Below the pieces are notes generated by a model, which searched no databases, was not told where the DNA came from, and worked only from the letters and a program-made list of their open reading frames with translations. A DNA stretch of 64,000 nucleotides from Crateriforma spongiae (lineage in GTDB: Bacteria > Planctomycetota > Planctomycetia > Pirellulales > Pirellulaceae). The stretch covers positions 41,991 through 105,990 of the forward strand of contig NZ_JAAXMS010000007.1 of NCBI RefSeq assembly GCF_012290005.1. The letters run 5' to 3'. This document shows positions 1-64,000 of the stretch, piece after piece; positions within the stretch are counted from its first letter, which is position 1; every line of letters begins with the position of its first letter. The position numbers and the translations under genes were made by a program.

Positions 1-461
1 AAATCGACCCAACGCTTATTCAGATAGCCGACTTCCTTTTGGATGCCCACCGTTTCAAAGCCGTGACGTTGGTGAAACGCCACGCTACGCTGGTTATCCG
101 CGATGATCCGTGCCATCACGTGATGGACGCCATGGCGTCGACAATGATCAAAGATCGCGTTTTGCAGCGGATCGGCGATGCCACGTCCTTGGGCGGCCGG
201 CAAAAGATAGATGGCCGATTCGCACGTGTGCCGAAACCCCTCACGCTGGCTGATCGGTCGTAATGTGGTCCAGCCGATCACCGTCGCGTCATCGTCGACC
301 GCGACATACCAACCGCCCGGTGGCTTTGGCGGGATCCAACGCCGAACCACGCTTTCGGTCCAGCGGATCGTGTCAAACGTTGATCCGCCGGCCGAAACAT
401 AGTGGTTATAGATCTCTGCGATTTCGCTGGCGTCATCGACACAGGCCGGGCGAATCTTCAT
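1..461 (-). CDS. GNAT-family N-acetyltransferase (phosphinothricin-acetyltransferase-like); 3' end cut by the window edge
   Basis: This ORF is absent from the supplied track because it runs off the left edge. My own minus-strand translation from the ATG at 461..459 reads MKIRPACVDDASEIAEIYNHYVSAGGSTFDTIRWTE...VIGWTTLRPISQREGFRHTCESAIYLLPAAQGRGIADPL...ARIIADNQRSVAFHQRHGFETVG. It has a QxxGxA acetyl-CoA motif (QGRGIA). It starts 16 nt downstream of the metG stop. Confidence 0.7.
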   Translation of the reverse strand, partial: MKIRPACVDDASEIAEIYNHYVSAGGSTFDTIRWTESVVRRWIPPKPPGGWYVAVDDDATVIGWTTLRPISQREGFRHTCESAIYLLPAAQGRGIADPLQNAIFDHCRRHGVHHVMARIIADNQRSVAFHQRHGFETVGIQKEVGYLNKRWVD

Positions 462-476
462 GGGCCATGTCGCCGA

Positions 477-2510
477 TCAGTGAACGCGTTGCCCTGGCAG
501 AGCGCCGTCGTCGACTCCTAGGACGAAGACGTCCGCGCCACCGGGGCCGGCCGCGGTCACCATGCCTTCGCTCAGCCCGAATCGCATCTTACGCGGTTTC
601 AAATTGGCGACCATGACGACCAAACGACCGACCAGCTTTTCCGGTTCGTAGGCGGCTTTGATGCCGGCGAAGACTTGACGCGTTTCGTCACCGCCAAGCC
701 CCAGGGTCAACTTCAGCAATTTATTCGCTTCGGGAACCTGTTCGGCCGACAAAACACGAGCGACCCGCAAGTCCACTTTGGCGAAGTCGTCGATGGTGAT
801 TTCATCGGCAATCGGTTCGTCCTGCAGCGGCTGGTCGGAATCGCCAAACGGATTGACGGGCTTTTCGTCAGCGGCCGATTCTTGTTTTCCTTCGTCGATC
901 ATCTTTTGCAAATCCTCTACTTGGACGCGGTTCATCATGCGTTGAAATTTGTTGACCGGGGAACCGACCAACGGCGTTTGCGATTGTTCCCACGACGTGA
1001 TCGGATCATTCAGCAATTCGCCACACTGCTGTGCCAGCTTCGGCAACACGGGGGACAAATAGATGGCCAATTGGCGGAACAGGTTCAGGGCAACCGTGCA
1101 AACGTCACGAAGCTCGTCTTCCCGCTCCGGATCCTTTTTCATCTCCCACGGCTTGGCATGTTCGACGAACGGATTGGCGGCGTCGGCCAATTCCATGATC
1201 AAACGCATGGCTTTGGCGTATTCACATTGTTCATAGGCATCGGCAATGTCCTTGCCCTTCGCCGCGGCGGCTTGGAACAACCCACCATCATCGGGATACG
1301 TTTTGCTAAGGCCCAGTTTGGCGGCGAACTTGCCAACGCGGCTGGCCAGATTAACGACTTTGCCGACCAAGTCGCTGTTGACCTTTTCCGCAAACTCATC
1401 CAACCCCAAGTCCAAATCTTCGACCCGCGACGTCAGTTTCGTTGCATAGAAGTAACGCAGGTAACTGGGGTCCAAGTGTTTCAAGTAGGTTTCCGCCGCG
1501 ACCAACGTTCCGTCGCGTTTGGACATCTTTTTGCCGTCCACGTTCAAAAAGCCGTGGATATGCACTTTGGTCGGCAGACTGAATCCCGCCGTCTTTAGCA
1601 TCCCCGGCCAAAACAGTGTGTGAAAGTAAGTGATGTCTTTGCCGATGAAGTGATGCACTTCACAGTCGTCGCTTTGCCACCAATCGGCCAGCGTTTCGTT
1701 GTTGGCCGCACACCACTGGGCGGTCGACGCGATGTAACCGATCGGGGCGTCGAACCAGACGTACCAGTAGTTGCCTGGTGCGTCGGGGATCTCAAACCCG
1801 AAATAGGGTGCCGGACGACTGATGTCCCAGTCCTTCAGTCCCGCCGACAGAAAGTAGCCTTTCAGGTAGTTCGCCGTTTCGCTTTGCAAGGCATCGGCCG
1901 AATCAACCCAGTCGTTCAAGAAGTCGTGCAGCTTTTCCAATTCCACGAACAGGTGCGTCGCTTCCTTCAGCACCGGCGTCGCACCGCTGAGGGTGCTTTT
2001 GGGATCGATCAATTCGGTGGGCGAATAGGTGTGGCCGTTGTTGCAGTTGTCCCCCGCCTGATCCTCCAGCCCACACACTGGACAAGTGCCACGCACGAAG
2101 CGATCGGCCAGAAACGTCTCCGCCTCGGGGTCGTACAGTTGTTCGATGCTGCGTTCGGCGATCAGCCCGGCCTTGCGAAGGGATTCCCAGAACTGATGGC
2201 AAAGCTGGCGGTTTTCTTCGCTGTGGGTGCTGCCGTAATGGTCAAACCGAATGTCAAAGCCGGCGAAGTCGCGTTGGTGAGCCTCGCTCATGCTGGCAAT
2301 CAACGCTTCTTCGCTGCGTCCTTCGGCCTTCGCCCGGATCATGATCGCCGTGCCGTGGGTGTCGTCGGCGCACATGTAAATCGCGCGGTTGCCCATCAGC
2401 TTTTGAAAGCGGACCCAGATATCGGTCTGGATGTATTCGACCAAGTGCCCGATGTGAATCGGACCGTTGGCATAGGGCAACGCGCTGGTGACCAACAGAC
2501 GTCGTGTCAT
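477..2510 (-). CDS. metG: Methionine--tRNA ligase with C-terminal tRNA-binding (EMAP/Trbp111-like) domain
   Basis: HIGH motif ([10 protein letters not shown]), KMSKS motif (KMSKRDG) and zinc knuckle (CPVCG...CNNGH). The C-terminal sequence [16 protein letters not shown]...[11 protein letters not shown] is an OB-fold tRNA-binding domain. I trimmed the start to M79 of the 755-aa ORF ([17 protein letters not shown]), which is the ATG at 2510. Confidence 0.95.
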
Positions 2511-2854
2511 GACAAGTTTGGGCGTTGTGGTGGAAATGAATGGGAAGATCTGGGCACGGAACCGGCGGATTGTAGCGATCCAGAGACAAAGCGACGACGT
2601 GTCTTGTGCGGCGTTCATCCGGCTTGGTCGATGCAACCCAGCCCTCGCACTGGCCGCGGGTGTCGTTGCATGCAATGCCTTCCAAGGCGGGGGATGACGG
2701 TGGCGTTCGCAAACCGGTCGATCGGGGAAAAGATCGAAAAACAATCCGTGAAACTGGAAAAAAACTCAAGTCACGCTCATTGCCCTTGTGGCGATCGACG
2801 GACATCAGGCAGGATCGCCTCGGTGCCGATCCCACCGGTCAGGATGACCACATC

Positions 2855-4387
2855 ATGGTGCGGATTCGGGTACGCCGACCTCGAATCGCGTCGTTTCGCC
2901 GAAACTCGTGCGGACGACACGCCGTCCAATGCGTCCAGGGAGGGACGACCTTGACTGGTATCAAGTTCGCGCTAGCGTCCGTCGCTATTTCTTGGTTGTC
3001 GATGCTGTCGGTATCGGCCAACGCCATCTTGGTGGAATTCACGTCCAAGCAGTGCCAGCACTGTGAAACGATGAAGCCCGTGCTGGCACAACTGGAACGA
3101 TCGGGCGTTGCGATCCGCCGCGTCGACGTGTCCAGCGAACCGCATTTGGTCCGCCGCTACGGCGTCCGCCAAACGCCAACCTATCTGGTCATCGCCGACG
3201 GCAAAGAAGTCACACGCTTGGTCGGCAGCCACAGCATCGACGAACTTCGTCAAGCCTTGCAAACCAATCCCGGTGGACCCCACATCCCAACCGGTTCCCA
3301 GCAATCCGCCGCACCGCCACGGGCGGCTGAATTCGCCGACACTCCTCGAACGCGTCTGGCTGCGGCCGGTCCGGGGGCAACAAACCCGCCACGCTTGGCC
3401 GCCTTCGGACGGTCCGACGTTCGACCGCAAAACGTGCCATCCGTTGCCACAGCCGGCAACACGATGTCCGAAACCATGCCGAACGTCACGATGGCCGATG
3501 CGGTGGAACGTGCTCGCGCCGCAACGGTTCGATTACGTGTTTATGACGGCCATGGCTTTGGCGTTGGCACCGGAACGATCATCGATTCGCACGGTGCGGA
3601 ATCGCTGGTCATGACCTGCGGTCACCTGTTCCGCGATACCGACGGCGAAGGCCGGATCGAAGTTGATCTGTTCGTCGGCGGCGAAACCAAAACCGTGCCC
3701 GGCCAATTGGTCGACTATGACGCAGAAGATCGTGACATCGCCGTGGTGGCGATCCAGCCGGGGATCAACATCCAACCGGTCAAGGTCATCAAGCACAGCC
3801 AAAAGGTCACCACCGGACAAGCCGCTTTCAGTTTCGGATGCGACCGTGGTGCCGATCCCTCGCGGCGTGATACCCGCATCACCGGGGTCGACAAGTACAA
3901 CCAACATTTGGGTGTCAGCAATCTGGAAATCGACGGTGCACCGATCGACGGTCGCAGCGGTGGTGGATTGTTCGACCAGAACGGATGTTTGATCGGCGTC
4001 TGCAACGCAGCGGACTACAAAAGTGATGTCGGCATCTATACCGGACCGGGCTCGATTCACTGGCAATTGGAACGCGTGAATCTGACACATCTGGCCCAAG
4101 GCGATGCCGGCACGGCGGTCGCCCCAACGAATCAATTTTCCGCGACCGTACCAGCCGGTGGTTCACCGGCCGCCGAACCACCGGTCCGGTTGGCGGCACT
4201 GGATGCACCGGCAGGAGGATTTGACGCGGGCATTGTTCAGCCGTCGGCCCTGGCAAGTCCGGCCGGCCAAGACCGTCGCGAAGTGATCGTGATCATTCGC
4301 GATCCCGACCAACCCGACACCCAGCCGCGTGTGTTGACCATTCGCCAACCCAGCGAAGCGCTGATGAATTCTTTGATGACGCACTGA
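2855..4387 (+). CDS. Secreted thioredoxin-domain / trypsin-like serine protease fusion protein
   Basis: Signal-like segment IKFALASVAISWLSMLSVSANA. Thioredoxin fold with CQHC (codons 3053..3064) and the RQTPTYLV cis-Pro region. Chymotrypsin-fold triad context: TCGHLF (His), DIAVVAI (Asp), GRSGGGLF (Ser codon 3956..3958). The start is uncertain: ATG 2855 or TTG 2951. Confidence 0.7.
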   Translation: MVRIRVRRPRIASFRRNSCGRHAVQCVQGGTTLTGIKFALASVAISWLSMLSVSANAILVEFTSKQCQHCETMKPVLAQLERSGVAIRRVDVSSEPHLVRRYGVRQTPTYLVIADGKEVTRLVGSHSIDELRQALQTNPGGPHIPTGSQQSAAPPRAAEFADTPRTRLAAAGPGATNPPRLAAFGRSDVRPQNVPSVATAGNTMSETMPNVTMADAVERARAATVRLRVYDGHGFGVGTGTIIDSHGAESLVMTCGHLFRDTDGEGRIEVDLFVGGETKTVPGQLVDYDAEDRDIAVVAIQPGINIQPVKVIKHSQKVTTGQAAFSFGCDRGADPSRRDTRITGVDKYNQHLGVSNLEIDGAPIDGRSGGGLFDQNGCLIGVCNAADYKSDVGIYTGPGSIHWQLERVNLTHLAQGDAGTAVAPTNQFSATVPAGGSPAAEPPVRLAALDAPAGGFDAGIVQPSALASPAGQDRREVIVIIRDPDQPDTQPRVLTIRQPSEALMNSLMTH

Positions 4388-4489
4388 TCGGCTGATCGAC
4401 CATCTACAATCGCCACAGCAACGTGGCGATGCCGTCGCCACCGATCTTGCCGTCACGAAGCCATTTGTCATCCCAGGGGGACCGCAACG

Positions 4490-5278
4490 TTGCAACACGT
4501 TGATGTCAAAGTTCACGAAGAAATCGCAACGATCGTTTTGGACCGGCCCCAAGTTCGAAACGCGCTCAGTCCCGGGCTATTGGAAGACCTGAACCAAGCG
4601 TTTTCCGATGTTCATCAAGAAAAACGCGTCAGGGCGGTCGTGCTGACCGGCGCCGGATCCGATTTTTGTAGCGGATTGGACCTGGGGGTTTTGAAAGAGA
4701 TCAACGAGCTTCCTGAATCGGAATCTCTGGCCCAGTCGCACCAGTATTGGCGTCAATGGGCCGAGTCGATTGAAGTCGTCTTGCGCTTTCCAAAACCGGT
4801 GGTCGCCGCGGTCGACGGTCTGGCCGCTGGTGCCGGTCTATCGCTGGCTTTGGCAAGTGACTTGATGGTGCTCAGCCACGGGGCGACCCTGTCGGCGCCG
4901 GCAATCCGTCACGGTTTGGTCGGCGGCATCACGGCATCTCTTTTGGCGTTTCGCCACGGCGGGGCGCTCGCTTCGCAGATGGCGTTATCGGGCGATGCCA
5001 TAAATGCCGAAGCCGCCGTTGCCCGCGGCATCGCCTGCCATGCGGTGGATTCCGAACAAATCTGGGTGGCCGCTTGCGACTGGGCGCGGCGTTGCACCCA
5101 GGGGCCTGCCGCCGCGATCCAAGCCACCAAACGTGTGATCAATGAATCGATCGGTGAAGCACTGATCAGCCAGATTTCCGCTGCCGCCGCCGCCGGTGCT
5201 GCCGGTTGCAGCCACGAAACCGCCGCCCAGGGAATCCAAGCCTTTGTCGAAAAAACGGACCCTCAGTGGCATGGTTGA
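4490..5278 (+). CDS. Enoyl-CoA hydratase/isomerase (crotonase) family protein
   Basis: IATIVLDRPQVRNALSPGLLEDL...VRAVVLTGAGSDFCSGLDL...PVVAAVDGLAAGAGLSLALASD is the classic crotonase oxyanion-hole pattern. Non-ATG (TTG) start. Confidence 0.85.
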   Translation: MQHVDVKVHEEIATIVLDRPQVRNALSPGLLEDLNQAFSDVHQEKRVRAVVLTGAGSDFCSGLDLGVLKEINELPESESLAQSHQYWRQWAESIEVVLRFPKPVVAAVDGLAAGAGLSLALASDLMVLSHGATLSAPAIRHGLVGGITASLLAFRHGGALASQMALSGDAINAEAAVARGIACHAVDSEQIWVAACDWARRCTQGPAAAIQATKRVINESIGEALISQISAAAAAGAAGCSHETAAQGIQAFVEKTDPQWHG

Positions 5279-5479
5279 TGCATGCAGGCGGGGGGCGTAA
5301 CGACGAACAAGATGACGCGATGATGCGTCTAGATGGACCATGGATAAGGTTCGTTTTGATCCCGCGAACACGAGGCCCATGGTGATGCACCCCCCAACCG
5401 GCCCGCTTTGCCGTCGCCAGGATCGATTCGGCCACCTATGATGACCGCCACAGCAAGCTTACATCAGCATGAATGAGTC

Positions 5480-7315
5480 ATGTTCGCCATCCTGCATGCA
5501 AGATCGGGTCCCGACAAAGATCGAAATTACACCCTCGATCCGTCCCGACCTGCGCATATCGGACGTGGCACCAGCTGTGAAATCTTGCTGACCGATCCGA
5601 TGAGTTCGCGGTTCCATGCCGTCGTTTTTTTCGAAGACGGGAATTGGCATCTTCGCGACACCAGCAGCCGAAACGGTACCCTGGTCAATGGCCAGAAAGC
5701 GGACACCGCTCGGCTGCTGGACAAGTCGATCATCACGATCGGCGAAACGGATCTGCAATTGGTCGAAGGCGACGCGGAAGATGTCGAAGAATCATCGATC
5801 AAACAAACCTGGGTTGCCGATCCCGATGATCTGAAAGAACGCTTGCAGGATCGGGAGGTCGATCCGATCAACAAGCTGGCACAGACGGAATACCTACTGG
5901 ATTTGTACCAGTTAAGTCTGAATCTGATGTCGGGTTCCAGTGGCGTCGACACCATCGAAACGGTGCTGGAACTGTTGCGCGATCGCACCGCCGCATCGGG
6001 TGTCACCCTGTATCACGAAACACACGAAGGACGGCTGGTTCCGCAATCCAGCTATCCCAAGGATTCGCACAAACGCCTGCAACTTAGCCGACGGCTGATC
6101 CGACGCATTCAACGCAGCAGCGATCCGATGTGGATCGATCGCGAATACGATCCGAAGGTGCGTGGCGAAATCAAGGCGGCCGACGGCAAGCCATGGTCGG
6201 ATGTGATTGTTTGTCCGCTGTCCATCGACGACAACGCGATCGGAATGCTGGCGATGTTCCGTGATGAATCGGCGTTCGATCACCAGCATTATGATTTCGT
6301 CGTGGCGGCATCGCGGTTATTGGCGATCGGTTTGGTCCAATATCAAAAGACACATTCGTTGGCGGTCGAACGCGCCCACTTGGCCGAACGCAATGCCGAA
6401 GGCCCCGAGTTGATTGGTCAGTGTGACGCAATGACTCGGTTGAAAGAACGAATCACCCGGGTCGGTCGCGCCAGCGGATCGGTGTTGATCCGCGGCGAAT
6501 CAGGCAGCGGAAAAGAACTGGTCGCGCGGGCGGTTCATCGCGCCAGCCCGCGTGCCGATCGACCGATGTTGACGGTCAACTGTGCCGCGATTCCACAGGA
6601 TCTGATTGAAAGCCAGTTGTTCGGTCACAAGAAGGGTTCCTTCACCGGCGCCGATACCGATCACGTCGGTTGGTTCGAACAAGCCCACACCGGAACGCTG
6701 TTTTTGGACGAAATCGGCGAACTGACTTTGGAAGGTCAAGCGAAGCTGTTGCGAATCTTGGAAGGCCATCCGTTCTTGCCCGTCGGTGCGACCGAACAAG
6801 TGTTGGTGGATGTGCGGGTGATCGCGGCGACCAATCGCGACTTGGCTGAATTTGTCCGCGAAGGCCATTTCCGCGAAGACCTGTTTTATCGACTCAGCGT
6901 TTTTGAATTGTTCGTCCCACCGCTGCGTGAACGCGAAAGTGATCTGGATCTGTTGATCGATCACTTCTTGGCCCATTTCTGTCGCCAGCATGGTCGGCTG
7001 AAATTACGTTTGTCCGAAGACGCACGCGACCGGATGCACGAATACCCCTGGCCTGGGAACGTCCGGCAATTAAGGAACGTCATTGATAGTGCGGTTGTGA
7101 TGGCGGACGATCCGATGATCCAAGCCGACGATTTAGGGCTGCGCGACGCGGGGATCAGCCGCTTGGACACGCTGCGTATCGACGAATGGGAACGGCGATT
7201 GATCCGACAAGCTTTGGAAAAAAGCGAAGGCAGCGTTCCCAAGGCCGCCAAAATGTTGGGAATCAGTCGTGCGACGGCTTATCGAAAAATTGCCGAGTAT
7301 GACATCCAAAAATAG
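5480..7315 (+). CDS. Sigma-54-dependent transcriptional activator with FHA, GAF, AAA+ and Fis-type HTH domains
   Basis: N-terminal FHA (IGRGTSCEILLTDPMSSRFHAVVFFEDGNWHLRDTSSRNGTLVNG). AAA+ core with GESGSGKELVARAVH, ESQLFGHKKGSFTGA, LFLDEIGEL and VRVIAATNRDL. C-terminal HTH (AAKMLGISRATAYRKI). Confidence 0.9.
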   Translation: MFAILHARSGPDKDRNYTLDPSRPAHIGRGTSCEILLTDPMSSRFHAVVFFEDGNWHLRDTSSRNGTLVNGQKADTARLLDKSIITIGETDLQLVEGDAEDVEESSIKQTWVADPDDLKERLQDREVDPINKLAQTEYLLDLYQLSLNLMSGSSGVDTIETVLELLRDRTAASGVTLYHETHEGRLVPQSSYPKDSHKRLQLSRRLIRRIQRSSDPMWIDREYDPKVRGEIKAADGKPWSDVIVCPLSIDDNAIGMLAMFRDESAFDHQHYDFVVAASRLLAIGLVQYQKTHSLAVERAHLAERNAEGPELIGQCDAMTRLKERITRVGRASGSVLIRGESGSGKELVARAVHRASPRADRPMLTVNCAAIPQDLIESQLFGHKKGSFTGADTDHVGWFEQAHTGTLFLDEIGELTLEGQAKLLRILEGHPFLPVGATEQVLVDVRVIAATNRDLAEFVREGHFREDLFYRLSVFELFVPPLRERESDLDLLIDHFLAHFCRQHGRLKLRLSEDARDRMHEYPWPGNVRQLRNVIDSAVVMADDPMIQADDLGLRDAGISRLDTLRIDEWERRLIRQALEKSEGSVPKAAKMLGISRATAYRKIAEYDIQK

Positions 7316-7341
7316 CCGGCCAATCCAAAGGTAGCCGGCCT

Positions 7342-9060
7342 GTGAAGATGGCTGCGAAGCTGAAAAACGTTCCCACCCGGTCTGTCGACGATTCCCCGTT
7401 CCGCTGGGCGGTCGATGGTTCCGAATGGCTGCTGTTGACCCTGCTGATCTTTGGATTCAGCGGCGATTTGCCCCCGATGGTCAACGAAGCCCATTACCTG
7501 GTCAAAGCAAAGAACTTTTGGAATCCGGATTGGTGCTCGGGCGACCTGTTCGCCGCATCGGGCAAGGCACATGCCACTTTCTATTGGGTGTTCGGTTGGC
7601 TGACCAAGTTCTTCAGCCTGGAAACGACGGCCTGGATCGCGAGGTGGATCGGATGGGCACTATTGGCCGCCGGGCTTCAACGGTTGTGCCGCGCGGTGTT
7701 CGGCCGACCTTGGTTTGCATGGACCGTCTTGGTTCTGTGGGCCGTCGGAATTGAACGCGCGAACTTGGCCGGCGAATGGGTGTTCGGTGGCACCGAGGCA
7801 AAGATCCCTGCTTACGGTTTGCTGCTGTTTGGGATCACCGCGATGGTGCGGCAACAGTGGAATCGCTGTTGGATATTCATGGGCGCATCGTCGGCGTTCC
7901 ACGTTTTGGTCGGCGGATGGAGCGTGTTGTCGGCGATGCTGGTTTGGGGGCTGACGCAGCGACCGATTTGGCATCGCCCCCTGGCATCGATGTCGATTCC
8001 CCTGCCGCGCATTTTCCAGCCGGGGTTGTTCATCGGTGGTTTGGTAGCCTTGGCGGGGTTGGTTCCGGCGCTTTGGCTGACGATTCACCAACCACAGGAA
8101 TTGTCCGTTCAAGCGGCGAAGATCTACGTCTACGTTCGTCTGCCCCACCATTTACTGTCCAGCAGTTTTCCCGCCCACTGGTTTACGCGGCATTTAGGGC
8201 TGATCGCAATCGCCGCGGTGATGACATGGATCTACGATCGACGTTTGCGATTTTCCGATGGAAACCAATCGCATGCCAATGGTGTGATCCGACGTCTGTC
8301 GATATTCACGTCGGGAACCGTATTGATCGCATTGATCGGCTGGTTCGTGGATGTGGCGCCCTGGTTTGGATCCGATTTCAAAGCAAGCGTGCTGCGATAC
8401 TATTGGTTTCGCATGACCGATGTGATGGTGCCACTGCAGTTAGGTGTGGCGACCACCGGTGTGATGGTGTCATCGCTGCGGGCAAGCGACGAAGCCGGCG
8501 GTGGGATGATCAGTCGACGCCGTCCAGCAACGTTGATCGCACTGATATTGATCACCATTGCGATCGTGCTGGCAACGCAGACGACGTATCGGCGGGTTGC
8601 GCTGGGGGTTCCGCCGTCGGCCAGCAATCGATTGTTGGGCTATGACCCGCACGCTCCGGTTCATGTGCAACGCAAAGTCTTTGCGGATTGGCTGAAGGTT
8701 TGTGACTTCATCCGCTACAGCACCGACACGGGCGAAGTGTTTTTGACGCCGCGGCATCAGCAGACGTTCAAGTGGTACGCCCAGCGGGGCGAGGTGGTGA
8801 ACTTTAAAGACGTTCCACAGGATGCGGAATCATTGATCCAGTGGGAACAACGGTTTCGCGATGTCTTTCCTCAGCGGCTTGGCACCATGCGAGTCACGAT
8901 CCAGTATTCCAAGCTACGTGAGTATCGCCGGAAATACGGCGTGCGTTACATGTTGGTCGACCGCCGCGTCTGCGGGCAACACTTGCCATTGGTCCAGGTG
9001 TATCCACGCGATCCGGAAACCAATGACACCTACGCGATCTACGAATTACCGCCGCTGTGA
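7342..9060 (+). CDS. Polytopic integral membrane protein with C-terminal soluble domain (function unknown, possibly GT-C-like)
   Basis: About 10 or more hydrophobic segments, then a hydrophilic ~130-aa tail. It starts 27 nt after the activator's stop. No catalytic motif recognised. Confidence 0.55.
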   Translation: MKMAAKLKNVPTRSVDDSPFRWAVDGSEWLLLTLLIFGFSGDLPPMVNEAHYLVKAKNFWNPDWCSGDLFAASGKAHATFYWVFGWLTKFFSLETTAWIARWIGWALLAAGLQRLCRAVFGRPWFAWTVLVLWAVGIERANLAGEWVFGGTEAKIPAYGLLLFGITAMVRQQWNRCWIFMGASSAFHVLVGGWSVLSAMLVWGLTQRPIWHRPLASMSIPLPRIFQPGLFIGGLVALAGLVPALWLTIHQPQELSVQAAKIYVYVRLPHHLLSSSFPAHWFTRHLGLIAIAAVMTWIYDRRLRFSDGNQSHANGVIRRLSIFTSGTVLIALIGWFVDVAPWFGSDFKASVLRYYWFRMTDVMVPLQLGVATTGVMVSSLRASDEAGGGMISRRRPATLIALILITIAIVLATQTTYRRVALGVPPSASNRLLGYDPHAPVHVQRKVFADWLKVCDFIRYSTDTGEVFLTPRHQQTFKWYAQRGEVVNFKDVPQDAESLIQWEQRFRDVFPQRLGTMRVTIQYSKLREYRRKYGVRYMLVDRRVCGQHLPLVQVYPRDPETNDTYAIYELPPL

Positions 9061-9083
9061 TCACGACCGTGATGGCAAAGCAG

Positions 9084-10184
9084 TCAATCTTCGAACAATG
9101 CTTCGAATTGATCTTCGGACAAACGCGTCAAACGCTGGTACAAACGATCCGTTTTCGTCGATTGCTGTCCATCGGCTAGCGTCTGCCAGATCGATTGCCG
9201 CATGTCCGGTTTGGCAACGACAGGGTCTAAAATCAAAGCGTCGACTGAATCATCCGCGTCGCCAGAAACTTTCAAGAGCAAACCGGCGCGCAACGCGCGG
9301 GCACGGCGGACTTTGGCTGACAGTCGACGTTCCAAGCGGATCGGGTTGATATCGACGCTCTCGCCATCTTCGTTGGTGGATAGCTCGTCCAAGGTGGCAC
9401 GGACGTCGGCTTCGACGGCTTTTCGGATCTCGTTTCCGGTGATCGTGCGGTCACGATCTTGATCCAGCGAAGCCAAAAACAGTGCGTCCGCCGATGCGAC
9501 CTGTTCGGCTGTCTGCCGAGGTGCTCCGCCACCGTGCCGACCGCGGCCGCCACCATGACCACCACCACCGTGATGGCTATGGCCGCCACCGCCTTGTCGC
9601 ATCGATCCTCCCGACGCGCCGCCACCCCGTTGTCCGCCACCGGATCGCAGTTCTTTCCAGGCAGTTTGGTATTCCTCAAAGCTGACCTCGCCGTCGGACG
9701 ACGCCGGATGAGAACTCATGTAAGCGTTGATCTCGTCGCCTTTCCAAAGGCCGTCTCGGTCTCTATCCATCGAATCGAAACGTGCTCTCAACGACGCCTC
9801 GTCTGTGGGAGGTCCGCCGCCGCGATTCCCACCGGAACCACCGCCGCGGTTGCCACCCCCACGATTGCGACCGGATGCTTGGCCACGTCCCGACGATGAC
9901 GAATCGCCGGGTTTGCCGTAACCGAGGGGCCGAACTTGTCTGACCAAATCGATCAAACGAATGCCCTGCTCTGCGTCACCGCCAGCCTCCGCGATTGCGG
10001 ACGTCAGGTGGTGTGCGATCTCATCAATGGCTGATTCGGCAGCGTCCTGATTCCGCGTCGTTTGCTGCTTCGCGACGGTTTCTGGGGCGGAACCCTGTGC
10101 ACACGCGATGGTCGCACCCGCGATCAGCCCTAAAGCGATCAAGGTGGCAATCAACTTGGTGACGGAACTCCAGGAACGAAACAT
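9084..10184 (-). CDS. Secreted EF-hand calcium-binding protein with Gly/Arg/His-rich low-complexity tracts
   Basis: Signal peptide MFRSWSSVTKLIATLIALGLIAGATIACAQG. EF-hand loops DRDRDGLWKGDE and DQDRDRTITGNE. Low-complexity tracts GRNRGGGNRGGGSGGNRGGG and GGGGHSHHGGGGHGGGRGRHGGG. Start trimmed to the ATG at 10184. Confidence 0.65.
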   Translation of the reverse strand: MFRSWSSVTKLIATLIALGLIAGATIACAQGSAPETVAKQQTTRNQDAAESAIDEIAHHLTSAIAEAGGDAEQGIRLIDLVRQVRPLGYGKPGDSSSSGRGQASGRNRGGGNRGGGSGGNRGGGPPTDEASLRARFDSMDRDRDGLWKGDEINAYMSSHPASSDGEVSFEEYQTAWKELRSGGGQRGGGASGGSMRQGGGGHSHHGGGGHGGGRGRHGGGAPRQTAEQVASADALFLASLDQDRDRTITGNEIRKAVEADVRATLDELSTNEDGESVDINPIRLERRLSAKVRRARALRAGLLLKVSGDADDSVDALILDPVVAKPDMRQSIWQTLADGQQSTKTDRLYQRLTRLSEDQFEALFED

Positions 10185-10290
10185 CGGTGAAAGAATTTGC
10201 AGTGTGTCCGGGGCCGTGATGAGTGTCATGGTGCACCAAGGGATAAACGCCGCAGCAAGAAAGAAGTATCGGTCAGAAATGGGACAGAAA

Positions 10291-11412
10291 TCAGCGATGG
10301 GAGGTAGCGATGTGTTCGGTCGCTGCGGCAGACGACGATCCATGACCTCCGCCACCACGTCGGGAGCCACCCTGGGTCAGGTTGTCGTGCATTCCGACAA
10401 CGATCACCGACGTGAAAACCAGGCTGGCGATCAAAAAACCGCCGCCCAGCCATCGGGTGCGTTTGACTTGCCACCACATGAACAAACCCGAGATGCCCCA
10501 AAACACCATCGACACAAACATCGCGTCGACGACCAAAGCCCAGACCCAGCGGATGTCCATCTGCGGGGTGTACATGCGTGCCAAATGCATTCGACGCATC
10601 AGATTCATCGTGTCCATCGATGGGCGCGCGTCTTGCCGGATGGAACTGATCGAATTGTTGCCAAGGTTGTAAGTCACCAAACAGGGAACCCCGTCCGCTT
10701 CGGCCGCAAAGACCAAGTTGGGGGCGCGACGTCCGCCGAAGGCTTCACCCGATGAGAGTCCCAAATGGTCCAGCAGACCGGGAATGGCTTGGCGGACTTC
10801 CTCCATCGGATTATCGGAAAGCTCCGCACGTTGAATCGCCGCCATCGGATTCGGTTTGGCCGCGGGCTTGGAGTCGTCAGCCGCTTGCACCGGAGTGCTG
10901 CGGATTTCGCCAGTGCCGGTCACCGGATTGACGCTGATGTCATGCGTGGCCTCGTCGCTATTGACGGTGTACGTCAGAAAGCCGCTGTAGGCCGGACGCT
11001 TTTCCGCGGACAACATGATTTCCGGGCCACCGTAAAGAAATGATTCCAGATTCATTTCTTCAATCACCGCTTCGGCCAAATCATCGGCCGACGGAAGGAC
11101 AACGCCGGGGCCGTCGGCTTTGGCCGGAACCACCGAAAACTTGGTGACTTCGCCGTCACGGAAATATCGCGGATGGTTAAAGAACCAGCCGCTGAAGCCG
11201 TACAGCAAAACGAATGGAAACATGAAGATTCCACTGTAAAGATGGACGCGCCGCATTCCCATCACGAGCGACTTGCCGATCTTTTGCCCCAGCGTCTTCC
11301 TCTTTGGTGTGCGGCGAGGAGTCTGGTCGGCGTTGTCCTGTGCCTCGGCGACAACGCAATCAACCTTTGGCGAAGTCGACCGAGTCGGTGGGTTATCTAA
11401 AGTCGCTGACAT
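10291..11412 (-). CDS. PepSY-associated TM-helix (PiuB-like) membrane protein
   Basis: MRRVHLYSGIFMFPFVLLYGFSGWFFNHP near the N-terminus and RRMHLARMY...VVDAMFVSMVFWGISGLFMWW near the C-terminus are typical of PepSY-TM proteins. Start trimmed to the ATG at 11412, downstream of the neighbouring gene's stop at 11507. Confidence 0.55.
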   Translation of the reverse strand: MSATLDNPPTRSTSPKVDCVVAEAQDNADQTPRRTPKRKTLGQKIGKSLVMGMRRVHLYSGIFMFPFVLLYGFSGWFFNHPRYFRDGEVTKFSVVPAKADGPGVVLPSADDLAEAVIEEMNLESFLYGGPEIMLSAEKRPAYSGFLTYTVNSDEATHDISVNPVTGTGEIRSTPVQAADDSKPAAKPNPMAAIQRAELSDNPMEEVRQAIPGLLDHLGLSSGEAFGGRRAPNLVFAAEADGVPCLVTYNLGNNSISSIRQDARPSMDTMNLMRRMHLARMYTPQMDIRWVWALVVDAMFVSMVFWGISGLFMWWQVKRTRWLGGGFLIASLVFTSVIVVGMHDNLTQGGSRRGGGGHGSSSAAATEHIATSHR

Positions 11413-11506
11413 GGTTGACTGACGGATTTGTGAAAACGGGATGACTGGAAGAAAACACAACCGATTGGTGGTAAACGGTGTGGAGTAATCGTCACTGTGA
11501 ACCGGG

Positions 11507-12610
11507 CTATTGCGCCGCCACCACTTCACGGCCGTTGCGGGTCCACATCGCTCGATAGGCGTCCAGATCGACATGCTCTGATAACAGCGTGACGCTTCCG
11601 TCACAATTTGCGACCATCACGCCGCCCGGGTGATTGCTGCGTGGGCCTCTCGCGATGAATGCACGTATGCCCAAGTCGGGATATCGGGAATTGGGAGTGT
11701 GCCAGCCATTGATCGCGGCACCACCACTGCCGAACGAAGAGATCCAGACACTGCCGCGGCGTGTGTCCCAGCTGTTGTGAGTGGTGATGAAAGCGTTGGC
11801 TTCTTGGGACATGACTTGATCACGGAAGTTCATCATGTCCGTCACGCTGCGGCCCTGCCCACCAGCGATCAGCGAACGAGAATGGTTCGGATCGACTACG
11901 GTCGGTGCCTCGGTTCCCGGACCCATCAACGTTTCGGCAAACATGATGGTGTTGCTGGTTCCGTCGATCACGTCGCGGAATCCGGTGCGAGCACCGACCC
12001 ATGTGATTCCGTCGGTGGGCTGGCCATAGTCGACGTAACTGTCGGTACCCGAGCCGACGTTGACAAAGTAGTTCACACCCGCAGCATCTATCACGATCGA
12101 TGGGCCACGTCGGGCCGGCTGGACGACTTGCTTGACAACCTCGGTGGTGTCACCTGGGCAATTCAAAAACGGAATCGCAATTTTCGCCGTTTCATCATGC
12201 GGCGAATTGAACCCGTCGGTCGATCGCCCCAACGGAATGCGATAATCGATCAGGTCGGCCACCTGACTCTGTTCGGCATAGGGCAACAGCTGGGCGTGCA
12301 GCGACCAACCATTGTTGATGTTCTGGCCGATCCCGGGAAAACGCTTGAATGCCGAATGATAGTTCTGCATCGCCAAGCCGAGCTGTCGGATGTTGTTCCC
12401 GCAGCTCATCCGCCGCGATGCTTCCCGGGCCGACTGAACCGCGGGCAGAAGCAGGCTGACCAAGATGCCGATGACCGCAATGACCACCAACAGTTCCACC
12501 AAGGTGAATCCAGATCGAGGTGGACGTCCGCCATTGGATTTGGTCAACGGGCGGGCAACAAAAAATAGACGGCGGCGCATCTTGGGTGGTCCTTTCCTGG
12601 CGTAAGACAA
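11507..12610 (-). CDS. DUF1559 / prepilin-type N-terminal cleavage-methylation protein (H-X9-DG family)
   Basis: [34 protein letters not shown] pseudopilin leader and helix. C-terminal [12 protein letters not shown] is H-X9-DG. Alternative start at 12580. Confidence 0.85.
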   Translation of the reverse strand: [367 protein letters not shown]

Positions 12611-12954
12611 CGTTCAAAGCTTCTGCCGACGTCCGAAAAATCGGATCGGCGGCAGCTTGCGCGTCGCTTGCTGGGACCGTTTGCAAGTTGCAGGAGAAAG
12701 AAGCCGGCCCAATCGCGACCGGATCCACCGCAACCCCCATACTCCACTGGCTGGCTAGCGTCTGACCAAATTCTTGATAATAGTTCTCAATAGCACAATG
12801 CTTAAACGCAGGAAACGATGCAAGAAATTTCAGCAGCGAAAAGCACGTTTTTTGCCGGTCCAACCCGAGCGTTTTGCGGTACGTTCCGGCGTGGGGACGC
12901 AAAGGCTGCATTCCGCGCCGGCCCTCAGGCTCTGCTGGGAACTCGGCTGGCACG

Positions 12955-14481
12955 CTATCGGGCCCACGCCGGCGTGCCGAACCAGTCGTGCATTTCTTTC
13001 TCGAACGGTGCGACGACGTCGCGTGGTTCGGCGATCCAGCCCCGGTCCCCCGTTTCGGTCATCCATATCTGCAAGGCGGTCCGCATGCGAATCAGCGTTT
13101 CGCGATGCTCGGCGATGTCTGATTCGGCCAGATTGTTGATCTCATGGGGGTCGGCTTGTGTGTCATACAACGACTCGGCCGGCATCGGTTTCATCAGTTC
13201 TGCTGCGGGGCCGATCAACAGACCCTGTTGATGCAGGTCACGCATCAGTGGCTTGACCAAGAAGCATTTTTCTTTGTAGCGATTCAGTGTTGCGAACCCC
13301 GTTCCCGGGGTCAGGTTGCGGATGTAGTGATACCGTCCGTCGTGAACGCTGCGTTGCGTGATCTCGGTTTCATCAATTCGGTCTCGCGCACTGAACGCAT
13401 AGCGACGTTCCGGTTGGTCGATCGAGCCAAACAGTGGACGGCCCTGCATGACGATGGGTGGTTTGATGCCGGCGATGGACAGCGTGGTCGCCGTCAGGTC
13501 GATCAAGCTGACCACTTCGTCGCGTTGTTGTCCTGCTGCAAATCCAATCGGGGGCTCGTGGTTGGCCGCCCATTGGATGACCAGCGGGACTCGGATACCC
13601 GAGTCCCAGACCCAGTGGATGCCCCGGGCTTCCAATCGACCGTTGTCGCCAAAGAAAATCACGACCGTGTCATCTTCCATGCCATCGGTCCGCAAGCGAT
13701 CCAAGATCTTCCCGATACGAATGTCTGCACCGGAGACGCTGTTCAGGTAGCGGGCCCATTCTTGACGGACGACGGGATGATCTGGGTAATAGGGAGGCGG
13801 GCTGACATTCTGCTCGGTTGCGACTTTCGGATGCCACTGTTCACCGACCCAGACGACGCGATCCTTTTCGGCTGATCGACGATCGTAGATGTCGTATTCG
13901 GCCTCGGGCAAATTGATCATCGCGAAGAACGGTTGATGCGACTTCAGCGTGTCCCAATTTTCGGTGTGATACAGCGGGCCTTCTGCGGTGAAATTCAAAT
14001 CCAGTTTGCCGGTGCCGACCACGGCATCACCGATGTTGGTGATATTCGCGGTGTAGTAACCCGCATCGCTTAATCGATGGGTGATCGGCCGGACGCCTTC
14101 GGGCAATCGAAATCCGTCGTCGCGATGCGACCGCATGTGATGGGTGTCCGTGGTCGTTTGGTACATCCCGGTCATGAACGCACTGCGACTGGGGGCACAG
14201 ACCGGTGACGTGGAAAACGCATTGACATAGCGGACTCCCCTGTCGGCCATTGCGTCGACGTTCGGTGTTTGGACGTTCTTGGCGCCGTAGCACTGGAAAT
14301 CCAAACCAAAGTTTTCGCCCACGATCCACAGGATGTTGGGTCTTCGCTGTGGCATTTCGGCACACAACGGTTGCCCTGCCCCGCCCAGGCAAAGCCACCA
14401 GAGACCCGCTGCCGCGGCACATGGCAAAATCAATCGATGGTTCCGGTGACGGGTGACTGGGTTCACGGTGGGCTCCGGCAA
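12955..14481 (-). CDS. Cys-type sulfatase (arylsulfatase A family)
   Basis: PNILWIVGENFG and the formylglycine signature CAPSRSAFMTG (C-x-P-x-R). Signal peptide present. Confidence 0.9.
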   Translation of the reverse strand: MPEPTVNPVTRHRNHRLILPCAAAAGLWWLCLGGAGQPLCAEMPQRRPNILWIVGENFGLDFQCYGAKNVQTPNVDAMADRGVRYVNAFSTSPVCAPSRSAFMTGMYQTTTDTHHMRSHRDDGFRLPEGVRPITHRLSDAGYYTANITNIGDAVVGTGKLDLNFTAEGPLYHTENWDTLKSHQPFFAMINLPEAEYDIYDRRSAEKDRVVWVGEQWHPKVATEQNVSPPPYYPDHPVVRQEWARYLNSVSGADIRIGKILDRLRTDGMEDDTVVIFFGDNGRLEARGIHWVWDSGIRVPLVIQWAANHEPPIGFAAGQQRDEVVSLIDLTATTLSIAGIKPPIVMQGRPLFGSIDQPERRYAFSARDRIDETEITQRSVHDGRYHYIRNLTPGTGFATLNRYKEKCFLVKPLMRDLHQQGLLIGPAAELMKPMPAESLYDTQADPHEINNLAESDIAEHRETLIRMRTALQIWMTETGDRGWIAEPRDVVAPFEKEMHDWFGTPAWAR

Positions 14482-14647
14482 CGTGGTGGCATAGAAAACG
14501 AAACAAGCGGCACGGTTTGTTTTACAATGACCGGCATCACCGTGTGGCTGTCGTTGGCGAACGTTCGCCTGCCGATTCGCACCGTTGACCCGCCCAATCC
14601 CACCGGATTAATTCTTTCCCGCCCCCTTTTTTGCGTTCTGGCCCGCC

Positions 14648-16147
14648 ATGAAAAACGATTCGTCCCACCTGAGTACCAATCGCCGTCAATTCACCAAGAC
14701 ATCCGCCGGCTTGTTGGCCGCGGGAACCGCCGCACTGGCGTTTCCCAGACGTGCAATGGCCGATGCAAATTCAAAGATGCGGATCGGTTTCGTGGGTGTC
14801 GGAGGTCGTGGTTTCGGAGCCCATGTCAAAAGCTTGACGAAGCTGGCAAAAGAAGGCGCACCGATCGAATTGGTTGCCGTTTGCGACGTCTACAACGTCA
14901 ACCGTGAAAAGGCTGCGAAATACATTCAGTCCAACTTGGGCAACGAACCGGCCCAGCACGTCGATTTTCGCGACATGTACGCTAAGGAAAACTTGGACGC
15001 CGTCTGCATCGGTACGCCGGATCACTGGCATGCCAAGCAAGCGATCGAAGCCATGCAGGCGGGCATCAATGTGTACTGTGAAAAACCGATGGTCAAAAAG
15101 GTTGAAGAAGCCATCGACTTGGTCAAGGTTTGGCGAAAGACCGGCGTCGTCATGCAAGTCGGTGTCCAGTCGACCAGCTTACCCGTTTGGGATCACGCCA
15201 ATCGATTGATCCGTGCCGGCCAGCTTGGCAAGGTTTTGATGTATCAGACCGAATACTTCCGCAACTCGGATCTCGGTCAGTGGCGGTACTATGAATTGAC
15301 CAAGGAAATGAATCCCAGCAATATCGACTGGCGACGGTTCCTGGGGGTGGACGATGGCTTGTCCGAAGAAGTGCCATTTGACCGCGCGGTTTATCGCCAA
15401 TGGCGTCGATTCTGGCCATTCGGCAGCGGCATGTTCACCGATCTGTTCGTTCACCGAACGACGACGATGTTGAAGGCGACCGGGCTGCGATATCCGGCGC
15501 GTGTGACTGGTTCGGGCGGGATCTATCTGGAATATGACGGCCGCGACGTTCCCGACGTGTCAACGGTCGTGGCGGAATTTAACGAGGGCGTTCAAGGCTT
15601 GGTCACTGCGACCATGGCGTCATCAGAAACGCCGATCAAGCAAGTCATTCGCGGTCACCATGGATCGTTCGTGTTTGGCAACCAAGAAGACTTTGACCAG
15701 TTCACGTTTGTCCCCGAACGACCTCAGGTGACGCACATCAGTCCCAAGGAAGTTCCCTATGAACCGCAGATCATTCGTCCCGATCAGCGGATGCCGGAAA
15801 ACAAGAATCACGCTCACTTTCAAAACTGGATCGATGCGATGGTCGCGAACGATCCCCAACTGTGCAACAACACGCCGGACTTGGGTGCCGCCGCAATTGT
15901 GATCGTCAACTTGGGGGCACGCAGCTATCGCCAAGGCAAGGTGTACCGCTTTGACGGCGATGAAATGGCGGTTTCCGAAGCCGATGGTTCATGGGCCAAG
16001 CGTTGGGAAGACCGGTCGCACCAACGTGGCAAGCCCGAGCATGTTCCGGGCTGGGAAGCCGGCGACACGGGATCCAAGATCTTTGATCCGGATTACCAAA
16101 AGCTGGAAGGCCCTTGGGTCGACGGCAAAGACCCGGCCGGCGCTTGA
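14648..16147 (+). CDS. Gfo/Idh/MocA-family oxidoreductase with Tat signal
   Basis: Twin-arginine leader NRRQFTKTSAGLLAAGTAALAFP. Rossmann motif RIGFVGVGGRG. GTPDHWHA motif. Confidence 0.85.
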   Translation: MKNDSSHLSTNRRQFTKTSAGLLAAGTAALAFPRRAMADANSKMRIGFVGVGGRGFGAHVKSLTKLAKEGAPIELVAVCDVYNVNREKAAKYIQSNLGNEPAQHVDFRDMYAKENLDAVCIGTPDHWHAKQAIEAMQAGINVYCEKPMVKKVEEAIDLVKVWRKTGVVMQVGVQSTSLPVWDHANRLIRAGQLGKVLMYQTEYFRNSDLGQWRYYELTKEMNPSNIDWRRFLGVDDGLSEEVPFDRAVYRQWRRFWPFGSGMFTDLFVHRTTTMLKATGLRYPARVTGSGGIYLEYDGRDVPDVSTVVAEFNEGVQGLVTATMASSETPIKQVIRGHHGSFVFGNQEDFDQFTFVPERPQVTHISPKEVPYEPQIIRPDQRMPENKNHAHFQNWIDAMVANDPQLCNNTPDLGAAAIVIVNLGARSYRQGKVYRFDGDEMAVSEADGSWAKRWEDRSHQRGKPEHVPGWEAGDTGSKIFDPDYQKLEGPWVDGKDPAGA

Positions 16148-16175
16148 TCGAGATTCGCCGACTCTCAAATCGTTT

Positions 16176-16204
16176 CCATCGCGACGAAATCATCGTCGCG
16201 ATGG
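16176..16204. terminator. Perfect 12-bp GC-rich hairpin between convergent genes (putative bidirectional terminator, no U-tract)
   Basis: ccatcgcgacga-aatca-tcgtcgcgatgg. The arms are exact reverse complements. It sits between the stop at 16147 (+) and the stop at 16259 (-). Confidence 0.45.
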
Positions 16205-16258
16205 CCAGCGGATCGACGGTCCGGTGGACCAAGTCCTAATGTCAGTGCACCGAGGATA

Positions 16259-17611
16259 CTACCCTTGATGCGGGTGCTGCCAAGGTTCGCGGTAAGCACG
16301 TGCCAGCCGCGCGGTCGCTTCATCATCCCCAACGATGGTGTGCGTCGCGGGGTCAAATTCCAGCGTGCGTCCCAGTTCCATCGCCTCGTTTGCCATGATG
16401 CACGACGCACTGCTGATGTGGCCTTGTTCAATATCGGCCACCGGACGACTGCGATCGTCGATGCAGTCAAGGAAATTCTGCATGTGTCCGCGAATCGCCG
16501 AAGCGACATGTAATTCCAAACGCCACTTTTCTTTGTCCGTCAGGTCGGTCGGATACTTGTCGGTTTCGATCAGCGGTTCACCGTGCAAGCGTTCGCCGCC
16601 CTGACGTGGAATGAAGTCGTATTTGTGCACGCTAAGTTTCAGCGTGCCCTTGGTGCCATAGATAATGGCGGCCCAGGGATACTCCGGATCGGGCGGTGAT
16701 CCCCAAGTCCGATGTGTCCACACGACATCCAGCCCGTCAAAGTCGAAGGTGGCGGTTTGGGTGTCCGAGATGTTCGCCTTTGATTCGGTATCCACCAGGA
16801 TTCCACCGGTGCTGCTGATGCGTTTGGGCCACCCCAAGTCCAATTGCCAGCGAACCAAATCCAGCATGTGCACACACATGTCGCCAACAATGCCGTTGCC
16901 GTATTCCATGAATGCCCGCCAACGTCTGGGATGCACCCATTCGTTGTACGGGCGCATCGGGGCCGGCCCGGTCCACATGTCGTAATCCAGGTTCGCCGGC
17001 GGCTGTTGGTCCGGCGGATTGCCTTTGGCACGCATGTGGTAATAACAGCAAACTTCGGCATAGGCGACGTCACCCAACAGCCCCGCATCGATCACCTTTT
17101 GTTTGGCTTCGATCAGGTGTGGCGTGCTACGTCGTTGCGTCCCCACCTGAACGACACGGTCGTGCTTTCGCGCGGCATCCAGCATCGCCTTACTTTCCAT
17201 CACGTCGACGCCCGTGGGTTTTTGGACGTACACGTCGGCACCGGATTCGACCGCGGCGATCATGGGCAATGCATGCCAATGATCCGGCGTGCCGATGATG
17301 ACGATGTCGTGTTGGTGATTGGCCAACTGCTTGCGGAAATCGCCATAGGTTTTCGGACGATTGCCCGAGGCTTGGCGTTTGGCAAACAGGTCCGCCGCTT
17401 CCTCGCGCATCTGCGAATCGACGTCACAGACCGAAACGATCTCCACCGGTGCAATGTTCAGCAACTGCAACGTGTCACATTTGCCGTACCAGCCCGATCC
17501 GATCAGCCCGACTTTGCGTGGCGAATCATTTCCGGCCGCATGGGCCGACCGAGCAATGGCCGCGGTGGTTGCCGCGGTCGCAGATCCGCGCAGAAACTGA
17601 CGACGATCCAT
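16259..17611 (-). CDS. Gfo/Idh/MocA-family oxidoreductase with Tat signal
   Basis: MDRRQFLRGSATAATTAAIARSAHA leader. KVGLIGSGWYG Rossmann motif. GTPDHWHA motif. Confidence 0.85.
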   Translation of the reverse strand: MDRRQFLRGSATAATTAAIARSAHAAGNDSPRKVGLIGSGWYGKCDTLQLLNIAPVEIVSVCDVDSQMREEAADLFAKRQASGNRPKTYGDFRKQLANHQHDIVIIGTPDHWHALPMIAAVESGADVYVQKPTGVDVMESKAMLDAARKHDRVVQVGTQRRSTPHLIEAKQKVIDAGLLGDVAYAEVCCYYHMRAKGNPPDQQPPANLDYDMWTGPAPMRPYNEWVHPRRWRAFMEYGNGIVGDMCVHMLDLVRWQLDLGWPKRISSTGGILVDTESKANISDTQTATFDFDGLDVVWTHRTWGSPPDPEYPWAAIIYGTKGTLKLSVHKYDFIPRQGGERLHGEPLIETDKYPTDLTDKEKWRLELHVASAIRGHMQNFLDCIDDRSRPVADIEQGHISSASCIMANEAMELGRTLEFDPATHTIVGDDEATARLARAYREPWQHPHQG

Positions 17612-17667
17612 AAATCAAACCTGACGTGATGGGGAAACGAGCAATACGGTAAGAAAACAACCGGTCG

Positions 17668-18570
17668 CTAGACGACGCACTGTCGAACGGCGTCGGTCAG
17701 TCCGGCAAGCGGATCGCCGGCGGGGATGAATTCATGGGCAAAGTAGCCGTCGAAGCCGGTTTCAGCGATCGCCTGGGCGATCGGCGGGTAATACAGTTCT
17801 TGAGTGGCGTCCAGTTCGTGGCGTCCCGGATTGCCGCCGGTGTGGTAGTGGCCAAACGCGTCATGGTTTTCGCGGATGGTCCGGATGATGTCGCCTTCCA
17901 TGATTTGCATGTGATAGATGTCGTAAAGCAACTTGAAATTGTCACTGCCGACGCGTTTGACCAGTTCGACGCCCCAGGTGCTGTTGTCACACATGTAATC
18001 GGGGTGATTGACTTTGCTGTTCAGCAATTCCATGTTCAGGATGACGTTGTGTTTTTCCGCCACTGGGGTGATCTTCTTTAGGGCATCCACACAGTTCTTC
18101 ATGCCGGTTTCGCGATCGATACCCCGTGCGTTGCCGCTGAAACAGATCACGTTGCGCCAGCCTTCCTTTGCAGTCGCTTCGATCGCCGCGTTCATCTTTT
18201 CCAACGCTTCGTCGTGATACTTCGTATCGCACAGGCCTTTGCCCAGGGAGTGTGAACTGACCATCGTGCAGATCAATCCGTGCTTTTTCAGCGTGGGGAA
18301 ATCCTTCGGTCCCAGCAGGTCGATTCCGACCAATCCAAGGTTGGCGGCTGCGGCAGCCATTTCCTCCAGCGAAAACATCTTGTAACACCATTTGCACACC
18401 GATTGGTTCAGCCGGCCTTGCTTGGCATCGACATTCTCGGTCGCCGTGGCGGGCTTCTCATCGGCCGATGTGACACTGGTGGTCGCGGCAAGGCCGGCGG
18501 CGGCACCGCCCACCGTTCCGGCGATGGCTTGGCGGCGTGAAAGGACGTTGTTTTGATCGGGGTGGGACAT
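17668..18570 (-). CDS. Sugar phosphate isomerase/epimerase (xylose-isomerase-like TIM barrel; hydroxypyruvate-isomerase-like) with Tat signal
   Basis: SRRQAIAGTVGGAAAGLAATTSV leader. VILNMELLNSKVNHPDYMCD, DIYHMQIMEGD and HYHTGGNPGRHE match the AP-endonuclease-2/Hyi-type TIM-barrel pattern. Start trimmed to the ATG at 18570 (alternative 18600). Confidence 0.75.
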   Translation of the reverse strand: MSHPDQNNVLSRRQAIAGTVGGAAAGLAATTSVTSADEKPATATENVDAKQGRLNQSVCKWCYKMFSLEEMAAAAANLGLVGIDLLGPKDFPTLKKHGLICTMVSSHSLGKGLCDTKYHDEALEKMNAAIEATAKEGWRNVICFSGNARGIDRETGMKNCVDALKKITPVAEKHNVILNMELLNSKVNHPDYMCDNSTWGVELVKRVGSDNFKLLYDIYHMQIMEGDIIRTIRENHDAFGHYHTGGNPGRHELDATQELYYPPIAQAIAETGFDGYFAHEFIPAGDPLAGLTDAVRQCVV

Positions 18571-18851
18571 CAGCGGGCTTTCATTGAAATCGCGGGCCAT
18601 GCGTCGGGGGGACGCCACGGCACTGCGAACGTGCGGGAAATCAGCCCGCATTGTCTTCGCCCAACGGGCGGAAAGCAAGTTTATGCGGCCTGTCCCAGAT
18701 TGCCGCGTCTGACGCGCCGACGGAATTCGCTTTGCACCCGAATCGAACTTGTCGGGGCGTCATGGCGATGTGCTGTCTCTCGACGCGATACGATTGTGGG
18801 CACATCGCTTTGACGAAATCGTCTGCCGGCCGACCATGAAACGGAGTCCCA

Positions 18852-20297
18852 ATGCAATCGTATCAAGCCGCATGTCGAATGATGACGTGGATGGTGCTGG
18901 TCGTTGGGTGCACGCCTGCGACCTTGGCGACGGGCAACAACACAGCGAATCCCGACGTTTTGGTAATCGTTGTCGATGACATGAACGACTGGGTTTCCCT
19001 GTTGGATCCCAACGCCCCCATCAAAACTCCTCATTTGAAACGTTTGGCAAAGCGGGGCGTGTCGTTCACGCGAGCCTACTGTGTTTCGCCGGCCTGCAAT
19101 CCATCACGGGCCGCGACTTGGACTGGACTGCGACCGTCAACCACCGGTGTGTACGGCAACAAGAGCGATTGGCGGCAAGCGGTTCCCAGTCGTCGGACGA
19201 TCATGCAGCAGTTCATGGCCGCCGGTTATGACGTACGTGGTGCGGGGAAAGTGTTTCATCATCATTTGGACGGAGCCTTTCACGATGGTGCTTCGTTCCA
19301 TGACTTCCAGCCGATGCGTCCGCAGTCGTATCCACGCGAAAAGCGGAACCAAGCGGATGAATACGGATCTCGGAACACCGATTGGGGGCCGTGGCCACCA
19401 CGTGAATCCGATGCGATCGATGTTCACACGGCTGACTATTGCATCGATGCGTTGCGTCAGCCTTCCGATGGAGGGCCACAGTTTCTGGTCTGCGGAATCT
19501 TCAAGCCGCATTCACCCTTCTTTGCTCCCGCGGAGTATTTTCCGGCTTACGATAACATCGGCCTTCCTGTCCGCGATCCCAACGATTGGAACGATCTTCC
19601 AGACGGTGCCCATTCGTTGTTGCAACAGAAAGCGTGGTTCTGGCGGGGCATGATGGACCTGGAACGTCGTGCGAAAGGTTCCTATCACGACTTCGTCCAG
19701 GCCTACGCAGCATGTGCTAGTTTTGCCGATGCGCAAATTGGCCGAGTCTTGGATGCACTGGATCAAAGTCCCCGCCGCAACAACACGATTGTGGTGCTAT
19801 GGTCCGATCACGGTTTCCATCTGGGCGAAAAGGACCACATCGAGAAGTTTGCGCTGTGGGAAAAGGCGACGCACATTCCCTTCATCGTGGTGGCCCCAGG
19901 AGTGGCGGTTCCCGGTGGGCGTTGTGATCGTCCGGTTGACATGACCGTGTTGTATCCGACCTTGCTTGAACTTTGTGGTTTGCCTGTCGATGCGCGGTGT
20001 GATGGAAACAGTGTGGTTCCTTTGTTGCGGGATCCTCAGGCCCGATGGGTTCGTCCGGCGTTGATGACGTACCTGCCCGGGAATCATGCCGTCCGAAGTC
20101 AGCGTTGGCGTTACATCCGATACGCCGATGGCAGCGAAGAACTTTATGACCACAACGCCGATCCAGACGAGTGGATAAATCTGGCCGGCGAACATCGCTA
20201 TGCACCCGTGATCAAATCACATCGACGGTGGATTCCAGAATCCGAAGCCAAACCGGTCGTTGATTTACAACGCGCCGGTAAGAAAGCCGGGCAATGA
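18852..20297 (+). CDS. Cys-type sulfatase
   Basis: VLVIVVDDMNDW and CNPSRAATWTG (C-x-P-x-R). WSDHGFHLGEK conserved region. Confidence 0.9.
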   Translation: MQSYQAACRMMTWMVLVVGCTPATLATGNNTANPDVLVIVVDDMNDWVSLLDPNAPIKTPHLKRLAKRGVSFTRAYCVSPACNPSRAATWTGLRPSTTGVYGNKSDWRQAVPSRRTIMQQFMAAGYDVRGAGKVFHHHLDGAFHDGASFHDFQPMRPQSYPREKRNQADEYGSRNTDWGPWPPRESDAIDVHTADYCIDALRQPSDGGPQFLVCGIFKPHSPFFAPAEYFPAYDNIGLPVRDPNDWNDLPDGAHSLLQQKAWFWRGMMDLERRAKGSYHDFVQAYAACASFADAQIGRVLDALDQSPRRNNTIVVLWSDHGFHLGEKDHIEKFALWEKATHIPFIVVAPGVAVPGGRCDRPVDMTVLYPTLLELCGLPVDARCDGNSVVPLLRDPQARWVRPALMTYLPGNHAVRSQRWRYIRYADGSEELYDHNADPDEWINLAGEHRYAPVIKSHRRWIPESEAKPVVDLQRAGKKAGQ

Positions 20298-20339
20298 CCA
20301 TCAATCTGTACCAGGCTCGGACCATCATAAGATCCAATC

Positions 20340-21278
20340 ATGCATAAGAACAGACTTTCTGGTTTGGTCGCAGCGACGTACACACCGTTGCGGGATGACG
20401 GAACGGTGAATTTGGATATCGTCGATCCTTTTGTGGAACACTTGTTCAACAACGGCGTCAGCGGTTTGTACGTCTGTGGCAGCACGGGTGAAGGCATGTC
20501 CCTGACGATCGCCGAACGAAAGGCCACCGCGGAAGCATTCGTACGGGCGTCCGGTGGTCGTCTGCCCGTCATTGTCCAGGTCGGCCACAATAGTCTGGCC
20601 GAGGCGAGAGGGCTTGCCGGGCACGCGCAGGAAATTGGCGCGGATATCATTTCGGCGACTTGCCCGTCCTACCATAAAGTCGGTTCGGCCGGCGGATTGA
20701 CTGATTGCATGATCGAGGTCGCCGGCGGCGCGCCGGATCTCCCATTCTACTATTACCACATTCCGGCCCTGACCGGTTCGAATCTGGATGTGCTTGAATT
20801 TTTGAAACGCGGCGGCGAAAAGATTCAAAATCTTGTCGGTTTGAAGTATACCGACACAAAGCTGTTCGAATTTCAGGAGTGTTGCGAACTGGATGACGGT
20901 CGATTTGATGTTGTTTGGGGATGTGACGAAATGTTGCTGGGTGCTTTGGCCACCGGAGCCACAGGTGCGATCGGCAGCACTTACAACATTGCCAGCGGCC
21001 TGTACCGCCGAATCATTAGCGCGTTCGACCAAGCCGATTTTGCACAAGCACGCCGGTGGCAATCGCTGTCAGTCAAGATGATTCGCACGATGAATGGCTA
21101 TCCGTTCCACCCCGCGATGAAAGCCGTTCTGGAGTTGCGCGGGTTTGCGATGGGTGGTTGCCGACTGCCGCAGGGACGTTTGACTTGCGACGAGATCATA
21201 CGATTGAAAGCCGAGTTGCAGTCAATTGGTTTTTTCGATTGGTCACAAGACGGTCCAAATCCCGGAACGACACAATGA
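20340..21278 (+). CDS. nanA: N-acetylneuraminate lyase-like class I aldolase (DapA/NanA family)
   Basis: GLYVCGSTGEGMSLT, FYYYHIPALTG and the VGLKYTD Schiff-base lysine context. The C-terminal half resembles animal and bacterial NPL/NanA rather than DapA. The genomic context (NanM-SSS fusion downstream) supports this. Confidence 0.7.
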   Translation: MHKNRLSGLVAATYTPLRDDGTVNLDIVDPFVEHLFNNGVSGLYVCGSTGEGMSLTIAERKATAEAFVRASGGRLPVIVQVGHNSLAEARGLAGHAQEIGADIISATCPSYHKVGSAGGLTDCMIEVAGGAPDLPFYYYHIPALTGSNLDVLEFLKRGGEKIQNLVGLKYTDTKLFEFQECCELDDGRFDVVWGCDEMLLGALATGATGAIGSTYNIASGLYRRIISAFDQADFAQARRWQSLSVKMIRTMNGYPFHPAMKAVLELRGFAMGGCRLPQGRLTCDEIIRLKAELQSIGFFDWSQDGPNPGTTQ

Positions 21279-21443
21279 CTGCCTTCTGGAAGACTGACCA
21301 ACCGACGAATCATGCCATCGCATGTCGGTCCGTTGCTTGTTGCGTTTCGAGCACTGGCATAGTGCCGGGACACCGCTCGTTCGCAGTAAGACGAAGCCTG
21401 TGTGTCGGTGCGATGATTTGGATGAACAGAATAGGCAGACAGC

Positions 21444-22943
21444 ATGAACGACCTTCGGTTTGATAATCAGGTTATCTCGAGTTCTTCCTTGGCGTATCGG
21501 CGGTATCGTGACAGTTGGGCCTACGCGATTTTGAGGCTGATTTGTGTGCCTGCGGTGATGCTGATGGTTGGGTCCAATCCGATCGTCGCGGAATCGGCAG
21601 ACACCAACGTGGTTCTGATCTTGATTGACGACCTGGGTTGGAAGGATCTCGGTTGTTACGGGAGCGACTATTACCAAACGCCCAATGTCGATCAGCTCGC
21701 CCGCGAAGGCATGAGGTTCACCAATGGGTATGCCGCGTGCAACGTCTGTTCTCCGTCGCGAGCCGCGATTGTTAGCGGCAAATACCCTGCTCGACTACTG
21801 TTGACGCAGTGGTTGCCGTCGGGGCGTTGGGATCCGCAAAAGATGCGACTTCGCGAAGGTCGCTACTTGGCCAATCTTCCGCTGGAGGAATTCACCGTCG
21901 CCGAGGCGATGCGAGATGCCGGTTACCGAACCGCTTTCATTGGGAAATGGCATTTGGGAACGGAGACTTACTACTATCCCGAGCACCAAGGTTTTGATGT
22001 CAATATTGCCGGTCGCGATTATGGGGCACCCGGCAGCTACTTTTATCCCTTTGAAGGTACTTGGAAGATTCCAACCACGGGAAAAGTGCTGCAAAAAACG
22101 TCTCCGCTTGCAGGCACCAAAGGCGACTATCTTCCGGATCGTTTGGCGGAAGAAGCTGAGGCGTTCATTCGCAAAAATGCCGAGCATCCATTCTTTCTGA
22201 TGCTGTCACACTACGCGCTGCACACCCCGTTGCAGGCGAAGCAGGAGAAGATCGACCGCTATCGTCAGATTCCAGAAAGCCAGCGGCAAGGAAAGCCCAC
22301 CTATGCGGCGATGGTGGAGAGCATTGATGAGAGTGTGGGACGCGTGATGGCGACGTTGCGGGACGTCGAGATCGATGACCAGACCCTGGTGATCTTTACA
22401 AGTGACAACGGTGGGAACGCGAATGTAACCAATCACAGTCCGCTGCGTGGGAACAAAGGGTCGAACTACGAAGGCGGTCTTCGTGTGCCGCTGATCATCA
22501 AATGGCCCGGAAAGACTCGCCCAGGTTCGGTGTCGGACGAACCTGTGATTGGAACGGACTTTTATCCAACCATCTTGGAAGCGACCGGCCAAGCGTTACG
22601 ACCGCATCAGCATGTGGATGGCGAAAGTCTGGTTCCCGTGCTGATGGAATCGGGCGGTTTGAATCGAACGGCCATTCATTGGCATTATCCGCATTACAAC
22701 CAGCATCCGTCGGCTTTCCCGTCCGGGGTGATTCGTGCAGGCGATTGGAAGCTAATTGAAGCCTACGAATCGCGAGAACTGTCACTGTACAACCTGGCCG
22801 ACGACCTTGGTGAAACCACAGATCTGTCGGAACTTCGGCCTGACAAGCGAGATGAGTTGTACCGACGGTTGAAAACTTGGCGCGACGCGGTTGGTGCGGA
22901 TCCGATGAGACCCAATCCGGAGTATCAGGAAGACCAACAGTGA
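21444..22943 (+). CDS. Cys-type sulfatase
   Basis: [29 protein letters not shown] and FTSDNGG. Its TGA stop overlaps the next gene's ATG (tgATG). Confidence 0.9.
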
Positions 22944-25576
22944 TGCGTCCCGCAATACTGCCCTGTGCCATCGTCCTGTTTTTCGTGCTTGCCGGCGCGG
23001 GCGATCCGAGCGTGTGTGCGGAAGACACGATCAGGCTTGATTGGCAAGAAATGCCATCAGTGCCGGACGAGCTAGGATTCGCCGGTCCGTTCGTCGGAAT
23101 TCATAATGATGCCTTGATTGTGGCCGGCGGTGCAAATTTTCCAAAACCGGTTTGGGAACAATCCAAGGTTTGGCACGATCGCGTCTTTGTGCTGACGCAA
23201 GCTGGTCTGAATGATGGCTGGAAAGAGGTCGGCAGACTGCCTCGGCCGATCGCATATGGTGCTGCGGTTTCGACGCAGATGGGCGTCGTTTGCATGGGCG
23301 GAAGTGACTCGCAGACCACTTATGACGACGTGTTTCTTTTGCGCTGGGACCCGGACACCGAAGCGATCGACGTCACATCGTTCCCAAAACTTCCCCAGCC
23401 GTGTGCGTATTCTACAGCGACGGTTATTGACGATGTGATCTATTTGGCCGGTGGCCAAAGCGGTCAATCGCTGGACACGGCGATGGCAAATTTTTGGTCA
23501 TTGGATTTGTCCCACAGGTCAAGCGGCGACGGCTGGCGATGGACCCAGCACCAAGTTTGGCCGGGGCCTGGACGAGCATTCAATCTGACCGTCCGGCAAC
23601 ACAACGGCTACAACGATTGCGTTTATGTCATCAGCGGACGCCGGCAGGATGGCGATCCGAACGATCCGGAGGATATTGAGTTCTTGCGGGATGTGTGGGA
23701 ATACAACCCGTCGACCGGTCACTGGCGTCAGCGTGCAGATGCACCACGATGTGTGATGGCGGGAACTGGCATTGGTGTGGGCCAAAGTCATGTCATGGTC
23801 TTGGGCGGTGCGACCGGGGAGTTGTTCTTTCAGGCGGATGAACTGAAAGATGATCATCCCGGATTTATCCGACAGGCTCTGGCGTATCACACGATCACTG
23901 ATACGTGGGTCCCTGCCGGTGAAACACCAATCAATCAAGTCACGACGACAGCGGTCAGGTGGGGTGACGCGATTGTCGTACCTAGTGGCGAAATTCGCCC
24001 GCGTGTTCGTACGCCGCGTGTTTTTCGTGTCAGCGTTGGTCGATCGACTGTTCGTTTTGGGGCCGTCAACTACATCGTGCTGTTCGGGTACCTGGCATTA
24101 ATGGTGGGAATCGGTCTGTATTTCGCACGAAAAAACAAAAGCACCGAAGACTATTTTCGTGGCGGAAAACAGATTCCGTGGTGGGCCGCCGGATGCAGTA
24201 TTTTTGCAACAATGTTGAGTTCGCTGACCTTTACAGGAATTCCATCCAAGTCGTTTGCGCAAGACTGGGTGTACGCCATTGGTAACTTGATGATTCCTGT
24301 CGTGGCGGTCATTGCCGTCTACATTGCGATGCCGTTCTTTCGAGGTATCGATGCGACCAGCGCATATGAATACTTGGAGAAGCGATTCAGTCGCTCCGTA
24401 AGATTATTCGGAAGCGCCAGCTTCACCCTGTTCCATTTGTTTCGCATGGCTGTTGTCATGTCTTTGACCGGGTTGGCCTTGTCGGTGGCCACACCGCTGA
24501 CACCCACACAATCGGTATTGCTGATGGGTGTTTTAAGCATTGTTTATTGCACAATGGGCGGCATCGAAGCGGTGATCTGGACAGATACGATTCAAACGGT
24601 CGTCTTGTTGGGTGGCGCAATGTTGGCTGTGGTGCTGCTGATCGCTGGTGTGGACGGTGGCGTGTCCGGGTTTTGGTCCGTCACCACGGAAGCGGACAAA
24701 TTCAAGCTTGCCAATTTTCACTGGGACATCACGAGCAGCCAAGTTGCTTTGTGGGTGGTTGTTGTGGGGGCCTTTGCCCAGAACATTTCGTCCTACACCG
24801 CGGATCAGGCCGTGGTCCAGCGTTACATGACCACCGCGGATACGCGATTGGCGGCGCGTTCGATTTGGACCAATGCGGTTCTGACGATTCCCGCGACGAT
24901 TTTGTTTTTCGGTATCGGAACCGCGTTGTTCGCTTTCTATCAATCGCATCCGCAAAAGCTGGATCCTACGATCACGACGGACCAAGTGTTTCCACTGTTT
25001 ATCGCTCGCGAGATGCCCGTTGGTTTTGCCGGACTGATTGTGGCGGGTATTTTTGCTGCGGCTCAGTCTACGGTTTCAACCAGCATGAATTCCACGGCAA
25101 CCGCGGTCGTGACCGATTTCATGCGTCCGAGGCAATTTTGCCGATCGGAGGCCGGGTATCTGGCCGCGGCAAGATGGTGCACCTTTTTGATCGGCGTCGT
25201 CGGTACGCTGCTTGCGATGGTGTTTGTGGACCCAGAGATCAAATCACTCTTTGACACATTTCTGCGTGTCATCGGTGTTTTTATGGGAGTGCTGGGCGGA
25301 CTGTTTGTCCTTGGCGCGTTGACGCGGCGAGCCAATGCAATCGGTGCGATGATCGGTGCCCTGGTCGGTGCCACGGTGATGTTTTGCCTGTGGAAATTTA
25401 CGCAGGTTAACGGATTTCTCTATACGGCAACGGGGATCACATCCTGTGTCGTGGTCGGGATGCTTAGCAGTCTGGTCTTTCAGCGGCCGGTTCAAGATTT
25501 GACCGGCTTGACCATCTACACCATGACTGAACCAGTCGACGCGCAACCGTTGTCCCGGGCGGAGGAATTGGGCTAG
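22943..25576 (+). CDS. Fusion of an N-terminal Kelch beta-propeller (NanM-like sialic-acid mutarotase) with a C-terminal sodium:solute symporter (SSS) permease
   Basis: Signal peptide [20 protein letters not shown]. Kelch/NanM-type repeats ([46 protein letters not shown]) run up to ~24050. From ~24060 there are ~13 TM helices with SSS motifs ([26 protein letters not shown]). Start trimmed to the ATG at 22943. Confidence 0.8.
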
Positions 25577-28500
25577 GAGCCCTCTTGGGTTTTGCCTTCC
25601 TCGAACGCCTTTTCAACGTCCTGGTAGGTCTGCACCATTCGATCCAACTGTTGTTGCAGTTGTTGCAAATCGGTGCCGCTTTCGATCTGGTTCTGCAGGA
25701 TCGGCCGCAGCCATTCTTGCATCAGATGAAATTGGCCTTTGACCAATTCGGCCAGTACGCGGGGAACCTTGTGCTGGACCAGTACCTTCTGGTCCGGCGG
25801 CGAAGCGGCTTGCTGTTGGGCGATTTGTTCCAAACGCTGTGTCGTCGCGTTGAGCGATTCGGAAAGCTGAGCTCCCGAAGTGACCAGTCCGTCTCGGATC
25901 GATTCGACACGTTGGTCCATGCGGCGTTGTTGGTCTTCATCACCGACCGCGACGGCACGACTGATCACGGCGCGGATCGATTCCAAGCCGTCGCGCATTG
26001 ATGCCAGTTGTCGCAGCAATTGCCCGGTCGTGTCGCTGTCGTCCAGGCCCGACATGCGGACGCTTTCGACGAAGGCGTATTTGATGCCGTCCCAACGTTC
26101 TTTCTGTTCTGGCGTCAGAACGCCCAACAGTTCGCGGAACTTCAGCATGTTCGCTTCGTTATCCGTGGTCAGCGTCTGGGCATCTTGTTCGTAACTGCTG
26201 ACGATCAGTGACTGCAATTCGCGATCGTTCATCACCGGCGCGACCTTTTCGGCGATCCGGTTCATGTTTCGATAGCTGCCTTGCAGTTTGAAAGGTGGTT
26301 CGGTTCGATAGGCGTCCGCTTGGGCGGCACTTTGGATGTAGGTTCGGTTGACTTTCAGGACGACGTCACGCACACGCAACAGTTTGCGAATGACTTCGTA
26401 CATGTCGTTCAGCTGGTCGGGGCTGATCTTGGTTTCCAGTTCGATCCCTTCCATCGAATCGCGCTGAGCCGCCGCGATGATGGCGCGGGCGTCCGATGGT
26501 GGCGCTGTCGATAGTGGTGCCAAAGTCGGATTGCTGGTCAAACAGTTTTCCAGATACGACATTTCGAATGCGTCGGAAGATTCACCGATAATTTCGCCCA
26601 AGTTGTATACGTCCGCACGGTTGGAAAGCATGTCGGGGATCTGGAACCGTTCGCCCGATTCGGTGTAGGGGTTGCCCGCCATGACAACCGCGACACGACG
26701 ACCGCGCAAATCATAGGTGCGTGTCTTGCCGTCGCGGACACCTTCGATCTTCCGCGTGGCATCGCACAAGGAGATGAACTTCTGCAGTAGTTCCGGATTG
26801 GTGTGCTGAATGTCGTCCAGGTACAGCATCACGTTGTCACCCATTTCCAGGGCTAAATTCAATCGCTGGACTTCTTCTCTGGCGGCGGCGTTGGGGGCTT
26901 CGGCGGGATCCAGCGAAGTGACACCGTGGCCGATCGCCGGGCCGTTGATCTTCATGAAGACGATCCCCAAGCGATTGGCGATGTATTCCATCAAGGTCGT
27001 CTTGCCGTACCCCGGTGGCGAGATCAATAGCAACAGCCCCATGCGATCGGTGCGTTTGCCGGCACCCGCAGCGCCGATTTGTTTGGCCAAGTTGTCACCG
27101 ATCAGCGGCAGATAGACTTCGTCCAGCAACCGGTTACGGACAAAACTGGTCAAGACCCTTGGTTTGAATTCATCCAAACGCATGGAGTCACGCGACTGTT
27201 CGACGATCCGGTTTTTCGATTCGTGTAGCCGCTGAAAACTCGGAACGACCGAACGGACGTAATGACTCATTCGATCGGTGAATTCGTGATAGTCCAACGA
27301 CAGCTTTCCGCCGCTGATTCGCGGATGGCTGCCGACGATTCCGGAAAGCGTTTGGGCCGTCTCTGCGGTGGCGGTTTTGAACGAATCCGCACCACCCCAC
27401 TGGATCAACAAGGCCAGTTCATTGCGGTGCGCGCTGGCTTTTTGACGATCGGAATCGGAAAGTGAATCGATATGGGCGTCCGCCCAGTTGCGGGCGAGAA
27501 CAAAGGCTTGTGTCGCCGAAACACTGGCTGTTTTTCCAGTGGTCGGCATTTTTCCTGCGGTTTGGAACTGCGTGTACAAGTCCGCCGCGTCACGGCTGAT
27601 CGTCGACTTGCGGACCGAGGTCGTCAGTTGGTCGAACAGGTAATCGGCCATCCGATGCGGTGTCAAAGTCGAATCAAACAGGGACGAAAATTCATCAAAT
27701 TGTGCGGTGATTGCGTCACACAATTGCTGGTGAAATTGACGCGCCGGTGTGGCATTTGGATACGCCTTGGCAAGTCGGCCGTAGCCGCCCACCCAATCAG
27801 AAAACGATTTCTGTGTGGCGGTGTCGGTTAGCTTCTTCAGCCACAGTAGTGACGCCGCACGGACCGTTGGCGAATGACGCAGCAACCCCAGTTGCCGATC
27901 CATCGCAAGCAGCGTGGTCAGCACGATCGCCGCATCATGATCGTGCACACCTTTTGCGTAACCTTCTTCGAAACGGCCCGCCATCTGTTTTTGGACCCAG
28001 GTGGTCCATTGCGGCAATGCCTCGGGATCGTCCGCATCAAGTTCGGTTGGAAGCGTTCCGCTGCTGATGGAACGAAACAGGTCGTACGCCAGGTATTCGC
28101 CACGATAGACATCGCGGTTTTCGCTGATCAATTCTTGATCCCAAAGATCGCGGGCATCTTCCAACGCCGCATCATGCAGGGGATCAAAGTACTGGGTGCC
28201 GGTCAAGTGAAGGCACATTTGACCGTCACGTAAGACGGTGGTCAGGTCCAGCGGTTGGGTATTGACGGCAAAACGCTTGTCGCCCAGACGGATGACTTCG
28301 CCGCCGTCCTCGTACAACTCGCGACGATCCTTCAATTGCCGAACGGCGTCTTCGCGAGCCGATTTCAGTCGTCCACGGAGGTCTTCGGCGCGGACGGCAT
28401 CGTTCAAGTCATCCAGCGAATCGACGATGTCGCGGACCTTTTGGACCATCAGATCGCCGGCAAAGTATGCGGCGATTTCCTCGGGAGTCTCGATCGTATC

Positions 28501-30819
28501 GATGCGCGACTTGATGCTTTGCAGGATCCGGTCCGCCGCAGTCGCCAGCGATTGTGCCCGCCGGTTTTGCTTTTCGACCAGCGCGACCTTGCGGCTTTCA
28601 AACGCCGCGTAGATCTCTTCCCGCCGAGTCGCCAATTGTGGAATGAAGTCGTCGAATTCCGCAAACCGGCCTTCCAGTTCCTCCAGTTGCAACATGACCT
28701 TGGTCAGGTACTGGTCACACTTGGCGGGCGTGTCGCAGATGTCCAGGTATCCGGCCGTGCTTTGGGCCAGCAACTTCATCTGTGACGCAAATTCCGCACG
28801 ACCCTCGACCGATTGAAGGTCCTGGATTCGGGCCTTTAGCGTACTGCGGACGCGATTGACCGACGCCAGCACGTCGCCGATGTTGTCGACGATGGTCGTG
28901 CGTTTGGTGGTGTCGTCGATTTTGAGATTGCTGACGGTTTCGGTCAGCATTTCCAGGTGTTCGGCCGTTTGGTCGATGCGTTCCTGGATCTCTTTTGCGG
29001 CTGCTACGGTTTCCGTTTGCTGGATCGTCGCATCGATCTCTGAAACGCGTTGCGTGTAGGGGGCCAGTGCGTCGTTGCCCAAAAGAAAATCGACACAACG
29101 TCGGCTGATCCGTTCGGCTTTTTCGACGACAGAGGTTTCCAGTGATTGCACCCGAGATTCGTCGACGTATCGCAAGTCTTTCAGGCCCAATGCGGCGGCC
29201 CGTTGACGTCGCAGTTGCGACAGGACGTCGACGAAATCATCGATCGATTCGAAACGACTGCGGTCAACCGTTTTCAGCAGTTCGTCGATCGCTTTGGCAA
29301 CACGTTTGGTCGCAGATTCCGTTTCGTTTTTTGCGCGGACGACCTTTTCGAATTCTTCGATCGCCGTGTTGGCCGCTTGGCGGATTTGAATCAGCGGCTG
29401 ATTCAGTCCCTGTGTTTCCGCTTTATCGATCCAAAAATACGAATCCAGGATGTCGCCAGTCTTCTTGGCAATGTCGACGTACAGACCTTCATAGCTGTCG
29501 TCTTTGTCGATCAGTTGCAGCACTTCGCTGCATTCGGACATGCCCCGAACGATTTCTTGGTTGCCGATTTTGAACAGTAGCGAATCGCTTTGGTGTTCGG
29601 CGATGAAGTCGGGGCCGGTAAACGGAGTCTGCCAGACCTGGATCGCGTGGTGTTTTTGCGGCTGGTCGTTCCCGGTGAAGCAGACCATTTCGCCACGCTG
29701 GAAAAACGTCTGGCCATGGCAGACCAACGGCGTGTCCACGGTTTGGTTGATCAGGTTGTAGCGAAGCTGGATGTAGGTGCCGCTTTCCGGGTTGTAGAAC
29801 AAGTACAGAAAGTCTTCGCCGTTGGGTGATGCGACGGTGCGCTGGAAACGCATGTCGATCAAGCCGTGATCGAAGCGTTTGAATTGACCCGTCTGCAGAT
29901 AATAACCGCCGGGGAAAATCAGCCCCTGGTCGCTGGGCAACATCACACAAGCGTGTTCGATTTCGTCCAGACGCATCGCCTGGCCCAATTTTCCGTTGAA
30001 CACAAAATGGCGGAACGTGTTTTCTTGGTAGGGTTTGATTCGGATCAGAATCAGGTTGCCGACGACCGCGTAATAGACCTCGGCGTCGTCCAGGGTTTGA
30101 TCCGGATTTTCGACCGGTTCGGCCAGAATGCCTTCGCCGCTTTCGGTGTTGTCTTCAATCTTGATCGTCAGGTCGCCACCGACCGTTTCGACGAACACCC
30201 GATCATCCAGACTGATGTGCGGATGTTTTCCGTAGACGTGTTGGTCGCGGGTGGTCCGCGTCCATCGGAATTCGTGCTGCGCGGGGTCACGGACTTCGTG
30301 TTCGCTGCGGTTGTCGACATAGACCAAGCGGTCATCGTCGATCCGCCATTTGAACGATTTGATATCTCGCGGCGTTTTGCCGACGCGAAAGACCATGTGC
30401 AGCAATGGCCCGTCACGAAAAAAGCGGGCGAAGGTCGTGCCTTTATAGAATCGATACAGTTCGGCAAAGTCGCTGTGGAATCGATCGTCGCCGATCAAGT
30501 CCAGCGATTCGGTGTGGAACTGGTGGTCATCGAATCGATAGGCGGAAAACACGTCGCCGATTTCGGTTTCCAGTTTCAGGCCGAACTGGACGTTGTACCC
30601 GAACAAAAAGCGGTCGCCGACGCTGATCAGATCACGCGGGACACAATTGTGTGTGGTGGTGACGCGTTCGGTCGTCACCAATTTCGTTTCGATGTTGCCA
30701 AAGACTTCGCTGCGTGAATCGTTCAAACGACGCAGTCGGTCACGCAGGTCCTTGGCGGCATCGCGGATGCGTTGACGCAGGACTTCGTACGTCCCGGCGG
30801 CCAGCTGGGTGTCGGTCAT
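25573..30819 (-). CDS. Giant (1748 aa) uncharacterised protein with an N-terminal beta-rich domain, a ~450-aa coiled-coil/helical region and a C-terminal AAA+ ATPase
   Basis: One uninterrupted ORF. Walker A SPPGYGKT (nt 26998..27021), Walker [10 protein letters not shown] (~26806..26832) and [29 protein letters not shown] (sensor/arginine region). Residues ~440-900 are heptad-rich and helical. I recognised no nuclease, protease or TM segment. Confidence 0.8.
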
Positions 30820-30950
30820 GGCACTAGGCGTTCATCGATGGCTGGATGGTTGATGATGGAGCCACCGCGACGGCCGTCATATCGCAGCGGCATGGCCGGC
30901 TGCGATGGTGGGTGTGGCGCGCGTGTGGTGTCCGTGGGAACCGCAAGGAA

Positions 30951-33014
30951 TCAAGATTTCGACAGCATTCGGCCGGCTTTTTGATCCGCGATGTTGGCGG
31001 TTCCCGCCATCGACAGCAGACTGGTCAACTGGCTGCGGACATCATCGGTCGACGCCATGCCCATCATTTTGGCGATCAGGGCGGCGATCGACAGGTCTTT
31101 GACGCCATCGGTGTCCAGGTTGAATTGGCTGATCAATTCGGAAAGTTGGTCACGGAAGTATTCGGCGTTGCCGTCAAAGAAGGTGTCTTTGATATCGGTC
31201 GCAACTTTGCTGTTGTAGACGAACCGGTCGATGGCTTTGCCGCCCTTGACCGCAGTTGTGATCTGATCGAAGAACTCGCCGTCGCCACCGACGATATCGA
31301 TGCGTGCCGCCTTCAGCGCGTCGGCGACTACACCGGCTTGGCTTTCGGCGATGCCGCGTTGTGCATCGATCGCAGCGATTTCGACTTGCTTGGTCTTTTC
31401 CAAGTTCAGTTTGAATTCTTCGTGGTCCTTGCCGACGCCGTCCAGCAATTTCATGGCTTCGGCCTTTTCGGTGATGCCGGTGGCTTCGGCGTGATAGGTT
31501 TCGCTCATGACCTTGGCTTCGGCCAAACCTTCCTTTTCGATCGCGACGGCTTTGGCTTCTTGTACCTTGGCTTCGGCCAGTCCGGCGGCCGCGGCGGTTG
31601 CTGTTTCGCCTTCGGCCAGCATCTTCGCACCTTCGGCGTCCTTGGCTGCCGCGTCGCGTTTGGCTTCTGCTTCGATGCGGATCTTTTCAGCCAACAGTTC
31701 ACTGGCGTCACGTTCGGCCTGGGCCAGTTTGGTTTGGCGAATCAATTCTTGTTCGGCGGCCATTTCCGCAGCGGTGACTTCGACGCGTTTCAGACGATCG
31801 GCGGCGGCGTGTTCTTCGGTGTCCTTGATGCGTTCCTGTTCTTCGACGACCGCACGTTCGACGGCGACGCGTTCGCGGATCACTTCTTGGATGTTTCGCT
31901 TTTCGACTTCGATCGCTTTTTCTTTCTCGACATCAGCGACGCCGACCAAACGCATCCGTTCGGTGGCTTCCAAGTCACGGTCACGGGTGACACGTTCCAG
32001 TTCCACCGCATCGGTTTTTTCTTTGTTCCGCTGGGCGACCAAGACCTGCCGTTCTTTGTTTTCGGTCGCGATGCCGATTTCTTCTTCGGTCGCGATGCGG
32101 GCACGTTCGGCTTCTAAACGTTGTTCTTCTTCGACTTTGGCGGCTGCGGCGTTTTCGCGAGCGGTGATTTCGGCGATTTCACGCTGTTGTTTCTCGACCG
32201 CTTCGACGCGTTGTCGTTCCAGTTCCAGAATGGTTTCTTCCGCCTCGACGTCTTGCTTCTTCAGCGTCTTTTCTTTGTCGCGGGTGAACTGGTTTTCCTT
32301 GACCTTTTCATCGGCGGTCAATTCGGTGATCTTTTTGATGCCTTCGGCGTCCAGAATGTTGTTGGGCGAAAGCAATTCGATCGGCGTTTGTTCCAGATAA
32401 TCGATCGCGGCGTCGTCCAGCCGGTAACCGTTCAAGTCGGTTCCGATGACTTTCAAAATTTCTTCTTTGAACTTGTCCCGTTGGTCGTACAAGTCGACGA
32501 AGTCGAACTGCTTGCCGACGGTCTTCAGGGCTTCGCTGAACTTCGCATCAAACAATTCACGCAGCGTGTCGATTTGCGCACAGCGTTTCGCACCGATCGA
32601 CTGGGCCACCTCCTTCATTTCTTCCGGTGTTTTATCGACACGCACGAAGAACGCGACTTTGATGTCGGCACGGATGTTGTCTCTACAGATCAAGCCTTCG
32701 CTGCCCTGACGATGAATCTCGAATGACTTCAGCGTCAGGTCCATGAATTCGTGTTGGTGCAGCAGCGGGACGACGAACATGCCGTCGCCGGTGGCCACTT
32801 TCAGGCCGCCGGAACCACTGCGAACCAGGGCGGTATCGGGACCGACCTTGATGTAACACTTTTTGAAGATCGCCGCGGCGATGAAAATGCTGATTGCCAG
32901 AAAGCCGATCAAGATGATCGCGGCATCGGCGGCAGCGCTGTTGGTGATCAATTGCGCAAGCATGGTGGAGTCCAACAAGGGTGTTAAATCGACAATGGGC
33001 AATGGGAAAGTCAT
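30951..33014 (-). CDS. Flotillin-family SPFH/band-7 protein (YqiK/FloT-like)
   Basis: N-terminal TM (AAIILIGFLAISIFIAAAIF). SPFH core (VRSGSGGLKVATGDGMFVVPLLHQHEFMDLTLKSFEIHRQG...IRADIKVAFFVRV). Long Ala/Glu-rich flotillin coiled coil. Start trimmed to the ATG at 33014, which lies 13 nt after the upstream TAA and has taAGGTG 9 nt upstream. Confidence 0.9.
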   Translation of the reverse strand: MTFPLPIVDLTPLLDSTMLAQLITNSAAADAAIILIGFLAISIFIAAAIFKKCYIKVGPDTALVRSGSGGLKVATGDGMFVVPLLHQHEFMDLTLKSFEIHRQGSEGLICRDNIRADIKVAFFVRVDKTPEEMKEVAQSIGAKRCAQIDTLRELFDAKFSEALKTVGKQFDFVDLYDQRDKFKEEILKVIGTDLNGYRLDDAAIDYLEQTPIELLSPNNILDAEGIKKITELTADEKVKENQFTRDKEKTLKKQDVEAEETILELERQRVEAVEKQQREIAEITARENAAAAKVEEEQRLEAERARIATEEEIGIATENKERQVLVAQRNKEKTDAVELERVTRDRDLEATERMRLVGVADVEKEKAIEVEKRNIQEVIRERVAVERAVVEEQERIKDTEEHAAADRLKRVEVTAAEMAAEQELIRQTKLAQAERDASELLAEKIRIEAEAKRDAAAKDAEGAKMLAEGETATAAAAGLAEAKVQEAKAVAIEKEGLAEAKVMSETYHAEATGITEKAEAMKLLDGVGKDHEEFKLNLEKTKQVEIAAIDAQRGIAESQAGVVADALKAARIDIVGGDGEFFDQITTAVKGGKAIDRFVYNSKVATDIKDTFFDGNAEYFRDQLSELISQFNLDTDGVKDLSIAALIAKMMGMASTDDVRSQLTSLLSMAGTANIADQKAGRMLSKS

Positions 33015-33027
33015 CGGCAAAGGCACC

Positions 33028-33774
33028 TTAATCTTGGGCCGCGTTTGCATCGGCGGCCGTGACGGTGTAGATGCGACGGTCGGAATCAAAATCAATAATC
33101 CGCACGATGCCGTCACGTGGGACCGTGCCTTCGGTCGTGCGGATGTTCAACAGCAACGGCGCCGCGTCGGTTGTGAATTCGCCTTGGCCAAAGGTCGGCG
33201 AAACTTCACTGGTGGAAACGCGACACGTCTTGCCGATCAATCGAGCGGCTTCGTACGTCGGACCGCGCCGCGACAGAAAACCAAGTCGATCGGTCAGAAC
33301 CTTGGTCGCCAGTGTTGCCATGACCACGTTGCGGGTCGTCAGCAACAGTGTCGGGATCAGCGCCGGTGCGAAATGGTCTTGGTCATAGCTGTACCACATC
33401 GCGTAACTGACGGCCCAAAACAATGACGTGAACACCGAACACCAAATCACCAAAGGGATTTTGCCCAGGTTCAGCCAACGGACCGTCATCGCACCCAAAC
33501 CGCTGACCGTGCCACCATCGGCGGCGGATTGCCAGGCGCCATCAGCGGCGGGAATCTCCGTTTCCATCGAAGCGTCGGCGTCACCGAGATCAATGTCGCC
33601 GGCGTCCATTTCCATTCCATCCGGATCGATGTCGGCACCCAGTCCGAAATCAAAGTCCAGCAGGCCGAGCGCAACGACAACGGCATAGATCAGCATCACG
33701 CCGACCATGACCGATGCCGGCCAGACCGGTCCGACGAACAGTCGTTCCAGGAATTGGATGATCGATTCGGACAT
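33028..33774 (-). CDS. YqiJ/NfeD-like inner-membrane protein (DUF1449-type N-terminus, C-terminal NfeD OB-fold)
   Basis: TM helix, an acidic linker (DFDFGLGADIDPDGMEMDAGDIDLGDAD), 2-3 further TM helices, then a C-terminal beta-rich region (GKTCRVSTSEVSPTFGQGEFTTDAAPLLLNIRTTEGTVPRDGIVRIIDFD). Its position directly upstream of the flotillin gene mirrors yqiJ-yqiK and nfeD-floT pairs. Confidence 0.65.
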   Translation of the reverse strand: MSESIIQFLERLFVGPVWPASVMVGVMLIYAVVVALGLLDFDFGLGADIDPDGMEMDAGDIDLGDADASMETEIPAADGAWQSAADGGTVSGLGAMTVRWLNLGKIPLVIWCSVFTSLFWAVSYAMWYSYDQDHFAPALIPTLLLTTRNVVMATLATKVLTDRLGFLSRRGPTYEAARLIGKTCRVSTSEVSPTFGQGEFTTDAAPLLLNIRTTEGTVPRDGIVRIIDFDSDRRIYTVTAADANAAQD

Positions 33775-33872
33775 GGAAATTCGAAAAACGGCGGGGATGA
33801 AGGGGCGGTCTGGGATCGTGGGCATGGTCCCGGCGGATCCTTGGCGCAAAATCCTTCACGAAAGCCAGAATT

Positions 33873-33888
33873 GGCCCCGGTGGTGCCA
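33873..33888 (-). promoter_or_regulatory. Candidate sigma-54 (-24/-12) promoter upstream of the YqiJ-like/flotillin operon
   Basis: The minus strand reads TGGCACcaccgggGCc. The -24 hexamer is perfect and the GC dinucleotide is at the canonical GG-N10-GC spacing, but the -12 TT is replaced by GG. It lies ~100 nt upstream of the ATG at 33774. It is the only intergenic TGGCAC with correct spacing that I found. Confidence 0.3.
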
Positions 33889-34050
33889 CCGCGCAGCGGG
33901 GGCCGTCCATGACAAGATAGGTCAGAAACGCGACGCCGTGATGCTCGTGATCGCTTTGCGCCTCACGCTGCCCGGATTATCCGCCGGACCCGCATGACCG
34001 TTCGCTGAAAACGTTGGGCTGTCCCGTGGATGGGAACGGGCCAACGGCCG

Positions 34051-35367
34051 TCACGACAGTGCGTCGAACTGGGGCGGATGGTTTGGCGGCGGATCGTAGG
34101 GGCCCAGGCTTTCAATGCCGCTTGGGGCCGCCGCAGATATCGGCGACGTCACGTCCGTCGCGGGAACGATGGATTTCAACGTCCCACGCAGCAGCAGCGT
34201 GTCCAGATCCAGCATGCCGATCAGAATGCCCCCGTCATCGACCACGGGGATCGCACGTTGGTTGCGGTCACCGGACAACAGAATCGTTTCCAAGTCTTCG
34301 TCCAGCGTCGCCGGTGTGATTGAATGGTCCGCCAAGCCGCCGATCGGCGTCATCGGGTCGACCCGTTGTTCGATCGCTTCTCCGACGTCCTTCAGACGCA
34401 CCACCCCGACGACGGTGCCGATTCGTGAAACGACCGGCTGGGTGGCCGCCGAGTTGTTTTTCCAATCAAACGCGACGCGACCCAGTGGCGTGTCCATGGG
34501 AATGCCGGCCACACCACGGATCATCACATCATCCACGCACAGACCACGCACGGATTCCATCACGTCGACTTGTCGTGCTTCGTTCATCCCAGCAAAAGCG
34601 ATGAAGGCGGCGATGAACACCGGCATGAAAGCGCCCACCTGCAACGCATAGAACGCCATCAATGCGGCACACAGCAATCCGATCCGCGAAGCGATAAACG
34701 TCGCGCGACGGTACGACATCAACATCGCCAAACCGCTTCGCAAAACACGGCCGCCGTCCATCGGGAACGCGGGGATCATGTTGAATACGATCAGCATGAT
34801 GTTGACCAGCAACATGGTCAGAACGAATCCCCATATCGATGGCTCGATCAACAGATCACTCAGTTCGATCTGTGATTGGGTGTCCCATCCCAAGCGGATT
34901 CCCAGATCGCCACCGGTGAAGGCATAGATTCCCAAGATCAGCAAACCGGCAATGACCACGTTCACCGCCGGGCCAGCCACTGCGACCAATAATTCTTGCC
35001 ACGGCACACGCGGCATCTGCTTCAAGCGGGCCACGCCACCGATCGGCAACAACGTGATGTCCACCGTGGGCACATGAAAGATTCGGGCGGTCAATGCGTG
35101 GCCGTATTCATGCAGCGTCACGCACAAGAAGACGCCGAACAGACGGGCGACGCTGTAGACAACGCCCAAGGGGCCTTCGGACCAGGACGTGGCGACCATG
35201 TACGCGATCAACAACCCGAACGTCCAGTGGACGAACAGATCGATCCCGAAGAAGGTTCCCAGTCGCAGGCGTCGTTCCAGCACAATCAGTTCGTCGGGTT
35301 GGTGGAGAAAGCAATGGCGGCATCGGAGGCGTTGGCACCCGATGGCCGGGAGCCTGGTTTTCGTCAC
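34051..35367 (-). CDS. Site-2 protease family (M50) intramembrane metalloprotease with tandem CBS domains
   Basis: HEYGHAL (HExxH), NMIPAFPMDGGRVL (NxxPxxxxDG), and a C-terminal CBS pair (VMIRGVAGIP...VVGVVRLKDV...AIPVVDDGGILIGMLDLD). Confidence 0.85.
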   Translation of the reverse strand: MTKTRLPAIGCQRLRCRHCFLHQPDELIVLERRLRLGTFFGIDLFVHWTFGLLIAYMVATSWSEGPLGVVYSVARLFGVFLCVTLHEYGHALTARIFHVPTVDITLLPIGGVARLKQMPRVPWQELLVAVAGPAVNVVIAGLLILGIYAFTGGDLGIRLGWDTQSQIELSDLLIEPSIWGFVLTMLLVNIMLIVFNMIPAFPMDGGRVLRSGLAMLMSYRRATFIASRIGLLCAALMAFYALQVGAFMPVFIAAFIAFAGMNEARQVDVMESVRGLCVDDVMIRGVAGIPMDTPLGRVAFDWKNNSAATQPVVSRIGTVVGVVRLKDVGEAIEQRVDPMTPIGGLADHSITPATLDEDLETILLSGDRNQRAIPVVDDGGILIGMLDLDTLLLRGTLKSIVPATDVTSPISAAAPSGIESLGPYDPPPNHPPQFDALS

Positions 35368-35484
35368 GGTCCCCTGCGGCGGCCCATCGGTGCCAAGGGT
35401 ATGTTACGCGTCCACCCAGTCTAGGTTTCCGCCAAAGTTTGCGGCACCGCAGTTTTGATCCTCCAGCACCCTTGATGGCTTCCC

Positions 35485-35931
35485 ATGTTGCGATCCCGCC
35501 TGATCCATCCCCAGATCAACGCCGTTCTTGCCGCCGCCGGGCACCACAGCACCATTCTGATCGCCGATGGCAACTACCCTGCCCTGAACAAACGTGGCCC
35601 CAACGCCGAATTGGTCAGTTTGAATCTGATGCCGGGATTGGTCACGTGCGATCAAGTCCTGCAGGCGGTCTTGTCGGCCGTCCCGGTGGAGCGGATTCAG
35701 ACGATGCAGACCGAAACCGAAGGCCCTTATGCGCTGGACGGCGATCCACCGGTTTGGGACGACTATCGAAAATCGATCCGGGACGCCGGATTGGATTTAC
35801 AGATCGAGCCGATCGAAAAGTGGGATTTCTACAAAGCCGTCGAAACTCCCGATCACGTGCTGACGATCCAAAGTGGCGACCAACAGCGGTACGCCAACAT
35901 TTTGCTGTCCATCGGCGTCCGCATGGACTGA
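35485..35931 (+). CDS. RbsD/FucU family sugar mutarotase/pyranase
   Basis: MLRSRLIHPQINAVLAAAGHHSTILIADGNYPA and the C-terminal QQRYANILLSIGV are typical of RbsD/FucU. Confidence 0.75.
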   Translation: MLRSRLIHPQINAVLAAAGHHSTILIADGNYPALNKRGPNAELVSLNLMPGLVTCDQVLQAVLSAVPVERIQTMQTETEGPYALDGDPPVWDDYRKSIRDAGLDLQIEPIEKWDFYKAVETPDHVLTIQSGDQQRYANILLSIGVRMD

Positions 35932-36100
35932 TTCTGCGTCCCGAACGCCATCAACTTTGAGGCCTGTTCACTTGACGCAAGTGTGGCCAGGCGTACAGTT
36001 GTCGGGCCGTCGGTGCGGTGTCGATTCTGCGGCACCTGCTGGCCGACCGCTGGGCAAGACCGATGTGCAAACACCAACCAGGGAAGTCGTGAGGTGATTG

Positions 36101-38095
36101 ATGGCGTCTTCTGCACGTTCAACCAAACGTTCGACGAAAAGTGCGTCCGGATCCGTCGATCCCCCGGCGTCACCACGACCGATCGGCGGCGATCCTCGCG
36201 AAGTCTTGCGTGACACCTTTGGTTTGCCGCACTTTCGTGACGGCCAATACGCGGTCATCGATCGATTGTTGGCAGGCAAAAACGTCGCCGCCGTCTTTCC
36301 GACGGGCGGTGGAAAGAGTCTGTGCTATCAATTGCCCAGCCAAATGTTGCCGGGCGTCACCGTGGTGGTGTCGCCATTGATCGCGTTGATGAAAGACCAA
36401 TGCGATTCGCTGGCCGCGCGTGGTGTTGCGGCGGCACGCAGCGATTCGGGTTTGACCCCGGCGGAATTCCGCGCCGCCAGCCAGGGTGTCCGTGACGGAT
36501 CGATCAAAATCTTATTCGTTTCACCCGAACGCTTTTTCAACGAAAGGTTCTTGGCGTCGATCGACGGGTTGCCCATTTCTTTGTTTGCGATCGACGAGGC
36601 GCATTGCATCAGCCAATGGGGCCACAATTTTCGGCCCGACTATCTGAAACTGGCCGGGTTGACCCGACGCCTGGGAGCCGAACGAGTGTTGGCGTTGACC
36701 GCCACCGCGACGCCGGAGGTCTTGGCCGACATTCGTGACGCGTTTGACATCGCGCCGGATGATTGCATTCAAACCCCATTTCATCGGCCCAACTTGCGGC
36801 TGCGCAGTTCGCTGCATTCGGCCGAACAGCAATACAGCGCACTGGCGGACAGAATCCGCAGTCGCCCCCGCGGCAGCACGCTGGTCTATGTGACGCTGCA
36901 GAAAACGGCGGAGGAAGTCGCCGAACGTTTGACCGCCGACGGCATTCCCGCGACGGCCTATCACGCGGGGCTGGATAAGGATGAACGTCAAGCGATTCAA
37001 CAGGCGTTTGTCCAAGATGATGATGCCATCGTGGTCGCAACAATCGCCTTTGGGATGGGGATCGATAAATCCAACCTGCGGTACGTGTATCACTTCAACC
37101 CGCCAAAGTCGATGGAGTCGTACGCCCAGGAAATCGGCCGTGCCGGGCGCGACGGCAAACCGGCGACTTGCGAAATGCTGTTGGTCCCCGAAGATCGCGT
37201 GGTGCTGGAAAACTTTGTCTATGGTGACACCCCGTCACGCCACGCCGTCGGCCGGTTCATCGATCTGGTCGCCGGCCAAGCGGACACGTTTCATGTGTCG
37301 CATTACCGGTTGTCCAGCGAATCGGACATTCGCGTGTTGGTGATTCGGACGTTGCTGACGTATTTGGAACTGGAGGGGCATTTGCAGGCGACGTCACCGC
37401 GGTTTGATTCTTATAAGATCAAGCCGCTGGTCACATCACAGGCAATCTTGAAGCATTTTGATGGTGAACGACGACAATTCGTGGCCGGGATTTTGTCGTC
37501 GCTGACCAAAGGACGCACTTGGTTCACGCTGAACATGGTGTTGGCGACGCAGCGTCTGGGCGGCGATCGCCAGCGGATCGTCAAAGCGCTGGACCACATG
37601 GCCGAACAGGGATGGATGGAATTACAGGCGACGGAACTGGTGCACGGTTATCGTTGGATCAAACGATTCGATGATCGAAAGACGGTGGCCGATGACTTGT
37701 TTGATCGTTTGGCCCGCCGTGAAGAAGGCGAAGTGCGTCGTATCGATGAGGTGTATCACCTGGCCGCGGCCGACCGTTGCATGGCGGCAACGTTGGCCCA
37801 GCATTTCGGCCAGTCACTGGAAGACGGCTGTGGCCAGTGCAGTCACTGTACCGGTGATGCGGCGGGCCCCGTCCCCGCCACCAAACCGCGTCCCCTGGGA
37901 TCATCGGTTGCCCGTTTGTTGGGCGATGTCACCAAACAGTATCCGGACCAGTTCACGCACACGCGGGACAAGGCACGTTTTTTGTGTGGTCTGTCATCGC
38001 CCGCGTTGATCCGGTCTCGGTTGACCCGCCACGCAGGCTATGGCGTCTGTCAACATTTGCCGTTCGCCCATGTTTTGGAGCAGTTGGACGGATAG
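36101..38095 (+). CDS. recQ: RecQ-family ATP-dependent DNA helicase
   Basis: FRDGQYAVIDRLLAGKNVAAVFPTGGGKSLCYQLP, AIDEAHCISQWGHNFRPDY, VATIAFGMGIDKSNLRYVYH and QEIGRAGRDG. C-terminal Cys cluster CGQCSHC. GAGGTGA sits 5 nt before the ATG at 36101. Confidence 0.85.
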   Translation: MASSARSTKRSTKSASGSVDPPASPRPIGGDPREVLRDTFGLPHFRDGQYAVIDRLLAGKNVAAVFPTGGGKSLCYQLPSQMLPGVTVVVSPLIALMKDQCDSLAARGVAAARSDSGLTPAEFRAASQGVRDGSIKILFVSPERFFNERFLASIDGLPISLFAIDEAHCISQWGHNFRPDYLKLAGLTRRLGAERVLALTATATPEVLADIRDAFDIAPDDCIQTPFHRPNLRLRSSLHSAEQQYSALADRIRSRPRGSTLVYVTLQKTAEEVAERLTADGIPATAYHAGLDKDERQAIQQAFVQDDDAIVVATIAFGMGIDKSNLRYVYHFNPPKSMESYAQEIGRAGRDGKPATCEMLLVPEDRVVLENFVYGDTPSRHAVGRFIDLVAGQADTFHVSHYRLSSESDIRVLVIRTLLTYLELEGHLQATSPRFDSYKIKPLVTSQAILKHFDGERRQFVAGILSSLTKGRTWFTLNMVLATQRLGGDRQRIVKALDHMAEQGWMELQATELVHGYRWIKRFDDRKTVADDLFDRLARREEGEVRRIDEVYHLAAADRCMAATLAQHFGQSLEDGCGQCSHCTGDAAGPVPATKPRPLGSSVARLLGDVTKQYPDQFTHTRDKARFLCGLSSPALIRSRLTRHAGYGVCQHLPFAHVLEQLDG

Positions 38096-38182
38096 GCCGC
38101 GACGATAGAATGAGGGTTGGACGTGATCGCGACCTTGATGACCGAAGGCCGCGATCTTCCCGCAAGCAAAGCTTGATGCCCC

Positions 38183-39253
38183 GTGACCATGACCGCATCG
38201 CAACCGACCGAATCCTCCGCTTCGCCCTGCCCGCCGGCTTCGCCCCGCTCCGCCGATCCGATCGTTGTCGCCGCGATGTACCGGTTCGTTCGCTTGGCAG
38301 ATTTCGAGTCGCTGCAGACGCCGATCAAGGATCAAATGCTTCGCTGCGGTGTGAAGGGGACCCTGTTGTTGGCGGCCGAAGGAATCAACGGGACCGTCGC
38401 CGGTGATCGGCAAGCCATCGATGGGTTGCTGGAATACTTGCGTGCGGACGACCGGCTGGCGGATTTGGATGTGAAGTTTTCCTTTTGTGATTCGCCGCCG
38501 TTCAAGCGAACGCGGGTGCGTCTGAAAAAGGAGATCGTCACGATGGGGGTCGACCAGATCGACCCGGCCCGGTCCGTCGGAACCTATGTCGAACCACAGC
38601 AATGGAATGATTTGATCAGCGACCCCGACGTCGTGCTGATCGATACCCGCAACGATTATGAAGTCGAAATCGGTACGTTTGACGGCGCGATCAACCCGCA
38701 GACGACATCGTTTCGCCAGTTGCCGGAATTCGTCGACAAAAATCTGGACCCGACCGTCCATAAGAAAGTCGCGATGTTTTGTACCGGAGGTATTCGGTGC
38801 GAAAAATCAACGGCCTATCTGAAACAGCGTGGTTTTGAAAACGTGTATCACCTGCGGGGCGGCATCCTGAAATACTTGGAATCGGTTCCCCAAGACGAAT
38901 CACGATGGAACGGTGATTGTTTCGTGTTTGATCAGCGGGTTTCCGTGGGCCATGGTTTGGCCGTGGGCCAGCACGTGATGTGTTTCGGATGCGGCTGGCC
39001 GGTTTCGGTCGACGAACAGCAGGACCCGCGATACGTCCGAGGTGTGCACTGTCCCCGTTGCGTCGACAAGTTGACCGAAGACCAAAAACGGCGTTTCGCC
39101 GAACGCCAGCGACAACTTGACGCGGCCGATGGGGCGGGCACGCCAGCCCCCGACATCGCAGAAACCCACGGCGAACCACGGACGAACGGTGACGACGGAC
39201 ATCCATCAAATCACCGCGACAGCATGGCCGCCGAATCGCCGATGATCCGTTGA
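38183..39253 (+). CDS. trhO: Rhodanese-domain tRNA uridine(34) hydroxylase (UPF0176/YceA family)
   Basis: [18 protein letters not shown]...[16 protein letters not shown] and the rhodanese active-site loop [36 protein letters not shown]. Start is GTG 38183 or ATG 38189. Confidence 0.85.
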
Positions 39254-39394
39254 CCGGGGCTGCCCCGCTTCGGCTAAACTGTTCGTTTGCCGGGATCCTT
39301 GTACGTTTCCCGATTCGAAAGTCGATCGACCGTCGGTTTGCCACCGGTTACGTTCGACGCAACTGTTTTTTTTGTGAATCACGGGCGTGCTGCT

Positions 39395-39637
39395 ATGAAA
39401 AGTCGCTTTGCTGCAATCGGTCGGATGTTGATGGTGTTGGGCGGTTGTTGTGCCGGCGGTCTGGCCAGCGCGCACCCGGGGCACGGTTTGGTGGACGAAG
39501 GGCCGGTGCATCAGGCCACATCCCCCGAACATTTTCTGTCGATCGTCGCTGCCGCCCTGTTTGTGGGTGGTCTGGCCGTGTTGTCCGCGATGGTTCGTAA
39601 ACCGGTTTCCGGCAAAACATCGTCGACAAACGAGTGA
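39395..39637 (+). CDS. Small (80 aa) secreted or membrane-anchored hypothetical protein
   Basis: MKSRFAAIGRMLMVLGGCCAGGLASA signal, an HPGHG motif, and a C-terminal TM (FLSIVAAALFVGGLAVLSAMV). Its stop abuts the permease start. No homology recognised. Confidence 0.4.
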   Translation: MKSRFAAIGRMLMVLGGCCAGGLASAHPGHGLVDEGPVHQATSPEHFLSIVAAALFVGGLAVLSAMVRKPVSGKTSSTNE

Positions 39638-40974
39638 CACAAAAATCGCCGATGTCACAGGGGCGTCGATGTTTGGATTTGACGTCGGCCGTGGCGATCG
39701 TCGCGGCCAGCATGATCGGCGCAGGGGTTTACACCACCAGCGGGTTTTCGATTGCGACCGCCGATTCGGCATGGACGGTGGTCGTGTTGTGGATCATCGG
39801 CGGTTTCGCGGCCGTGTGTGGCGCGATCGGTTATGCCGCGCTGTCGCGTCGATTTACCGAATCCGGCGGTGAGTATCTTTTTCTGTCCAAAACGCTGCAC
39901 CCGGTCGCGGGCGTCGTCGCCGGATGGGTTTCGGTGCTGGCAGGTTTTACCGGCCCAATCGCCTTGGCCGCATTGGCTTTGGATGTCTATTTGGTCGATG
40001 CGGAAACGTCGGCCCTTCCCGCCGGCAGCATCGCGGCATTGGCAATTGTGGCGGCCGCTGTTTTGCATTCGATCAGCGTGCACCCGTCTGCTCGGGTGCA
40101 AGATGTTGTGGTGGCATTGAAGCTGATGGTCCTGTTGGGCCTGGTTTGTTTTGCTGCCACCGTGGGACCATCGAACTGGATGGGGTTGCAGGCAACCGAC
40201 ACGCCACCCTTTTCTTGGGGCGAAACCGCGACGTCGCTGTTGTACATCTCGTTCAGCTATGCGGGTTTCAATGCAGCCATCTATATCGCCGGTGAAGTCA
40301 AAAATCCCCAGCGGAACGTGCCCATGGCGATGGTCATTGGGACCGTGGTCGTTGCGGTTTTATACATCGCCTTGAACGCGGCTTTCGTGTTGATTCCATC
40401 GCGTGAATCCATCGCCGGCCAGCCGGACGTTGCCACCATCGCAGCGGGCGCCATTGGCGGGACGACTTTGGAAACGTTGGTTCGATGGGTGATCGTGGTT
40501 TCCTTGGCGACGTCGATTTCCGCGTTGGTGATGACCGGACCGCGGGTGTACGCCAAGATGGCCGACGATGGCTTTTTGCCCAGGTTCTTTAGCTTTCAGC
40601 ATCGCGTTCCATTGGTCGCGATTTGGATCCAAGCGGTGGCATCGATCATCGTCGTGTTCTGGACTGACCTTCAGTTCCTGTTGGGGTACCTGTCTTTCAC
40701 GCTGATGTTTTGCTCCGCGTTGACGGTTGCAATGGTTTGGAAGCAGCGTGACTTGGATTTGTGGGGTTCACAATGGTTGCCAAAGATCGCGTCGGCGATC
40801 TTTGTTCTGTTCAGCGTGATGACCATGGTGGTATCAGCCCGGGTGAACGTCGGCGGCACCATTGCCGCTTTTGTCACGCTTGCGATTGGCGTGGGCGTGT
40901 ATCTGTTGCGGTCCAAGTCGAACACGCCGGACGCCCAGGCGAACATGAGTTTGGAACGCAAGCGGGAAGAATGA
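39634..40974 (+). CDS. APC-superfamily amino acid/polyamine permease
   Basis: LTSAVAIVAASMIGAGVYTTSGF, 12 predicted TM segments, and FSYAGFNAAIYIAGEVKNPQRNVP. Alternative ATG start at 39652. Confidence 0.8.
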   Translation: MTQKSPMSQGRRCLDLTSAVAIVAASMIGAGVYTTSGFSIATADSAWTVVVLWIIGGFAAVCGAIGYAALSRRFTESGGEYLFLSKTLHPVAGVVAGWVSVLAGFTGPIALAALALDVYLVDAETSALPAGSIAALAIVAAAVLHSISVHPSARVQDVVVALKLMVLLGLVCFAATVGPSNWMGLQATDTPPFSWGETATSLLYISFSYAGFNAAIYIAGEVKNPQRNVPMAMVIGTVVVAVLYIALNAAFVLIPSRESIAGQPDVATIAAGAIGGTTLETLVRWVIVVSLATSISALVMTGPRVYAKMADDGFLPRFFSFQHRVPLVAIWIQAVASIIVVFWTDLQFLLGYLSFTLMFCSALTVAMVWKQRDLDLWGSQWLPKIASAIFVLFSVMTMVVSARVNVGGTIAAFVTLAIGVGVYLLRSKSNTPDAQANMSLERKREE

Positions 40975-42404
40975 ACGACCAGACCACGAGATCATTGGGA
41001 CATTGGATCGACGGTGATTGGCGTGATCCCGTCGATGGCGTTTGGCGGGAAAACCTCAGTCCCATTGATCAGCGGTGTGCCGGGCGATTCGCGGTGGCAT
41101 CAATCGAGGATGCCGATTCGGCTGTTGCATCGGCACGGCAAGCTTTTGAACAGAACCGTGATGCCAAGCCTAGCGACCGCGAGGCCTGGTTGTTGGCCGC
41201 GGCGGACGGTTTGCAAAACTCAGCCGATGAAGTGGTCGACGCGTTGATCGTGGACACCGGTTCGCCGATCAGTAAAGCACAGCGTGAAGTGGCAACGTCG
41301 ATCGGTGTGCTGCGCGCGGCCGCCGGCGCTTGTCGCCGGATCTTGGGACAGACACTGCCCAGTGACGTCCCGGGCCGATGGAGCTTTGCGGTACGGCGCC
41401 CATTGGGCGTGGTCGCTGGCATTACGCCGTTCAACGTACCGCTGATCAAAGCCGTCAAGCACAGTGCGTTGCCACTGGCCACCGGGAACGCCGTGGTGAT
41501 GTTGCCGTCACCACAAGCACCCCACATGGCGGCGATGTTGGCCGAGATTTATCAGGATGCGGGGGTTCCGCGTGGGCTGTTCAATGTCGTCTTTGGTGAC
41601 GGTGATGTGGTCGGCGATGCACTCACCATCCACCCTGACGTTCAGATGGTTGGCTTCACCGGCAGCACGACGGTCGGTCGCCGTGTCGCGACGCGGGCCG
41701 CAGCCGATGGCAAACGAGTCACGCTGGAAATGGGGGGAAAGAATCCGGCGGTCGTTTGTGGTGATGCCGATTTGCAGTCGGCGGCACCGATGATTGCGAT
41801 GGGCGGCTTTCTGTTCCAGGGCCAGCTTTGTATGTCCACCAGTTGGGTACTGGCCCACGAAAGTGTTCATCGCAAGTTGTGCGAACGACTGGTCAACGTT
41901 GCGACGCGTTTGCCCGATGGCGACCTGCGTGATCCCGCCACGGTGATCGGACCGATGATCAGTGATCGGCAGTGCGAAAGGGTCCAGCGGTTGGTCGACG
42001 ACGCCGTCCATCGCGGCGCCAGAGTGCTGTGTGGTGGCGGGCATTCCGGGCGTACGTTCCAGCCAACCGTGCTGGCCGATGTCGATGATTCGATGGACGT
42101 CATGAAGCAGGAGATCTTTGGGCCGGTCATTTGTATCCAGGCCTTCACCGAATTGCAGGACGCCATCGATCGCATCAATGATCGTCGGTTTGCCCTTTGT
42201 GCCGCCATCCACACCGATTCACTTGGCGATGCCAGAATGTTTGCCAAGCAATGTGGATCCGCGATGGTTCACATCAACGGGCCGACCGTCCAGGAAGAAG
42301 CACATGTGCCATTTGGTGGCAGTAAGGATAGTGGCTTTGGACGCGAAGGCGCGTTGGTCGGCATTGATGAATTGACCACGTGGCAGTGGGTCACGGCGAA
42401 CTAG
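40971..42404 (+). CDS. NAD(P)-dependent aldehyde dehydrogenase
   Basis: ITPFNVPLIKAV, LEMGGKNP, FLFQGQLCMS (catalytic Cys) and EEAHVPFGGSKDSGFGREG. The ATG at 40971 overlaps the permease stop (ATGA). Confidence 0.9.
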   Translation: MNDQTTRSLGHWIDGDWRDPVDGVWRENLSPIDQRCAGRFAVASIEDADSAVASARQAFEQNRDAKPSDREAWLLAAADGLQNSADEVVDALIVDTGSPISKAQREVATSIGVLRAAAGACRRILGQTLPSDVPGRWSFAVRRPLGVVAGITPFNVPLIKAVKHSALPLATGNAVVMLPSPQAPHMAAMLAEIYQDAGVPRGLFNVVFGDGDVVGDALTIHPDVQMVGFTGSTTVGRRVATRAAADGKRVTLEMGGKNPAVVCGDADLQSAAPMIAMGGFLFQGQLCMSTSWVLAHESVHRKLCERLVNVATRLPDGDLRDPATVIGPMISDRQCERVQRLVDDAVHRGARVLCGGGHSGRTFQPTVLADVDDSMDVMKQEIFGPVICIQAFTELQDAIDRINDRRFALCAAIHTDSLGDARMFAKQCGSAMVHINGPTVQEEAHVPFGGSKDSGFGREGALVGIDELTTWQWVTAN

Positions 42405-42429
42405 TTCCCGTGTTTGGACCACGGGGAAC
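42404..42429. terminator. Stem-loop immediately after the aldehyde dehydrogenase stop (putative terminator, no U-tract)
   Basis: gttcccgtg-tttggac-cacgg(g)gaac forms 9 bp with one bulged G. It begins within the TAG stop. Confidence 0.3.
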
Positions 42430-42470
42430 GAATCGCAGTGAGCGTAATTCCCTCGACACCGTCGCGGTGG

Positions 42471-42569
42471 TTACAGGATCGAACTGGTCAAGATTCCCAC
42501 GATGGTTGCCAGAGCAATGACGACAAAGGCGATGGTCGGGTCGGTCGGTTGGGTGTGTTCGGACATCAT
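42471..42569 (-). CDS. Candidate 32-aa single-TM micro-protein
   Basis: Own translation: MMSEHTQPTDPTIAFVVIALATIVGILTSSIL*. GGGAG lies 9 nt upstream of the ATG. It is below the track's size cutoff and has no homology evidence. Confidence 0.25.
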   Translation of the reverse strand: MMSEHTQPTDPTIAFVVIALATIVGILTSSIL

Positions 42570-42793
42570 CAGGCGCGGCTCCCGTCGGCGAATCTGGGTC
42601 AAGACATCGGGGTTTCTTCTGGTTGGGAACATCGGAGGCGTTTGCCCCATGCGGGATCAGAACGCTGAATCCGTTGTGCCTTTAGTGCCCAGCGGAAGCC
42701 ACGGGAAAACGTGACAAGAAAAACCGCAGATTTGTCTTTTTCCCGCCTCAGGCCGTGCCGTGTCAGATTCGCTGACCCCGTTGCAGACGTCTT

Positions 42794-44794
42794 TCAAAGC
42801 CCCATTTCGCCCGCGAATTCCCAGACGCTGTGATAGGCCGACTGGTCATCGAAGTACTGCAGCATGTCGGCATAAAACGCATCATTTCCAAGCGTGCCGC
42901 TGTCACCGACGACCACCAGACGGCGTTTGGCGCGGGTCATCGCGACGTTGGTCCGACGGGTGTCTTTCAGAAAACCGATTTCCCCGGTTTCGTTGCTGCG
43001 GACCATTGTCAACAGAACGACGTCTTTTTCGCGTCCCTGGAATCCGTCCACCGTGTCGACTTCGATACGGTGGTCATCCAGTCGCGAACGCAGACACCGG
43101 ACTTGGGCGGCATAGGGGGCAATGATGGCCATTTCCGATGGCCGCACGCCGCTTTCGATCAATTGTCGGACCAGGAAAACGATCACGTTGGCTTCGCCTG
43201 GATTCAGTTTGCTTAAACCGTCGGGTTCCAATTGTTCGTCCATCCCCGCGCCGGCGGTGTCGATCAACATCAGGGGGGAATCTGTCCAGCGGTTGTTTTC
43301 AACGTGCGGCAGGTCGGACAACAACCGATCTTTGACCGAGGCGTCAGCCACCAGATCGCCGTCATAGAACGTATCGGACGAAAACCGCATGATCTGTTGA
43401 TGCATCCGGTACTGGACCTTCAAGCGTCGATAGATCGTTTCGCCGTCACGTTCGACCAAACGCTGCATCGTCGAACGTCGCATCCCGTCGTCGGCGGCTT
43501 GATCGCTTAGTACGGTGGGAGGAAGCTGGAAGTGATCGCCGGCGATCACCAACCGCTCGGCACGATCCACGGCTTGCCAGATCCCAGGTTCGGTGCACTG
43601 ACAGGCTTCGTCGATCACCACCAAGTCAAAATCGCGTTTGCCCAGCAAGTCGTCGTCGATCGTTGTGGTGGTGCAGATCACATCGGCGCCGTCCAAGACG
43701 CCACGAACGATCGAACGCTCCAGTGCACGGATTTGTCCGCGCAGCTGGCCGGCTTCGGCAAACAATTGCCCGCGTCGTTTGTAACCATCACGTCCGCTGG
43801 GACGTTTGGATGCGGCGTTGACCAATTGGTCGACTTCTCGGCGCATGTCCTCGATCACGGCGGCCGACGGATCCGATTCCACCCGTTCGTCCAACGTGTG
43901 TCCGCGCAGCGATTCAAACACCCGCGCCGGATGCCCCACACGGATCACGGCGTCGTGCATGTCGACCAATTTTTCCATCAGGTTGTCGACGGCGGTATTG
44001 CTGGGGGCACACGCCAGCACTCGGCCGCCAAGCCGCACGGTTTGATAGATGATTTCGGCAACGGTTGTGGTTTTGCCGGTCCCCGGCGGACCATGAATCA
44101 CGGCCACGTCTTGGGCGGACAACGCGAATCGTACCGCTTCGCGTTGCGGCGGGTTCAGGTCGGTCAGAAATTCTACTTGAGGTTCTTGGCCGAACCGCAG
44201 CGGCCGGTTTCCCAGAATGACGTCGCGCAGTTTGGCGGCGCGGCCCTCGGCGGTTTGGCTCTTGGCCATCGCGGCCAACTGACGACGGCGTGTGGTTTCA
44301 TCCGGCGACAGGTCGATGCGAAAACGGTCGCCTTCGGGCCAGCGTTCGGTGGCCACTTGGATCATGTGGGACTTGCGTCGACTGACCACGCCGGCGACCC
44401 CTTCATCGGAATCATCGGCGTCGTCGCTGATGACCACCGGCGATCCGACCTTTAGCCGGTTCATGGGCAGCGGTGCGGAGGTGGCTTTGACAAATTCCAG
44501 TAGGTATCGGCCCGCCAATCCGATTTGGTGATCCGACATGTCCATCGCCAGCAACGTTTCGCCGGTTCGTTCGACGTCGGCGCGGCGTTGCATTTGGCGG
44601 CGTCGAGCCATGCGTTGGCGTTCCGCTTCGGATTCCAGATCCAACCAGCGTCGCAAGAGATCGAAATAGCGTTGTGGATCTTGGAAATCTGCGTCGGTGG
44701 CCGGTTGTGGATCCGCTAGTCCTTCGGCGAACCTGTCGGGATGCGACCGCTTGGATGAGTCTTTGGATCGTTTCGGGCGGCGGCGTGATGACAT
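42794..44794 (-). CDS. Superfamily 1B (Upf1/IGHMBP2/DNA2-like) helicase
   Basis: VIHGPPGTGKTTTVAEII (motif I), VLACAPSNTAVDNL, VVIDEACQCTEP (motif II), AGDHFQLPPTV, LKVQYRMHQQI, VDGFQGREKDVVLLTMVRSN and NVAMTRAKRRLVVVGD. Confidence 0.9.
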   Translation of the reverse strand: MSSRRRPKRSKDSSKRSHPDRFAEGLADPQPATDADFQDPQRYFDLLRRWLDLESEAERQRMARRRQMQRRADVERTGETLLAMDMSDHQIGLAGRYLLEFVKATSAPLPMNRLKVGSPVVISDDADDSDEGVAGVVSRRKSHMIQVATERWPEGDRFRIDLSPDETTRRRQLAAMAKSQTAEGRAAKLRDVILGNRPLRFGQEPQVEFLTDLNPPQREAVRFALSAQDVAVIHGPPGTGKTTTVAEIIYQTVRLGGRVLACAPSNTAVDNLMEKLVDMHDAVIRVGHPARVFESLRGHTLDERVESDPSAAVIEDMRREVDQLVNAASKRPSGRDGYKRRGQLFAEAGQLRGQIRALERSIVRGVLDGADVICTTTTIDDDLLGKRDFDLVVIDEACQCTEPGIWQAVDRAERLVIAGDHFQLPPTVLSDQAADDGMRRSTMQRLVERDGETIYRRLKVQYRMHQQIMRFSSDTFYDGDLVADASVKDRLLSDLPHVENNRWTDSPLMLIDTAGAGMDEQLEPDGLSKLNPGEANVIVFLVRQLIESGVRPSEMAIIAPYAAQVRCLRSRLDDHRIEVDTVDGFQGREKDVVLLTMVRSNETGEIGFLKDTRRTNVAMTRAKRRLVVVGDSGTLGNDAFYADMLQYFDDQSAYHSVWEFAGEMGL

Positions 44795-44827
44795 GAGGGA
44801 TGGTTTCGGGGGCTTCGGAGCGAATCA

Positions 44828-45121
44828 GTGTTGGATTGGCAAATCGGCTGGATGATCGTGGCGGGTTGGATGCTTGTTTGTTCGTCGGCCGAGATCGCCG
44901 CCTATGGCTGGGACAAGTGGTCAGCGATTCGCAACCGACGACGAATCCCCGAATCCACTTTGGTAACCATCGCCGCGTTGGGGGGATGGCCCGGGGGGAT
45001 GCTGGCATCGCGATGGTTTCGGCACAAGACCATCAAAGGCAGCTATCGGATCAAGTTTGCGGTCGCCACGGTCGTCAACCTGGCTATACTTGCCACGCTG
45101 GTGTACCTGTTCGTTTGTTAA
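44828..45121 (+). CDS. DUF1294 small membrane protein
   Basis: YGWDKWSAIRNRRRIPESTLVTIAALGGWPGGMLASRWFRHKTIKGSYRIKF is the DUF1294 signature. GTG start, 33 nt from the divergent helicase start. Confidence 0.7.
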   Translation: MLDWQIGWMIVAGWMLVCSSAEIAAYGWDKWSAIRNRRRIPESTLVTIAALGGWPGGMLASRWFRHKTIKGSYRIKFAVATVVNLAILATLVYLFVC

Positions 45122-45194
45122 GTGGCTGGCCGGTGGGGCTGGCGGTTTTTCGCGTCCCGTGAATTCGGCCCACTGACCCGATTTCGTCGTTTCC

Positions 45195-48100
45195 ATGTCG
45201 TACGTCGAACTGCACTGTCGCAGCAATTTTTCGTTCCTGCGGGCTGCATCCCATCCCGACGAATTGGTTCAACAGGCTGCGGAACTGGGGTACGCGGGGA
45301 TCGCGATCACCGATCGTCATTCGATCGCCGGTGTCGTCCGCGGGTTTGCGCCGGCAAACGAATTGGGCATTCAGTACATCGTCGGCGCGGAATTGCATCC
45401 GGTCGATGCCCCGTCCATGGTGGTTTGGCCGACCGACCGGGCGGCCTATGGTCGATTGTGCCGTCTGCTGTCACGCGGAAGGATGCGATGCGAAAAAGGC
45501 CAGTGCAAGCTTCATTGGTCGGACATCGTCGAATTGAACGATGGTTTGTTGGCCGGCGTGTTGCCCGATGATCCGTCGTCCGTGTGGAACGACGATGAAC
45601 GCTCCGGTGAAATCGCTGGTAACCGGTCGGGCATGACGCCACAAGCGATGGCACGACTGGGACGATTCATGCGGACCCACTTTCGCGACGTGTTTGGTGA
45701 CCGTGGCTACTTGATGGCCGAACTGCATCAGGGCGTCGACGATGACTTGCGGTTACAAACGTTGGCCGATCTGGCATTGCGCTATGACGTTCCCTTGGTG
45801 GCATCGGGGGGTGTGGCCTATCACACACCCGATCGCATGTTGATGCACGACTGTGTCACGGCCATTCGGTTGGGAAAGACCATCGCCGAAATCCATGCGG
45901 ATCGATACGCCAACAGCCAGCGACATTTGAAATCGCTGGCACGAATCCGACACCTGTACCGTGACCAATCGCGTGCGGTCAGTCGAACATTGGAAATCGC
46001 ACAGCGTTGCCAGTTTCGCTTGAGTGAGTTGCGTTACGAGTATCCCGAGGAAATCGCACCGCCCGGGATGACGATGATCGAGCACCTGAAGCGGTTGACT
46101 TGGGAAGGCGCCAAACAACGATGGCCCGGCGGCGTGCCCGACAATGTACTGGCGTCGCTGAAGCACGAAATCCAGTTGATCGAAGAACTAAAATACGAAG
46201 CCTATTTTTTGACCGTCTGGGACATGGTGCGTTTCGCCCGCAGTCGGGGCATTCTGTGTCAGGGCCGCGGTTCGGCGGCCAACAGTTCGGTGTGCTATTG
46301 CCTGGGCATCACGGCGGTTGATCCCGGCCAAGGTGAACTGCTGTTCGAACGATTCATTTCACGTGAACGGAACGAAGCCCCCGACATCGACGTCGATTTC
46401 GAACACCAGCGACGCGAGGAGGTGCTGCAGTACTTGTACGAAAAGTACGGTCGCGATCGCGCGGGGATGACCGCCACGGTGACAACGTATCGCGGCAAAA
46501 GTGCGATTCGTGAAGTCGGTAAAGCTTTGGGGGCATCGGCCGACGCGATCGACACGTTGGCCAAGTTGGCCGGCAGTTATGACCGGAATCCTGATTTGCC
46601 CGATCGGTGTCGCCAGTCGGGGATTGACCCCGATTCGGAACTCGGGCGGCGTTGGATTCATCTGGTGATGACGCTGATCGGATTCCCCCGGCATCTGTCG
46701 CAACACGTCGGCGGGATGGTGATGACGGCGGGAAACCTGTGCGAATTGTGTGTGATCGAAAACGCGGCGATGCCGGGCCGGACGGTCATCCAGTGGGACA
46801 AAGACGACTTGGATGAACTGGGCATTTTGAAAGTGGATGTGCTTTCACTGGGAATGCTTTCGGCCATTCGGCGGGCATTTGAATTGGTTCACCAGCATCA
46901 CGGTCGTGATTGGAATCTGGCCAATCTGCCACCGGATGATCCGGCGACGTATGACATGATCTGTCGTGCCGACACCGTCGGGGTCTTTCAGATCGAAAGC
47001 CGGGCACAAATGAGCATGCTGCCGCGACTGAAGCCCAAGTGTTATTACGACTTGGTCATCGAAGTGGCGATCGTGCGTCCGGGGCCGATCCAAGGCAATA
47101 TGGTGCACCCGTTCTTACAGGCTCGTGAAAATCCCGATGCGGTGGTCTATCCCAACGATGCGATCCGGAAAGTATTGGAAAAGACCCTGGGGGTTCCGAT
47201 CTTTCAAGAACAGGCGATGAAGTTGGCCGTCGTTGCGGCGGGATTCACGCCCGGCGAAGCCGACCAGTTGCGGCGGGCCATGGCGGCGTGGCGTCGTCCA
47301 GGAATCATCGACAAGTTTCGAATCAAGTTGCTCCAAGGCATGACCGCCAATGGCTTGACCGGTGAGTTTGCCGAACAAGTGTTTCGCCAAATCCGTGGCT
47401 TCGGCGAATACGGATTTCCCGAATCGCACGCGGCCAGTTTTGCACTGTTGGTGTATGCATCGGCGTACTTGAAGTGCCATTACCCCGCCGCTTTTTGTGC
47501 GGCCCTGTTGAACAGCCAACCGATGGGATTTTACGCACCCGCGCAACTGATCGCTGATGCGCGAAATCACGGCGTCACCGTGCGACCGCCCGATGTGAAT
47601 CACAGCCAGATCGACGCGACGTTGGAAGACGCCGGGCAGACGGTGCGATTGGGCCTGCGTTCGGTTCGCGGCTTGGCGATCGATCATGCCGAACGTTTGA
47701 TCCAGCGGCGTCCAAGAACCGGGTATCGGTCGATGGCCGATCTGACCCGCCAAGCCGGCGTCGGGCAAGCGGGCATCACTCGGTTGGCCGATGCCGATGC
47801 GTTGCAGTCCATCTGTGGGGATCGTCGTGCGGCACTTTGGCAATCGCTTGCCCAAGAACAACGACCCGATGCCACGCCGCTGTTCGCATCGGCTGATGAC
47901 GATGAAGCGGTCCCCGAATCGGTGACACCGATGGGCGACCTGCAGGAAGTCTATGCCGATTACGAGACGACGGGGCTGAGTTTAAAAGGACACCCGATCG
48001 CGTTCGTCCGACGTGAACTGGATGCCCAACGTTGTGTTCGAAGTTGTGATCTGCCCCGATTGCGTGATGGGCGTCACGTCCGAGTGGCCGGTTTGGTATT

Positions 48101-48353
48101 GATGCGCCAGCGACCGGCGACCGCCAAAGGCATCACCTTTGTCACGATCGAAGATGAAACGGGACCGATCAACCTGGTGATGTTTGCCGATGTGTGGAAA
48201 CGGGAGTTTCGGGTCGCCAAAGGCAGCAATGCATGGATGGTCGACGGAAAACTGGAAAACCGCCAAAACGTGATTCATGTCATCGTCGGCAATCTGACGG
48301 ATCTGTCCGAAAAGGTCACCGGTTTGATTACAAAGTCACGTGACTTTCGCTGA
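45195..48353 (+). CDS. dnaE2: Error-prone DNA polymerase (DnaE2-type Pol III alpha homologue)
   Basis: MSYVELHCRSNFSFLRAASHPDELVQQAAELGYAGIAITDRHSIAGVVRGF is a DnaE2-type PHP N-terminus. At 1052 aa it has DnaE2 length. Palm and fingers motifs are GRGSAANSSVCYCLGIT, PDIDVDFEH and LKVDVLSLGML. C-terminal OB fold. Confidence 0.9.
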   Translation: MSYVELHCRSNFSFLRAASHPDELVQQAAELGYAGIAITDRHSIAGVVRGFAPANELGIQYIVGAELHPVDAPSMVVWPTDRAAYGRLCRLLSRGRMRCEKGQCKLHWSDIVELNDGLLAGVLPDDPSSVWNDDERSGEIAGNRSGMTPQAMARLGRFMRTHFRDVFGDRGYLMAELHQGVDDDLRLQTLADLALRYDVPLVASGGVAYHTPDRMLMHDCVTAIRLGKTIAEIHADRYANSQRHLKSLARIRHLYRDQSRAVSRTLEIAQRCQFRLSELRYEYPEEIAPPGMTMIEHLKRLTWEGAKQRWPGGVPDNVLASLKHEIQLIEELKYEAYFLTVWDMVRFARSRGILCQGRGSAANSSVCYCLGITAVDPGQGELLFERFISRERNEAPDIDVDFEHQRREEVLQYLYEKYGRDRAGMTATVTTYRGKSAIREVGKALGASADAIDTLAKLAGSYDRNPDLPDRCRQSGIDPDSELGRRWIHLVMTLIGFPRHLSQHVGGMVMTAGNLCELCVIENAAMPGRTVIQWDKDDLDELGILKVDVLSLGMLSAIRRAFELVHQHHGRDWNLANLPPDDPATYDMICRADTVGVFQIESRAQMSMLPRLKPKCYYDLVIEVAIVRPGPIQGNMVHPFLQARENPDAVVYPNDAIRKVLEKTLGVPIFQEQAMKLAVVAAGFTPGEADQLRRAMAAWRRPGIIDKFRIKLLQGMTANGLTGEFAEQVFRQIRGFGEYGFPESHAASFALLVYASAYLKCHYPAAFCAALLNSQPMGFYAPAQLIADARNHGVTVRPPDVNHSQIDATLEDAGQTVRLGLRSVRGLAIDHAERLIQRRPRTGYRSMADLTRQAGVGQAGITRLADADALQSICGDRRAALWQSLAQEQRPDATPLFASADDDEAVPESVTPMGDLQEVYADYETTGLSLKGHPIAFVRRELDAQRCVRSCDLPRLRDGRHVRVAGLVLMRQRPATAKGITFVTIEDETGPINLVMFADVWKREFRVAKGSNAWMVDGKLENRQNVIHVIVGNLTDLSEKVTGLITKSRDFR

Positions 48354-48527
48354 CCGCGTTGCCGCTGAAGTCTTAAGGCTATCAGGCCATGCATCGAAGG
48401 ACATGTGTGCGACCGCTTGACGCACAGTGGCTTTGAAATGAACGGCGGCGAAGCTGGCGGTTATTCTTTGCCTGTGTCGTCGACCCTTGGGCGATCGCGT
48501 CAAGAATGACTCCACCGGAACAATCAC

Positions 48528-50024
48528 GTGAATCTTCAACATTCATCGGTATTTCGACGTTGTCCGTTTCTTGGGCAAGGGATTGCAGCGTTCGCCGCGT
48601 GCGTCGTTGCGTTTGTCGCGGGCACGGCGTCGGCTGACGATTGGCGGGAATTGTTCGACGGCGTTTCGTTACAGGGATGGAAGGCCGCCGAAAATCCGCA
48701 GACTTGGCGGGTCGAAGATGATTGCCTGGTTGCTGATGGACCGCGGAGCCATTTGTTTTATGTCGGAAACGTCGGAAATCACGACTTTCAAAACTTCGAA
48801 CTCATTGCCGAATATCGAACGCAAGTGGGGTGCAACTCTGGCATCTTCTTTCATACCGCATTTCAAGAGTCCGGATGGCCGAAGCGTGGGTACGAAGTCC
48901 AAATCAATGACACCTATGTGGCAAAGGGCAACTACCGCGAACTCAAGCGAACCGGCAGCCTGTACGGTGTTCGAAATGTCTACGATCGGTTTGCCGGCGA
49001 CGGCGTCTGGAACCAATTAAGAGTCAAGGTGGCCGGCCGACGTATTCGAGTTTGGGTGAATGATGTGCCAACGGTCGACTACGTCGAACCAGACGATGCC
49101 CCGCGAGCAGAGTCGCGTTCGAAACGAGTTCTGTCACGGGGAACCGTTGCTTTGCAGGCCCACGATCCCGACAGCCGGATCGCCTTTCGCCGTGTCGCAA
49201 TCCGCATGATTGGTGATGAGACATTTGATGACGCCACCGCCGGTCCAGTTGTCAGCGGGTATGGGGTGTCGTCCGAACAAATGGATCGTTTGGCGTCGGA
49301 GAACATCCCTGTCATCGACTATCACGTTCATTTGCGCGGTGGCATGACGGTGGACAAAGCCGTTCATCGGCGTTGTGTCACCGGCGTCAACGTGGGAGTG
49401 TTACGCAATCTTGGTGCGGGCTGGCCAATCGAAACTGACGAGCAACTCGAATCCTTTCTCGATTCCATCGGATCGAAGCCAGTGTTTGTGGGACTGCAGG
49501 TCAACGACCGCGATTGGATGGATCGTCATTCGCCGCAGCTACTCAATCGGCTCGATTTCATCTTGGCCGATACCATGATCATGCCCATGCCGACCGATGA
49601 CAGCCCACCGGTCAATCTGTGGATACCCGAAGGTTATGACATCAAGGATCCGGATGCATGGATGGAACGCTACATGCGTCACAACCTAAAAGTTTTGTCC
49701 GAACCCGTGACGATCCTGGCCAATCCGACGTACCTGCCGCCGCCGGTGGAACACCTGTACGACGCATTGTGGACCGAGGAAAGGATGCGAACGATCATCG
49801 ACGCGGCGATCGAGAACGAAGTGGCGCTGGAGATCAATGCCAGCAGCGGACTTCCCAGTGACCGGTTCATTCGGCTGGCAAAATCGATGGGGGCAAAATT
49901 CAGTTTCGGTACGAACAACTTTGATGATCAACCGATCGACATGGGACGCTTCGTCGAAGCGATCGAAAAGTTCGGTCTGACCAAAAATGATATGTACGTT
50001 GCCGATCAGCCGGGCGACGATTGA
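48528..50024 (+). CDS. Secreted DUF1080 (3-keto-disaccharide-hydrolase/LamG-like) domain fused to a PHP/amidohydrolase-like domain
   Basis: DUF1080 pattern WRELFDGVSLQGWK...WRVEDDCLV...NFELIAEYR...NSGIFFH...GYEVQINDTY...GTVALQAHDPDSRIAFRRVAIR. The C-terminal half has VIDYHVHLRGG, ILANP and VALEINAS, but FSFGTNNFD where PHP enzymes have GSDAH. Confidence 0.7.
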   Translation: MNLQHSSVFRRCPFLGQGIAAFAACVVAFVAGTASADDWRELFDGVSLQGWKAAENPQTWRVEDDCLVADGPRSHLFYVGNVGNHDFQNFELIAEYRTQVGCNSGIFFHTAFQESGWPKRGYEVQINDTYVAKGNYRELKRTGSLYGVRNVYDRFAGDGVWNQLRVKVAGRRIRVWVNDVPTVDYVEPDDAPRAESRSKRVLSRGTVALQAHDPDSRIAFRRVAIRMIGDETFDDATAGPVVSGYGVSSEQMDRLASENIPVIDYHVHLRGGMTVDKAVHRRCVTGVNVGVLRNLGAGWPIETDEQLESFLDSIGSKPVFVGLQVNDRDWMDRHSPQLLNRLDFILADTMIMPMPTDDSPPVNLWIPEGYDIKDPDAWMERYMRHNLKVLSEPVTILANPTYLPPPVEHLYDALWTEERMRTIIDAAIENEVALEINASSGLPSDRFIRLAKSMGAKFSFGTNNFDDQPIDMGRFVEAIEKFGLTKNDMYVADQPGDD

Positions 50025-50259
50025 TCCAACGCCGTCGACTTCTGGGATACCCGTTCTTTTGTGAACCCTTCTCTTGTTTGGGGCATGAATTGACGACAGC
50101 GATGGCGTCATTGACGCTCACTCGTCGAACCAAGTTCTCCATCGTGGATAATAGGGTCGGGTATCCGGTGACAAGCATTGTCCTCGTCGCACCCACGGCT
50201 ATCGCTGTCGGATCAGATACCACGATACGACTCATGAATCGACAGTTCCCAGCATGCGT

Positions 50260-51072
50260 TCATTCGCTGGGTGTTTTTAGGTTTCGGTAAAGCCAGCCGA
50301 AACCGCCGACCATTGCTGCGCAAAACGCGATCCAATACCAAGGGAAGCGTCGGGGCGTCGCCGCGACTTGGCCCACTGGTAACCCTTCCGCGTCAACATG
50401 GACAGCGGACACGGTGGCCTTCAAGGGTGTCGTCGTCTGTCCGGTTGTCGCCCAGATATCAATTTGTCCGGATTTTCCAACCGGGCCTGCAGCCCTGCAT
50501 AATTCTTTTGCCATCGCCCCGCCACTGGCACCAAAAAACGCATATTGTCCTTCGCCCAAATGGCGGATCTCCATCGCCGATGCACCCGATCGTGCAGGGA
50601 ACTGTTGATAGGTTGATTCACCGTCGCGTTTGCTATTGACGAACATGATGATTTGACCGCCTGGTCGACGCACGTGGCCGATCGTCGTGATGTTCGCATC
50701 ATCGCCAAAATGGATGCGGAAGAGGATTCCCACACCGCCGCCCCTGGGCGGCGTGTCCGCCTGGGTCAACGTGTAATTCAGACGGGCCGTGAAAACGCCA
50801 TCCAACTTGAACCGGCTTTTGAAACCAGCCGTGTTCATCGGCTGGGCACCATCACCGCCGCGATAGTTGGTTTGCCAACCACCGCGATCCAGTTGGAAAT
50901 GTTCCAATGCCGGATTGTATCGACGCATCCATGCCGGATCACCGAAACTTCCGGGGCCAAATTGATGCGTCAATTCCGTGGCATTGACGGGTTGGGGAGG
51001 CATGATGATTGCCCCCAACCAGACACAGGCACTGACCGTCGTGATGATGATGTTTGCTGATCGCCTATTCAT
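50260..51072 (-). CDS. Hypothetical secreted beta-rich protein with C-terminal membrane anchor
   Basis: Signal peptide MNRRSANIIITTVSACVWLGAIIMPPQPVNA and C-terminal TM WYWIAFCAAMVGGFGWLY. Its start overlaps the upstream stop by 8 nt. Confidence 0.55.
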   Translation of the reverse strand: MNRRSANIIITTVSACVWLGAIIMPPQPVNATELTHQFGPGSFGDPAWMRRYNPALEHFQLDRGGWQTNYRGGDGAQPMNTAGFKSRFKLDGVFTARLNYTLTQADTPPRGGGVGILFRIHFGDDANITTIGHVRRPGGQIIMFVNSKRDGESTYQQFPARSGASAMEIRHLGEGQYAFFGASGGAMAKELCRAAGPVGKSGQIDIWATTGQTTTPLKATVSAVHVDAEGLPVGQVAATPRRFPWYWIAFCAAMVGGFGWLYRNLKTPSE

Positions 51073-51958
51073 TTGATTGTTCCGTTTCGCGACCGGCTGG
51101 ACTTAGCAGTCCTCGCAACACCAACCAATCGATTTGTCGTGAGACAAGATCTGCTGAACCGTCCAGCCGTGCAAACACGGCGCCGCCCGGATGTGACGAA
51201 CCCCAGTTGTGTTTGTATTCAATTTCGGGCTGATCGGGCTGGATCAGCACGCCGTCCCGCACCGTTCCACGGCTTCCGCCGGTAAAAATCGGCTCGTCCC
51301 AATACCAACTGGTCTCCGTTTGCACCAAAGGATCAAACGCTTTTTCACCGAAAGCGATGGTCTGACTCAAGCCGTCAATGATGTGCGCCGGTCGCAATGC
51401 TTCGGGATAATTCAGCATAATCATCCCATTGCCGGCATAATCGGTTTTCGCCCAAGCGCGACCGCCGGCATCGTATTCCCCGTTTTCATCATCGACCGGC
51501 GGCAGCGGTTCGCCTCGCGACCGACTGGGACAACGAAACAGCGGTCCCGCGTTTTCGACACGGATGCTTTGATGTGATTCCACTTGCTCCACCATGGGCA
51601 AAATCGCATAGGCCCAACTGCCGGTCTGTTTTGTGGGATGCGCAAACGGTATCCCAACGCCCCACCAAAACCGTTGATCGATCTGTCGATCGAAGGTTCC
51701 GACCCTGACCATTTCACCGTCGGTATTCTTGATGCGGCTTTCGCCATCGTCGCCACCGTTACCCGGCAGGTATTTCATCCGGTCGATGTGCATTTGAATC
51801 CCCAATCCCAACTGTCGGGATTGGCTGAGGCATTGCGCGCGTCTTGCCGCCTCGCGCGCCGATTGCGTCGCCGGTGCCAGCAACGATATCAGAACGGTCA
51901 CGATCGAAATCACCACCAACAATTCGATCAGGGTAAAACCACTACGGCGATACATCAT
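51065..51958 (-). CDS. DUF1559 / prepilin-type N-terminal cleavage-methylation protein (H-X9-DG family)
   Basis: GFTLIELLVVISIVTVLISLLAPATQSAREAARR. C-terminal HPGGAVFARLDG is H-X9-DG. Confidence 0.85.
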   Translation of the reverse strand: MMYRRSGFTLIELLVVISIVTVLISLLAPATQSAREAARRAQCLSQSRQLGLGIQMHIDRMKYLPGNGGDDGESRIKNTDGEMVRVGTFDRQIDQRFWWGVGIPFAHPTKQTGSWAYAILPMVEQVESHQSIRVENAGPLFRCPSRSRGEPLPPVDDENGEYDAGGRAWAKTDYAGNGMIMLNYPEALRPAHIIDGLSQTIAFGEKAFDPLVQTETSWYWDEPIFTGGSRGTVRDGVLIQPDQPEIEYKHNWGSSHPGGAVFARLDGSADLVSRQIDWLVLRGLLSPAGRETEQSNE

Positions 51959-54047
51959 GGCTCATTTCCTTATGCTTCGGCACCGCGACAAGGAAGCGTC
52001 CTGCGGTGTCGCGCTGGCGAAAGGCTTCGGGGTGATTCTGGATCCACTCGGGGACCAGTGCATAGGTTTTGGTCCAGTGGCGGTCTTCGTGAAAGGTCAC
52101 AATGATATCCGGCTGCCACTGGTGAATTTCCTGTTGGACTGCATCAAGCGTTGGCATGTACAGTGGCCGGACCACATCCCGCTGCCGGTACGAACCCAGC
52201 AGTGAATAATAACGGTAAAAACATGCCATGATCCGCGGTTCGGATTCGTCCACCATGGCGGCGTCGATCGTACTTTGCCAAGTCGGACGAGTGTCTCGCG
52301 CCGAATAGAAGGACTCATATTGACGGTGCCAGGTCAGCGAAGCGTACGCAACGCCCACGAAAACAAGCCCGGCACAGGCGATCCCTGCGGTGCGCATGTG
52401 ACGCGACAGCCAGCCCTTCGATTCACAAGCAATGAAGTAAATTAGGGCGATGTCGACGGTTGCCAACGGCCAAAAGAACCATGCTTCGCCCGCGTCCCGG
52501 GCAATCGACTTCATCTCGATCCTGAACATCGTCGGCCACGCCGTCAGTCCCATGGCCACCGTCGCATGAAGAATGACGTCCACACCGACCAAGACGGCCA
52601 CCACGATGCCCAGGAATTGCCCCAGTCGACCGCGATGCCATGCGACAGTGGCAAAGCATAATACGGTCGCGATCGCCGCCAGCGCGAAACCGAAGCGGAC
52701 GCTGTGGTAACGCATCGCCAGCATGTTCTGCGTGCCAAAAACCGTTTCAATCACGTTGGGCGTCATGACATAGACGCACGTCGAACCCAGCGTCAGCCAT
52801 GCCAGGAAAACCAGATAGTTTTGCTTCGGCTTTGACCACCAGTAATACAGTCCGATCGGGATCGAAACGCAAACGCCGGTCATCGTCGCCAGCCATGTCG
52901 ATGGACCGTCCTGTTCAGCCCAGGCCCAAGACAGCTTGCGGAAAATCTCCGCGTCGCCACCACGCATCAAGGTGCTGAATCGATTTCCCGGCCTCATCGC
53001 ATCCCATTGATCCGCCATCCCCAAGGCTTTGAAACCTTTTGGAAACAATGGTGTGCCTTCCAGCAGCCAGTTGCGACCGTACCACACCCCCGCCAACAAA
53101 ACGATCGCAGTCACGCAACACGTCAGCCAAGTCGCGGTCGATTTCCATCCGCCGGTCCGCAGTGCAAAGGCGGCAACGACGCCGACGACCACCAACGCAT
53201 AACCGATCGCGTAGTATTTGATCCCGAACAACAAACCGATCGACATCGCCGCCAGGTACGGTAACCGTTGTCGATCGTCGGCCAACCAACGCCATGCGAA
53301 ACAAGCCGCGGAAACAAGCAAGGTGGCGACGGCCAGGTCGTTCTCTTGGCTGATCAACTGTCGACTGACCACCGATGTGGCCGACACTGAAAAACAGGCC
53401 GCCAATCGCATCACGGCGGGGACTCGTGCGTCGATCAAGGCTTCGTTGACCACACACAACAGCAACAAAGCGACAAAAAGATTGGTCAATCCGGCAAAGA
53501 AATCCCCGCTATAACCGGCGACCCAAAAATAGGTGACCAATTCGTTGTTGCCCGGAACATACCAGAACGCACAACGTTGATTGAATAAGTCGGCGGTCTG
53601 GATCCAGTGATCCACGATGGGCAGGTGATAGGCCAATGAATCCCAGTCGACCGGATACCTGGAAACGCCATACATCAACACGTGGGCGATCATCGATGAA
53701 ACCATCAACGCCGATCCCAACCGCACGGCCCTTTGACGACCGGACTTGCTGAATATTCGCATGCCTGTCGGCCGCCCATTGCGCGTCGGCGGGAACCACC
53801 GTCGAAAAGCGAAACCGATCACAGCCAACGAAAGCTGAAACACCCAAGGGTGAAACATTCCCAAAAAGCCCGAAAACGATGCCACCAAGACCACGCACGA
53901 CCAGACCACCACCAACGTCGCGGCGAACCGAGACGTCAGTCTGTCGGGAACTTGCAACGCGGCAAATCGGTGGCTGCCGGACACCAGCAGCCCGACCGAC
54001 ACCGCCCAAAGCACCGTCCAAGATAGATCCCAAACTACGACGAACAT
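51942..54047 (-). CDS. Large polytopic membrane protein (GT-C / ArnT-PMT-like glycosyltransferase candidate) with C-terminal soluble domain
   Basis: About 15 or more hydrophobic helices followed by a ~130-aa hydrophilic tail. Start trimmed to the ATG at 54047 (MFVVVWDLSW...), overlapping the sulfotransferase stop by 13 nt. No catalytic motif confirmed. Confidence 0.5.
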   Translation of the reverse strand: MFVVVWDLSWTVLWAVSVGLLVSGSHRFAALQVPDRLTSRFAATLVVVWSCVVLVASFSGFLGMFHPWVFQLSLAVIGFAFRRWFPPTRNGRPTGMRIFSKSGRQRAVRLGSALMVSSMIAHVLMYGVSRYPVDWDSLAYHLPIVDHWIQTADLFNQRCAFWYVPGNNELVTYFWVAGYSGDFFAGLTNLFVALLLLCVVNEALIDARVPAVMRLAACFSVSATSVVSRQLISQENDLAVATLLVSAACFAWRWLADDRQRLPYLAAMSIGLLFGIKYYAIGYALVVVGVVAAFALRTGGWKSTATWLTCCVTAIVLLAGVWYGRNWLLEGTPLFPKGFKALGMADQWDAMRPGNRFSTLMRGGDAEIFRKLSWAWAEQDGPSTWLATMTGVCVSIPIGLYYWWSKPKQNYLVFLAWLTLGSTCVYVMTPNVIETVFGTQNMLAMRYHSVRFGFALAAIATVLCFATVAWHRGRLGQFLGIVVAVLVGVDVILHATVAMGLTAWPTMFRIEMKSIARDAGEAWFFWPLATVDIALIYFIACESKGWLSRHMRTAGIACAGLVFVGVAYASLTWHRQYESFYSARDTRPTWQSTIDAAMVDESEPRIMACFYRYYSLLGSYRQRDVVRPLYMPTLDAVQQEIHQWQPDIIVTFHEDRHWTKTYALVPEWIQNHPEAFRQRDTAGRFLVAVPKHKEMSHDVSP

Positions 54048-55063
54048 GCCTGCGATACTGATCGATTGATCAGCGCTGAACGATTGAAGATGCCTCGGCC
54101 GTCTCTCAAGCGGTAAGCCATTTCGGAACACCACACAGCCGGCGGCAGGCCAATCAACGAACGAGCCAGTGAAGCATTGGCGGCAATCAGGTCGGTCATC
54201 GAACACCCACCGCCGTTGGTCGCTACACGATCGTATCCGATTCGATCCATGGTTTGTCCGCAAACACGCTCCACCGGCTCCGCGATGGCGGCACGATTTC
54301 GCCGCCAAGCGGACACCCGGGCAAGGTCGGGCGGATTCAATGCCGTCTGCTTCCAGGCCCGTTCGCGTTCGGGAAAGCAAGAGGCATCGTGGACGCTAGG
54401 CCGCTGAAGCGTCGAAAGAATCGATTCGTCCGCCGACAAACCCAAGAATGTCAGTGCATCGGCAAGTTCCTGTTCGGGACGCGTGACCAACCGTTCGAAA
54501 CGCACCCAGCAAATACGTCGTGGCCAACGTTCGGCCGCGTCCAACAAGCGACGCTGTGTTCGGTCCCAAAGCAATGCCGCACCTCGCACGCTGGTTCGCA
54601 GCCACGGAACGCCCGTCAGGCTTAACGCCACATCCCGTGGATCACGCACGACGAATATCCAACGGCTATCGGGAAAGACTTCATCGATCCAGTCCAGACG
54701 GTACGAGTACTCAGGAGTCTTGTCGCCCAACAAACATTGCCGCTGCGGCGCGTGCCCGACATCGGTCGTCGACACGCGGTTCCGATCGATTCCGTGACTT
54801 GGATAAAGTCGATGCAAGTAGGCATAGATCTCATCAACTCGGCGATCGCCACGCAGCATGTCGGCGGGAAAGGCGACCGAACAATCCGATTCAATCCGTC
54901 GAAGCGTCTTTCGTCGGACCCATCGGGGGCAACCGTGATATAAGAAAAACAGCTTCAGCTCCGGAGGCACCCAAGCATGCGGGTGTCGGTTCAACAACAC
55001 CTGCAGGAAAGTGGTTCCGGATCGCGGGCAACCGACGACGAAGAATGGAAACTGGCTGGACAT
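54035..55063 (-). CDS. Sulfotransferase-family protein
   Basis: 5'-PSB loop FFVVGCPRSGTTFLQ and 3'-PB region FVVRDPRDVALS. Start trimmed to the ATG at 55063; upstream in-frame ATGs exist. Confidence 0.75.
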   Translation of the reverse strand: MSSQFPFFVVGCPRSGTTFLQVLLNRHPHAWVPPELKLFFLYHGCPRWVRRKTLRRIESDCSVAFPADMLRGDRRVDEIYAYLHRLYPSHGIDRNRVSTTDVGHAPQRQCLLGDKTPEYSYRLDWIDEVFPDSRWIFVVRDPRDVALSLTGVPWLRTSVRGAALLWDRTQRRLLDAAERWPRRICWVRFERLVTRPEQELADALTFLGLSADESILSTLQRPSVHDASCFPERERAWKQTALNPPDLARVSAWRRNRAAIAEPVERVCGQTMDRIGYDRVATNGGGCSMTDLIAANASLARSLIGLPPAVWCSEMAYRLRDGRGIFNRSALINRSVSQACSS

Positions 55064-55375
55064 CTGGGAAAAAGGTACGCGGGATTCTTCGCCCAGCAAG
55101 TTAAAAGAAATCCGACTCCGGCCGGTCTTCACCGAAACGTCCGTTTTTTTCCAAACGCCCGGTTCTTTTCCAGCCGCCTCGCTGAGCAAGACCTCCTTGA
55201 ACGCATCGCGACTGATCCTAGCGACCCGGACCGAGCGCATCATACGCCAACCGTGTGACGCAGAATCGACGGACACGTGTCAGCGGCAAACCGAGGTTTT
55301 TTTGACCGCCTTCCCCGGTGGGTGTACAGTTACTGGCTTCCAATTCAGGCAACCGATCCACCGTCTGTCGCGTTG

Positions 55376-55407
55376 GCAGGGGTGCAGGGGTGCAGGGGTG
55401 CAGGGGT
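55376..55407 (+). repeat. Four perfect tandem copies of the octamer GCAGGGGT (a G4N4G4N4G4N4G4 quadruplex motif) abutting a start codon
   Basis: gcaggggt x4 spans 55376..55407. The G-runs are at 55379-82, 55387-90, 55395-98 and 55403-06. An ATG at 55409 follows after 1 nt. Confidence 0.9.
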
Positions 55408-55408
55408 G

Positions 55409-56218
55409 ATGCAAAAACTGGAGCCACAAGCGGGGCAGCTGGCCAAAATCGACCGACTGGCCATTCAATTGGCCGAAAGCGACGATTTGGCGGAAGTCGC
55501 GGAGATCCGAGACAAGTGCGCGTTTCTTCAGGACATGGCGAAAACCGTCTTCAGAAACCTAGACGCCCAGAACCGCGCCGCGGCCAGCAAGCTGCGAGCC
55601 GAGCGGAAGGCCGGCAAGATGCTTGCCGCGATGCGACTTCGTGGGGGCGACCGCCGATCAAGTGGTCACGGCGACCGTTTGAAATTGCACGATCTAGGGA
55701 TTTCTCATAACGATTCCAAACGCTGGCAAAAACGCGCTTCCATCCCGGATGAATGGTTCGAAGCCTATTTGGCGACCGCGGAGAAGCTCGGTGAAGAGAT
55801 CTCGGCAAGCGGTTTGGAACGAACGGCCAGAAAAGCCGAAAGGGCAACCCGGTCCGAGGAGGGTTCGTCCGTGTCGGCCAACGATGGCTGTGCGAAAGAG
55901 GCCAGAGATGGCCCCGCAAATGAAAATACCAACCGCCCGGATGATCGTTCTGAAGTAAAAAGCCCTGCCCGCGACGAGGAAGTTTCAGAGCCGAGCCCCA
56001 GCGGCGTCGCGCTCCTCGGGCACGCGGATGAAATACTTGGCAATGCAAAGGGTCACTGCGACACCTTGGCTCGTCTGGTTTCTCCGTTGGCACAAGACCC
56101 GGACGCAGAATTGTTACCCGCCACGCGGCGAGGGTTGGTCCGTTATGTCGACGAATTGCAGCGGACGCTCAACGAATTATTGAACCTATCCGAATCAAAA
56201 AATGAATGCAGATCATAA
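55409..56218 (+). CDS. Hypothetical protein resembling a prophage/plasmid-borne helical protein family
   Basis: The pattern AEIRDKCAFLQDMAK...NRAAASKLRAERKAGKML...KLHDLGISHNDSKRWQKRASIPDEWFEAYL recalls proteins I associate with phage/plasmid ParB- or methylase-linked regions. This is from memory only. Acidic, disordered C-terminal half. The ORF could start further upstream (55277). Confidence 0.45.
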   Translation: MQKLEPQAGQLAKIDRLAIQLAESDDLAEVAEIRDKCAFLQDMAKTVFRNLDAQNRAAASKLRAERKAGKMLAAMRLRGGDRRSSGHGDRLKLHDLGISHNDSKRWQKRASIPDEWFEAYLATAEKLGEEISASGLERTARKAERATRSEEGSSVSANDGCAKEARDGPANENTNRPDDRSEVKSPARDEEVSEPSPSGVALLGHADEILGNAKGHCDTLARLVSPLAQDPDAELLPATRRGLVRYVDELQRTLNELLNLSESKNECRS

Positions 56219-56988
56219 CGGGATGCTGTTGGTGTTTCCTATCGATCCAGCCTGGCATTGGGCAGCAGCCAGGTTATGCACGGCAGGGCTTTCCGTCAGA
56301 TGCACGATGGTCAACCGCATCGATTGGCGTGCGGGGCCTGCCAGGCGTTCACCCTGCTTTCTCAAAAACGCAAGTCTCGGGGATTCACGAGATCGGCGGG
56401 GATGCTCTGGTGAACGGTTCACTTGAACCCAATCGTACTTTTGGGACGGAGATTTTTGGGTTCCAGGAATTGACGGGCGAACGATCTGGCCCTGTACGAA
56501 GTCCGATGCGGCGTTGGCGCAAGCTCTTCCGAAAATGGTCAGAGTTGACCGGTTTCCGATTCTGCGAAAGAAAATGTCTTGAATCTTCGAAGTTTTGACA
56601 CTTCTCTTGTGGGAAAAGCCTTCGGGGACCTTAAGTTTGCGTTCGTAGTTTCGGTGCCGCAATCTGGAACTTCAGCTATACAAAATTGCGGGTAAGTACA
56701 AAGACACGAGGGCCAGTTTGGCCCGCCGGCGCGTTGCCGTTTCAAAGTTTTTGTCGACGCGTGTGTTCAGGCATGGTTTTTCCATTGTTTTCGTCGTCAA
56801 TCCGCACTGCAAGTTGATGTTGGTCTATTCGTGAGTGATTCGCAAATTGCAGGTCTGGCACCCTGCATCGTGAGGCTCAGTCAATTTCCTTGTGCCTTCA
56901 TGGTTTTTCGGAGGCCCTTGGCGTGTTGATTTGTATTGCGAAATCGCCAGCTGTGACAAGAAACGACAATTGCCTGGATCGTGTTGAT

Positions 56989-58125
56989 ATGTTGAATAAG
57001 CAACGCCCGAGAATGGTCGACCGCAATCGTAAGGTGGCTGGCACCATCGCGTTGGCCTTCTTTTCCTACGCAGTTGGGACTGTCAGAGGCGAGGGGATCA
57101 ATCTGACTCAGGCCGAAGCTGCGACTCAGGAGAAATTTGAAAAGGTCAACCGCCAGTTTCAGGTTTCCTATGTGGTGACGCAGAAATTTGTTGGCGAAGC
57201 AGAGAGATTTGCACCGGCTCACGTTGGTAGCAACGGCACTATGGAGCGTCTCGCTTTGAAATGGTCTGCCGTTCACGCATGGGATCGGCCATCAAAAAAG
57301 TACTATCATCAATTGGGAGCAGGTGCCTCCGCGGATGTTCCCTTCGCGAAGCCCGACGGACGTCGTAGTTTGATGTCCGATGGAGAATTGGCGTATCGTC
57401 TAACAGGGGCTGGCGATGGGATTCACGCCACTCGCGACATTGATTCGACCTTGAACGATCCCACCCGCGTTGGCTCCGATGATCTTTATCGGGAACTGTT
57501 GGGGATGGTGTCGGTTCGGGACGGCTTTGGTGTCAAATTGCGGGACCCGGCTCTTGAAAAGTATGTTTCGCTTCTTGACATTCTCCATGAAGGGTCATAC
57601 GCCGCGACCTGGGTGACACGGCGTGACGAACGCATGCTCAGGCTTGCTGATGAGGGTCGAGATGAAATATTCCTCGATCCGGCTCGAAATTTTGCTCTGG
57701 TCGAACGGGCGCATTATTGGAAAACCTTTCCGGGTGAGGTGCGAACCTCGCTCATTGTTGAGTCGTTCGAAGAAGTCGAGCCGAAGATTTGGATGCCAGT
57801 TCGTGTGAAACTTGAATACTTCTCGCAGCCTCCAAGTTCCGCACCGGTCGTCGAAGCGATCTTGGTTGCTTCGAAGATTAGCCTAACTCCCGATCCCATG
57901 TACTTTCGACTTCCTATCGAGAACGCCCCGGGCATCATCGATGAGGACCGAGGGATCGCCGTCGATATGGCTGATTTGGAAGGCAAGAGCGTTCGCGAGT
58001 TCCTCGACTCTCAGCCGCTGGCGGAAGGGTCGCGAGGTTTTTTCAGTGCACCTGTTCTTTTCGTGGTGCTCAGCAGTTTTCTGTTGGTCGCCTTTCTGAT
58101 CTTTCGCAGGAGAAGGGTTTTGTGA
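56989..58125 (+). CDS. Hypothetical secreted, C-tail-anchored protein (LolA-like/lipoprotein-sorting-fold guess); island paralogue A
   Basis: N-terminal signal/anchor VAGTIALAFFSYAVGTVRG and C-terminal TM FFSAPVLFVVLSSFLLVAFLIF followed by RRRRVL. Lower-GC region. Confidence 0.55.
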   Translation: MLNKQRPRMVDRNRKVAGTIALAFFSYAVGTVRGEGINLTQAEAATQEKFEKVNRQFQVSYVVTQKFVGEAERFAPAHVGSNGTMERLALKWSAVHAWDRPSKKYYHQLGAGASADVPFAKPDGRRSLMSDGELAYRLTGAGDGIHATRDIDSTLNDPTRVGSDDLYRELLGMVSVRDGFGVKLRDPALEKYVSLLDILHEGSYAATWVTRRDERMLRLADEGRDEIFLDPARNFALVERAHYWKTFPGEVRTSLIVESFEEVEPKIWMPVRVKLEYFSQPPSSAPVVEAILVASKISLTPDPMYFRLPIENAPGIIDEDRGIAVDMADLEGKSVREFLDSQPLAEGSRGFFSAPVLFVVLSSFLLVAFLIFRRRRVL

Positions 58126-58156
58126 CGGAGACGATGTACGTGAGCGGACCGACTCA

Positions 58157-59776
58157 ATGAAAAGAAAACTAGCATTTTTCGTGTGTGCGATGTTGGCGTG
58201 CGATGCGTATGCCTTGGAATCGCAACCTCCCCAGAGTGCTCAACGGTGGCGAGATGAGAGATGCTGTGGCCCGGTCAGTCTTTACGTACTTGCGAAATTG
58301 GCTGATCAGCCATTGGATTTGGAGGAGATCATTCGAATCGCCCCACCAAGCGACAAAGGCCGGACAAAAAGCCTGGGAACAGTGGGGGCTTTCCTTGCGG
58401 CGTTTGTTTATTTTCTTTGTAAGATGGTGCGTCGTGGAGTAAGAAAAGCGTTGCTGAAAAGTTTTGTGACCGATGGCACCCGAGCGACTGGTCTGATTCG
58501 GGGGTGGCGTCTGCCATCGTCGCTGACTCGATCAAGTTTCTTCAAGCTCGCCATTTTGTACTGTGGGTTTGCATTTGCTAACGAGCATGCGTGGGGCGAA
58601 CATGTGTTGCCCCGCTCCGTTAGGGCAGCTCTTGAGCAAAACTCATCGCTGTTTTCGAAAGCCAGCATTACTGGTCAGAAGAGTCGAAAAATAATTTCTT
58701 CGATTGAAGACGTAAAAAGCTTGTTTGGAACTCTTGAATCGCGGGACGAGTTCGAGAAAACGCTTGGTTTTGAGCTGAAGTTCAACGGGCCACTTTTTCG
58801 AGAGTCCGTGGTGCACCCCCCGGGGGCCTACTATGCGAGTGAACTCGTAAATGAAATATCTTACGATGGACAAAAGTTTTATCACGGATCGAAAGATCTT
58901 AGTGATCCTGCTTTGAGCAGCGTGTTCGTCTACACGCCGGAGATAGCCACTTCGCGACAAGAGCGCATGGAAGGCCTGGACTATTTGGCATCGATGGAAT
59001 TTTGGTATCTCGATGAAATTGGTTTTAGGGGGCCACACTCCGTGGCGGAGCTTGGTCAGCCGGTTAAATCTGTCATTCTCGATGCTGAGAATCGCGGGAA
59101 AGTCATTTCAGTTGAAGACCTCAGCAACGGGGCAATGGAGTTGATTGAGGTCATCATCGAGCAGCCAGAGCCCTGGCAGAGTCAGATGACATTTGACATC
59201 AAAACGCATGAGCCCTTTGCACTTTTGACGGGCAGTAGTCGCGAATTGCAGATGCGCATTGAGCAAGAGCGGCGAGAGTTGCTGGGAGATAGCCGGAAGA
59301 TTCGATATCGTCTCAGAAAGTCCTTGGGTTACGCCGTCGAAGAGAAATGGGTTTCGAGAGCTTCCACAGGTGATGTTATGTTTCACACGCGGAATTCGGA
59401 CTTTTTGCAAGTTGGCTCAGCTAACGCTTGGATTCCAAGGCGATGTGTCGTTGCGTCATTCGCCTACGAAACTTCTCCTTCATCGATTGCACCTGCGGCA
59501 GTGTTTCAGACTCTGATTGAGATCGTTTCCTATCAAGCGATCGAGTTGGGCAACAGCGAATTCAAGATTTGGTACGACGAAGCCGGTGTAAGGGTTTCCG
59601 ATTGGACCAGTCCGCGAGCCACCCTCGAGGATGCGGATTTCTATCGTGTTCCAGCTTCAATTTTTGATATGCCCCAAAAGTCGCCGTTGATAAGAAATGT
59701 TTTGATTCTAAATTTGATTGTCGTTTTGGGTATTGTCGGGTGGTGGGTTTATCGAAAGAATCGAAAAAACACCTGA
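58157..59776 (+). CDS. Hypothetical chimeric protein with signal peptide, short peptidase-C39-like fragment, TM segment, paralogue-type domain and C-terminal anchor; island paralogue B
   Basis: MKRKLAFFVCAMLACDAYA signal. ERCCGPVSLYVLAKLADQPLDLEEII resembles the N-terminus of C39-like domains. TM VGAFLAAFVYFLCKMV. C-terminal TM VLILNLIVVLGIVGWWVY followed by RKNRKNT. Confidence 0.55.
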   Translation: MKRKLAFFVCAMLACDAYALESQPPQSAQRWRDERCCGPVSLYVLAKLADQPLDLEEIIRIAPPSDKGRTKSLGTVGAFLAAFVYFLCKMVRRGVRKALLKSFVTDGTRATGLIRGWRLPSSLTRSSFFKLAILYCGFAFANEHAWGEHVLPRSVRAALEQNSSLFSKASITGQKSRKIISSIEDVKSLFGTLESRDEFEKTLGFELKFNGPLFRESVVHPPGAYYASELVNEISYDGQKFYHGSKDLSDPALSSVFVYTPEIATSRQERMEGLDYLASMEFWYLDEIGFRGPHSVAELGQPVKSVILDAENRGKVISVEDLSNGAMELIEVIIEQPEPWQSQMTFDIKTHEPFALLTGSSRELQMRIEQERRELLGDSRKIRYRLRKSLGYAVEEKWVSRASTGDVMFHTRNSDFLQVGSANAWIPRRCVVASFAYETSPSSIAPAAVFQTLIEIVSYQAIELGNSEFKIWYDEAGVRVSDWTSPRATLEDADFYRVPASIFDMPQKSPLIRNVLILNLIVVLGIVGWWVYRKNRKNT

Positions 59777-59785
59777 TGTATTGAA

Positions 59786-60317
59786 GTGTTATTGTTCATG
59801 GTGTTTCAGATTCTAGCTTTTCCTGTGGGGGGCTTCGAGAGAGTTTTACCGGTGTTCGATGAAAGCATGACTGCGGATCAGCTTGCGGAGTTTCTAGTGC
59901 TTCATCATGATGCGTTGAAGTCGCTGTCGTTGGTTTGTCAGACTTTTCCGCAGAGTATTGAAGATGAGCCTGAAGGGCATTATTGGCGGAGGACAGTGTC
60001 GGTGAATGGATCGAAGTTGATGTATAGGAGTGACAATGGTCATGGGTATTTAAGGCTGCCCTGGGGATTTGATCCGTTAAAAAAAGACGTTCGTAATGGA
60101 CCCCGATGGCTCTTTGGCATTTGAACATGTAAATCGGAAGTTCACGGAGTGTCAGTTTCGTGCCGGCAATGCGCCGCTTTCGGTTCATTTTTGGCGTATC
60201 GCGATGGCTTTGGGCTCTCCTTGGATGCCTGTTGACGGTGTTGTCCGAGCGTTTTGTCTCACGTTGATCAATCGCGTACTGCCATGTGATTGGTTTGGCA
60301 ATTCCTCGGGGTATTGA
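59786..60317 (+). pseudogene. Probable frameshifted or truncated remnant of an island paralogue
   Basis: Two short ORFs (59786..60124 and 60096..60317) overlap by 29 nt in different frames. There is no signal peptide and no C-terminal anchor. The first ORF resembles the N-terminal mature region of paralogues A and D. Confidence 0.35.
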
Positions 60318-60375
60318 TCCAATCTATTCGCTTGTAAAATCTATTTGAATCGAATTATCTGTTGGGAGATTTTGG

Positions 60376-61545
60376 GTGGAGCGGTTAAGTATGCAGTGTC
60401 GGGTGCTGGTTTGGAAACGGATGCTTCCGATCGCTCTCTTGTTTTTCTGTCCGCTGACAGAGTCGTGGGGGTTAGAGCCAGCCGACGCATTCGAAAGGCT
60501 CTACGGACGACGACTTCAGTGTACGAAAGCGGAAGTGACCGCGAAGTGGACGGTCAGAAAATCCGCGACCGGTGAGACTTATGGTCTGGATCTAAGCCCG
60601 CAGCAGGGATTGGCCAAGATTGCCTTCGACGACGAGGTGCCGATATGGCAGTTGAAAATGGAACGCAATCAGGTTGTCGGTTCGAGATTTCATCGAGATA
60701 CTCCTACAACCAGAAGGCAGATAAACCAAGATAGCTTTTTGCTCGCTGTCGAGTTGGAGAATGACAGGTACTTCTTTAACCCATTTTATATGGGAGCGTT
60801 TCTGTATACGGCACCAAGAAACATTCGTCCGCCGAGGGTTAGTTTTGATCGAATGTACCCTTCGATTCATCCGCGGATGGTCGGCTTGTTTTCATTAGAG
60901 AGTTTTCTTCACGGTGTTTCCCATCAATCGATGGATCGCCGGCGGGAGTGGTCAAAACAACCGAGTACGAAATGTATTGAGACTGAAAATGGGTTTCAAA
61001 TTGTTGGTCCCTCGTCGACCGGACAGCAAGTGGAATACTCCTATGATACGAAAGATGAGCCAATTTTGAGTATTGTGCGAACGATCGGAAGAGTATCCGA
61101 AGACGGCAACTTCGTTCTCGCCGGTGAACCCTGGGCAGTCTTAAAGACCGAACACAGGGAGTTCGGGAAGGCCGTTCTTCCGATCCACGCGAAGCAAGTT
61201 CAGACCGAATACAAGGAGGCCTTTAAAGAAGAAACGAGGGAACCCGTCCATGTTTTGGTCAAAACGGTGATTGATCTGGAACTCGATTGGGACCACGTGA
61301 ATGACAACGACTTCTCGCTCACGAGTGACTACCAATCATGGGGCCTGCCTTCCGGTACACGTGTGCTGGACGCGTCGAAAATGCAGCCAAACACAATCGA
61401 TCGAATCGCAGTGACGTCGATCAAACCACGGAAGCCAAAACCGAATGGATTGCCAGTAATCATCATCCTGTCTTTCGTCACGGTGGGGCTTTTGGTTTGT
61501 CGTTTCCTTTATCGTTGGTGGAGCAATCGTAGGCTTAGTATGTGA
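60376..61545 (+). CDS. Hypothetical secreted, C-tail-anchored protein; island paralogue D
   Basis: Signal RMLPIALLFFCPLTESWG and C-terminal TM LPVIIILSFVTVGLLVCRFLY followed by RWWSNRR. Same architecture as 56989..58125. Confidence 0.55.
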   Translation: MERLSMQCRVLVWKRMLPIALLFFCPLTESWGLEPADAFERLYGRRLQCTKAEVTAKWTVRKSATGETYGLDLSPQQGLAKIAFDDEVPIWQLKMERNQVVGSRFHRDTPTTRRQINQDSFLLAVELENDRYFFNPFYMGAFLYTAPRNIRPPRVSFDRMYPSIHPRMVGLFSLESFLHGVSHQSMDRRREWSKQPSTKCIETENGFQIVGPSSTGQQVEYSYDTKDEPILSIVRTIGRVSEDGNFVLAGEPWAVLKTEHREFGKAVLPIHAKQVQTEYKEAFKEETREPVHVLVKTVIDLELDWDHVNDNDFSLTSDYQSWGLPSGTRVLDASKMQPNTIDRIAVTSIKPRKPKPNGLPVIIILSFVTVGLLVCRFLYRWWSNRRLSM

Positions 61546-61554
61546 AGGCGTGAA

Positions 61555-62814
61555 ATGCGCTCCCGGCGAAACTCGACGACCGTGCTTCGTGCCGTCGCGA
61601 TCGGAGTTGCGGTGATAGCTTCGATTGCGATCGCTGATCGACGCTATGGAGATTCGCTTCATTCCTGGCGATTAAGTATCGAGTACCGAGTCGGAACAAA
61701 CTTCGTTGATACGGGGCAGTTTGCAAACGCGTTTTCCGACGAAAGTGGTCCGACGGGTTGGGTTGCCCCGATTCCGACCGTCCTGTTGGGTGTGGTTTGC
61801 AAGGCAATGAATCACGATGAGAAGCGGATATCGTTTTTTGTTTTGTTGCTAAATGCGTTTTGTTTGTTTTTGGGGGCCTTTTTCGTAGCAAACGGTGATC
61901 GTGTCGGGTTCTCGGTTCCCGTTGTCATCATTCTCTTGACTGCGTTTGGCTTTGAACGCTTGCTGCGTTATCAACCGGAAATCCTTTGCGTTCCAGCGAT
62001 CTCCTTGTGTTTTTTCAGCGCAGGCGAATCGTCTTGTCGATTGCTTCGTCTTTCCAAGCGGAAACTGCTTGTTGCGAAATATCTGAGCCAGAGTCTAGCT
62101 ATCTTAATTTCGCCTATCGTGGGTCTTGCGCTCACAGTGCACTCCGCCGTCGGGTTTGGTCGTGCGCATGGTAGATTTGTGAAAACGGCGTTTGCCTTGT
62201 CGTGCGTCCTTTCACTTGGGTTGGTAATCCTGTGCTCAGTTCGGAACTGGTGGGTTGTCGGGTTGCCAGGATTCGTTAAGACCAACGGTTGGTACGAACT
62301 GTACCAGTCCCAGGTTCTGGATGATGACGGCGTGTTGGATGCGATTACACTTGATCAGCATCCCATTTCGGTGAATTCAAGGGCCCACCTTGATTACTGC
62401 TCAGTTGGTGAAGCCCAATTCATTCGGCAATCCCGAAGTCGCTGTATTGAAGCGATATTACGTAGTCCACTGGAATATTTGAATCGGGTTGTGTACCGAT
62501 TGGCTTCGTTGGTTTTGGGCAGTTTCGTGTTCTGTGGCCAACTTCGACATGCTGATGTGTTTCGTCTGATGGTGTTCGGCGCGGTGCATGGAACAATTGC
62601 TTTCCACTTGGTGGTTCACCCAAATCGCAAGCCGTCTTTTGACCACGCTGTGTTTCTGATTGCACTCTTGGCGGCGCCGTATGTTCTTGTGTCGTTCTAT
62701 GAAAGGTACCGCATCATCTTTTTTCCACCCGTCTATGTTGCGTTCCGATTGTCCATCGAGGCTCTCGCCGGATGTTGGTGGCGACGGGGCCCTGCCATCA
62801 ACCCAGGGATGTAG
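61555..62814 (+). CDS. Polytopic membrane protein (GT-C-like candidate), hypothetical
   Basis: About 10 hydrophobic helices. The N-terminal loop with SGPTGWVAPIPTVLLGVV resembles the first periplasmic loop region of ArnT/PMT-type enzymes (weak). It starts 10 nt after the upstream stop. Confidence 0.5.
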   Translation: MRSRRNSTTVLRAVAIGVAVIASIAIADRRYGDSLHSWRLSIEYRVGTNFVDTGQFANAFSDESGPTGWVAPIPTVLLGVVCKAMNHDEKRISFFVLLLNAFCLFLGAFFVANGDRVGFSVPVVIILLTAFGFERLLRYQPEILCVPAISLCFFSAGESSCRLLRLSKRKLLVAKYLSQSLAILISPIVGLALTVHSAVGFGRAHGRFVKTAFALSCVLSLGLVILCSVRNWWVVGLPGFVKTNGWYELYQSQVLDDDGVLDAITLDQHPISVNSRAHLDYCSVGEAQFIRQSRSRCIEAILRSPLEYLNRVVYRLASLVLGSFVFCGQLRHADVFRLMVFGAVHGTIAFHLVVHPNRKPSFDHAVFLIALLAAPYVLVSFYERYRIIFFPPVYVAFRLSIEALAGCWWRRGPAINPGM

Positions 62815-62827
62815 TGTTTCATTCGTC

Positions 62828-63143
62828 GTAGGCCACGTGGTGGGTGACGGGAAGCTGATTCGACGTGGGCAAAAAGGTGTACCCGTTGGCTTACCGGCGT
62901 GGTTGTCATGCGGAGCATGACCTACGGATGTAGGTCACGCTGTGCGTGACGGGAACCCAGATTCGACGTGGGCAAAAAGGTGTACCCGTTGGCCTACCGA
63001 CGTGGTTGTCATGCGGAGCATGACCTACGGATGTAGGTCACGCTGTGCGTGACGGGAAGCTGATTCGACGTGGGCAAAAAAGGTGTACCCGTTGGCCTGC
63101 CGGCGTGGTTGTCATGCGGAGCATGACCTACGGATGTGGTGAC
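62828..63143. repeat. Tandem array (~2.9 copies) of a 102-103-nt highly structured non-coding unit
   Basis: Units at 62844..62945, 62946..63048 and 63049..~63143, with only a few substitutions or 1-nt indels between them, plus a degenerate partial copy at ~62828..62843. Each unit carries gtcatgc-gga-gcatgac, tgacctac-ggat-gtaggtca and gtcacgc-tgt-gcgtgac. The array lies between convergent genes. Confidence 0.9.
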
Positions 63144-63154
63144 TGAGACTTGTC

Positions 63155-63937
63155 TTAGTAGACTGATTCAGCGACCGGTTGTTCCTGGTCCCAGGTGCAG
63201 CGTTTGACGTACCACTGGCGATCGCCGGTTTCCGCGTCGATTTTGAATGCCATCGTGACGATGATGTCGTTCTTGAACGGATCGGTGTGATTGTTCCAAT
63301 TCGTCTCCACGTATTGTTCGCCAAAGTGGGTGTACATCCGGGCCGAGCCGACTTGAAACAATTCGATATCGCCGCCGATGTCTTCCAAGGCGGCGACGCA
63401 ATCGTCTTCCTTGTAGTTTTCCATCGGCGACATCCCCATGCCATCTTCCATCGCCCGCACTTCGGCTTCCAGTTGTTCGTAGTGGGTCACAAGCGGTGTG
63501 CCGGGTGAAACGCGGTTGATGTGATCCTTGCGCATTTCCATCACCATTTCGCGGTCGCCGCGGGCCATCAGCCGCAAGTACTCTTTAGCGAAATACGCCG
63601 ATTCAGTGCCCACCGTTTGCGTTGCCAGCAAAGGCATCAGAGTTCCGCAAACACCAAAGCCCACCGCCAAAACCATTCCGATCTTGGCCGGTAGGGTCCC
63701 GATCGGTCGGCCGCGGTCGCTAGGCCGCAACGCGATCAACCCAAGCAGGATCGCGATCACGGGAAGCACCAACAGAGGCGTGCCCAGCAGACAAAATACG
63801 CTGGCCAGCCCCGCTAGTAGTGCGAAAAAACCCGAGGCGCGAATGGGCGTGGGTTGTTCTTCCACCCCGTACCCGGTTTCGGCACCGATCAAAGGCGAAC
63901 TGGACAACGAATCGCTGACAGCGGTCGTATCGGACAT
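63155..63937 (-). CDS. Hypothetical membrane protein (two or three N-terminal TM helices plus a soluble C-terminal domain)
   Basis: TM segments FFALLAGLASVFCLLGTPLLVLPVIAILLGLIAL and IGMVLAVGFGVCGTLMPLLA. Start taken as the ATG at 63937 (MSDTTAVSD). The ORF is open to the window edge, so a longer form cannot be excluded. Confidence 0.5.
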   Translation of the reverse strand: MSDTTAVSDSLSSSPLIGAETGYGVEEQPTPIRASGFFALLAGLASVFCLLGTPLLVLPVIAILLGLIALRPSDRGRPIGTLPAKIGMVLAVGFGVCGTLMPLLATQTVGTESAYFAKEYLRLMARGDREMVMEMRKDHINRVSPGTPLVTHYEQLEAEVRAMEDGMGMSPMENYKEDDCVAALEDIGGDIELFQVGSARMYTHFGEQYVETNWNNHTDPFKNDIIVTMAFKIDAETGDRQWYVKRCTWDQEQPVAESVY

Positions 63938-64000
63938 TGCGGAATCGACGAAGCAAGTGGGAACGTTGGTTTGGGAAGCTTCGGCCGTGCGATGACGCAA

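Follow-up and report, generated by a model that had tools for sequence, protein, structure and literature searches.

Gene Content and Arrangement

Positions 12955-25576 of a 64-kb stretch of DNA from the marine planctomycete Crateriforma spongiae, which as a whole is called the window here, carry eight ORFs, encoding three sulfatases, two Gfo/Idh/MocA oxidoreductases, a TIM-barrel protein, a NanA-type lyase, and a NanM-SSS fusion transporter (window proteins WP_168566345 to WP_168566350). An earlier note on this DNA had listed these genes and read them as one cluster. Pfam and NCBIfam searches recovered all eight in position and domain content, and the three sulfatases (the window has no others) are of the Cys type as it had proposed, each with a C-x-P-S-R motif. 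The gene list was accurate, but the one-cluster reading was not, because the gene order and strands give two units: sulf1 (reverse strand), gfo1 (forward), and gfo2 and the TIM-barrel gene (both reverse) are followed by sulf2, the lyase gene nanA, sulf3, and siaF, all on the forward strand. In other words, the region comprises two independent units rather than one locus. Unit 1 (18852-25576, +) is a four-gene operon, sulf2-nanA-sulf3-siaF, for an S1_7-like sulfatase, the lyase, an S1_16 sulfatase, and the transporter SiaF, and Unit 2 (12955-18600, mixed strands) holds an S1_8-like sulfatase, two predicted Tat Gfo/Idh/MocA proteins, and a predicted Tat TIM barrel.

In Unit 1, 42 bp separate sulf2 from the lyase gene, and the stop codon of sulf3 and the start codon of siaF overlap within GTGATGCG; the four genes are presumably co-expressed. 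A divergent intergenic region of ~250 bp is common to the TIM-gfo2 and sulf2 operons.

The Four-Gene Operon

The first gene of the operon, sulf2 (18852..20297, +), encodes an S1_7-like Cys-type S1 sulfatase (Pfam Sulfatase, 152 bits; motif CNPSR) that is predicted to be exported, with a lipobox-like VVGC. Its nearest solved structures are the arylsulfatase 6hhm (5e-46), an ulvan sulfatase, and iduronate-2-sulfatase. Between the lyase gene and siaF lies sulf3 (21444..22943, +), for a predicted exported S1_16-type Cys-type S1 sulfatase (Pfam Sulfatase, 210 bits; motif CSPSR) whose best PDB match is 9fo1, ‘k-carrageenan sulfatase S1_16’ (2e-138). The substrates of the nearest characterised relatives of the sulfatases are carrageenan, Gal/GalNAc-4S, iduronate-2S, and ulvan; none of these enzymes is specific for sialoglycans.

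The lyase (20340..21278, +) belongs to the DHDPS family (PF00701, 172.8 bits), has no signal peptide, and is predicted to be cytoplasmic. The earlier note had staked its reading on this protein being NanA-like, and the comparison upheld it: the lyase sides with the characterised N-acetylneuraminate lyases (E = 1e-58 to 1e-60) and not with DapA (best 2e-27) or the KDG aldolase YagE (~1e-22). The best PDB matches (5afd, 9e-60; 6arh, 2e-59; 6h4e, 7e-58) were all deposited as N-acetylneuraminate lyases, and the Schiff-base Lys and sialate-binding residues are kept (S47, T48, Y137, K165, G189, D191, E192, and S208 in E. coli NanA numbering). Judging from these catalytic and substrate-binding residues, the window lyase is of the sialate-lyase (NanA/NPL) type.

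The last gene (siaF, 22877/22943-25576, +) encodes a NANM/Kelch + SSF fusion. Its N-terminal part (22943..24049, +) comprises a signal peptide and a predicted periplasmic NanM-like sialate mutarotase domain, a cyclically permuted Kelch beta-propeller (PF24996 NANM, 118.6 bits against a cut-off of 45; TIGR03548, 145.9, under its cut-off of 243). The C-terminal part (24050..25576, +) is a Na+/solute symporter domain akin to SiaT, a transporter of sialic acid (5nv9, Proteus mirabilis; 41% identity, E = 5.6e-110). Conservation extends to S60, T63, R135, G81, and N247 as well as to the residues of the Na site, so that both the carboxylate-binding site and the Na site are kept; the departures from SiaT (T58M, F78Y, Q82N, F243A, and Q250S), which include contacts to the N-acetyl group and to the glycerol tail, form a pattern common to nearly all of 49 other SiaF sequences examined. 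Severi et al. 2021 (PMC8461474) described this NanM-SSS architecture under the name SiaF, and the window fusion, already recognised in the earlier note, is a typical member of that published clade of sialic acid transporters.

The absence of the nanK and nanE steps, to which the same note drew attention, is real within the window. No ROK, NanE, or GlcNAc_2-epim domain turned up when the 45 larger ORFs of the 64 kb were all scanned with Pfam, and tblastn of the window with planctomycete AGE and GH33 sialidase queries, six sequences of each, gave nothing at E<1e-3. Since the 64 kb contain no sialidase, AGE, NanK, or NanE, only part of the pathway is visible there. The absence is not unusual, however: about half of the other planctomycete lyase-SiaF loci have no adjacent epimerase.

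These results bear on whether the operon might serve a sugar acid other than an N-acylneuraminic acid, such as KDN or another 2-keto-3-deoxy or nonulosonic acid from sulfated marine polysaccharides. Such a role would suit a locus with neither AGE nor sialidase; for KDN, whose cleavage gives mannose, no epimerase would be needed. It would also suit the replacement of SiaT F243, F78, and Q82, residues of the N-acetyl pocket and of the contact to the glycerol tail, by A, Y, and N, the lyase scores under the NCBIfam NanA equivalog cut-offs (157 vs 281 and 132.5 vs 382), and the presence of algal-polysaccharide enzymes among the nearest characterised sulfatases (the kappa-carrageenan S1_16 enzyme and the ulvan-active 6hhm). 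Against this view, the same SiaF site pattern occurs in loci with a GH33 sialidase, a sialate O-acetylesterase, and AGE, and in SiaF proteins that adjoin the sialidase and AGE. Furthermore, the orthologous group of SiaF-locus lyases to which the window lyase belongs (56-67% identity) has AGE next door in 10 of 14 evaluable loci, and the window lyase retains D191, E192, and S208, with which NanA binds the sialate chain. We regard a substrate of this other kind as distinctly improbable.

The Neighbouring Oxidoreductase and Isomerase Genes

In Unit 2, sulf1 (12955..14481, -) encodes an S1_8-like Cys-type sulfatase that is predicted to be exported (Pfam Sulfatase, 119.7 bits; motif CAPSR; best PDB match 9bb9, ‘S1_8A sulfatase’, 9e-79). 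Both gfo1 (14648..16147, +) and gfo2 (16259..17611, -) encode Gfo/Idh/MocA oxidoreductases by Pfam, with the twin-arginine motifs NRRQFTK and DRRQFLR, respectively. Co-directional with gfo2 is the gene for the TIM barrel (17668-18600/18678, -), a xylose-isomerase-like protein of the hydroxypyruvate-isomerase family (PF01261, 97.8 bits; TIGR03234, 103 against a cut-off of 353) with the motif SRRQAIA. Tat export of this trio was called from the twin-arginine motifs alone. The best NCBIfam match of both Gfo proteins is the BT_2158 family, NF058561 ‘glycoside 3-dehydrogenase’, with scores far under the cut-off of 750 bits (121.5 for gfo1 and 154 for gfo2) that cover the N-terminal 270-295 residues only. 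The best PDB matches are 8tdf and 8tdh for gfo2, and DgpA, 8tdf, and 8tdh for gfo1, the latter over the N-terminal domain only.

Homologues of the TIM barrel with 70-83% identity occur across the Pirellulales and Planctomycetales; in strain SH139 and Rhodopirellula rubra its surroundings are not nan genes, and in SH139 the TIM-gfo2 pair lies ~4.4 Mb away from the nan locus of the same genome. There are at least 595 metagenome relatives of gfo2, and for none of the best 80 (59-74% identical) does a lyase or SiaF gene lie within 10 kb. In our comparison set of 61 other SiaF loci, orthologues of the TIM barrel, gfo1, and gfo2 are missing within 10 kb of SiaF in every case (0/61). Across these two sets of loci, synteny between the trio and the nan genes is limited to the genus Crateriforma.

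A natural deletion separates the two units within that genus. In C. conspicua Mal65 (CP036319.1) and a second assembly, a segment of 5,937 bp corresponding to positions 18824..24760 is cleanly gone, and with it sulf2, the lyase gene, sulf3, and siaF up to codon 606. The flanks, 92.5-93.1% identical to those of the window, abut with a 3-bp overlap, and a 288-aa SSF remnant persists at the site. These strains keep sulf1, gfo1, gfo2, and the TIM barrel, and two other C. conspicua genomes keep the full operon. The independence of Unit 1 and Unit 2 is borne out by this co-deletion of the one with the other intact.

The earlier note had proposed instead that all eight genes form a single locus, in which the Tat-exported Gfo pair and the TIM barrel may provide an alternative downstream or upstream route. 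On this reading they would replace the NanK/NanE/AGE steps or act upstream, for example by an oxidative, NAD-dependent periplasmic release or conversion of sialosides. The genes are adjacent and share the divergent intergenic region, the arrangement is conserved in C. spongiae and two C. conspicua genomes, and distant Gfo proteins (27-30% identity) occur in five SiaF loci. Enzymes of the Gfo/Idh/MocA family are also known to act on glycosides via 3-keto intermediates and on sialic acid derivatives: NanOx/NanY (YjhC), a 2,7-anhydro-Neu5Ac oxidoreductase of sialic acid scavenging, has the same fold as gfo1 and gfo2. NanOx, however, is cytoplasmic and tied to dedicated anhydro-sialic transporters or IT-sialidases, whereas gfo1 and gfo2 have Tat signals and resemble NanOx/YjhC over the Rossmann domain only (matches to NanOx/YjhC at E = 1.6e-15 and 4.4e-9). 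Because the lyase has no signal peptide, its product would arise in the cytoplasm; the twin-arginine signals would put the trio across the membrane from it, so that a downstream role appears topologically excluded. The proposed alternative route finds no support in the 61 SiaF loci, the 80 gfo2 loci, the separation in SH139, or the deletion that spares the trio. A single locus is already largely refuted by the synteny data, and we now consider it highly improbable. Unit 2 is a distinct group of predicted periplasmic enzymes for the oxidation and isomerisation of sugars, adjacent to the nan operon only in Crateriforma.

Sulfatases and Sialic Acid Genes in Other Genomes

Among the 61 other SiaF loci, the lyase gene lies directly upstream of siaF in 35, AGE is present in 18, a GH33 sialidase in 14, and a SASA esterase in ~8. 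Sulfatases of any kind were found in 14 of 65 retrieved SiaF loci, and S1_7-like sulfatases in seven of the 61; the latter lie no more than three called ORFs from the nan genes and are 32-36% identical to sulf2. They cohere as a type, with a mutual identity of 29-44% vs 21-29% to other sulfatases, and account for 7/736 ORFs near SiaF vs 0/599 in a control set that is not taxonomically matched (p=0.019). The pair of an S1_7-like and an S1_16 sulfatase occurs together with nan genes again in loci L053 and L060, where the orthologues of sulf3 are 59% and 40% identical to it, respectively.

Fusions of a sulfatase with a GH33 sialidase and a sialate O-acetylesterase, often with a second sulfatase, are widespread in many PVC bacteria. 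There are 434 matches at E<=1e-30; all 120 of the cluster representatives listed combine a sulfatase with a sialidase and/or esterase domain, and 118 have the sialidase. The N-terminal domain of the sulfatase-sialidase-SASA fusions is 33-34% identical to sulf2. Because S1_7-like sulfatases recur in SiaF loci and such fusions exist in PVC bacteria, the proposal of the earlier note that the locus concerns sulfated sialoglycans gains support: the link between sulfatase and sialic acid genes is seen again in other planctomycetes.

The sulfatases could nevertheless be bystanders, placed in the operon by chance in genomes that are very rich in sulfatase genes. The density of sulfatase genes is not significantly higher within two genes of the nan core than among farther ORFs of the same loci (10/217 vs 11/355, p=0.37), their total frequency in SiaF loci does not differ significantly from that in control loci (22/736 vs 9/599, p=0.10), and 47 of the 61 SiaF loci have no sulfatase. 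Against this, sulf3 appears to be translationally coupled to siaF and sulf2 is closely spaced with the lyase gene, and both sulfatase types are seen again in other, independent nan loci. In many PVC proteins an S1_7-like sulfatase is part of the same polypeptide as sialidase and sialate esterase domains, and in Crateriforma all four genes were lost as a single block. We therefore think a chance arrangement unlikely.

Proposed Pathway

With moderate confidence, we read Unit 1 as a SiaF-type cluster of the Planctomycetota for scavenging sialic acid, in a variant equipped with sulfatases. From the domain content, catalytic motifs, operon architecture, comparative synteny, and co-deletion, we infer the following substrates and order of reactions. 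The two exported formylglycine sulfatases would strip sulfate esters outside the cytoplasm, from sialylated glycans or from released sugars. Free sialic acid would come from a sialidase encoded elsewhere or from neighbouring organisms, the transporter-tethered periplasmic NanM propeller would turn it into the beta-anomer, and the Na+-coupled SSS domain would bring it in. The cytoplasmic lyase would then cleave it to pyruvate and N-acetylmannosamine, and the onward steps (AGE and a hexokinase, or NanK/NanE) are presumably encoded elsewhere in the genome.

Comparison with Known Systems

The SiaF-type (ST5) nan clusters of Planctomycetota, Verrucomicrobiota, and Bacteroidota (PMC8461474), in which SiaF is a predicted sialic acid transporter, share with the window the signal peptide, the cyclically permuted NanM propeller, the 13-TM SSS domain, and the direct link of SiaF to a NanA-type lyase. 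The window SiaF is 60-76% identical to homologues in other planctomycetes. Unlike these clusters, the window operon has two embedded sulfatases, which are absent from the main text of Severi et al. 2021 (PMC8461474), and the locus has no NanE-II/AGE, sialidase, or regulator. Related planctomycete loci, arranged as (sialidase)-lyase-SiaF-AGE-(AraC-type regulator) and including the orthologous group of the window lyase, resemble the Bacteroidetes pathway of NanA lyase, NanE-II/AGE epimerase, and RokA kinase (B. fragilis nanLET). The window differs from that pathway in that AGE is missing from the 64 kb and the transporter is an SSS protein with NanM, not an MFS protein.

Unit 2 alone was compared with the AL/BT2156-2160 oxidation-elimination (‘3-keto’) glycoside cleavage pathway (bioRxiv 10.1101/2024.03.25.586180; PMC8121099). 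Both have Tat-exported (in Unit 2, predicted) Gfo/Idh/MocA dehydrogenases and a periplasmic TIM barrel of the sugar-phosphate-isomerase type, and the chemistry of Unit 2 is probably akin to that of 3-keto-glycoside pathways. Unlike BT2156-2160, Unit 2 has no adjacent DUF1080 hydratase (the nearest PF06439 protein is at 48528-50024), its TIM barrel is of the hydroxypyruvate-isomerase type, and, since both Gfo proteins are predicted to be exported, it would have no cytosolic reductase.

The mucin O-glycan and glycosaminoglycan loci of B. thetaiotaomicron use S1_4, S1_11, S1_15, S1_16, and S1_20 sulfatases (PMC10154612), so that S1_16 is common to these loci and the window, whereas the S1_7-like type of sulf2 is not among the mucin sulfatases of that study. 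There, periplasmic formylglycine sulfatases and exo-glycosidases open capped, sulfated host glycans; the window locus, in contrast, has no SusC/D pair or glycoside hydrolase. The B. thetaiotaomicron sulfatases belong to polysaccharide utilisation loci, whereas those of Unit 1 lie inside an operon for monosaccharide uptake and catabolism.

Two gene units in the locus

Sialic-acid scavenging has been much studied in gut bacteria and pathogens, and hardly at all in marine Planctomycetota. Eight genes of Crateriforma spongiae had been described in an earlier note, and Pfam and NCBIfam searches recovered all eight open reading frames (ORFs) at the same positions and with the domains assigned to them there; the sequences of the encoded proteins are those of WP_168566345 to WP_168566350. 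Four of the genes form an operon on the + strand: sulf2 (18852-20297), a sulfatase with a CNPSR motif and a lipobox-like leader (PF00884, 152.4 bits); a lyase of the DHDPS family without a signal peptide (20340-21278); sulf3 (21444-22943), a sulfatase with a CSPSR motif (PF00884, 210.5 bits); and siaF (22943-25576), which encodes a NanM-SSS fusion. The spacing between sulf2 and the lyase is 42 bp, and the likeliest start of siaF, the ATG at 22943, overlaps the stop codon of sulf3, which places the sulfatases inside the operon. Next to this operon lie sulf1 (12955-14481, - strand), a sulfatase with a CAPSR motif (PF00884, 119.7 bits); gfo1 (14648-16147, + strand) and gfo2 (16259-17611, - strand), two Gfo/Idh/MocA proteins with the twin-arginine motifs NRRQFTK and DRRQFLR, respectively; and a xylose-isomerase-like TIM barrel (17668-18600, - strand) with an SRRQAIA motif. 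The motifs were taken from the ORF translations, and the sulf3/siaF junction was inspected in the sequence. The sulfatase fold and the C/S-x-P-x-R maturation motif are present in all three sulfatases. A promoter and terminator scan of 12500-26000 returned counts no higher than the shuffle expectation, and it was of no help for the operon limits.

The same eight-gene arrangement is found in two genomes of C. conspicua. In two other assemblies of this species, strain Mal65 (CP036319.1; our locus L148) and a second one (L149), the flanks are ~93% identical and precisely the segment corresponding to 18824-24760 is absent. The deletion comprises 5,937 bp; its breakpoints overlap by 3 bp where they join, and a C-terminal stump of 288 aa is left of SiaF. 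The genes sulf1, gfo1, gfo2, and that of the TIM barrel are intact. The nan/sulfatase operon is therefore subject to a strain-level presence/absence polymorphism in C. conspicua, which offers a ready-made natural knock-out. The clean deletion and the SiaF stump indicate that the operon is ancestral and that sulf2, the lyase, sulf3, and most of siaF disappeared together, in a single block. The extent of the deletion agrees with the operon boundary and with a model of two units, which the predicted membrane topology of the proteins also favours. The genes on the + strand make up a sulfatase-bearing form of the known SiaF-type nan cluster, whose substrate assignments are putative, and sulf1, gfo1, gfo2, and the TIM barrel gene are a neighbouring module that is tied to the operon solely within the genus Crateriforma.

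Mal65 has a second indel, at window positions ~9077-12948, where a DUF1559 gene is gone together with most of the PepSY_TM and EF-hand genes, and only short remnants align; since it lies beyond the sulf1-gfo1-gfo2-TIM block, the retained block is flanked by two deletions in this strain. In C. spongiae, the left flank encodes these proteins (the DUF1559 one is pseudopilin-like), which are unrelated to the locus. Also unrelated is the gene on the right flank (25573-30819, - strand), for a protein of 1748 aa in which DUF3686 (“ATPase involved in DNA repair”) and DUF7902 are combined with an AAA domain at the C-terminus; this gene converges on siaF, the two stop codons overlap, and it is also kept in C. 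conspicua. Farther away are a stand-alone sugar mutarotase of the RbsD/FucU family (35485-35931, + strand; PF05025, 109 bits), with no relation to the nan operon, and a region at 56000-64000 with a G+C content of 0.50-0.53, against ~0.57-0.59 in the rest of the window. The latter includes a row of + strand ORFs (56890-62814) in which no Pfam family was found, and it is possibly an island, either gained horizontally or specific to the lineage.

The lyase and the transporter

The best solved structures for the lyase (PF00701, 172.8 bits) are all deposited as N-acetylneuraminate lyases (NALs): 5afd (9e-60), 6arh (2e-59), and 6h4e (7e-58). The corresponding values are ~1e-28 for E. coli-type NanA, 2e-27 for the best DapA, and 1e-22 for the 2-keto-3-deoxygluconate (KDG) aldolase YagE. 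In other words, the protein is nearer to characterised NALs than to DapA, KDG aldolases, or HpaI, and the grouping with non-sialate aldolases that would have spoken against a sialic-acid locus does not occur. When the protein is aligned with the E. coli NanA sequence, residues S47, T48, Y137, L142, K165, T167, G189, D191, E192, and S208 (E. coli numbering) are kept. These include the class I aldolase set, namely K169 (the Schiff-base Lys165), Y139 (Tyr137), and S48 and T49 of the GSTGE motif (S47 and T48), and the sialate-specific set G194, D196, E197, and S213 (G189, D191, E192, and S208). In NanA, the DE pair (D191 and E192) and S208 hold the sialate chain. The HMMER alignments to 5afd and 6arh display the same motifs. 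The lyase scores below the cut-offs of the NCBIfam NanA equivalogs (157 versus 281 for NF003164, and 132.5 versus 382 for TIGR00683), and it may be that these models were built around different NAL lineages. For this reason we call it, on homology and motifs, a putative NanA/NPL-type lyase, short of a proven equivalog.

The NanM-SSS fusion itself is already known: the clade was named SiaF by Severi et al. in 2021, who found it in Bacteroidetes, Planctomycetes, and Verrucomicrobia, mostly inside nan clusters, with sialic acid transport still unproven for any member (PMC8461474). The Crateriforma protein has a signal peptide with a hydrophobic leader of 20 residues, followed by a NanM-like Kelch beta-propeller (PF24996, NANM, 118.6 bits with a cut-off of 45; TIGR03548, 145.9 bits, below its cut-off of 243). 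Its C-terminal half (PF00474, 135.8 bits) is an SSS domain from the lineage of SiaT and has 41% identity to the Proteus mirabilis protein (5nv9; E 5.6e-110). Compared with SiaT, it retains the carboxylate-binding residues S60, T63, and R135 as well as G81, N247, and the Na2/Na3 sites, and it departs at T58M, F78Y, Q82N, F243A, and Q250S (residue roles from PMC5931594). This pattern is common to nearly all of 49 other SiaF sequences, including those encoded beside a sialidase and a GlcNAc 2-epimerase of the AGE family, and is the signature of the clade, which makes the Crateriforma protein a typical SiaF. The NanA-type lyase in the same operon links it genetically to nan catabolism.

The missing ManNAc-processing step

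The earlier note had claimed that nanK, nanE, and a GlcNAc 2-epimerase are absent, and Pfam and tblastn searches bear this out within the 64-kb window. Pfam scans of all sizeable window ORFs found no ROK kinase (PF00480), NanE (PF04131), AGE (PF07221), or BNR sialidase, and there was no match when the window was searched by tblastn with six planctomycete AGE queries and with queries of the sialidase family GH33. A complete nan cluster, with a ManNAc-processing enzyme encoded together with the lyase and transporter, is not found in the window. In a database search with a Fuerstiella AGE, no Crateriforma protein was among the 120 matches listed (at least 75% identity), which says nothing either way.

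How unusual is this absence? From species-representative genomes, a scan retrieved 65 loci, 61 of them with a clear SiaF homologue (46-76% identity), in which ORFs were called and clustered and the clusters annotated with Pfam. The lyase is directly upstream of SiaF in 35 of the 61. An AGE-family epimerase occurs in 18 loci, mostly directly downstream of SiaF, a GH33 sialidase, fused or alone, in 14, a sialate O-acetylesterase (SASA) domain in about 8, and an AraC-type regulator in 5; of the 65 loci retrieved, 14 contain sulfatases. An adjacent epimerase is lacking in about half of the lyase-SiaF loci, so that its absence is by itself no evidence of a new route.

In the group of the Crateriforma lyase (56-67% identity to it), an AGE gene adjoins in 10 of 14 evaluable loci, and the lyases of the remaining lyase-SiaF loci, mostly 39-54% identical (three 29-31%), are largely without one. 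Among these, the lyases of L013, L015, L016, L019-L021, L025, L030, L034, L036, L041, L043, L045, and L047 are 45-54% identical to that of the window, with an adjacent AGE in none. This second group may act on a different substrate such as KDN, which we name because its cleavage product requires no epimerase. Two surveyed loci carry a gene inserted between the lyase and SiaF (L003:7925-8692 and L001:9010-9846), one for a PhyH-family dioxygenase and the other for an LrgB-like membrane protein; together with sulf3 in the window, they show that this gap is evidently a variable slot of the operon.

The oxidoreductase and isomerase genes

It was proposed earlier that the trio of gfo1, gfo2, and the TIM barrel might form an alternative downstream or upstream route. 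A downstream role does not hold: the product of the lyase is cytoplasmic and the three Tat-signal proteins are, from their motifs, predicted to be periplasmic, so they cannot stand in downstream for NanK/NanE or AGE. Their distribution is equally independent of sialic acid genes. None of the SiaF survey loci contains an orthologue of the TIM barrel, gfo1, or gfo2, and only Gfo paralogues of 27-30% identity occur, in five loci. Conversely, gfo2 has at least 595 metagenome relatives, and in the loci of the best 80 (59-74% identical) neither a lyase nor SiaF was found; clustering of the neighbours in these 80 loci gave no conserved partner besides the TIM barrel in a few close relatives. Homologues of the TIM barrel, annotated as hydroxypyruvate isomerase family, are 70-83% identical throughout Pirellulales and Planctomycetales. 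In strain SH139, the TIM-gfo2 pair is located at 0.33 Mb and the lyase-SiaF pair at 4.75 Mb, and the Rhodopirellula rubra TIM gene occurs by itself, next to genes for pyruvate dehydrogenase. Genes of these families are very common in planctomycete genomes, and the tempting “new pathway” built from their adjacency is removed here as unsupported.

What, then, might the trio do? The best family match of gfo1 and gfo2 is NF058561 (BT_2158 glycoside 3-dehydrogenase), which covers only the N-terminal half (model positions 1-272 of 487) and, at 121.5 and 154 bits with a cut-off of 750, is too low for membership of the BT2158 equivalog; among solved structures, 8tdf, 8tdh, and DgpA are at or near the top. 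An identity with the 2,7-anhydro-Neu5Ac oxidoreductases NanOx/NanY is rejected, since these are cytoplasmic enzymes whereas gfo1 and gfo2 carry Tat motifs, and the likeness to the RgNanOx/YjhC structures 6z3c and 6o15 is limited to the Rossmann domain (residues ~36-202; E 1.6e-15 and 4.4e-9) and does not extend to the full length. GH109 is likewise rejected, because 2ixa and 6t2b match merely at 1e-6 to 5e-10, in the N-terminal domain. The AL/BT pathway consists of a Tat-exported Gfo dehydrogenase, a sugar-phosphate-isomerase-type protein, a DUF1080 protein, and a cytosolic Gfo reductase (bioRxiv 10.1101/2024.03.25.586180; PMC8121099). The trio resembles a part of this scheme, yet it is no member: both Gfo proteins have twin-arginine motifs, leaving the cytosolic reductase without a counterpart, and no DUF1080 hydratase (PF06439) is clustered in the locus. 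Our best guess for the trio is some periplasmic 3-keto-sugar chemistry. The nearest DUF1080 protein in the window (48528-50024, + strand; 498 aa, PF06439 “3-keto-disaccharide hydrolase”), of the AL/BT hydratase family, is encoded ~23 kb from the Gfo/TIM genes. In the surveyed loci L019 and L020, a similar protein is encoded directly downstream of SiaF.

Sulfatases linked to sialic acid genes

The subfamily labels of the three sulfatases are taken from the nearest solved structures. The best ones for sulf2 are 6hhm (5e-46) and iduronate-2-sulfatase (7e-34), which we take to be S1_7, and sulf2 is accordingly labelled S1_7-like; sulf1 is S1_8-like (9bb9, “S1_8A”, 9e-79), and sulf3 is closest to the S1_16 structure 9fo1 (2e-138). 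The substrates are Gal/GalNAc-4-sulfate for the characterised enzymes of S1_16 and N-sulfoglucosamine for those of S1_8 (PMC10154612).

The density of sulfatases is not significantly raised close to the nan core (10 of 217 near versus 11 of 355 farther, p=0.37), and we therefore claim no general enrichment, just the recurrence of specific types and fusions. In seven other loci, a sulf2-like sulfatase is encoded no more than three called ORFs away from nan genes, and these nan-linked proteins form a coherent group, with 29-44% mutual identity versus 21-29% to other sulfatases; the CNPSR motif of sulf2 is also found in the N-terminal domains of the fusion proteins of L001 and L032. S1_7-like genes account for 7 of 736 ORFs in the SiaF loci versus 0 of 599 in the gfo2/TIM control loci, which are taxonomically unmatched (p=0.019). 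In locus L053, an orthologue of sulf3 (59%) occurs together with a sulf2-like gene, and in L060 a sulf3 relative (40%), a sulf2-like gene, a third sulfatase, and a SASA esterase are upstream of the lyase-SiaF pair.

Both L001:1051-7680 and L032:244-7011 are one unbroken ORF of 2209-2255 aa, combining an S1_7-like sulfatase, a GH33 sialidase, a SASA domain, and a second sulfatase, and both are upstream of the lyase (directly in L001, with one sulfatase gene between in L032). This architecture is widespread: a database search gave at least 434 hits at E<=1e-30, and a sulfatase with a sialidase and/or esterase domain is present in all of the 120 representatives listed, 118 of them with the sialidase. 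Their sources are Fuerstiella, Rubripirellula, Mariniblastus, Blastopirellula, and Verrucomicrobiota. In the literature we found no description of sulfatase-sialidase fusions in Planctomycetes, and nothing joining Crateriforma and sialic acid.

The recurrence of the sulf2-like type, the pairs in L053 and L060, the fusions, and the position inside the operon support a functional link between the sulf2 and sulf3 types and sialic-acid harvesting, whichever sulfate ester these enzymes remove. The earlier view of all eight genes as a single sulfated-sialoglycan locus thus survives for sulf2, sulf3, and the nan genes, and fails for the trio, which is absent from SiaF loci and retained after the operon is deleted. 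In planctomycetes, sulfatases recur as members of operons for sialic-acid uptake and even share a polypeptide with sialidases and sialate esterases, which suggests that sulfated sialoglycans are a genuine class of substrate. Candidates could include animal mucins and the sulfated sialic acids of the echinoderm type.

A 2023 review states that a microbial sulfatase for sulfated sialic acid has yet to be reported (PMC10017367). Sulfatases linked to nan genes or fused to sialidases are plausible candidates for such an enzyme, and they supply specific genes that may encode a sialate or sialoglycan sulfatase, an activity not yet assigned to any microbial enzyme. It is a rather improbable extension of this idea that the S1_7-like sulf2 type, and possibly the S1_16 sulf3, are the missing microbial sialate O-sulfatases, which would remove 8-O- or 9-O-sulfate as the esterase removes O-acetyl groups and so enable the sialidase, NanM-SiaF, and NanA to act. 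More cautiously, the sulfatases would be expected to take sulfate off the underlying Gal, GalNAc, or GlcNAc of sialylated glycans. The fusion proteins (homologues P0265-P0384) are 1200-2750 aa long, often with a second sulfatase, and are named in the databases just “sulfatase-like hydrolase/transferase” or “sialidase-1”.

Follow-up and report, generated by a model that had tools for sequence, protein, structure and literature searches.

The 64,000-nucleotide stretch of Crateriforma spongiae DNA analysed here (the window) encodes a protein in which a mutarotase-like propeller precedes a sodium:solute symporter (SSS). Is this one genuine protein, how might its two halves act together, and which sugar acid would it carry? 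The gene and its parts are as follows:

22943..25576, + strand: siaF-type gene for an 877 aa protein with a signal peptide, a cyclically permuted NanM mutarotase propeller and a 13-TM SSS symporter (open reading frame; Pfam NANM and SSF)
22943..23020, + strand: signal peptide, residues 1-26, cut before ED (hydropathy peak at residues 1-19; AF2 helix 5-18; leader peptide reported for the SiaF clade)
23036..24037, + strand: six-bladed Kelch propeller, a cyclically permuted NanM, residues 32-365 (TIGR03548 matched end to end; collinear with tandem E. coli NanM; AF2 pLDDT mostly >90)
24038..24061, + strand: junction of ~8 residues, about 366-373, between the last propeller strand (360-365) and the first TM helix, Tm0 (374-395), in the AF2 model
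24056..25489, + strand: SiaT-like SSS transporter domain, residues 372-849 (phmmer to 5NV9, E 1.5e-109; Foldseek to 5NVA/5NV9)

The reading frame has no interruption between a TTG upstream, at 22877, and the stop codon at 25574-25576; read from the ATG at 22943, it encodes 877 aa, a length and an N-terminus that agree with those of homologues; the product is 100% identical to a Crateriforma spongiae database protein. The first-pass annotation had described a single polypeptide fusing a NanM-like Kelch mutarotase to an SSS transporter, and both Pfam families do fall within this one frame. In the profile searches that it had suggested, NANM (PF24996) scored 118.8 bits (cutoff 45) within residues ~32-360, SSF (PF00474) scored 135.9 bits over residues 404-809, and the NCBIfam model TIGR00813 (sss) scored 201.5 bits, above its 184-bit cutoff; TIGR03548 ('cyclically-permuted mutarotase') aligned residues 44-360 with profile positions 2-322 of 323, its 146 bits lying below its own cutoff of 243.2. 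The AF2 model of the whole fusion has a pLDDT of 87 and a pTM of 0.85.

The same annotation had cautioned that a frameshift in sequencing or assembly might have joined two genes into an artefact. The chance of this is negligible: we found nothing in its favour, and the existence of over 100 full-length homologues (850-900 aa, 67-76% identical) with the same architecture rules it out. The 119 homologues compared here come from independent genomes and metagenomes and all have it, full-length siaF matches are encoded at 56 genomic loci, and in all but one of 120 homologues (119) a spacer of exactly 48 residues separates the mutarotase motif from the F[RK]GG sequence of the transporter.

Such fusions are also in print. 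The SiaF clade of the ST5 family comprises NanM-SSS fusions in Bacteroidetes, Planctomycetes and Verrucomicrobia (Severi et al. 2021, Microb Genom 7:000614; PMC8461474), so the earlier suspicion that they had been remarked on for planctomycetes was correct, as was the impression that none had been characterised biochemically: the same paper records no such work for the clade. The fusion is real, ordinary for the phylum and already known; because its concept, phylogenetic spread and rationale were published in 2021, the locus adds only one example together with residue-level and context detail. The Crateriforma spongiae protein shares with the clade a leader peptide, an N-terminal permuted NanM domain that lacks the dimerisation hairpin, a 13-TMH SSS domain with the N-terminus out and the C-terminus in, linkage to nan genes, and occurrence in Planctomycetes and Verrucomicrobia. 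It differs in nothing essential; what is local is a sulfatase/lyase/sulfatase/siaF string with no sialidase or epimerase nearby, and sulfatases go unmentioned in the main text of Severi et al. 2021. We infer membership of the SiaF clade because the architecture matches and because SiaT is by far the best solved relative; judged from its sequence, the protein is quite likely a SiaF-type (ST5 family) sialic-acid uptake protein.

The signal peptide proposed earlier has the typical layout: a basic residue, a 17-residue hydrophobic core and then VCA|ED, with the helix in the AF2 model followed by a disordered, low-confidence stretch (residues 20-26). The 13 TM helices of the transporter likewise agree with the first description: residues 372-849 are collinear with residues 6-482 of the 13-TM SiaT, and the helices of the AF2 model correspond, an assignment made by homology and heuristics and not by a dedicated topology predictor. 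The N-terminus of SiaT is periplasmic, and since the siaF product combines a signal peptide with this N-out topology, its propeller should be periplasmic, i.e. extracytoplasmic as first supposed. An independent fusion, NanM-NanZ of Akkermansia (ST4), also carries an exported NanM-like domain at the N-terminus of a putative sialic-acid carrier, but that carrier belongs to the MFS superfamily, and its topology has to be put right by an additional N-terminal helix; in the SSS carrier, whose chain starts on the periplasmic side, no such helix is required.

The propeller is of the NanM type, as had been claimed, and can be refined to the cyclically permuted form. When mature E. coli NanM, duplicated in tandem, is used as the alignment target, which exposes the cyclic permutation, residues 32-363 are collinear with NanM residues 229-349 followed by 1-222 (E 7e-20). 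The E. coli structure (2UVK) was absent from the top Foldseek matches of the propeller, presumably because a permuted domain escapes a sequential search. E. coli NanM (YjhT) and the siaF propeller are only ~24% identical, yet they share a six-bladed Kelch propeller, a signal peptide and a GE(A/I)(K/R)P..RT motif that holds Glu209 and Arg215; the catalytic-type strand, however, is at the extreme C-terminus of the siaF domain. The motif is located as follows:

23987..24010, + strand: putative catalytic motif G349-E350-I-R-P353-R354-V-R356, aligned to E209...R215 of E. coli NanM

E350 and R356 align with Glu209 and Arg215, reportedly the catalytic residues of E. coli NanM. G349, E350, P353, R354 and R356 are invariant in the 119 homologues, and the motif is kept in members that are 46-54% identical. 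Putative equivalents of the NanM active-site residues are therefore present in the Kelch domain, as the reading in the first-pass annotation requires, and the propeller is probably catalytic.

One could instead suppose that the propeller is no working mutarotase and serves as a tethered domain for substrate capture or gating, or that a periplasmic sialidase docks on it. The sub-cutoff TIGR03548 score would suit such a role, as would the junction, whose rigid length suggests structural contact with the carrier. About 22 residues of the helical insertion that forms the dimerisation hairpin of E. coli NanM are missing (a 22-residue gap in the alignment), the propeller model contains only one helix, of 10 residues (295-304), and the tethered siaF propeller is probably a monomer, unlike NanM, which forms a soluble dimer. 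The gain from a mutarotase may also be small: in vitro stimulation of NanA-coupled Neu5Ac turnover by NanM is minimal at pH 8, about the pH of seawater, and in E. coli a nanM mutation lowers the growth rate by no more than 20%. Against these points, the GExRPxR motif is invariant over all fusions examined and occurs in stand-alone family members as well, and the same propeller is joined in other proteins to GH33 sialidases that have no transporter, in line with an enzyme that works on what the sialidase releases. We regard a non-enzymatic propeller as very improbable. A mutarotase-family gene of Parabacteroides merdae is induced by Neu5Ac.

The closest solved structure to the transporter half is the sialic-acid symporter SiaT of Proteus mirabilis (Foldseek TM-scores of 0.95 and 0.93 to 5NVA and 5NV9, 40-41% identity, all 13 helices shared), and the domain groups with SiaT and not with PutP, PanF, ActP or SGLT, in keeping with the sialate SSS clade that the first description presupposed. 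SiaT itself has no N-terminal enzyme domain. Two elements of the binding site can be placed on the DNA:

24206..24229, + strand: unwound Tm1 segment A422-T-M-L-S426-S-L-T429, corresponding to SiaT A56...T63 (Na2 carbonyls and carboxylate-binding Ser/Thr)
24443..24445, + strand: Arg501, corresponding to SiaT Arg135, which forms a salt bridge to the sialic-acid carboxylate

In SiaT, Ser60, Thr63 and Arg135 bind the carboxylate and are essential; their counterparts S426, T429 and R501 are invariant in the 119 homologues. Both sodium sites are kept: the Na2 site is formed by A422, L425, A706, S709 and T710 (SiaT Ala56, Leu59, Ala339, Ser342 and Ser343) and the Na3 site by D548, S712 and T713 (SiaT Asp182, Ser345 and Ser346). 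SiaT residues S60, T63, R135, N247, D182, S342 and S345 are thus retained; S343 and S346 are replaced by Thr, and the sites count as kept because these changes preserve the hydroxyl.

The pocket for the N-acyl group and glycerol tail differs from that of SiaT (T58M, F78Y, Q82N, F243A and Q250S): Gln82 and the hydrophobic N-acetyl pocket residues Phe78 and Phe243 are not kept, and N448, Y444 and A610, respectively, are found instead. Comparable changes, which make the pocket roomier, run through the clade (F243A/G, Q82N/A, Q250S, F78Y and T58M), and the protein may therefore prefer a substrate other than Neu5Ac. An alternative with the same architecture and mechanism would have the carrier take a different nonulosonic or related 2-keto-3-deoxy acid (Neu5Gc, KDN, or an O-acetylated or O-sulfated sialic acid) from sulfated marine glycans. 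The SiaT of S. aureus, a functional carrier of Neu5Ac and Neu5Gc, is shifted towards Neu5Gc by partly the same changes (F78Y, Q82N and F243N, where the siaF clade has F243A/G), KDN is handled by E. coli NanM, and the host is a marine planctomycete and no mucosal commensal. The carboxylate triad, however, is identical to that of SiaT, and both of its sodium sites are present. Because Q82N and F78Y occur in the S. aureus carrier, the pocket changes weaken 'Neu5Ac-specific' and not 'sialic-acid carrier'; T58 is the least conserved of the SiaT residues, and its T58A variant is hyperactive.

The genomic context of siaF bears on the same question. The gene is the last of four on the same strand (sulfatase, NanA-like lyase, sulfatase, siaF), of which the first three are:

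18852..20297, + strand: exported sulfatase with a lipobox-like sequence, first in the same-strand cluster (Pfam Sulfatase; PDB 6HHM, E 5e-46)
20340..21278, + strand: homologue of NanA-type N-acetylneuraminate lyase, cytoplasmic and without a signal peptide, two genes upstream of siaF
21444..22943, + strand: exported formylglycine-type sulfatase (Pfam Sulfatase; closest structure the S1_16 sulfatase PDB 9FO1, E 2e-138)

The tgATG overlap noted earlier between siaF and the upstream sulfatase is real: the A of the siaF ATG doubles as the final base of the sulfatase stop codon, TGA at 22941-22943. A scan of 18.4-26 kb for promoters and terminators gave counts no higher than in shuffled sequence.

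The lyase best matches N-acetylneuraminate lyases in the PDB (5AFD, 6ARH and 6H4E, E about 1e-58 to 1e-60; DHDPS about 1e-27), and the NCBIfam NanA equivalog models match it below their curated cutoffs. In related loci, siaF directly follows a NanA homologue in 27 of 47 cases and directly precedes a GlcNAc 2-epimerase in 15 of 49, and 23 of 31 loci have one or more nan genes within 10 kb. The proximity of the lyase to genuine N-acetylneuraminate lyases argues against a substrate other than Neu5Ac, and so does the epimerase found beside siaF in many relatives, which implies an N-acetylated product, ManNAc. The 64-kb window itself contains no sialidase, GlcNAc 2-epimerase, remnants of either or other nan genes.

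The sulfatases are a contextual argument on the other side, as siaF is set among exported ones. The 18852-20297 sulfatase has a 72% identical orthologue in the same position at one other siaF locus (L001) and related copies near siaF in seven others, the 21444-22943 sulfatase has a 75% identical orthologue in the same position in Allorhodopirellula, and orthologous sulfatases accompany siaF in loci L001, L057 and L064. Yet the nearest relatives of the 21444-22943 enzyme are S1_16 and Gal/GalNAc sulfatases, so that its target would be the underlying glycan and not the sialic acid, and sulfatases occur within 10 kb of siaF in just 10 of 31 loci, which may be near background. Taken together, we regard a preference for an acid other than Neu5Ac as unlikely. 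Planctomycete genomes of this kind are rich in sulfatases, and a general enrichment around siaF was rejected, the 10 loci being plausibly genome background; by sequence comparison, only the specific orthologous pair (L001, L057 and L064) looks linked to siaF. The upstream GFO/IDH/MocA oxidoreductases and TIM-barrel isomerase (14648-18678) were also considered as pathway members (cf. E. coli YjhC) and rejected: elsewhere, only distant paralogues are found near siaF.

For a SiaF-type sialic-acid uptake protein, the following mechanism may be proposed. The two exported sulfatases of the gene string would probably remove sulfate from the parent glycan once it is in the periplasm, and retaining sialidases would release sialic acid as the alpha-anomer. 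The propeller, exported by way of the Sec signal peptide and tethered ~8 residues from Tm0, would hasten equilibration to the beta anomer by means of its invariant Glu350/Arg356 motif. A SiaT-type carrier binds the beta anomer (SiaT binds beta-Neu5Ac); here the carboxylate would be held by Ser426, Thr429 and Arg501, and the sugar would be co-transported with probably two Na+, one at Na2 (the carbonyls of Ala422 and Leu425, with Ala706, Ser709 and Thr710) and one at Na3 (Asp548, Ser712 and Thr713). In the cytoplasm, the NanA-type lyase would split it into pyruvate and ManNAc. The first-pass annotation had placed anomer conversion at the mouth of the transporter, which is plausible because the junction is fixed and very short; the cyclic permutation leaves about 16 residues between the catalytic-type strand and the first membrane helix, and a direct hand-off from enzyme to carrier might follow such an arrangement.

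Several observations were counted against this SiaF-type account: the pocket changes, the sub-cutoff scores of TIGR03548 and NanA, a window with neither sialidase nor epimerase, and the small benefit of NanM at pH 8 and in the E. coli nanM mutant. A bolder version, that SiaF in marine Pirellulales is a hard-wired hand-off device within a sulfated-sialoglycan operon and is specialised for a nonulosonic acid that is modified or differs from Neu5Ac (Neu5Gc, KDN or a sialic acid that once carried sulfate), is speculative and, in our judgement, decidedly doubtful.

Fusions of this kind offer a clean natural case of a metabolic enzyme covalently attached to the outer face of a secondary transporter, and could be used to ask whether anomer conversion is a bottleneck in sugar uptake and whether coupling beats a free periplasmic enzyme. 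Planctomycetes import large glycans into an enlarged periplasm. A chain of sialidase, mutarotase and carrier, working alongside sulfatases, is relevant to the way in which marine bacteria exploit sulfated, sialylated glycans of animals or algae. If both the hand-off and the modified-acid reading were true, SiaF would belong to a marine pathway for sialoglycans that departs from the gut paradigm.

The siaF gene is real and was interpreted correctly in the first-pass annotation, which had proposed an in-frame fusion of a Kelch/NanM-type domain to a sodium:solute symporter (SSS), translationally overlapping an upstream sulfatase gene. Its unbroken reading frame gives an 877-aa product and closes a same-strand string of four genes:

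18852–20297, + strand: first sulfatase, with a lipobox-like signal; closest to 6HHM
20340–21278, + strand: NanA-type lyase; N-acetylneuraminate lyases are its best solved relatives
21444–22943, + strand: upstream sulfatase, TGA at 22941–22943
22943–25576, + strand: siaF, from the ATG at 22943
25573–30819, − strand: downstream neighbour, an unrelated gene for a DUF3686/AAA ATPase (1748 aa), convergent to siaF

The sulfatase stop and the siaF start have one base in common (TGATG). At the other end, the siaF stop (TAG, 25574–25576) and that of the convergent gene overlap in the palindrome CTAG, which sits in a small GC hairpin (GGGCTAGGAGCCC, 25570–25582).

Within this one ORF, 26 residues resembling a Sec signal peptide, followed by ED, precede a region (residues ∼32–360) assigned to the Pfam family NANM (PF24996, N-acetylneuraminate epimerase family; 118.8 bits, cutoff 45) and matched by several Kelch models; the SSS family PF00474 follows at residues 404–809 (135.9 bits). 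The NCBIfam model TIGR03548 ('cyclically-permuted mutarotase') aligns over nearly its full length to residues 44–360, with a score below cutoff (146 vs 243 bits), and the general SSS model TIGR00813 scores above its cutoff. The protein is 100% identical to the NCBI Crateriforma spongiae entry, where it is named simply 'sodium:solute symporter family transporter'. A sequencing frameshift is excluded by the homologues. Among over 3000 relatives in the database, the top 120 (from Allorhodopirellula, Novipirellula, Stieleria, Rubripirellula, Roseimaritima, Gimesia, Fuerstiella, Planctomicrobium and an Opitutales genome) are all 849–900 aa long, share 67–76% identity and carry the NANM and SSF pair. 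Our genome scan for siaF gave 65 loci, and a full-length match is found in 56 regions (including the window and three loci obtained before the scan). Moreover, 119 of the 120 close homologues have a spacing of exactly 48 residues between the GExRPxxR motif of the mutarotase and the F[RK]GG motif of the transporter; in remoter fusions the spacing is 47–51 residues.

When E. coli NanM (mature form, translated from the MG1655 genome) was doubled head to tail, it aligned collinearly with window residues 32–363 (24% identity, E 7e-20): the window propeller starts at NanM ∼229, proceeds to the end of NanM and then resumes with NanM 1 to 222, and by this alignment is a cyclic permutation of NanM. Identity is densest where NanM GEAKPGLRT faces window GEIRPRVRT, placing Glu350 and Arg356 opposite NanM Glu209 and Arg215, which we take to be the catalytic residues of NanM. 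Their mutation reportedly abolished activity in Severi et al. 2008. According to a review, mutagenesis mapped a catalytic site of NanM to one of the two ends of its central cavity. Across 119 homologues G349, E350, P353, R354 and R356 do not vary, and they are also present in members of just 46–54% identity. The window propeller lacks ∼22 residues of a helical insertion of E. coli NanM, in agreement with the published loss of the dimerisation hairpin in fused NanM domains (PMC8461474). In the AF2 model of the window protein (mean pLDDT 87.1, pTM 0.85), strands at 349–352, 355–357 and 360–365 are followed by the first membrane helix from 374; because the domain is permuted, the putative catalytic strand is its last-but-one structural element. 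Stand-alone family members end 9–25 residues past GExRPxxR, and fusion would therefore need little beyond read-through into a downstream SSS gene.

The best solved relative of the transporter half is the sialic-acid symporter SiaT of Proteus mirabilis (5NV9; E 1.5e-109, residues 372–849 vs 6–482), with 371 bits vs 170 for the second-best solved match, the human multivitamin transporter. Superposed on 5NVA and 5NV9, the AF2 model gives target-normalised TM-scores of 0.95 and 0.93 (40–41% identity). SiaT has 13 helices (Tm0–Tm12), a periplasmic N-terminus and β-Neu5Ac as its ligand; its functional residues were mapped onto the window protein by position.

SiaT functional residues and their window equivalents.
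Carboxylate binding: Ser60, S426
Carboxylate binding: Thr63, T429
Carboxylate binding: Arg135, R501
Water-mediated contact: Asn247, N614
Inner gate: Arg260, R627
Na2 site: Ala56/Leu59/Ala339/Ser342/Ser343, A422/L425/A706/S709/T710
Na3 site: Asp182/Ser345/Ser346, D548/S712/T713
Pocket, changed: Thr58, M424
Pocket, changed: Phe78, Y444
Pocket, changed: Gln82, N448
Pocket, changed: Phe243, A610
Pocket, changed: Gln250, S617

The carboxylate and Na+ sites are thus kept. Thr58 is the least conserved of the SiaT residues, and the T58A mutant is hyperactive; the Q82N and F78Y changes are also present in the functional SiaT of S. aureus, which carries Neu5Ac and Neu5Gc and prefers the latter. A signature A-M-L-S-T / Y-G-N / R / D is common to all SiaF-type sequences examined and was not found in three unfused SSS proteins from the same scan. 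Together, the site map and this signature mark the window protein as a carrier of the sialate type, whichever the sialic-acid species; its pocket is predicted to be roomier than that of SiaT near the N-acyl group and glycerol tail, and we infer that it probably takes two Na+ per substrate.

The propeller alone, searched against 1.84 billion representative proteins, gave 625 matches at E ≤ 1e-30. By domain-level comparison, the best 150 of these include 87 propeller-only proteins, 57 propeller–SSS fusions, four GH33-sialidase–propeller fusions, one propeller–sialidase fusion (these five, without a carrier, are P0132, P0176, P0214, P0223 and P0252) and one sialidase–propeller–SSS triple fusion. 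Fusion to sialidases is expected of an enzyme acting on the sialidase product; in Parabacteroides merdae, Neu5Ac induces a gene of the propeller's family together with a sialidase and an AGE epimerase. The triple fusion (P0231, metagenomic, 1262 aa; 37% identity in an 881-residue alignment with the window protein) contains YRIP and GEIKPGIR motifs as well as five Asp boxes, and appears to consist of a GH33 sialidase, a permuted NanM propeller and an SSS carrier behind a lipoprotein-like signal. If so, release, anomerisation and import would all reside in a single polypeptide; we found no mention of this protein in the papers examined. Other representatives combine two tandem propellers (P0121), DUF1080 (3-keto-disaccharide hydrolase) and a propeller (P0261), or a propeller and HEAT repeats (P0169) with an SSS domain. 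The window itself encodes a DUF1080 protein and a sulfotransferase-family protein (48528–50024 and 54035–55276).

Genomic contexts link siaF to sialic acid catabolism. The window lyase resembles N-acetylneuraminate lyases including human NPL (E ∼1e-60; DHDPS ∼1e-27) and scores under the cutoffs of the NCBIfam NanA equivalog models; the sulfatase next to siaF is closest to the S1_16 sulfatase 9FO1 (E 2e-138) and GalNAc sulfatases. In 27 of the 47 loci with enough flank, a NanA homologue immediately precedes siaF on its own strand, and in 15 of 49 a GlcNAc 2-epimerase immediately follows it; 23 of 31 loci have one or more of NanA, epimerase and GH33 sialidase within 10 kb, and sulfatases are nearby in 10 of 31. 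The oxidoreductase and isomerase genes upstream are not conserved beside siaF in other loci. In Allorhodopirellula solitaria (L001, 2157–10613) the order is sulfatase, NanA, GH33 sialidase, sulfatase, 84-aa ORF and SiaF. Its sulfatases share 72% and 75% identity with the two in the window, which therefore holds the same operon minus the sialidase, in whose place there is just a 165-nt gap (21279–21443). No sialidase or GlcNAc 2-epimerase was found anywhere in the 64-kb window; C. spongiae may live on sialic acid that others release, or the genes for these enzymes may lie elsewhere.

Several further observations concern these loci. The 84-aa ORF of L001 (7750–8004) resembles the N-terminal part of a sulfatase (tblastn to window 21555–21761 and 14185–14343, E ∼1e-9) and is probably a gene remnant. 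In eight loci of different lineages (L001, L005, L007, L016, L018, L036, L057 and L064), a relative of the first sulfatase (33–72% identity, E ≤ 1e-56) is encoded beside genes for sialidase, NanA and SiaF, a possible sign of a sulfatase subfamily linked to the use of sialoglycans. A gene for a PhyH-family Fe(II)/2-oxoglutarate dioxygenase lies between NanA and SiaF in one Gimesia-like and one Pirellulaceae locus (L003 7077–7841, L007 7925–8689). Bremerella cremea has two SiaF paralogues ∼140 kb apart on one contig (L035, L041), one clustered with sialidase, NanA, epimerase and an AraC-type regulator, the other adjoining sulfatases without nan genes. In the window, G+C falls from ∼0.57 to ∼0.50 at 56000–62000, where the large ORFs 56890–58125, 58157–59776 and 60376–61545 have no Pfam match, possibly marking an island that is foreign or specific to the lineage.

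As a class, such fusions are already known: Severi et al. 2021 (PMC8461474) described them, as the SiaF clade, in Bacteroidetes, Planctomycetes and Verrucomicrobia with a teleological rationale (β-Neu5Ac is fed straight into the transporter), calling experimental evidence 'very scarce'. We found no mention of SiaF, and no characterisation of such a fusion, in the later papers searched, in line with the earlier guess that the architecture was probably not new and not characterised. The window siaF is ordinary for its phylum, and our additions are details rather than a new kind: a residue-level site map, the invariant junction with the catalytic strand close to the C-terminus of the propeller, statistics on gene context from about 50 loci of planctomycetes and Verrucomicrobia, a sulfatase-embedded operon variant, and the existence of fusion relatives containing a sialidase.

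The size of the mutarotase benefit calls for caution. Seawater has a pH near 8. In a NanA-coupled in-vitro assay NanM stimulation was more than 20-fold at pH 6 and minimal at pH 8, since the spontaneous reaction is rapid under alkaline conditions, and loss of nanM slowed the growth of E. coli by no more than 20%. We think it rather improbable that SiaF takes a different or modified nonulosonic acid from sulfated marine glycans with a true enzyme-to-carrier hand-off. A constant spacing of 48 residues and a catalytic strand near the end of the propeller speak for tight physical coupling of propeller and carrier. From the observed conservation and gene linkage we infer the activity, substrate and stoichiometry of SiaF, and any direct hand-off: most likely, the propeller would be exported and convert the α to the β anomer beside the carrier, which would import the β anomer by Na+ coupling for cleavage by the NanA-type lyase.

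Follow-up and report, generated by a model that had tools for sequence, protein, structure and literature searches.

Organization of the locus

The window analyzed here is a 64-kb stretch of planctomycete DNA, in which three co-directional genes, all on the minus strand according to ORF analysis, encode a small membrane protein, a flotillin and a very large ATPase (the giant protein). The features to which we refer throughout are the following.

33874..33888 (−): weak sigma-54-like motif TGGCACCACCGGGGC, 8/10 consensus positions, with correct GG and GC spacing
33028..33774 (−): gene for a YqiJ-like small membrane protein, BacC homologue, 248 aa (ORF and translation)
30951..33014 (−): gene for a YqiK-type SPFH/Band 7 flotillin, BacD/PaFlo3 homologue, 687 aa
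30820..30950 (−): flotillin/giant intergenic spacer, 131 nt (from the sequence)
25573..30819 (−): giant DUF3686/DUF7902/AAA+ gene, BacE (PA3728/PA14_16190) homologue, 1748 aa, ATG start
29434..30750 (−): DUF3686 domain, aa 24-462 (Pfam, 631 bits)
28822..29073 (−): DUF7902, aa 583-666 (Pfam, 99.8 bits)
26230..27147 (−): AAA+ module, aa ~1225-1530
26998..27021 (−): Walker A, SPPGYGKT, aa 1267-1274, including K1273
26806..26826 (−): Walker B, LYLDDIQ, aa 1332-1338, with DD = D1335-D1336

The ORFs reproduce to the base the coordinates, strand and intergenic gaps given in an earlier note on this DNA: exactly 13 nt separate the YqiJ-like gene from the flotillin gene, and exactly 131 nt separate the latter from the giant gene. 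At the stop codon of the YqiJ-like gene, over which the note placed a Shine-Dalgarno sequence, the overlapping sequence reads TAAGGTG. The ORF start of the YqiJ-like gene agrees with that of the gene caller; in the flotillin gene an alternative ATG at 33050, which is the gene caller's choice in the corresponding gene of a 98%-identical relative, would yield a protein of 699 aa. A scan of the minus strand of the 131-nt spacer returned no terminator-like site. In other genomes the flotillin/giant junction spans 4-100 nt, values that are lower bounds because they were measured stop to stop between ORFs; in several Bacteroidota loci 1.4-5 kb of unrelated genes are inserted at this point, and thus tight translational coupling is not universal.

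The YqiJ-like gene has a 276-nt upstream region in the window. The sigma-54-like motif is restricted to the window and to its 98%-identical relatives, with no match in any of the other loci scanned, and is probably not significant. The neighbors of the module in the window are metabolic or housekeeping genes, and no PspA was found within the 64 kb. Genes of the RecQ-like, SF1 helicase and DnaE types are also present elsewhere in the window.

The three proteins

The families named in the earlier note (YqiJ/NfeD-like protein, flotillin, and a protein with a single AAA+ module) are borne out by Pfam, BLASTP and hhalign. The YqiJ-like protein scores 19.7 bits against YqiJ_N in Pfam, under the cutoff of 23; a profile of six homologues aligns with E. 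coli YqiJ with an hhalign probability of 87% (E = 4e-6). The relation to YqiJ lies at the profile level, and the assignment is weaker than that of the flotillin. Hydropathy predicts transmembrane segments at aa 21-39 and 106-124, with a third probably at about aa 140-160, and the C-terminus is a soluble beta domain. Full-length flotillin has no Pfam match whatsoever; its N-terminal 257 residues, as a fragment only, match Band_7 with 49.5 bits, and BLASTP aligns the protein with E. coli YqiK (31% identity over 448 aa, E = 5e-50). A single N-terminal transmembrane segment (aa 33-51) is predicted, followed by the SPFH domain (aa ~56-198) and by a stretch rich in E, A, K, R and Q (aa 260-520); among the 72 homologues compared the C-terminal region is conserved to about aa 600.

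The architecture of the giant protein is broadly that described in the earlier note, with a beta-rich N-terminal domain and one AAA+ module. An AF2 model of aa 1-480 (pLDDT 85) opens with an N-terminal helix, continues with ~30 beta strands over aa 46-397 and closes with helices, such that DUF3686 is modeled as a long N-terminal helix leading into a ~30-strand, beta-propeller-like domain. The DUF7902-containing region between this domain and the ATPase is presumed to be helical or coiled-coil. No transmembrane segment is predicted, and Pfam recognizes neither a nuclease, protease or pore-forming effector domain nor an MIT-like domain. The protein is 41% identical to its P. aeruginosa orthologue across 93% of its length.

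The AAA+ module scores 29.4 bits against AAA (PF00004; cutoff 21.2), and both Walker motifs of the earlier note were found, Walker A at the position given there. Beyond them lie a pre-sensor-1 beta hairpin (aa ~1357-1370), sensor-1 N1383, a candidate arginine finger (R1401) and a candidate sensor-2 (R1517). Walker B motifs usually carry DE, and the DD of the giant protein departs from that. This is a property of the whole family: DD occurs in 223/223 homologues examined, the pore-loop position is non-aromatic in the same 223/223, and the catalytic set is invariant among them. The DD pair could imply a very low rate of hydrolysis. In structure comparisons the module yields weak matches scattered over several AAA+ clades, the best being to MoxR (CbbQ, NorQ), dynein, midasin and ClpA/B, with Vps4/p97 types ranking just below by a small margin; homologues of the giant protein also have weak Pfam AAA_5 matches. 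The analogy with Vps4 drawn in the earlier note therefore stands as functional logic, but not as fold, for which the MoxR/dynein/Clp matches are slightly better.

Conservation of the gene neighborhood

The earlier note had treated the three genes as one unit, a claim that synteny supports. Gene order was examined in 73 DUF3686 loci from several phyla, drawn from the 80 best-scoring DUF3686 loci and each extending no less than 3.2 kb upstream. In 70/73 loci the giant gene is preceded, on its own strand, by a flotillin gene, and in 68/73 a YqiJ-like homologue lies in turn upstream of the flotillin gene. Downstream of the giant gene, an SPFH gene was found in 0/66 loci. The linkage between flotillin and ATPase is not due to chance. 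PspA is present in 45 of the 73 loci, and 42 have a CesT-like gene. The genes that almost always accompany the ATPase are those of the flotillin and the YqiJ-like protein rather than PspA, which is missing from 8/8 planctomycete loci carrying the module and from the Streptomyces and Deinococcus loci. Two loci (L010 and L016) have the giant gene with no flotillin gene within 10 kb.

The gene order recurs in Planctomycetota, Bacteroidota, Actinomycetota, Deinococcota, Pseudomonadota and other phyla, with annotated examples of the linkage in Hymenobacter, Streptomyces, P. fluorescens pQBR103, Deinococcus and P. aeruginosa. The giant-protein family comprises 707 clusters at 50% identity and occurs in at least 600 GTDB species, with copies also on large plasmids. 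Most complete-looking members are 1600-1900 aa long, while many of the 150 matches listed are shorter fragments.

Relation to described operons

The earlier note called the system a candidate uncharacterised one; it is not undescribed, as the operon has been reported by Ravi et al. 2024 (PMC11237479) and by Wallart et al. 2024 (PMC10948618). The former, a comparative genomics study, assigns it to the phage-shock (PspA) network as one of its branches, proposes ATP-dependent membrane remodelling, and explicitly mentions abbreviated operons with these three genes alone, for which it suggests cooperation with a distant PspA. The latter names the P. aeruginosa genes bacC, bacD and bacE (PA3730-PA3728), shows by RT-PCR that they are co-transcribed, bacD-bacE junction included, and reports that all Bac proteins are up 6-13.5-fold in a bacA mutant. 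The window thus holds the short three-gene version of a widespread operon. What is new here are the near-constant partners, the structural matches of the AAA+ module, and the DD Walker B and non-aromatic pore loop across 223 homologues.

The closest known system is bacABCDEF of P. aeruginosa (PA3732-PA3727; Macé 2008, Wallart 2024), which corresponds to the operon that Ravi et al. 2024 describe as 'CesT/Tir-PspA + band-7/flotillin + novel AAA+ ATPase + YqiJ' and has orthologous YqiJ-like, flotillin and giant genes in like order and orientation. In contrast to it, the window lacks the CesT-like (bacA), PspA (bacB) and PLD-like (bacF) genes, does not convincingly contain the sigma-54 promoter proposed for bacA, and belongs to a planctomycete. 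E. coli yqiJ-yqiK and B. subtilis yuaF-floT are NfeD-like/flotillin pairs that likewise place the gene of a small multi-TM partner ahead of the flotillin gene; in E. coli, however, no giant ATPase lies downstream, yqiK being followed by sibD/ibsD and hldE, and YqiK is shorter than the window flotillin (553 versus 687 aa).

With respect to physiology, PA3731 (PspA) accumulates under osmotic shock, and a PA3731 mutant shows a biofilm defect (PMC2587700). Deletion of PaFlo3, the P. aeruginosa flotillin, lowers biofilm by only ~20% with no other phenotype (PMC13086221), so that the system is at most conditionally important.

Functional interpretation

On balance we favor the view that the locus is a three-gene core (bacC, bacD and bacE equivalents) representing the flotillin/AAA+ branch of a phage-shock-like membrane-stress network, and that it works as follows. 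If it resembles the SPFH assemblies whose structures have been solved, the flotillin probably oligomerizes into a cup or cage on the cytoplasmic side of the inner membrane, with the YqiJ-like partner anchored underneath. The N-terminal helix and propeller-like DUF3686 of the giant protein might serve to dock it on this scaffold, and its AAA+ module would mediate self-association; by binding ATP and hydrolyzing it slowly, the giant protein would then assemble, reshape or release the flotillin scaffold or its clients when the membrane is stressed. As for the delivery of force, the DD Walker B, the lack of an aromatic residue at the pore-loop position and the fold matches of MoxR/dynein/Clp type suggest a switch or lever acting via the long helical stalk, rather than an unfoldase that threads its substrate. 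In Bacteroidota and Pseudomonas, where CesT-like and PspA genes are present, the machine probably also acts with the ESCRT-III-like PspA polymer; its planctomycete counterpart would have no such partner or would rely on a PspA gene located elsewhere in the genome.

It is conceivable, if rather unlikely, that the PspA polymer is the true substrate, with flotillin and the YqiJ-like protein as a recruiting platform and the giant protein as a bacterial functional analogue of Vps4, acting in planctomycetes on a PspA encoded elsewhere. The presence of PspA and the CesT-like chaperone in the same operon in the loci counted above, and in P. aeruginosa, is consistent with this, as are the remodelling and distant-PspA proposals of PMC11237479. 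Moreover, a 2025 review states that no Vps4-like PspA regulator is known in bacteria (PMC7619361), and a B. subtilis SPFH protein is reported to be required for bringing PspA to the membrane (PMC8581546). Yet flotillin is nearly constant while PspA is missing from the planctomycete, Streptomyces and Deinococcus loci and from the window, and the giant protein, unlike Vps4, combines a non-aromatic pore-loop position with a DD Walker B; Pfam detects no MIT-like domain in it. The earlier note also offered an effector role in a conflict system. In an anti-phage or conflict system of this kind, perturbation of the membrane would be sensed by flotillin, with the giant ATPase as the effector; we judge this improbable. 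PA3728-PA3732 are indeed up-regulated in every sample infected with either of two virulent phages (PMC12041424), but the classical phage-shock stress response is likewise phage-induced. Plasmid copies, the PLD-family protein added in some proteobacterial operons, and a weak PADLOC match of the DUF7902 stretch to the candidate PDC-M14B (E = 7.8e-4) point in the same direction; against them, PADLOC gives no significant match for any of the three proteins, the giant protein lacks a recognizable effector domain, and the neighboring genes do not form a defence island. The P. aeruginosa copy, with 3,222 member sequences in its cluster and flanks of hom/thrC-type and recJ/M4-peptidase genes in the one locus examined, besides 23 similar places, has the look of a stable gene of the chromosome and not of a mobile island.

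The earlier note mentioned the label 'DNA repair ATPase' beside flotillin genes, and NCBI names confirm it across phyla. That the protein is what this name says, with the flotillin adjacency incidental, seems to us highly improbable. Besides the Pfam/NCBI name, one could invoke a weak P-loop-level similarity to RuvB (25 bits versus a cutoff of 282-299) and the DNA-metabolism genes of the window; the former, however, is limited to about 50 residues around Walker A, and the latter were not found adjoining the module elsewhere. The protein contains neither a DNA-binding or nuclease domain nor a split ABC head of the SMC/RecN type, 70/73 loci link its gene to membrane proteins, and the literature searched contains no paper tying the family to repair. 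The name has no support, and we regard it as a mislabel.

The favored flotillin-scaffold machine has partial parallels among known systems. In HflK/C-FtsH an SPFH cage encloses an AAA+ machine, a precedent for the two kinds of protein working together at the membrane; FtsH, however, is a membrane-anchored classical-clade AAA protease, whereas the giant protein is soluble, lacks a protease domain and differs in its fold neighbors, and the HflK/C cage is periplasmic, while the bulk of the window flotillin is expected to be cytoplasmic. Vps4/ESCRT-III and PspF/PspA follow a like logic, in that a membrane-bound polymer is under the control of an AAA+ ATPase, and the module is also linked to PspA in many genomes. 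Compared to the MoxR/dynein/midasin types (CbbQ, NorQ, Mdn1), the module has no VWA partner gene, sequence similarity is confined to the P-loop region, and there is one AAA+ module instead of six concatenated ones; nonetheless, the motor of the giant protein bears a long helical region that recalls their lever and stalk designs.

The three genes of the module

The window contains a further planctomycete case of a known operon, in its abbreviated three-gene form. On one strand the YqiJ-like gene, the flotillin gene and the giant ATPase gene follow one another in the order of the bacABCDEF, or PSP-associated flotillin-AAA+, operon of Pseudomonas aeruginosa, in which their equivalents are bacC, bacD and bacE; that they belong to the conserved module is near certain.

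Genes of the module in the window
33028..33774, minus strand, small membrane protein (YqiJ-like) gene, ORF of 248 aa
30951..33014, minus strand, SPFH (flotillin) gene, ORF of 687 aa
25573..30819, minus strand, giant gene, ORF of 1748 aa

These coordinates, the common orientation, the spacers of 13 and 131 nt and the position of the Walker A motif are exactly those of an earlier note made from the sequence alone, and the TAAGGTG lying over the stop codon of the first gene and the Walker B motif are likewise confirmed; the family assignments of the note (flotillin, AAA+ and, less firmly, YqiJ/NfeD-like) also hold. For the flotillin, an alternative in-frame ATG at 33050, which the gene caller picked in the closest relative, would give a protein of 699 aa. 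Neither the 13-nt nor the 131-nt spacer contains a terminator-like hairpin on the minus strand, as judged with a generic consensus not validated for planctomycetes; co-transcription of the module genes has been demonstrated in P. aeruginosa only (PMC10948618). An HMM scan of the ORFs gave no PspA or CesT-like match anywhere in the 64-kb window and, since the operon does not begin with CesT/YjfI-like and PspA genes, the locus represents the 'abbreviated' form of PMC11237479.

Two candidate extensions of the unit were rejected. The M50/CBS peptidase gene found upstream was considered as a fourth component, and lies beside the module in no other locus surveyed. A sigma-54 promoter has been proposed for bacA; the best candidate for a similar one here is an 8/10 match at 33874-33888, which recurs in the 98%-identical strains but in none of the other loci scanned. 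Being weak and confined to these strains, it is not taken as evidence. A gene for a sigma-54 enhancer-binding protein with FHA and GAF input domains occurs at 5480-7315 (plus strand), about 26 kb from the module; no link between the two was found, and the sigma-54-like motif ahead of the module is weak.

Domains of the encoded proteins

Pfam recognizes in the giant protein DUF3686 (PF12458) at aa 24-462 (631.5 bits, E=8e-190), DUF7902 (PF25472) at aa 583-666 (99.8 bits), and an AAA domain. It has no nucleotide-binding module other than a single uninterrupted AAA+ domain towards the C-terminus, and matches to PDB sequences are found only around the P-loop of this domain. Both its composition and the published description suggest that the region aa 480-835, which holds DUF7902, is helical or coiled-coil. 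The giant protein shares 98% identity with a 'DNA repair ATPase' of Crateriforma conspicua and 41% with its P. aeruginosa counterpart. No transmembrane segment is predicted in it; the giant protein is thus predicted to be soluble, and its two small partners to be membrane-anchored.

For the flotillin this anchor would be a single hydrophobic segment (aa 33-51, mean Kyte-Doolittle value 2.6). BLASTP aligns the protein to Escherichia coli YqiK with 31% identity over 448 aa (E=5e-50), coiled-coil region included; a sequence comparison with the PDB yielded no useful match. On the Band_7 profile (PF01145; cutoff 23.6) a fragment of the N-terminal 257 aa reaches 49.5 bits, whereas the full-length protein has no Pfam match even at E=10. 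Band_7 likewise misses each of the three flotillins of this clade tried at full length, those of the window, of Hymenobacter (L003:6622-8790; L numbers denote the surveyed DUF3686 loci) and of P. aeruginosa (PA3729, L087:7785-9851); the isolated N-terminal fragment, which passes the threshold, was tried for the window protein only. The biased composition of the E/A/K/R/Q-rich region is probably behind the failure of the full-length search, as the Pfam bias filter seems to respond to the alanine/glutamate-rich coiled coil, and many orthologues, for example in Hymenobacter and Deinococcus, may therefore have come to be labelled 'hypothetical'. A docking tail peculiar to ATPase-linked flotillins was considered and rejected: the final ~90 residues vary, and what is conserved looks like the C-terminus of YqiK.

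The small protein has a predicted multi-transmembrane topology followed by a C-terminal soluble domain, and its gene lies 13 nt upstream of the flotillin gene. Its match to YqiJ_N is marginal (19.7 bits, below the cutoff of 23); among five homologues, four have no Pfam match and one a sub-threshold match to NfeD. A profile of six such sequences aligns to E. coli YqiJ with a probability of 87% (E=4e-6) over 130 columns that cover TM2-TM3 and the C-terminal domain.

Synteny of the giant ATPase

The DUF3686 domain occurs in 707 clusters at 50% identity among 1.84 billion representatives, and in at least 600 GTDB species genomes. Among the matches listed, most complete-looking members are 1600-1900 aa long, a range that includes the window protein, and many others are shorter fragments. 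In plasmid and chromid records, tblastn finds the giant protein in Hymenobacter, Streptomyces, Nonomuraea, Proteus, Deinococcus, Vibrio, Halomonas, Photobacterium and plasmid pQBR103 of P. fluorescens; in all four annotated records a small membrane protein is followed by an SPFH or 'hypothetical' protein of ~650-720 aa and then by the giant protein.

The synteny was quantified by running HMMs built from the annotated records against the six-frame ORFs of 84 loci, the GTDB loci among them being the best 80 by score from the at least 600 species genomes. Upstream counts refer to the 73 loci with at least 3.2 kb of sequence ahead of the giant gene, and the downstream control to the 66 loci with at least 3.2 kb beyond it. 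The earlier note had made its case depend on a linkage between homologues of the giant protein and SPFH genes, and this is borne out: a same-strand flotillin gene lies upstream in 70/73 loci (96%), and an SPFH gene lies downstream in 0/66. A YqiJ-like gene is found near the giant gene, upstream of the flotillin gene, in 68/73 loci (93%), a PspA gene in 45 (62%), and a CesT/YjfI-like gene in 42 of the 73. These counts exclude chance adjacency of the module genes. The module-bearing planctomycete loci, eight in number, all show the three-gene form and lack PspA. Two loci in which the giant gene lacks an upstream flotillin gene (L010 and L016) appear to be real exceptions; in a third, L073, the flotillin gene probably lies beyond the 4.2-kb upstream flank, as in its relative L062.

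In several Bacteroidota, 1.4-5 kb of unrelated ORFs separate the flotillin and giant genes, and the module therefore tolerates interruption at this junction.

Loci with insertions between the flotillin and giant genes
L054:4680-9860
L062:3545-7350
L036:7400-9950
L022:7590-9935

The insertion of L054 includes duplicated ORFs of ~300 aa. At the other end of the unit, proteobacterial versions have a PLD-family gene (bacF) directly after the giant gene (in P. aeruginosa, L087:15260-15952, PLDc_2 E=7e-30). In megaplasmid pQBR103 (L005) the module stands behind a full yjfI-pspA-like polyamine-linked gene set, which includes a gene of the glutathionylspermidine-synthase family.

Published work on the operon

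No paper was found under the name DUF3686; the module has been published under other names. Ravi et al. 2024 (PMC11237479) describe an operon uniting CesT/Tir-PspA with three more genes, and report that abbreviated operons (flotillin, YqiJ protein and sometimes the ATPase) are widespread and may work with PspA encoded elsewhere. In P. aeruginosa, where the giant protein falls in cluster P0334 (3,222 member sequences), the locus reads DUF2170, PspA, a 213-aa protein, a 688-aa protein, the giant protein and PLD, flanked by hom/thrC-type genes and by recJ/M4-peptidase genes; this locus is the bac cluster. According to Macé et al. 2008 (PMC2587700), its PspA-like protein PA3731 accumulates in biofilm and after osmotic shock, and swarming, virulence, biofilm formation and the production of rhamnolipids are all impaired in the PA3731 mutant. 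The operon was enlarged to bacABCDEF by Wallart et al. 2024 (PMC10948618), who added PA14_16190 (bacE, the giant gene) and PA14_16200 (bacF), with RT-PCR across every junction, and found BacB-F up 6-13.5-fold in a bacA mutant. Deletion of the flotillin PaFlo3 alone has almost no phenotype (PMC13086221). No report of ATPase biochemistry was found in the literature on PspA/flotillin and the PA loci. The module, which the earlier note had suspected to be conserved and unstudied, is indeed conserved and biochemically unstudied, but it had already been described and named (PMC11237479, PMC10948618).

Anatomy of the AAA+ module

An AF2 model of aa 835-1600 of the giant protein (pLDDT 79, pTM 0.63) consists of a small beta unit, a helical domain of ~300 residues, a canonical AAA+ alpha/beta domain plus lid, and further helices. 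The features that define AAA+ proteins are all present (Walker A GxxGxGK[ST], Walker B, sensor 1, arginine finger, fold). Conservation was read from a five-phylum alignment and from an alignment of 223 sequences: K1273/T1274 (Walker A), D1335-D1336 (Walker B), N1383 (sensor 1), R1401 (NRAD motif, candidate arginine finger) and R1517 (GSYRNMN, candidate sensor 2) are absolutely conserved. The nucleotide-binding site is complete and conserved.

Membership of the classical AAA clade (Vps4/p97/katanin) was considered and is not supported. That clade lacks a pre-sensor-1 hairpin and a sensor-2 arginine, and has a two-arginine second region of homology and an aromatic pore loop 1, whereas our model has a beta hairpin just ahead of the sensor-1 strand. 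Walker B (window 26806-26826) reads DD instead of DE in every one of the 223 homologues, and the pore-loop-1 position after beta2 (aa 1293-1301, window ~26917-26943) reads GHxVxS, with no aromatic residue, a feature invariant or nearly so among the 223 homologues from several phyla. Any assignment to a particular AAA+ clade is tentative, because the differences among structural matches are small. In our view the DD Walker B and the non-aromatic loop speak for slow action as a switch or lever, as in MoxR/dynein/midasin proteins, rather than for a threading motor of the Vps4/ClpB type.

Possible function of the module

These results can be considered together with what is known of other SPFH proteins, since HflK/C, flotillin and QmcA-YbbJ assemblies form cages (cited in PMC10936438, PMC13000311, PMC13086221). 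By analogy, the flotillin of the module may assemble into an oligomeric cup attached to the membrane, the YqiJ-like protein sitting at the base. On this scaffold the giant protein would dock by means of its N-terminal helix and its propeller domain, with the AAA+ module mediating oligomerisation; nucleotide-dependent movements might then pass along the helical stalk, so that the scaffold or its clients would be assembled, reshaped or released in membrane stress. In Bacteroidota and Proteobacteria, PspA would be an additional client. The general picture, a conserved module whose giant ATPase works on a flotillin scaffold in membrane stress, is the one that we hold to be somewhat more probable than its opposite.

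According to a 2025 review (PMC7619361), bacteria appear to have no Vps4-like regulator of PspA. One alternative is that PspA is the true substrate and the giant ATPase the analogue of Vps4; since the flotillin and YqiJ genes accompany the ATPase in nearly all loci and PspA in fewer than two thirds, flotillin is more likely the primary partner, and we give this alternative roughly one chance in four. It is improbable that the module is an anti-phage system: the P. aeruginosa operon is phage-inducible, with PA3728-PA3732 up-regulated in all phage-infected samples of an independent transcriptome (PMC12041424), but the module's neighbourhood in the window consists of housekeeping genes, and PADLOC-DB v2 gave nothing significant for the giant protein (best PDC-M14B, E=7.8e-4, and mad8, E=0.074) and no match for the flotillin or the YqiJ-like protein. 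A genuine DNA-repair ATPase, as the database name would have it, is very improbable. Similarity to RuvB is limited to about 50 residues around the P-loop, and in NCBIfam both RuvB and Cdc48 match at P-loop level only, far below threshold; neither Pfam nor NCBIfam matches include an ABC head of SMC/RecN/Rad50 type split by a coiled coil. The name 'DNA repair ATPase' appears to be an annotation artefact.

Returning to an ATPase that works on flotillin, a bolder and rather doubtful form of this picture is that the DUF3686 protein supplies the energy-consuming control of flotillin cages that has been missing, and the same control of PspA/ESCRT-III-like polymers where these occur. It would then be a non-Vps4 AAA+ machine whose propeller-plus-stalk lever would build or dismantle membrane-repair scaffolds, with flotillin as primary client. 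If true, the planctomycete three-gene form would show flotillin, not PspA, to be the primary client. Bacterial flotillins and PspA are widely studied proteins of membrane organisation and membrane repair, and a giant ATPase genetically tied to the flotillin/YqiJ pair in at least 600 species is a candidate driver of flotillin/PspA assembly dynamics; among the carriers is P. aeruginosa, with biofilm and virulence both affected by the operon. The window by itself adds little beyond one more example, unsurprising given PSP comparative genomics. What the survey adds is that flotillin, not PspA, is the constant partner, that the 'DNA repair' label appears unfounded, and that Band_7 fails on the three full-length flotillins of this clade that it was tried on, all of use in annotation and in the design of experiments.

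Other features of the window

Next to the giant gene, the plus-strand block 18852-25576 encodes a sulfatase, a DHDPS/NanA-like enzyme, a second sulfatase and an 899-aa NanM/Kelch::sodium-solute-symporter fusion. It is absent from the 98%-identical relatives L001 and L002, in which only a 288-aa SSF gene adjoins the giant gene, and looks like a strain-specific island for the use of sialic acid or sulfated glycans. The giant gene and the convergent NanM-SSF gene have overlapping stop codons (25573-25575 and 25574-25576), and a short GC hairpin followed by a T-run is found on the plus strand exactly at this junction (25570-25582). Further along, six sizeable ORFs have no Pfam match at 1e-4 (51942-54380, 55277-56218, 56890-58125, 58157-59776, 60376-61545, 61555-62814), and the GC content falls from ~0.58 to 0.50-0.53 between 56 and 62 kb; the region 51942-62814 may be a foreign or lineage-specific segment.

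Follow-up and report, generated by a model that had tools for sequence, protein, structure and literature searches.

The window analyzed in this study is a stretch of 64,000 nt from Crateriforma spongiae (Planctomycetota; contig NZ_JAAXMS010000007.1). The features of the island of interest and of its borders, in positions of the window, are as follows.

55277 to 56218, forward strand: "up," an open reading frame of 313 aa with normal GC content, adjoining the island
56219 to 56988, no strand: noncoding gap of 770 nt
56989 to 58125, forward strand: A, with a signal peptide, a periplasmic domain of ~330 aa, a C-terminal transmembrane (TM) helix, and an RRRR tail
58157 to 59776, forward strand: B, the N terminus of a C39 peptidase fused to a B' body of ~415 aa
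58157 to 58360, forward strand: residues 1 to 68 of B, a signal peptide and the N-terminal stub of a C39 cysteine peptidase
58361 to 58528, forward strand: residues 69 to 124 of B, a hydrophobic helix, a basic loop, and a translated former spacer, linking the C39 stub to B'
58529 to 59776, forward strand: B', a body of ~415 aa with a former signal peptide, a probably LolA-like periplasmic domain, a C-terminal TM helix, and a basic tail
58361 to 60332, forward strand: haplotype-specific segment of 1.97 kb with its left breakpoint at 58360
59786 to 60124, forward strand: r, a 112-codon stub corresponding to the N-terminal third of a "D"-type, probably LolA-like anchored protein; a pseudogene
60376 to 61545, forward strand: C, with a signal peptide, a domain of ~320 aa, a C-terminal TM helix, and a basic tail
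61555 to 62814, forward strand: M, a polytopic membrane protein of 419 aa with at least six hydrophobic segments
62828 to 63137, no strand: tandem repeat of 103 bp in three copies, the right edge of the island

Composition and borders of the island

An initial annotation, made by reading the sequence alone, had described this region as a low-GC island, and the computed values bear this out. The GC content of positions 56400 to 62815 is 0.505, compared to 0.573 for the rest of the window and 0.549 to 0.593 for control windows of the same size, and its tetranucleotide usage lies at an L1 distance of 0.342 from the bulk, about twice the maximum of 0.175 reached by the controls. The earlier hand counts (38 to 47% versus 60 to 62%) had the direction of this contrast right but not its size, which is about 50% versus 57%. 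The drop in GC begins near 56400 and stops near 62800, and GC3 is 0.50 to 0.57 in the island genes versus 0.61 to 0.69 in the flanking genes.

The gene up, on the left border, had been called phage/plasmid-like, a label that we could not substantiate: searches gave no Pfam, PHROG, phage, or plasmid match and a single weak TnsC-like match in PADLOC (E = 0.0055). It is truncated in L002, in which all sequence to the left of 55877 has given way to a diverged X2-like/PMT_2-like gene pair. The structured tandem repeat reported after the island is present, and its copy number differs among strains; a search of Rfam gave no hits. The TnsC-like match, the atypical composition, the internal rearrangements, and an insertion sequence (IS) in one strain could be taken to indicate a prophage or integrative conjugative element (ICE) remnant or an anti-phage defense island, and a surface, conflict, or host-interaction locus had been proposed. 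However, apart from that weak match, no protein of the island matched PHROGs, PADLOC, or phage or plasmid sequences (tblastn), the window holds no tRNA, integrase, or flanking direct repeats, and the products are all envelope proteins. We regard such an origin as extremely unlikely and close to refuted.

The locus occupies the same site in all six available Crateriforma genomes, with only its internal content polymorphic, and the dS values of the island resemble those of the flanks, which places its acquisition before the divergence of the strains. The idea of a strain-specific insertion thus does not hold, and synteny and conservation in all relatives, which had been named as evidence against an island, apply in half, as site and flank-like dS are shared by the six genomes while the content is not. 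Identity to L001 is about 99% to the left of and inside the island and 97 to 98% in the right flank, a contrast too weak for recent interspecies recombination across the island. As in genomic islands or plasticity zones, GC content and tetranucleotides deviate, gene content varies among strains, and an IS has inserted in one strain; unlike in these, integrase, tRNA, and direct repeats are missing from the window, and the locus is found in every Crateriforma genome available. Our results show that the gene cluster is foreign in composition and unstable in structure and that its site is fixed within Crateriforma. On compositional grounds alone, horizontal transfer is the best reading of how it was acquired.

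Architecture and relationships of the anchored proteins

A, B, and C each carry a signal-like N-terminal segment and a C-terminal hydrophobic helix followed by Arg/Lys residues, confirming the architecture of signal, TM helix, and basic tail described for them. The term "tail-anchored secreted" does not suit them, as A, B', C, and nearly all of their relatives start with a signal peptide and carry basic residues downstream of the helix; their topology is that of type I membrane proteins with a periplasmic domain. The genes are co-directional as reported, but the spacers of 10 to 60 nt do not extend to that between r and C, which is 251 nt. The tripartite-looking C termini, together with a polytopic membrane protein of unassigned family (M) at the end of the operon, raise the possibility that the helix and tail are a cleavable PEP-CTERM/exosortase or LPXTG/sortase signal, with M as the sorting enzyme and A, B, and C attached covalently to the surface. 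This is very unlikely. No PEP, LPXTG, or GlyGly motif precedes the helix in A, B, C, or the family alignment, in which the conserved feature is instead a W-x-x-x-x-N inside the helix; searches of M with the exosortase, archaeosortase, and rhombosortase models of Pfam and NCBIfam were negative, and the neighboring genes gave no exosortase or sortase match; and the cassettes of other genera described below have no M.

B is a chimera, which its earlier description as a third member of a trio had missed; the shared architecture holds, simple membership does not. Its residues 1 to 68 are 98.5% identical to residues 1 to 68 of an intact, 195-aa Peptidase_C39 gene in L004 that matches PF03412 (E = 2.3e-16). 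B of the window itself has no C39 Pfam match: the stub retains the cysteine of CCGP and lacks the segment with the catalytic His (GHYVVV), so that the combination of domain and catalytic Cys and His that defines a C39 peptidase is absent. The linker contains an in-frame ATG at 58424, and codon 121, TCG in the window, is TTG in L001 and L002, where it is probably the native start of B'. The body that follows belongs over its full length to a large family without a name (end-to-end match, 316 bits).

This family, the B' superfamily, comprises 431 cluster representatives, corresponding to at least 431 clusters at 50% identity, with a uniform architecture of signal peptide, domain of ~370 aa, C-terminal TM helix, and basic tail. 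Its defining module, W-L-P-x-x-C ... F-x-L-x-Y-x-x-P-G-T-x-V-x-D, is present in B'. Pairwise BLASTP among A, B, and C gave no matches, and the homology of A and D to B' emerged only with family profiles: A was linked to the superfamily by hmmsearch (31.6 bits) and hhalign (97.4%, E = 1.4e-11) and D by hhalign (93.8 to 96.1%), with X2 borderline (52.9%). By these comparisons, A, B', and D (the protein from which r derives) are distant but genuine homologs within one superfamily. The three proteins had been proposed to be paralogs, and profile comparison upholds this for A, B', and the parent of r but not for C, which reached 10% against the B' superfamily in hhalign and showed no significant link to the B' and D families. 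Word-index searches found no homolog outside Crateriforma for either A or C, and C is a genus-restricted orphan; A has a BLASTP match to P0118 (E = 5.5e-7).

The periplasmic domain of A, B', and D is probably LolA-like, as judged from a structural model. The model of the B' family resembles LolA but is weak (pLDDT 50, pTM 0.41), with no Foldseek hit at an E value of ≤0.001, and the fold of A is assigned only through its homology to B', as the single-sequence AF2 model of A has a pLDDT of 37. A, B, C, and r gave no Pfam or NCBIfam match to LolA, LolA_like, MucB_RseB, or DUF4367-type models, none of the 102 family members scanned matched a LolA-type Pfam model, and profiles of the B' family and X1 had no hits among PDB sequences. 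The island proteins are also about twice as long as LolA, LolB, and RseB (MucB), with an ectodomain of ~370 aa, and differ from them in attachment: a C-terminal TM helix and basic tail hold the island proteins in the membrane, LolB has a lipid anchor, and LolA and RseB are soluble. In contrast to LolA systems, proteins of this type are encoded beside C39 peptidases, with no LolCDE context. The statement that no characterized family could be recognized is thus borne out, as no curated family in Pfam or NCBIfam covers the island proteins, and we found no description of the B' family or of the cassette in the literature.

Fusions among the 102 B' relatives join the domain to C39 peptidases (5 members) and to ECF sigma factors (8 members), the latter consisting of N-terminal Sigma70_r2 and Sigma70_r4, followed by membrane segments and a B'-type domain. 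These eight resemble ECF sigma factors with fused sensory extensions; unlike them, the proteins of the window lack a sigma domain, and the island contains no gene for an ECF sigma factor.

A recurrent cassette and its dismantled copy in Crateriforma

The gene order X1, Cys-rich peptide, C39a, C39b, B', and D was found at L012, L016 to L018, and L019, and a related neighborhood is present at L007, where no small peptide gene was found upstream of the A-like gene. X1 is an alpha-rich protein with a QxxDG(S/G)W motif, and the small peptide is Cys/Gly-rich and Sec-exported. One or two C39 peptidases are encoded, each equipped with a signal peptide of its own and anchored in the membrane at its C terminus, C39b being a second, degenerate copy. 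Both the intact C39 gene of Crateriforma and its cassette counterparts match PF03412 (E = 2e-16 to 4e-17) and TIGR01193, and the C39 domain is similar to those with peptidase function in bacteriocin ABC transporters. At least two type I, probably LolA-like membrane proteins (A, B', and D) belong to the cassette, often along with a GT-C (PMT_2) glycosyltransferase, and no Pfam or NCBIfam match was obtained for X1, the small peptides, or D. In total, the cassette comprises proteins of five kinds, each directed toward the periplasm, and it occurs in several planctomycete genera. Scans of the B' alignment gave only four true loci on genome contigs and three on metagenome contigs, so that all cassette statistics are based on few loci; Gimesia and Schlesneria have close B' homologs without a C39 neighbor. 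At L019, the cassette adjoins an IS91 transposase and an integrase.

Comparison with other Crateriforma strains demonstrates that the copy in the window is a rearranged and largely dismantled form of this cassette. Two content haplotypes exist among the six Crateriforma genomes: in place of the 1.97-kb segment of the window, L004 and L005 have a stretch of 4.44 kb that completes the C39 peptidase and also contains genes for X1, X2, and a PMT_2 GT-C glycosyltransferase. The full haplotype is carried by GCA_007859875.1 and the degraded one by the window strain, V7, and Mal65. Relative to L002, L004, and L005, a segment of ~320 bp is absent from the noncoding gap at 56712/56719, and in these strains it encodes a secreted, Cys-rich peptide of 105 aa. 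The 770-nt gap itself had been noticed, but not that it marks a deleted peptide gene, as it does in the window. The 105-aa peptide and the small cassette peptides of L012, L016, and L019 have a common motif, P-G-x-x-V-x-x-x-E...G-[GTA], which is based on these four sequences and, where it ends in "GT" or "GA," differs from the canonical GG.

The window thus has a deletion of the peptide gene and contains no X1, X2, or PMT_2. Its peptidase breaks off after residue 68 in an in-frame fusion with B', and all that is left of D is a stub of 112 codons. This stub, r, is 46 to 53% identical to the first ~107 residues of the D proteins in L006, L012, L016, and L019, which elsewhere follow B' homologs and are 363 to 384 aa long. 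Its description as a frameshifted remnant was right in the second word only, as r has a dN/dS of 1.04 and matches only the N terminus of D, by truncation and not by frameshift. C, with a dN/dS of 0.41 to 0.94, is under relaxed selection and drifts almost neutrally, and a nonsense codon at position 352 in L002, L004, and L005 removes its anchor. In the same three strains, M is interrupted in its N-terminal part, where codon 45 is a stop and position 61834 has a 1-nt indel. M had been described as polytopic and GT-C-like; the first part stands, but the second has its sole support in the UniProt name of the orthologs ("RgtA/B/C/D-like"), with no Pfam or NCBIfam hit at an E value of ≤1, no PDB hit, and an hhalign value of 0.3% against the PMT_2 proteins of the cluster. 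The lesions differ from strain to strain (a frameshift, an IS insertion in one strain, nonsense codons, or a gene deletion), and these, along with the 1.97-kb versus 4.44-kb polymorphism, bear out the decay and turnover proposed for the island. A, with a dN/dS of 0.18 to 0.20, is the sole island gene under clear purifying selection. Most likely, the pathway is nonfunctional in the window strain, with A persisting on its own as a probably LolA-like protein of the envelope.

The raised dN/dS values in B, r, C, and M and the many inactivating lesions would also fit a native locus whose low GC content results from relaxed selection and AT-biased mutation. We consider this quite unlikely, because A has a GC content of 0.536 and a GC3 of 0.565 in spite of its purifying selection, below the GC3 of the flanks; because intact cassettes elsewhere have a GC content of 0.49 to 0.515 as well, while their host flanks range from 0.50 to 0.63 (0.628 in one host); and because the divergence among strains (dS of 0.02 to 0.10) is far too small for a 7-point fall in GC.

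Possible function and significance

The balance of the evidence tips somewhat toward the island being a degraded, horizontally acquired cassette whose intact form processes and senses a periplasmic peptide, the function being inferred from its parts. A pro-peptide would be exported; an anchored C39 peptidase would trim it at a site resembling a double glycine, E-A-x-A-[VI]-x-G-[GTA]; and the LolA-like anchored proteins would serve as binders, carriers, or sensors of the product or of a lipid associated with it. The C39 domains of PCAT/AMS transporters (such as ComA and LahT) provide a close parallel in the match to PF03412/TIGR01193 and in the small peptide with E...[VI]-x-G-[GTA] encoded alongside. 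C39 "double-glycine" peptidases are otherwise known on the cytoplasmic side of ABC exporters, and the PCAT domain is cytoplasmic, whereas the cassette C39 is a stand-alone protein that faces the periplasm by way of its signal peptide and C-terminal anchor. Unlike in PCAT systems, no ABC transporter is encoded in the cassette, a Sec-type signal precedes the peptide motif, and a second, degenerate C39b is present; the window retains 68 residues without the catalytic His.

Alternatively, the cassette may be an envelope glycan or lipid module in which the LolA-like proteins hold polyprenyl-phosphate-linked sugars or lipid acceptors for GT-C (PMT_2 or YfhO) and GT2 enzymes, with the C39 peptidases and peptide accessory or unrelated. 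LolA-like folds (LolA, LolB, RseB, and LppX) typically bind acyl chains, PMT_2 genes lie within the cluster in L004, L005, L002, and L007, and YfhO, GT2, and sulfotransferase genes adjoin it. The most compact cassettes (L012, L016, and L019), however, have no internal GT-C gene, the fusions among the 102 members join C39 and sigma factors and never glycosyltransferases, and M is not demonstrable as a GT-C protein. We consider such a module unlikely.

Returning to peptide processing and sensing, a broader proposal, which we consider unlikely, is that the cassette represents an undescribed extracytoplasmic peptide system, with maturation by periplasmic C39 peptidases, LolA-like receivers, and, in sister lineages, sigma-fused one-component sensors of peptide or lipid in the planctomycete envelope. 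If this were true, the Crateriforma island would be a natural knockout series of a peptide system.

Because the copy in the window is mostly wrecked, its direct value is limited, and the main interest lies in the undescribed cassette. Planctomycete envelopes are poorly understood, and most planctomycete genes have no assigned function. The locus leads to a large, membrane-anchored protein family outside Pfam and NCBIfam, and the six Crateriforma genomes provide natural variants: one haplotype has an intact peptidase cluster, and the others contain a truncated fusion, genes disrupted by an IS, and nonsense alleles. The neighborhood and the fusions link the B' family to periplasm-facing C39 peptidases, Cys-rich peptides, and ECF sigma factors, which yields a testable hypothesis of envelope signaling or peptide processing.

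A fixed site with variable content in Crateriforma

Our results demonstrate that the gene cluster of the island occupies a fixed site but is variable in content, that it derives from a cassette common to planctomycete genera, and that it is degraded in the window strain. Its GC content (56400-62815) is 0.505, versus 0.573 in the remainder of the window, and same-size control windows never fell below 0.549. The tetranucleotide L1 distance from island to bulk is 0.342 (controls: mean, 0.121; maximum, 0.175), so the compositional island proposed in the initial annotation is borne out. GC changes at about 56400 and about 62800, and GC3 is 0.50-0.57 in the island ORFs versus 0.61-0.69 in flanking genes. 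The ORFs, which agree with those described earlier, are separated by spacers of 31, 9, 251, and 9 nt, in order.

ORFs of the island
A, 56989-58125 (+), signal-like start, hydrophobic helix and R/K at the end
B, 58157-59776 (+), signal-like start, hydrophobic helix and R/K at the end
r, 59786-60124 (+), stub
C, 60376-61545 (+), signal-like start, hydrophobic helix and R/K at the end
M, 61555-62814 (+), polytopic

For the 539-aa product of B, the Crateriforma spongiae protein WP_168566368.1 is an identical match; the genus belongs to Pirellulaceae (Planctomycetota). The GT-C identity proposed for M could not be reproduced and appears only as a label in the UniProt names of its orthologues.

In the window and five more Crateriforma loci (L001 to L005), the cluster is found at one site, upstream of a DUF4190-like gene (260 aa) and lpxB, and is thus not a strain-specific insertion. 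The dS of A (0.10) falls among the values of flanking genes (0.03-0.24), indicating that the cluster is older than the split of these strains. Two content haplotypes are present. A 1.97-kb segment (window 58361-60332) is common to L001, L002, and L003; in its place L004 and L005 carry 4.44 kb encoding the remainder of a 195-aa Peptidase_C39 (PF03412, E 2.3e-16), the proteins X1 (371 aa) and X2 (371 aa; signal peptide, C-terminal helix, and basic tail), and a PMT_2 GT-C glycosyltransferase (586 aa). The pair may reflect either a cassette replacement or a longer ancestor that underwent two deletions.

In L002, the whole sulfotransferase flank left of window 55877 gives way to a fragment of diverged X2-like type and a PMT_2-like gene (591 aa; L002 1-2398), whose product is 45% identical to the L004 PMT_2. 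ORF 55277-56218 holds the micro-repeat GCAGGGGT (4.1 copies, window 55376-55408), encoding GVQGCRGA units; in L004 the orthologue carries four peptide repeats, and their number is therefore strain variable. Between the convergent M and DUF4190-like genes lie three copies of a 103-bp tandem repeat (62828-63137), a single unit of which is predicted to fold at -41 kcal/mol (z -2.2) and which has no match in Rfam; its copy number differs among strains, as 62853-63112 is absent in L002, L004, and L005. The left flank, next to the sulfotransferase, holds a pilin-like gene of the DUF1559 type (N_methyl/SBP_bac_10; window 51065-51958) and a large membrane protein that matches no family (51942-54380), both on the minus strand.

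Lesions, constraint, and the chimeric B

Lesions in the cluster vary among strains. B is broken in two by a 1-nt deletion at 58816 in L001 and L003, and in L002 (C. conspicua CP036319) its approximately 415-aa body, B', is interrupted by an IS3-type element (HTH_Tnp_1 and rve; L002 5909-7199) at window 59045-59048, with a 4-bp overlap. In L002, L004, and L005, codon 352 of C is TGA, which removes the anchor, and M is hit twice, by a stop at codon 45 and by a 1-nt indel at 61834. These three loci carry at 56712/56719 a segment of about 320 bp with the gene for a 105-aa secreted Cys-rich peptide; its absence from the window, L001, and L003 accounts for the 770-nt "non-coding gap" of the window. 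For the island genes, dN/dS is 0.18-0.20 (A), about 0.5 (B), 1.04 (r), 0.41-0.94 (C), and 0.33-0.37 (M), versus 0.07-0.25 for flanking genes. "Decaying" was a fair description, and A alone looks clearly constrained.

Over residues 1-68, the window B shares 98.5% identity with the N-terminal end of the 195-aa peptidase, indicating that B is a chimera composed of a C39 stub, a helix, a basic loop, and then B'. The stub keeps the CCGP cysteine and lacks the His-bearing part. Codon 121 (58517-58519) is TCG in the window and TTG in L001 and L002, where it would begin a B' precursor of native appearance (MSLTRSSFFKLAILYCGFAFA). B's own start thus seems lost in the window strain, which apparently depends on either the fusion ORF or the ATG at 58424.

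Relatedness of the anchored proteins

Pairwise BLASTP among A, B, and C gave no match. B' homologues are 41-50% identical, 411-424 aa long, and all have a signal peptide, C-terminal helix, and basic tail. Searched with a profile, 1.84 billion representatives yielded 431 proteins at E<=1e-3, and the helix is present in 121 of the 127 full-length matches. Against the profile made from these matches, A scored 31.6 bits with co-linear segments (hhalign, 97.4%, E 1.4e-11), and BLASTP of A matched one family member directly (E 5.5e-7). The stub r is 46-53% identical to residues 1 to ~107 of the 363-384-aa D proteins, which lie downstream of B' homologues in four other loci, share the B' architecture, and reach 94-96% against the profile. 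X2 is borderline (52.9%). C showed no detectable relatedness (10%), and a search beyond Crateriforma found no homologues of it. Of the paralogous trio first proposed, A and B' are, by these profile comparisons, remote paralogues, together with the parent of r, and C has the architecture alone in common with A and B'. The LolA-like guess is supported, not proven; the C-terminal F-x-L-x-Y-x-x-P-G-T-x-V-x-D of the B' family resembles F-x-F-x-P-P-x-G-V-x-V-x-D, a C-terminal motif of LolA proteins, which is a lead rather than a test.

A cassette in other genera and its possible role

B' homologues are encoded in MAGs that carry the labels Gimesia, Bythopirellula, and Schlesneria, as well as in metagenomic contigs. 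A compact cassette of six genes (X1, peptide, C39a, C39b, B', and D) recurs in L012, L016-L018, and L019, loci beyond the genus.

Positions of the cassette
L012, 158-5680
L016, 267-5825
L019, 4165-9634

Its X1-like protein (~400 aa) is 26-29% identical to Crateriforma X1, the peptide is secreted, small (98-130 aa), and Cys/Gly-rich, and C39b is a degenerate C39; in L007 the order is A-like protein, C39 ... B' ... PMT_2. Cassette GC is 0.49-0.515 in every host (host flanks, 0.50-0.63), and in L019 the neighbours of the cassette include an IS91 transposase and an integrase of phage type. These observations favour a low GC that the window island inherited from a mobile cassette over one produced by decay. 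That A is low in GC though constrained is a further argument against decay as the cause. As readings of the cluster, a prophage or defence island and a sortase-type sorting signal are both poorly supported.

DUF1559 genes also lie beside the cassette in L006, L007, L010, and L019, which may be chance, as they are very abundant in planctomycetes. Small membrane proteins with a common "LEILLVLAFLALLFQVFP...LDVRxW" and no family match are also adjacent (L006 3136-3480, L007 4462-4680, and L007 7282-7704).

In the small peptides, including that of Crateriforma, a signal peptide is followed by P-G-x-x-V-x-x-x-E-[AS]-x-[AT]-x-[VI]-x-G-[GTA], which we take to resemble the double-glycine leaders of ComC and lactococcin. 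The C39 peptidases come with a signal peptide of their own and with a C-terminal helix, and by the positive-inside rule they should face the periplasm. Among 102 B' family members scanned, 5 have an N-terminal C39 fusion and 8 a complete ECF sigma factor fusion.

N-terminal fusions to B' family members
ECF sigma factor: P0073, P0078, P0094, P0114
C39 peptidase: P0020, P0023, P0077, P0118

P0020 is named "predicted double-glycine peptidase" by JGI.

The main rival to a peptide pathway is a role in handling envelope glycan or lipid, shared with the GT-C enzymes encoded within and beside the cluster. It is mainly the sigma-fused and peptidase-fused relatives that point to the peptide pathway. In such a pathway, the intact cassette would export a Cys-rich pro-peptide, the anchored periplasmic C39 peptidase would trim it, and the LolA-like anchored proteins would bind, carry, or sense the trimmed product or an associated lipid.
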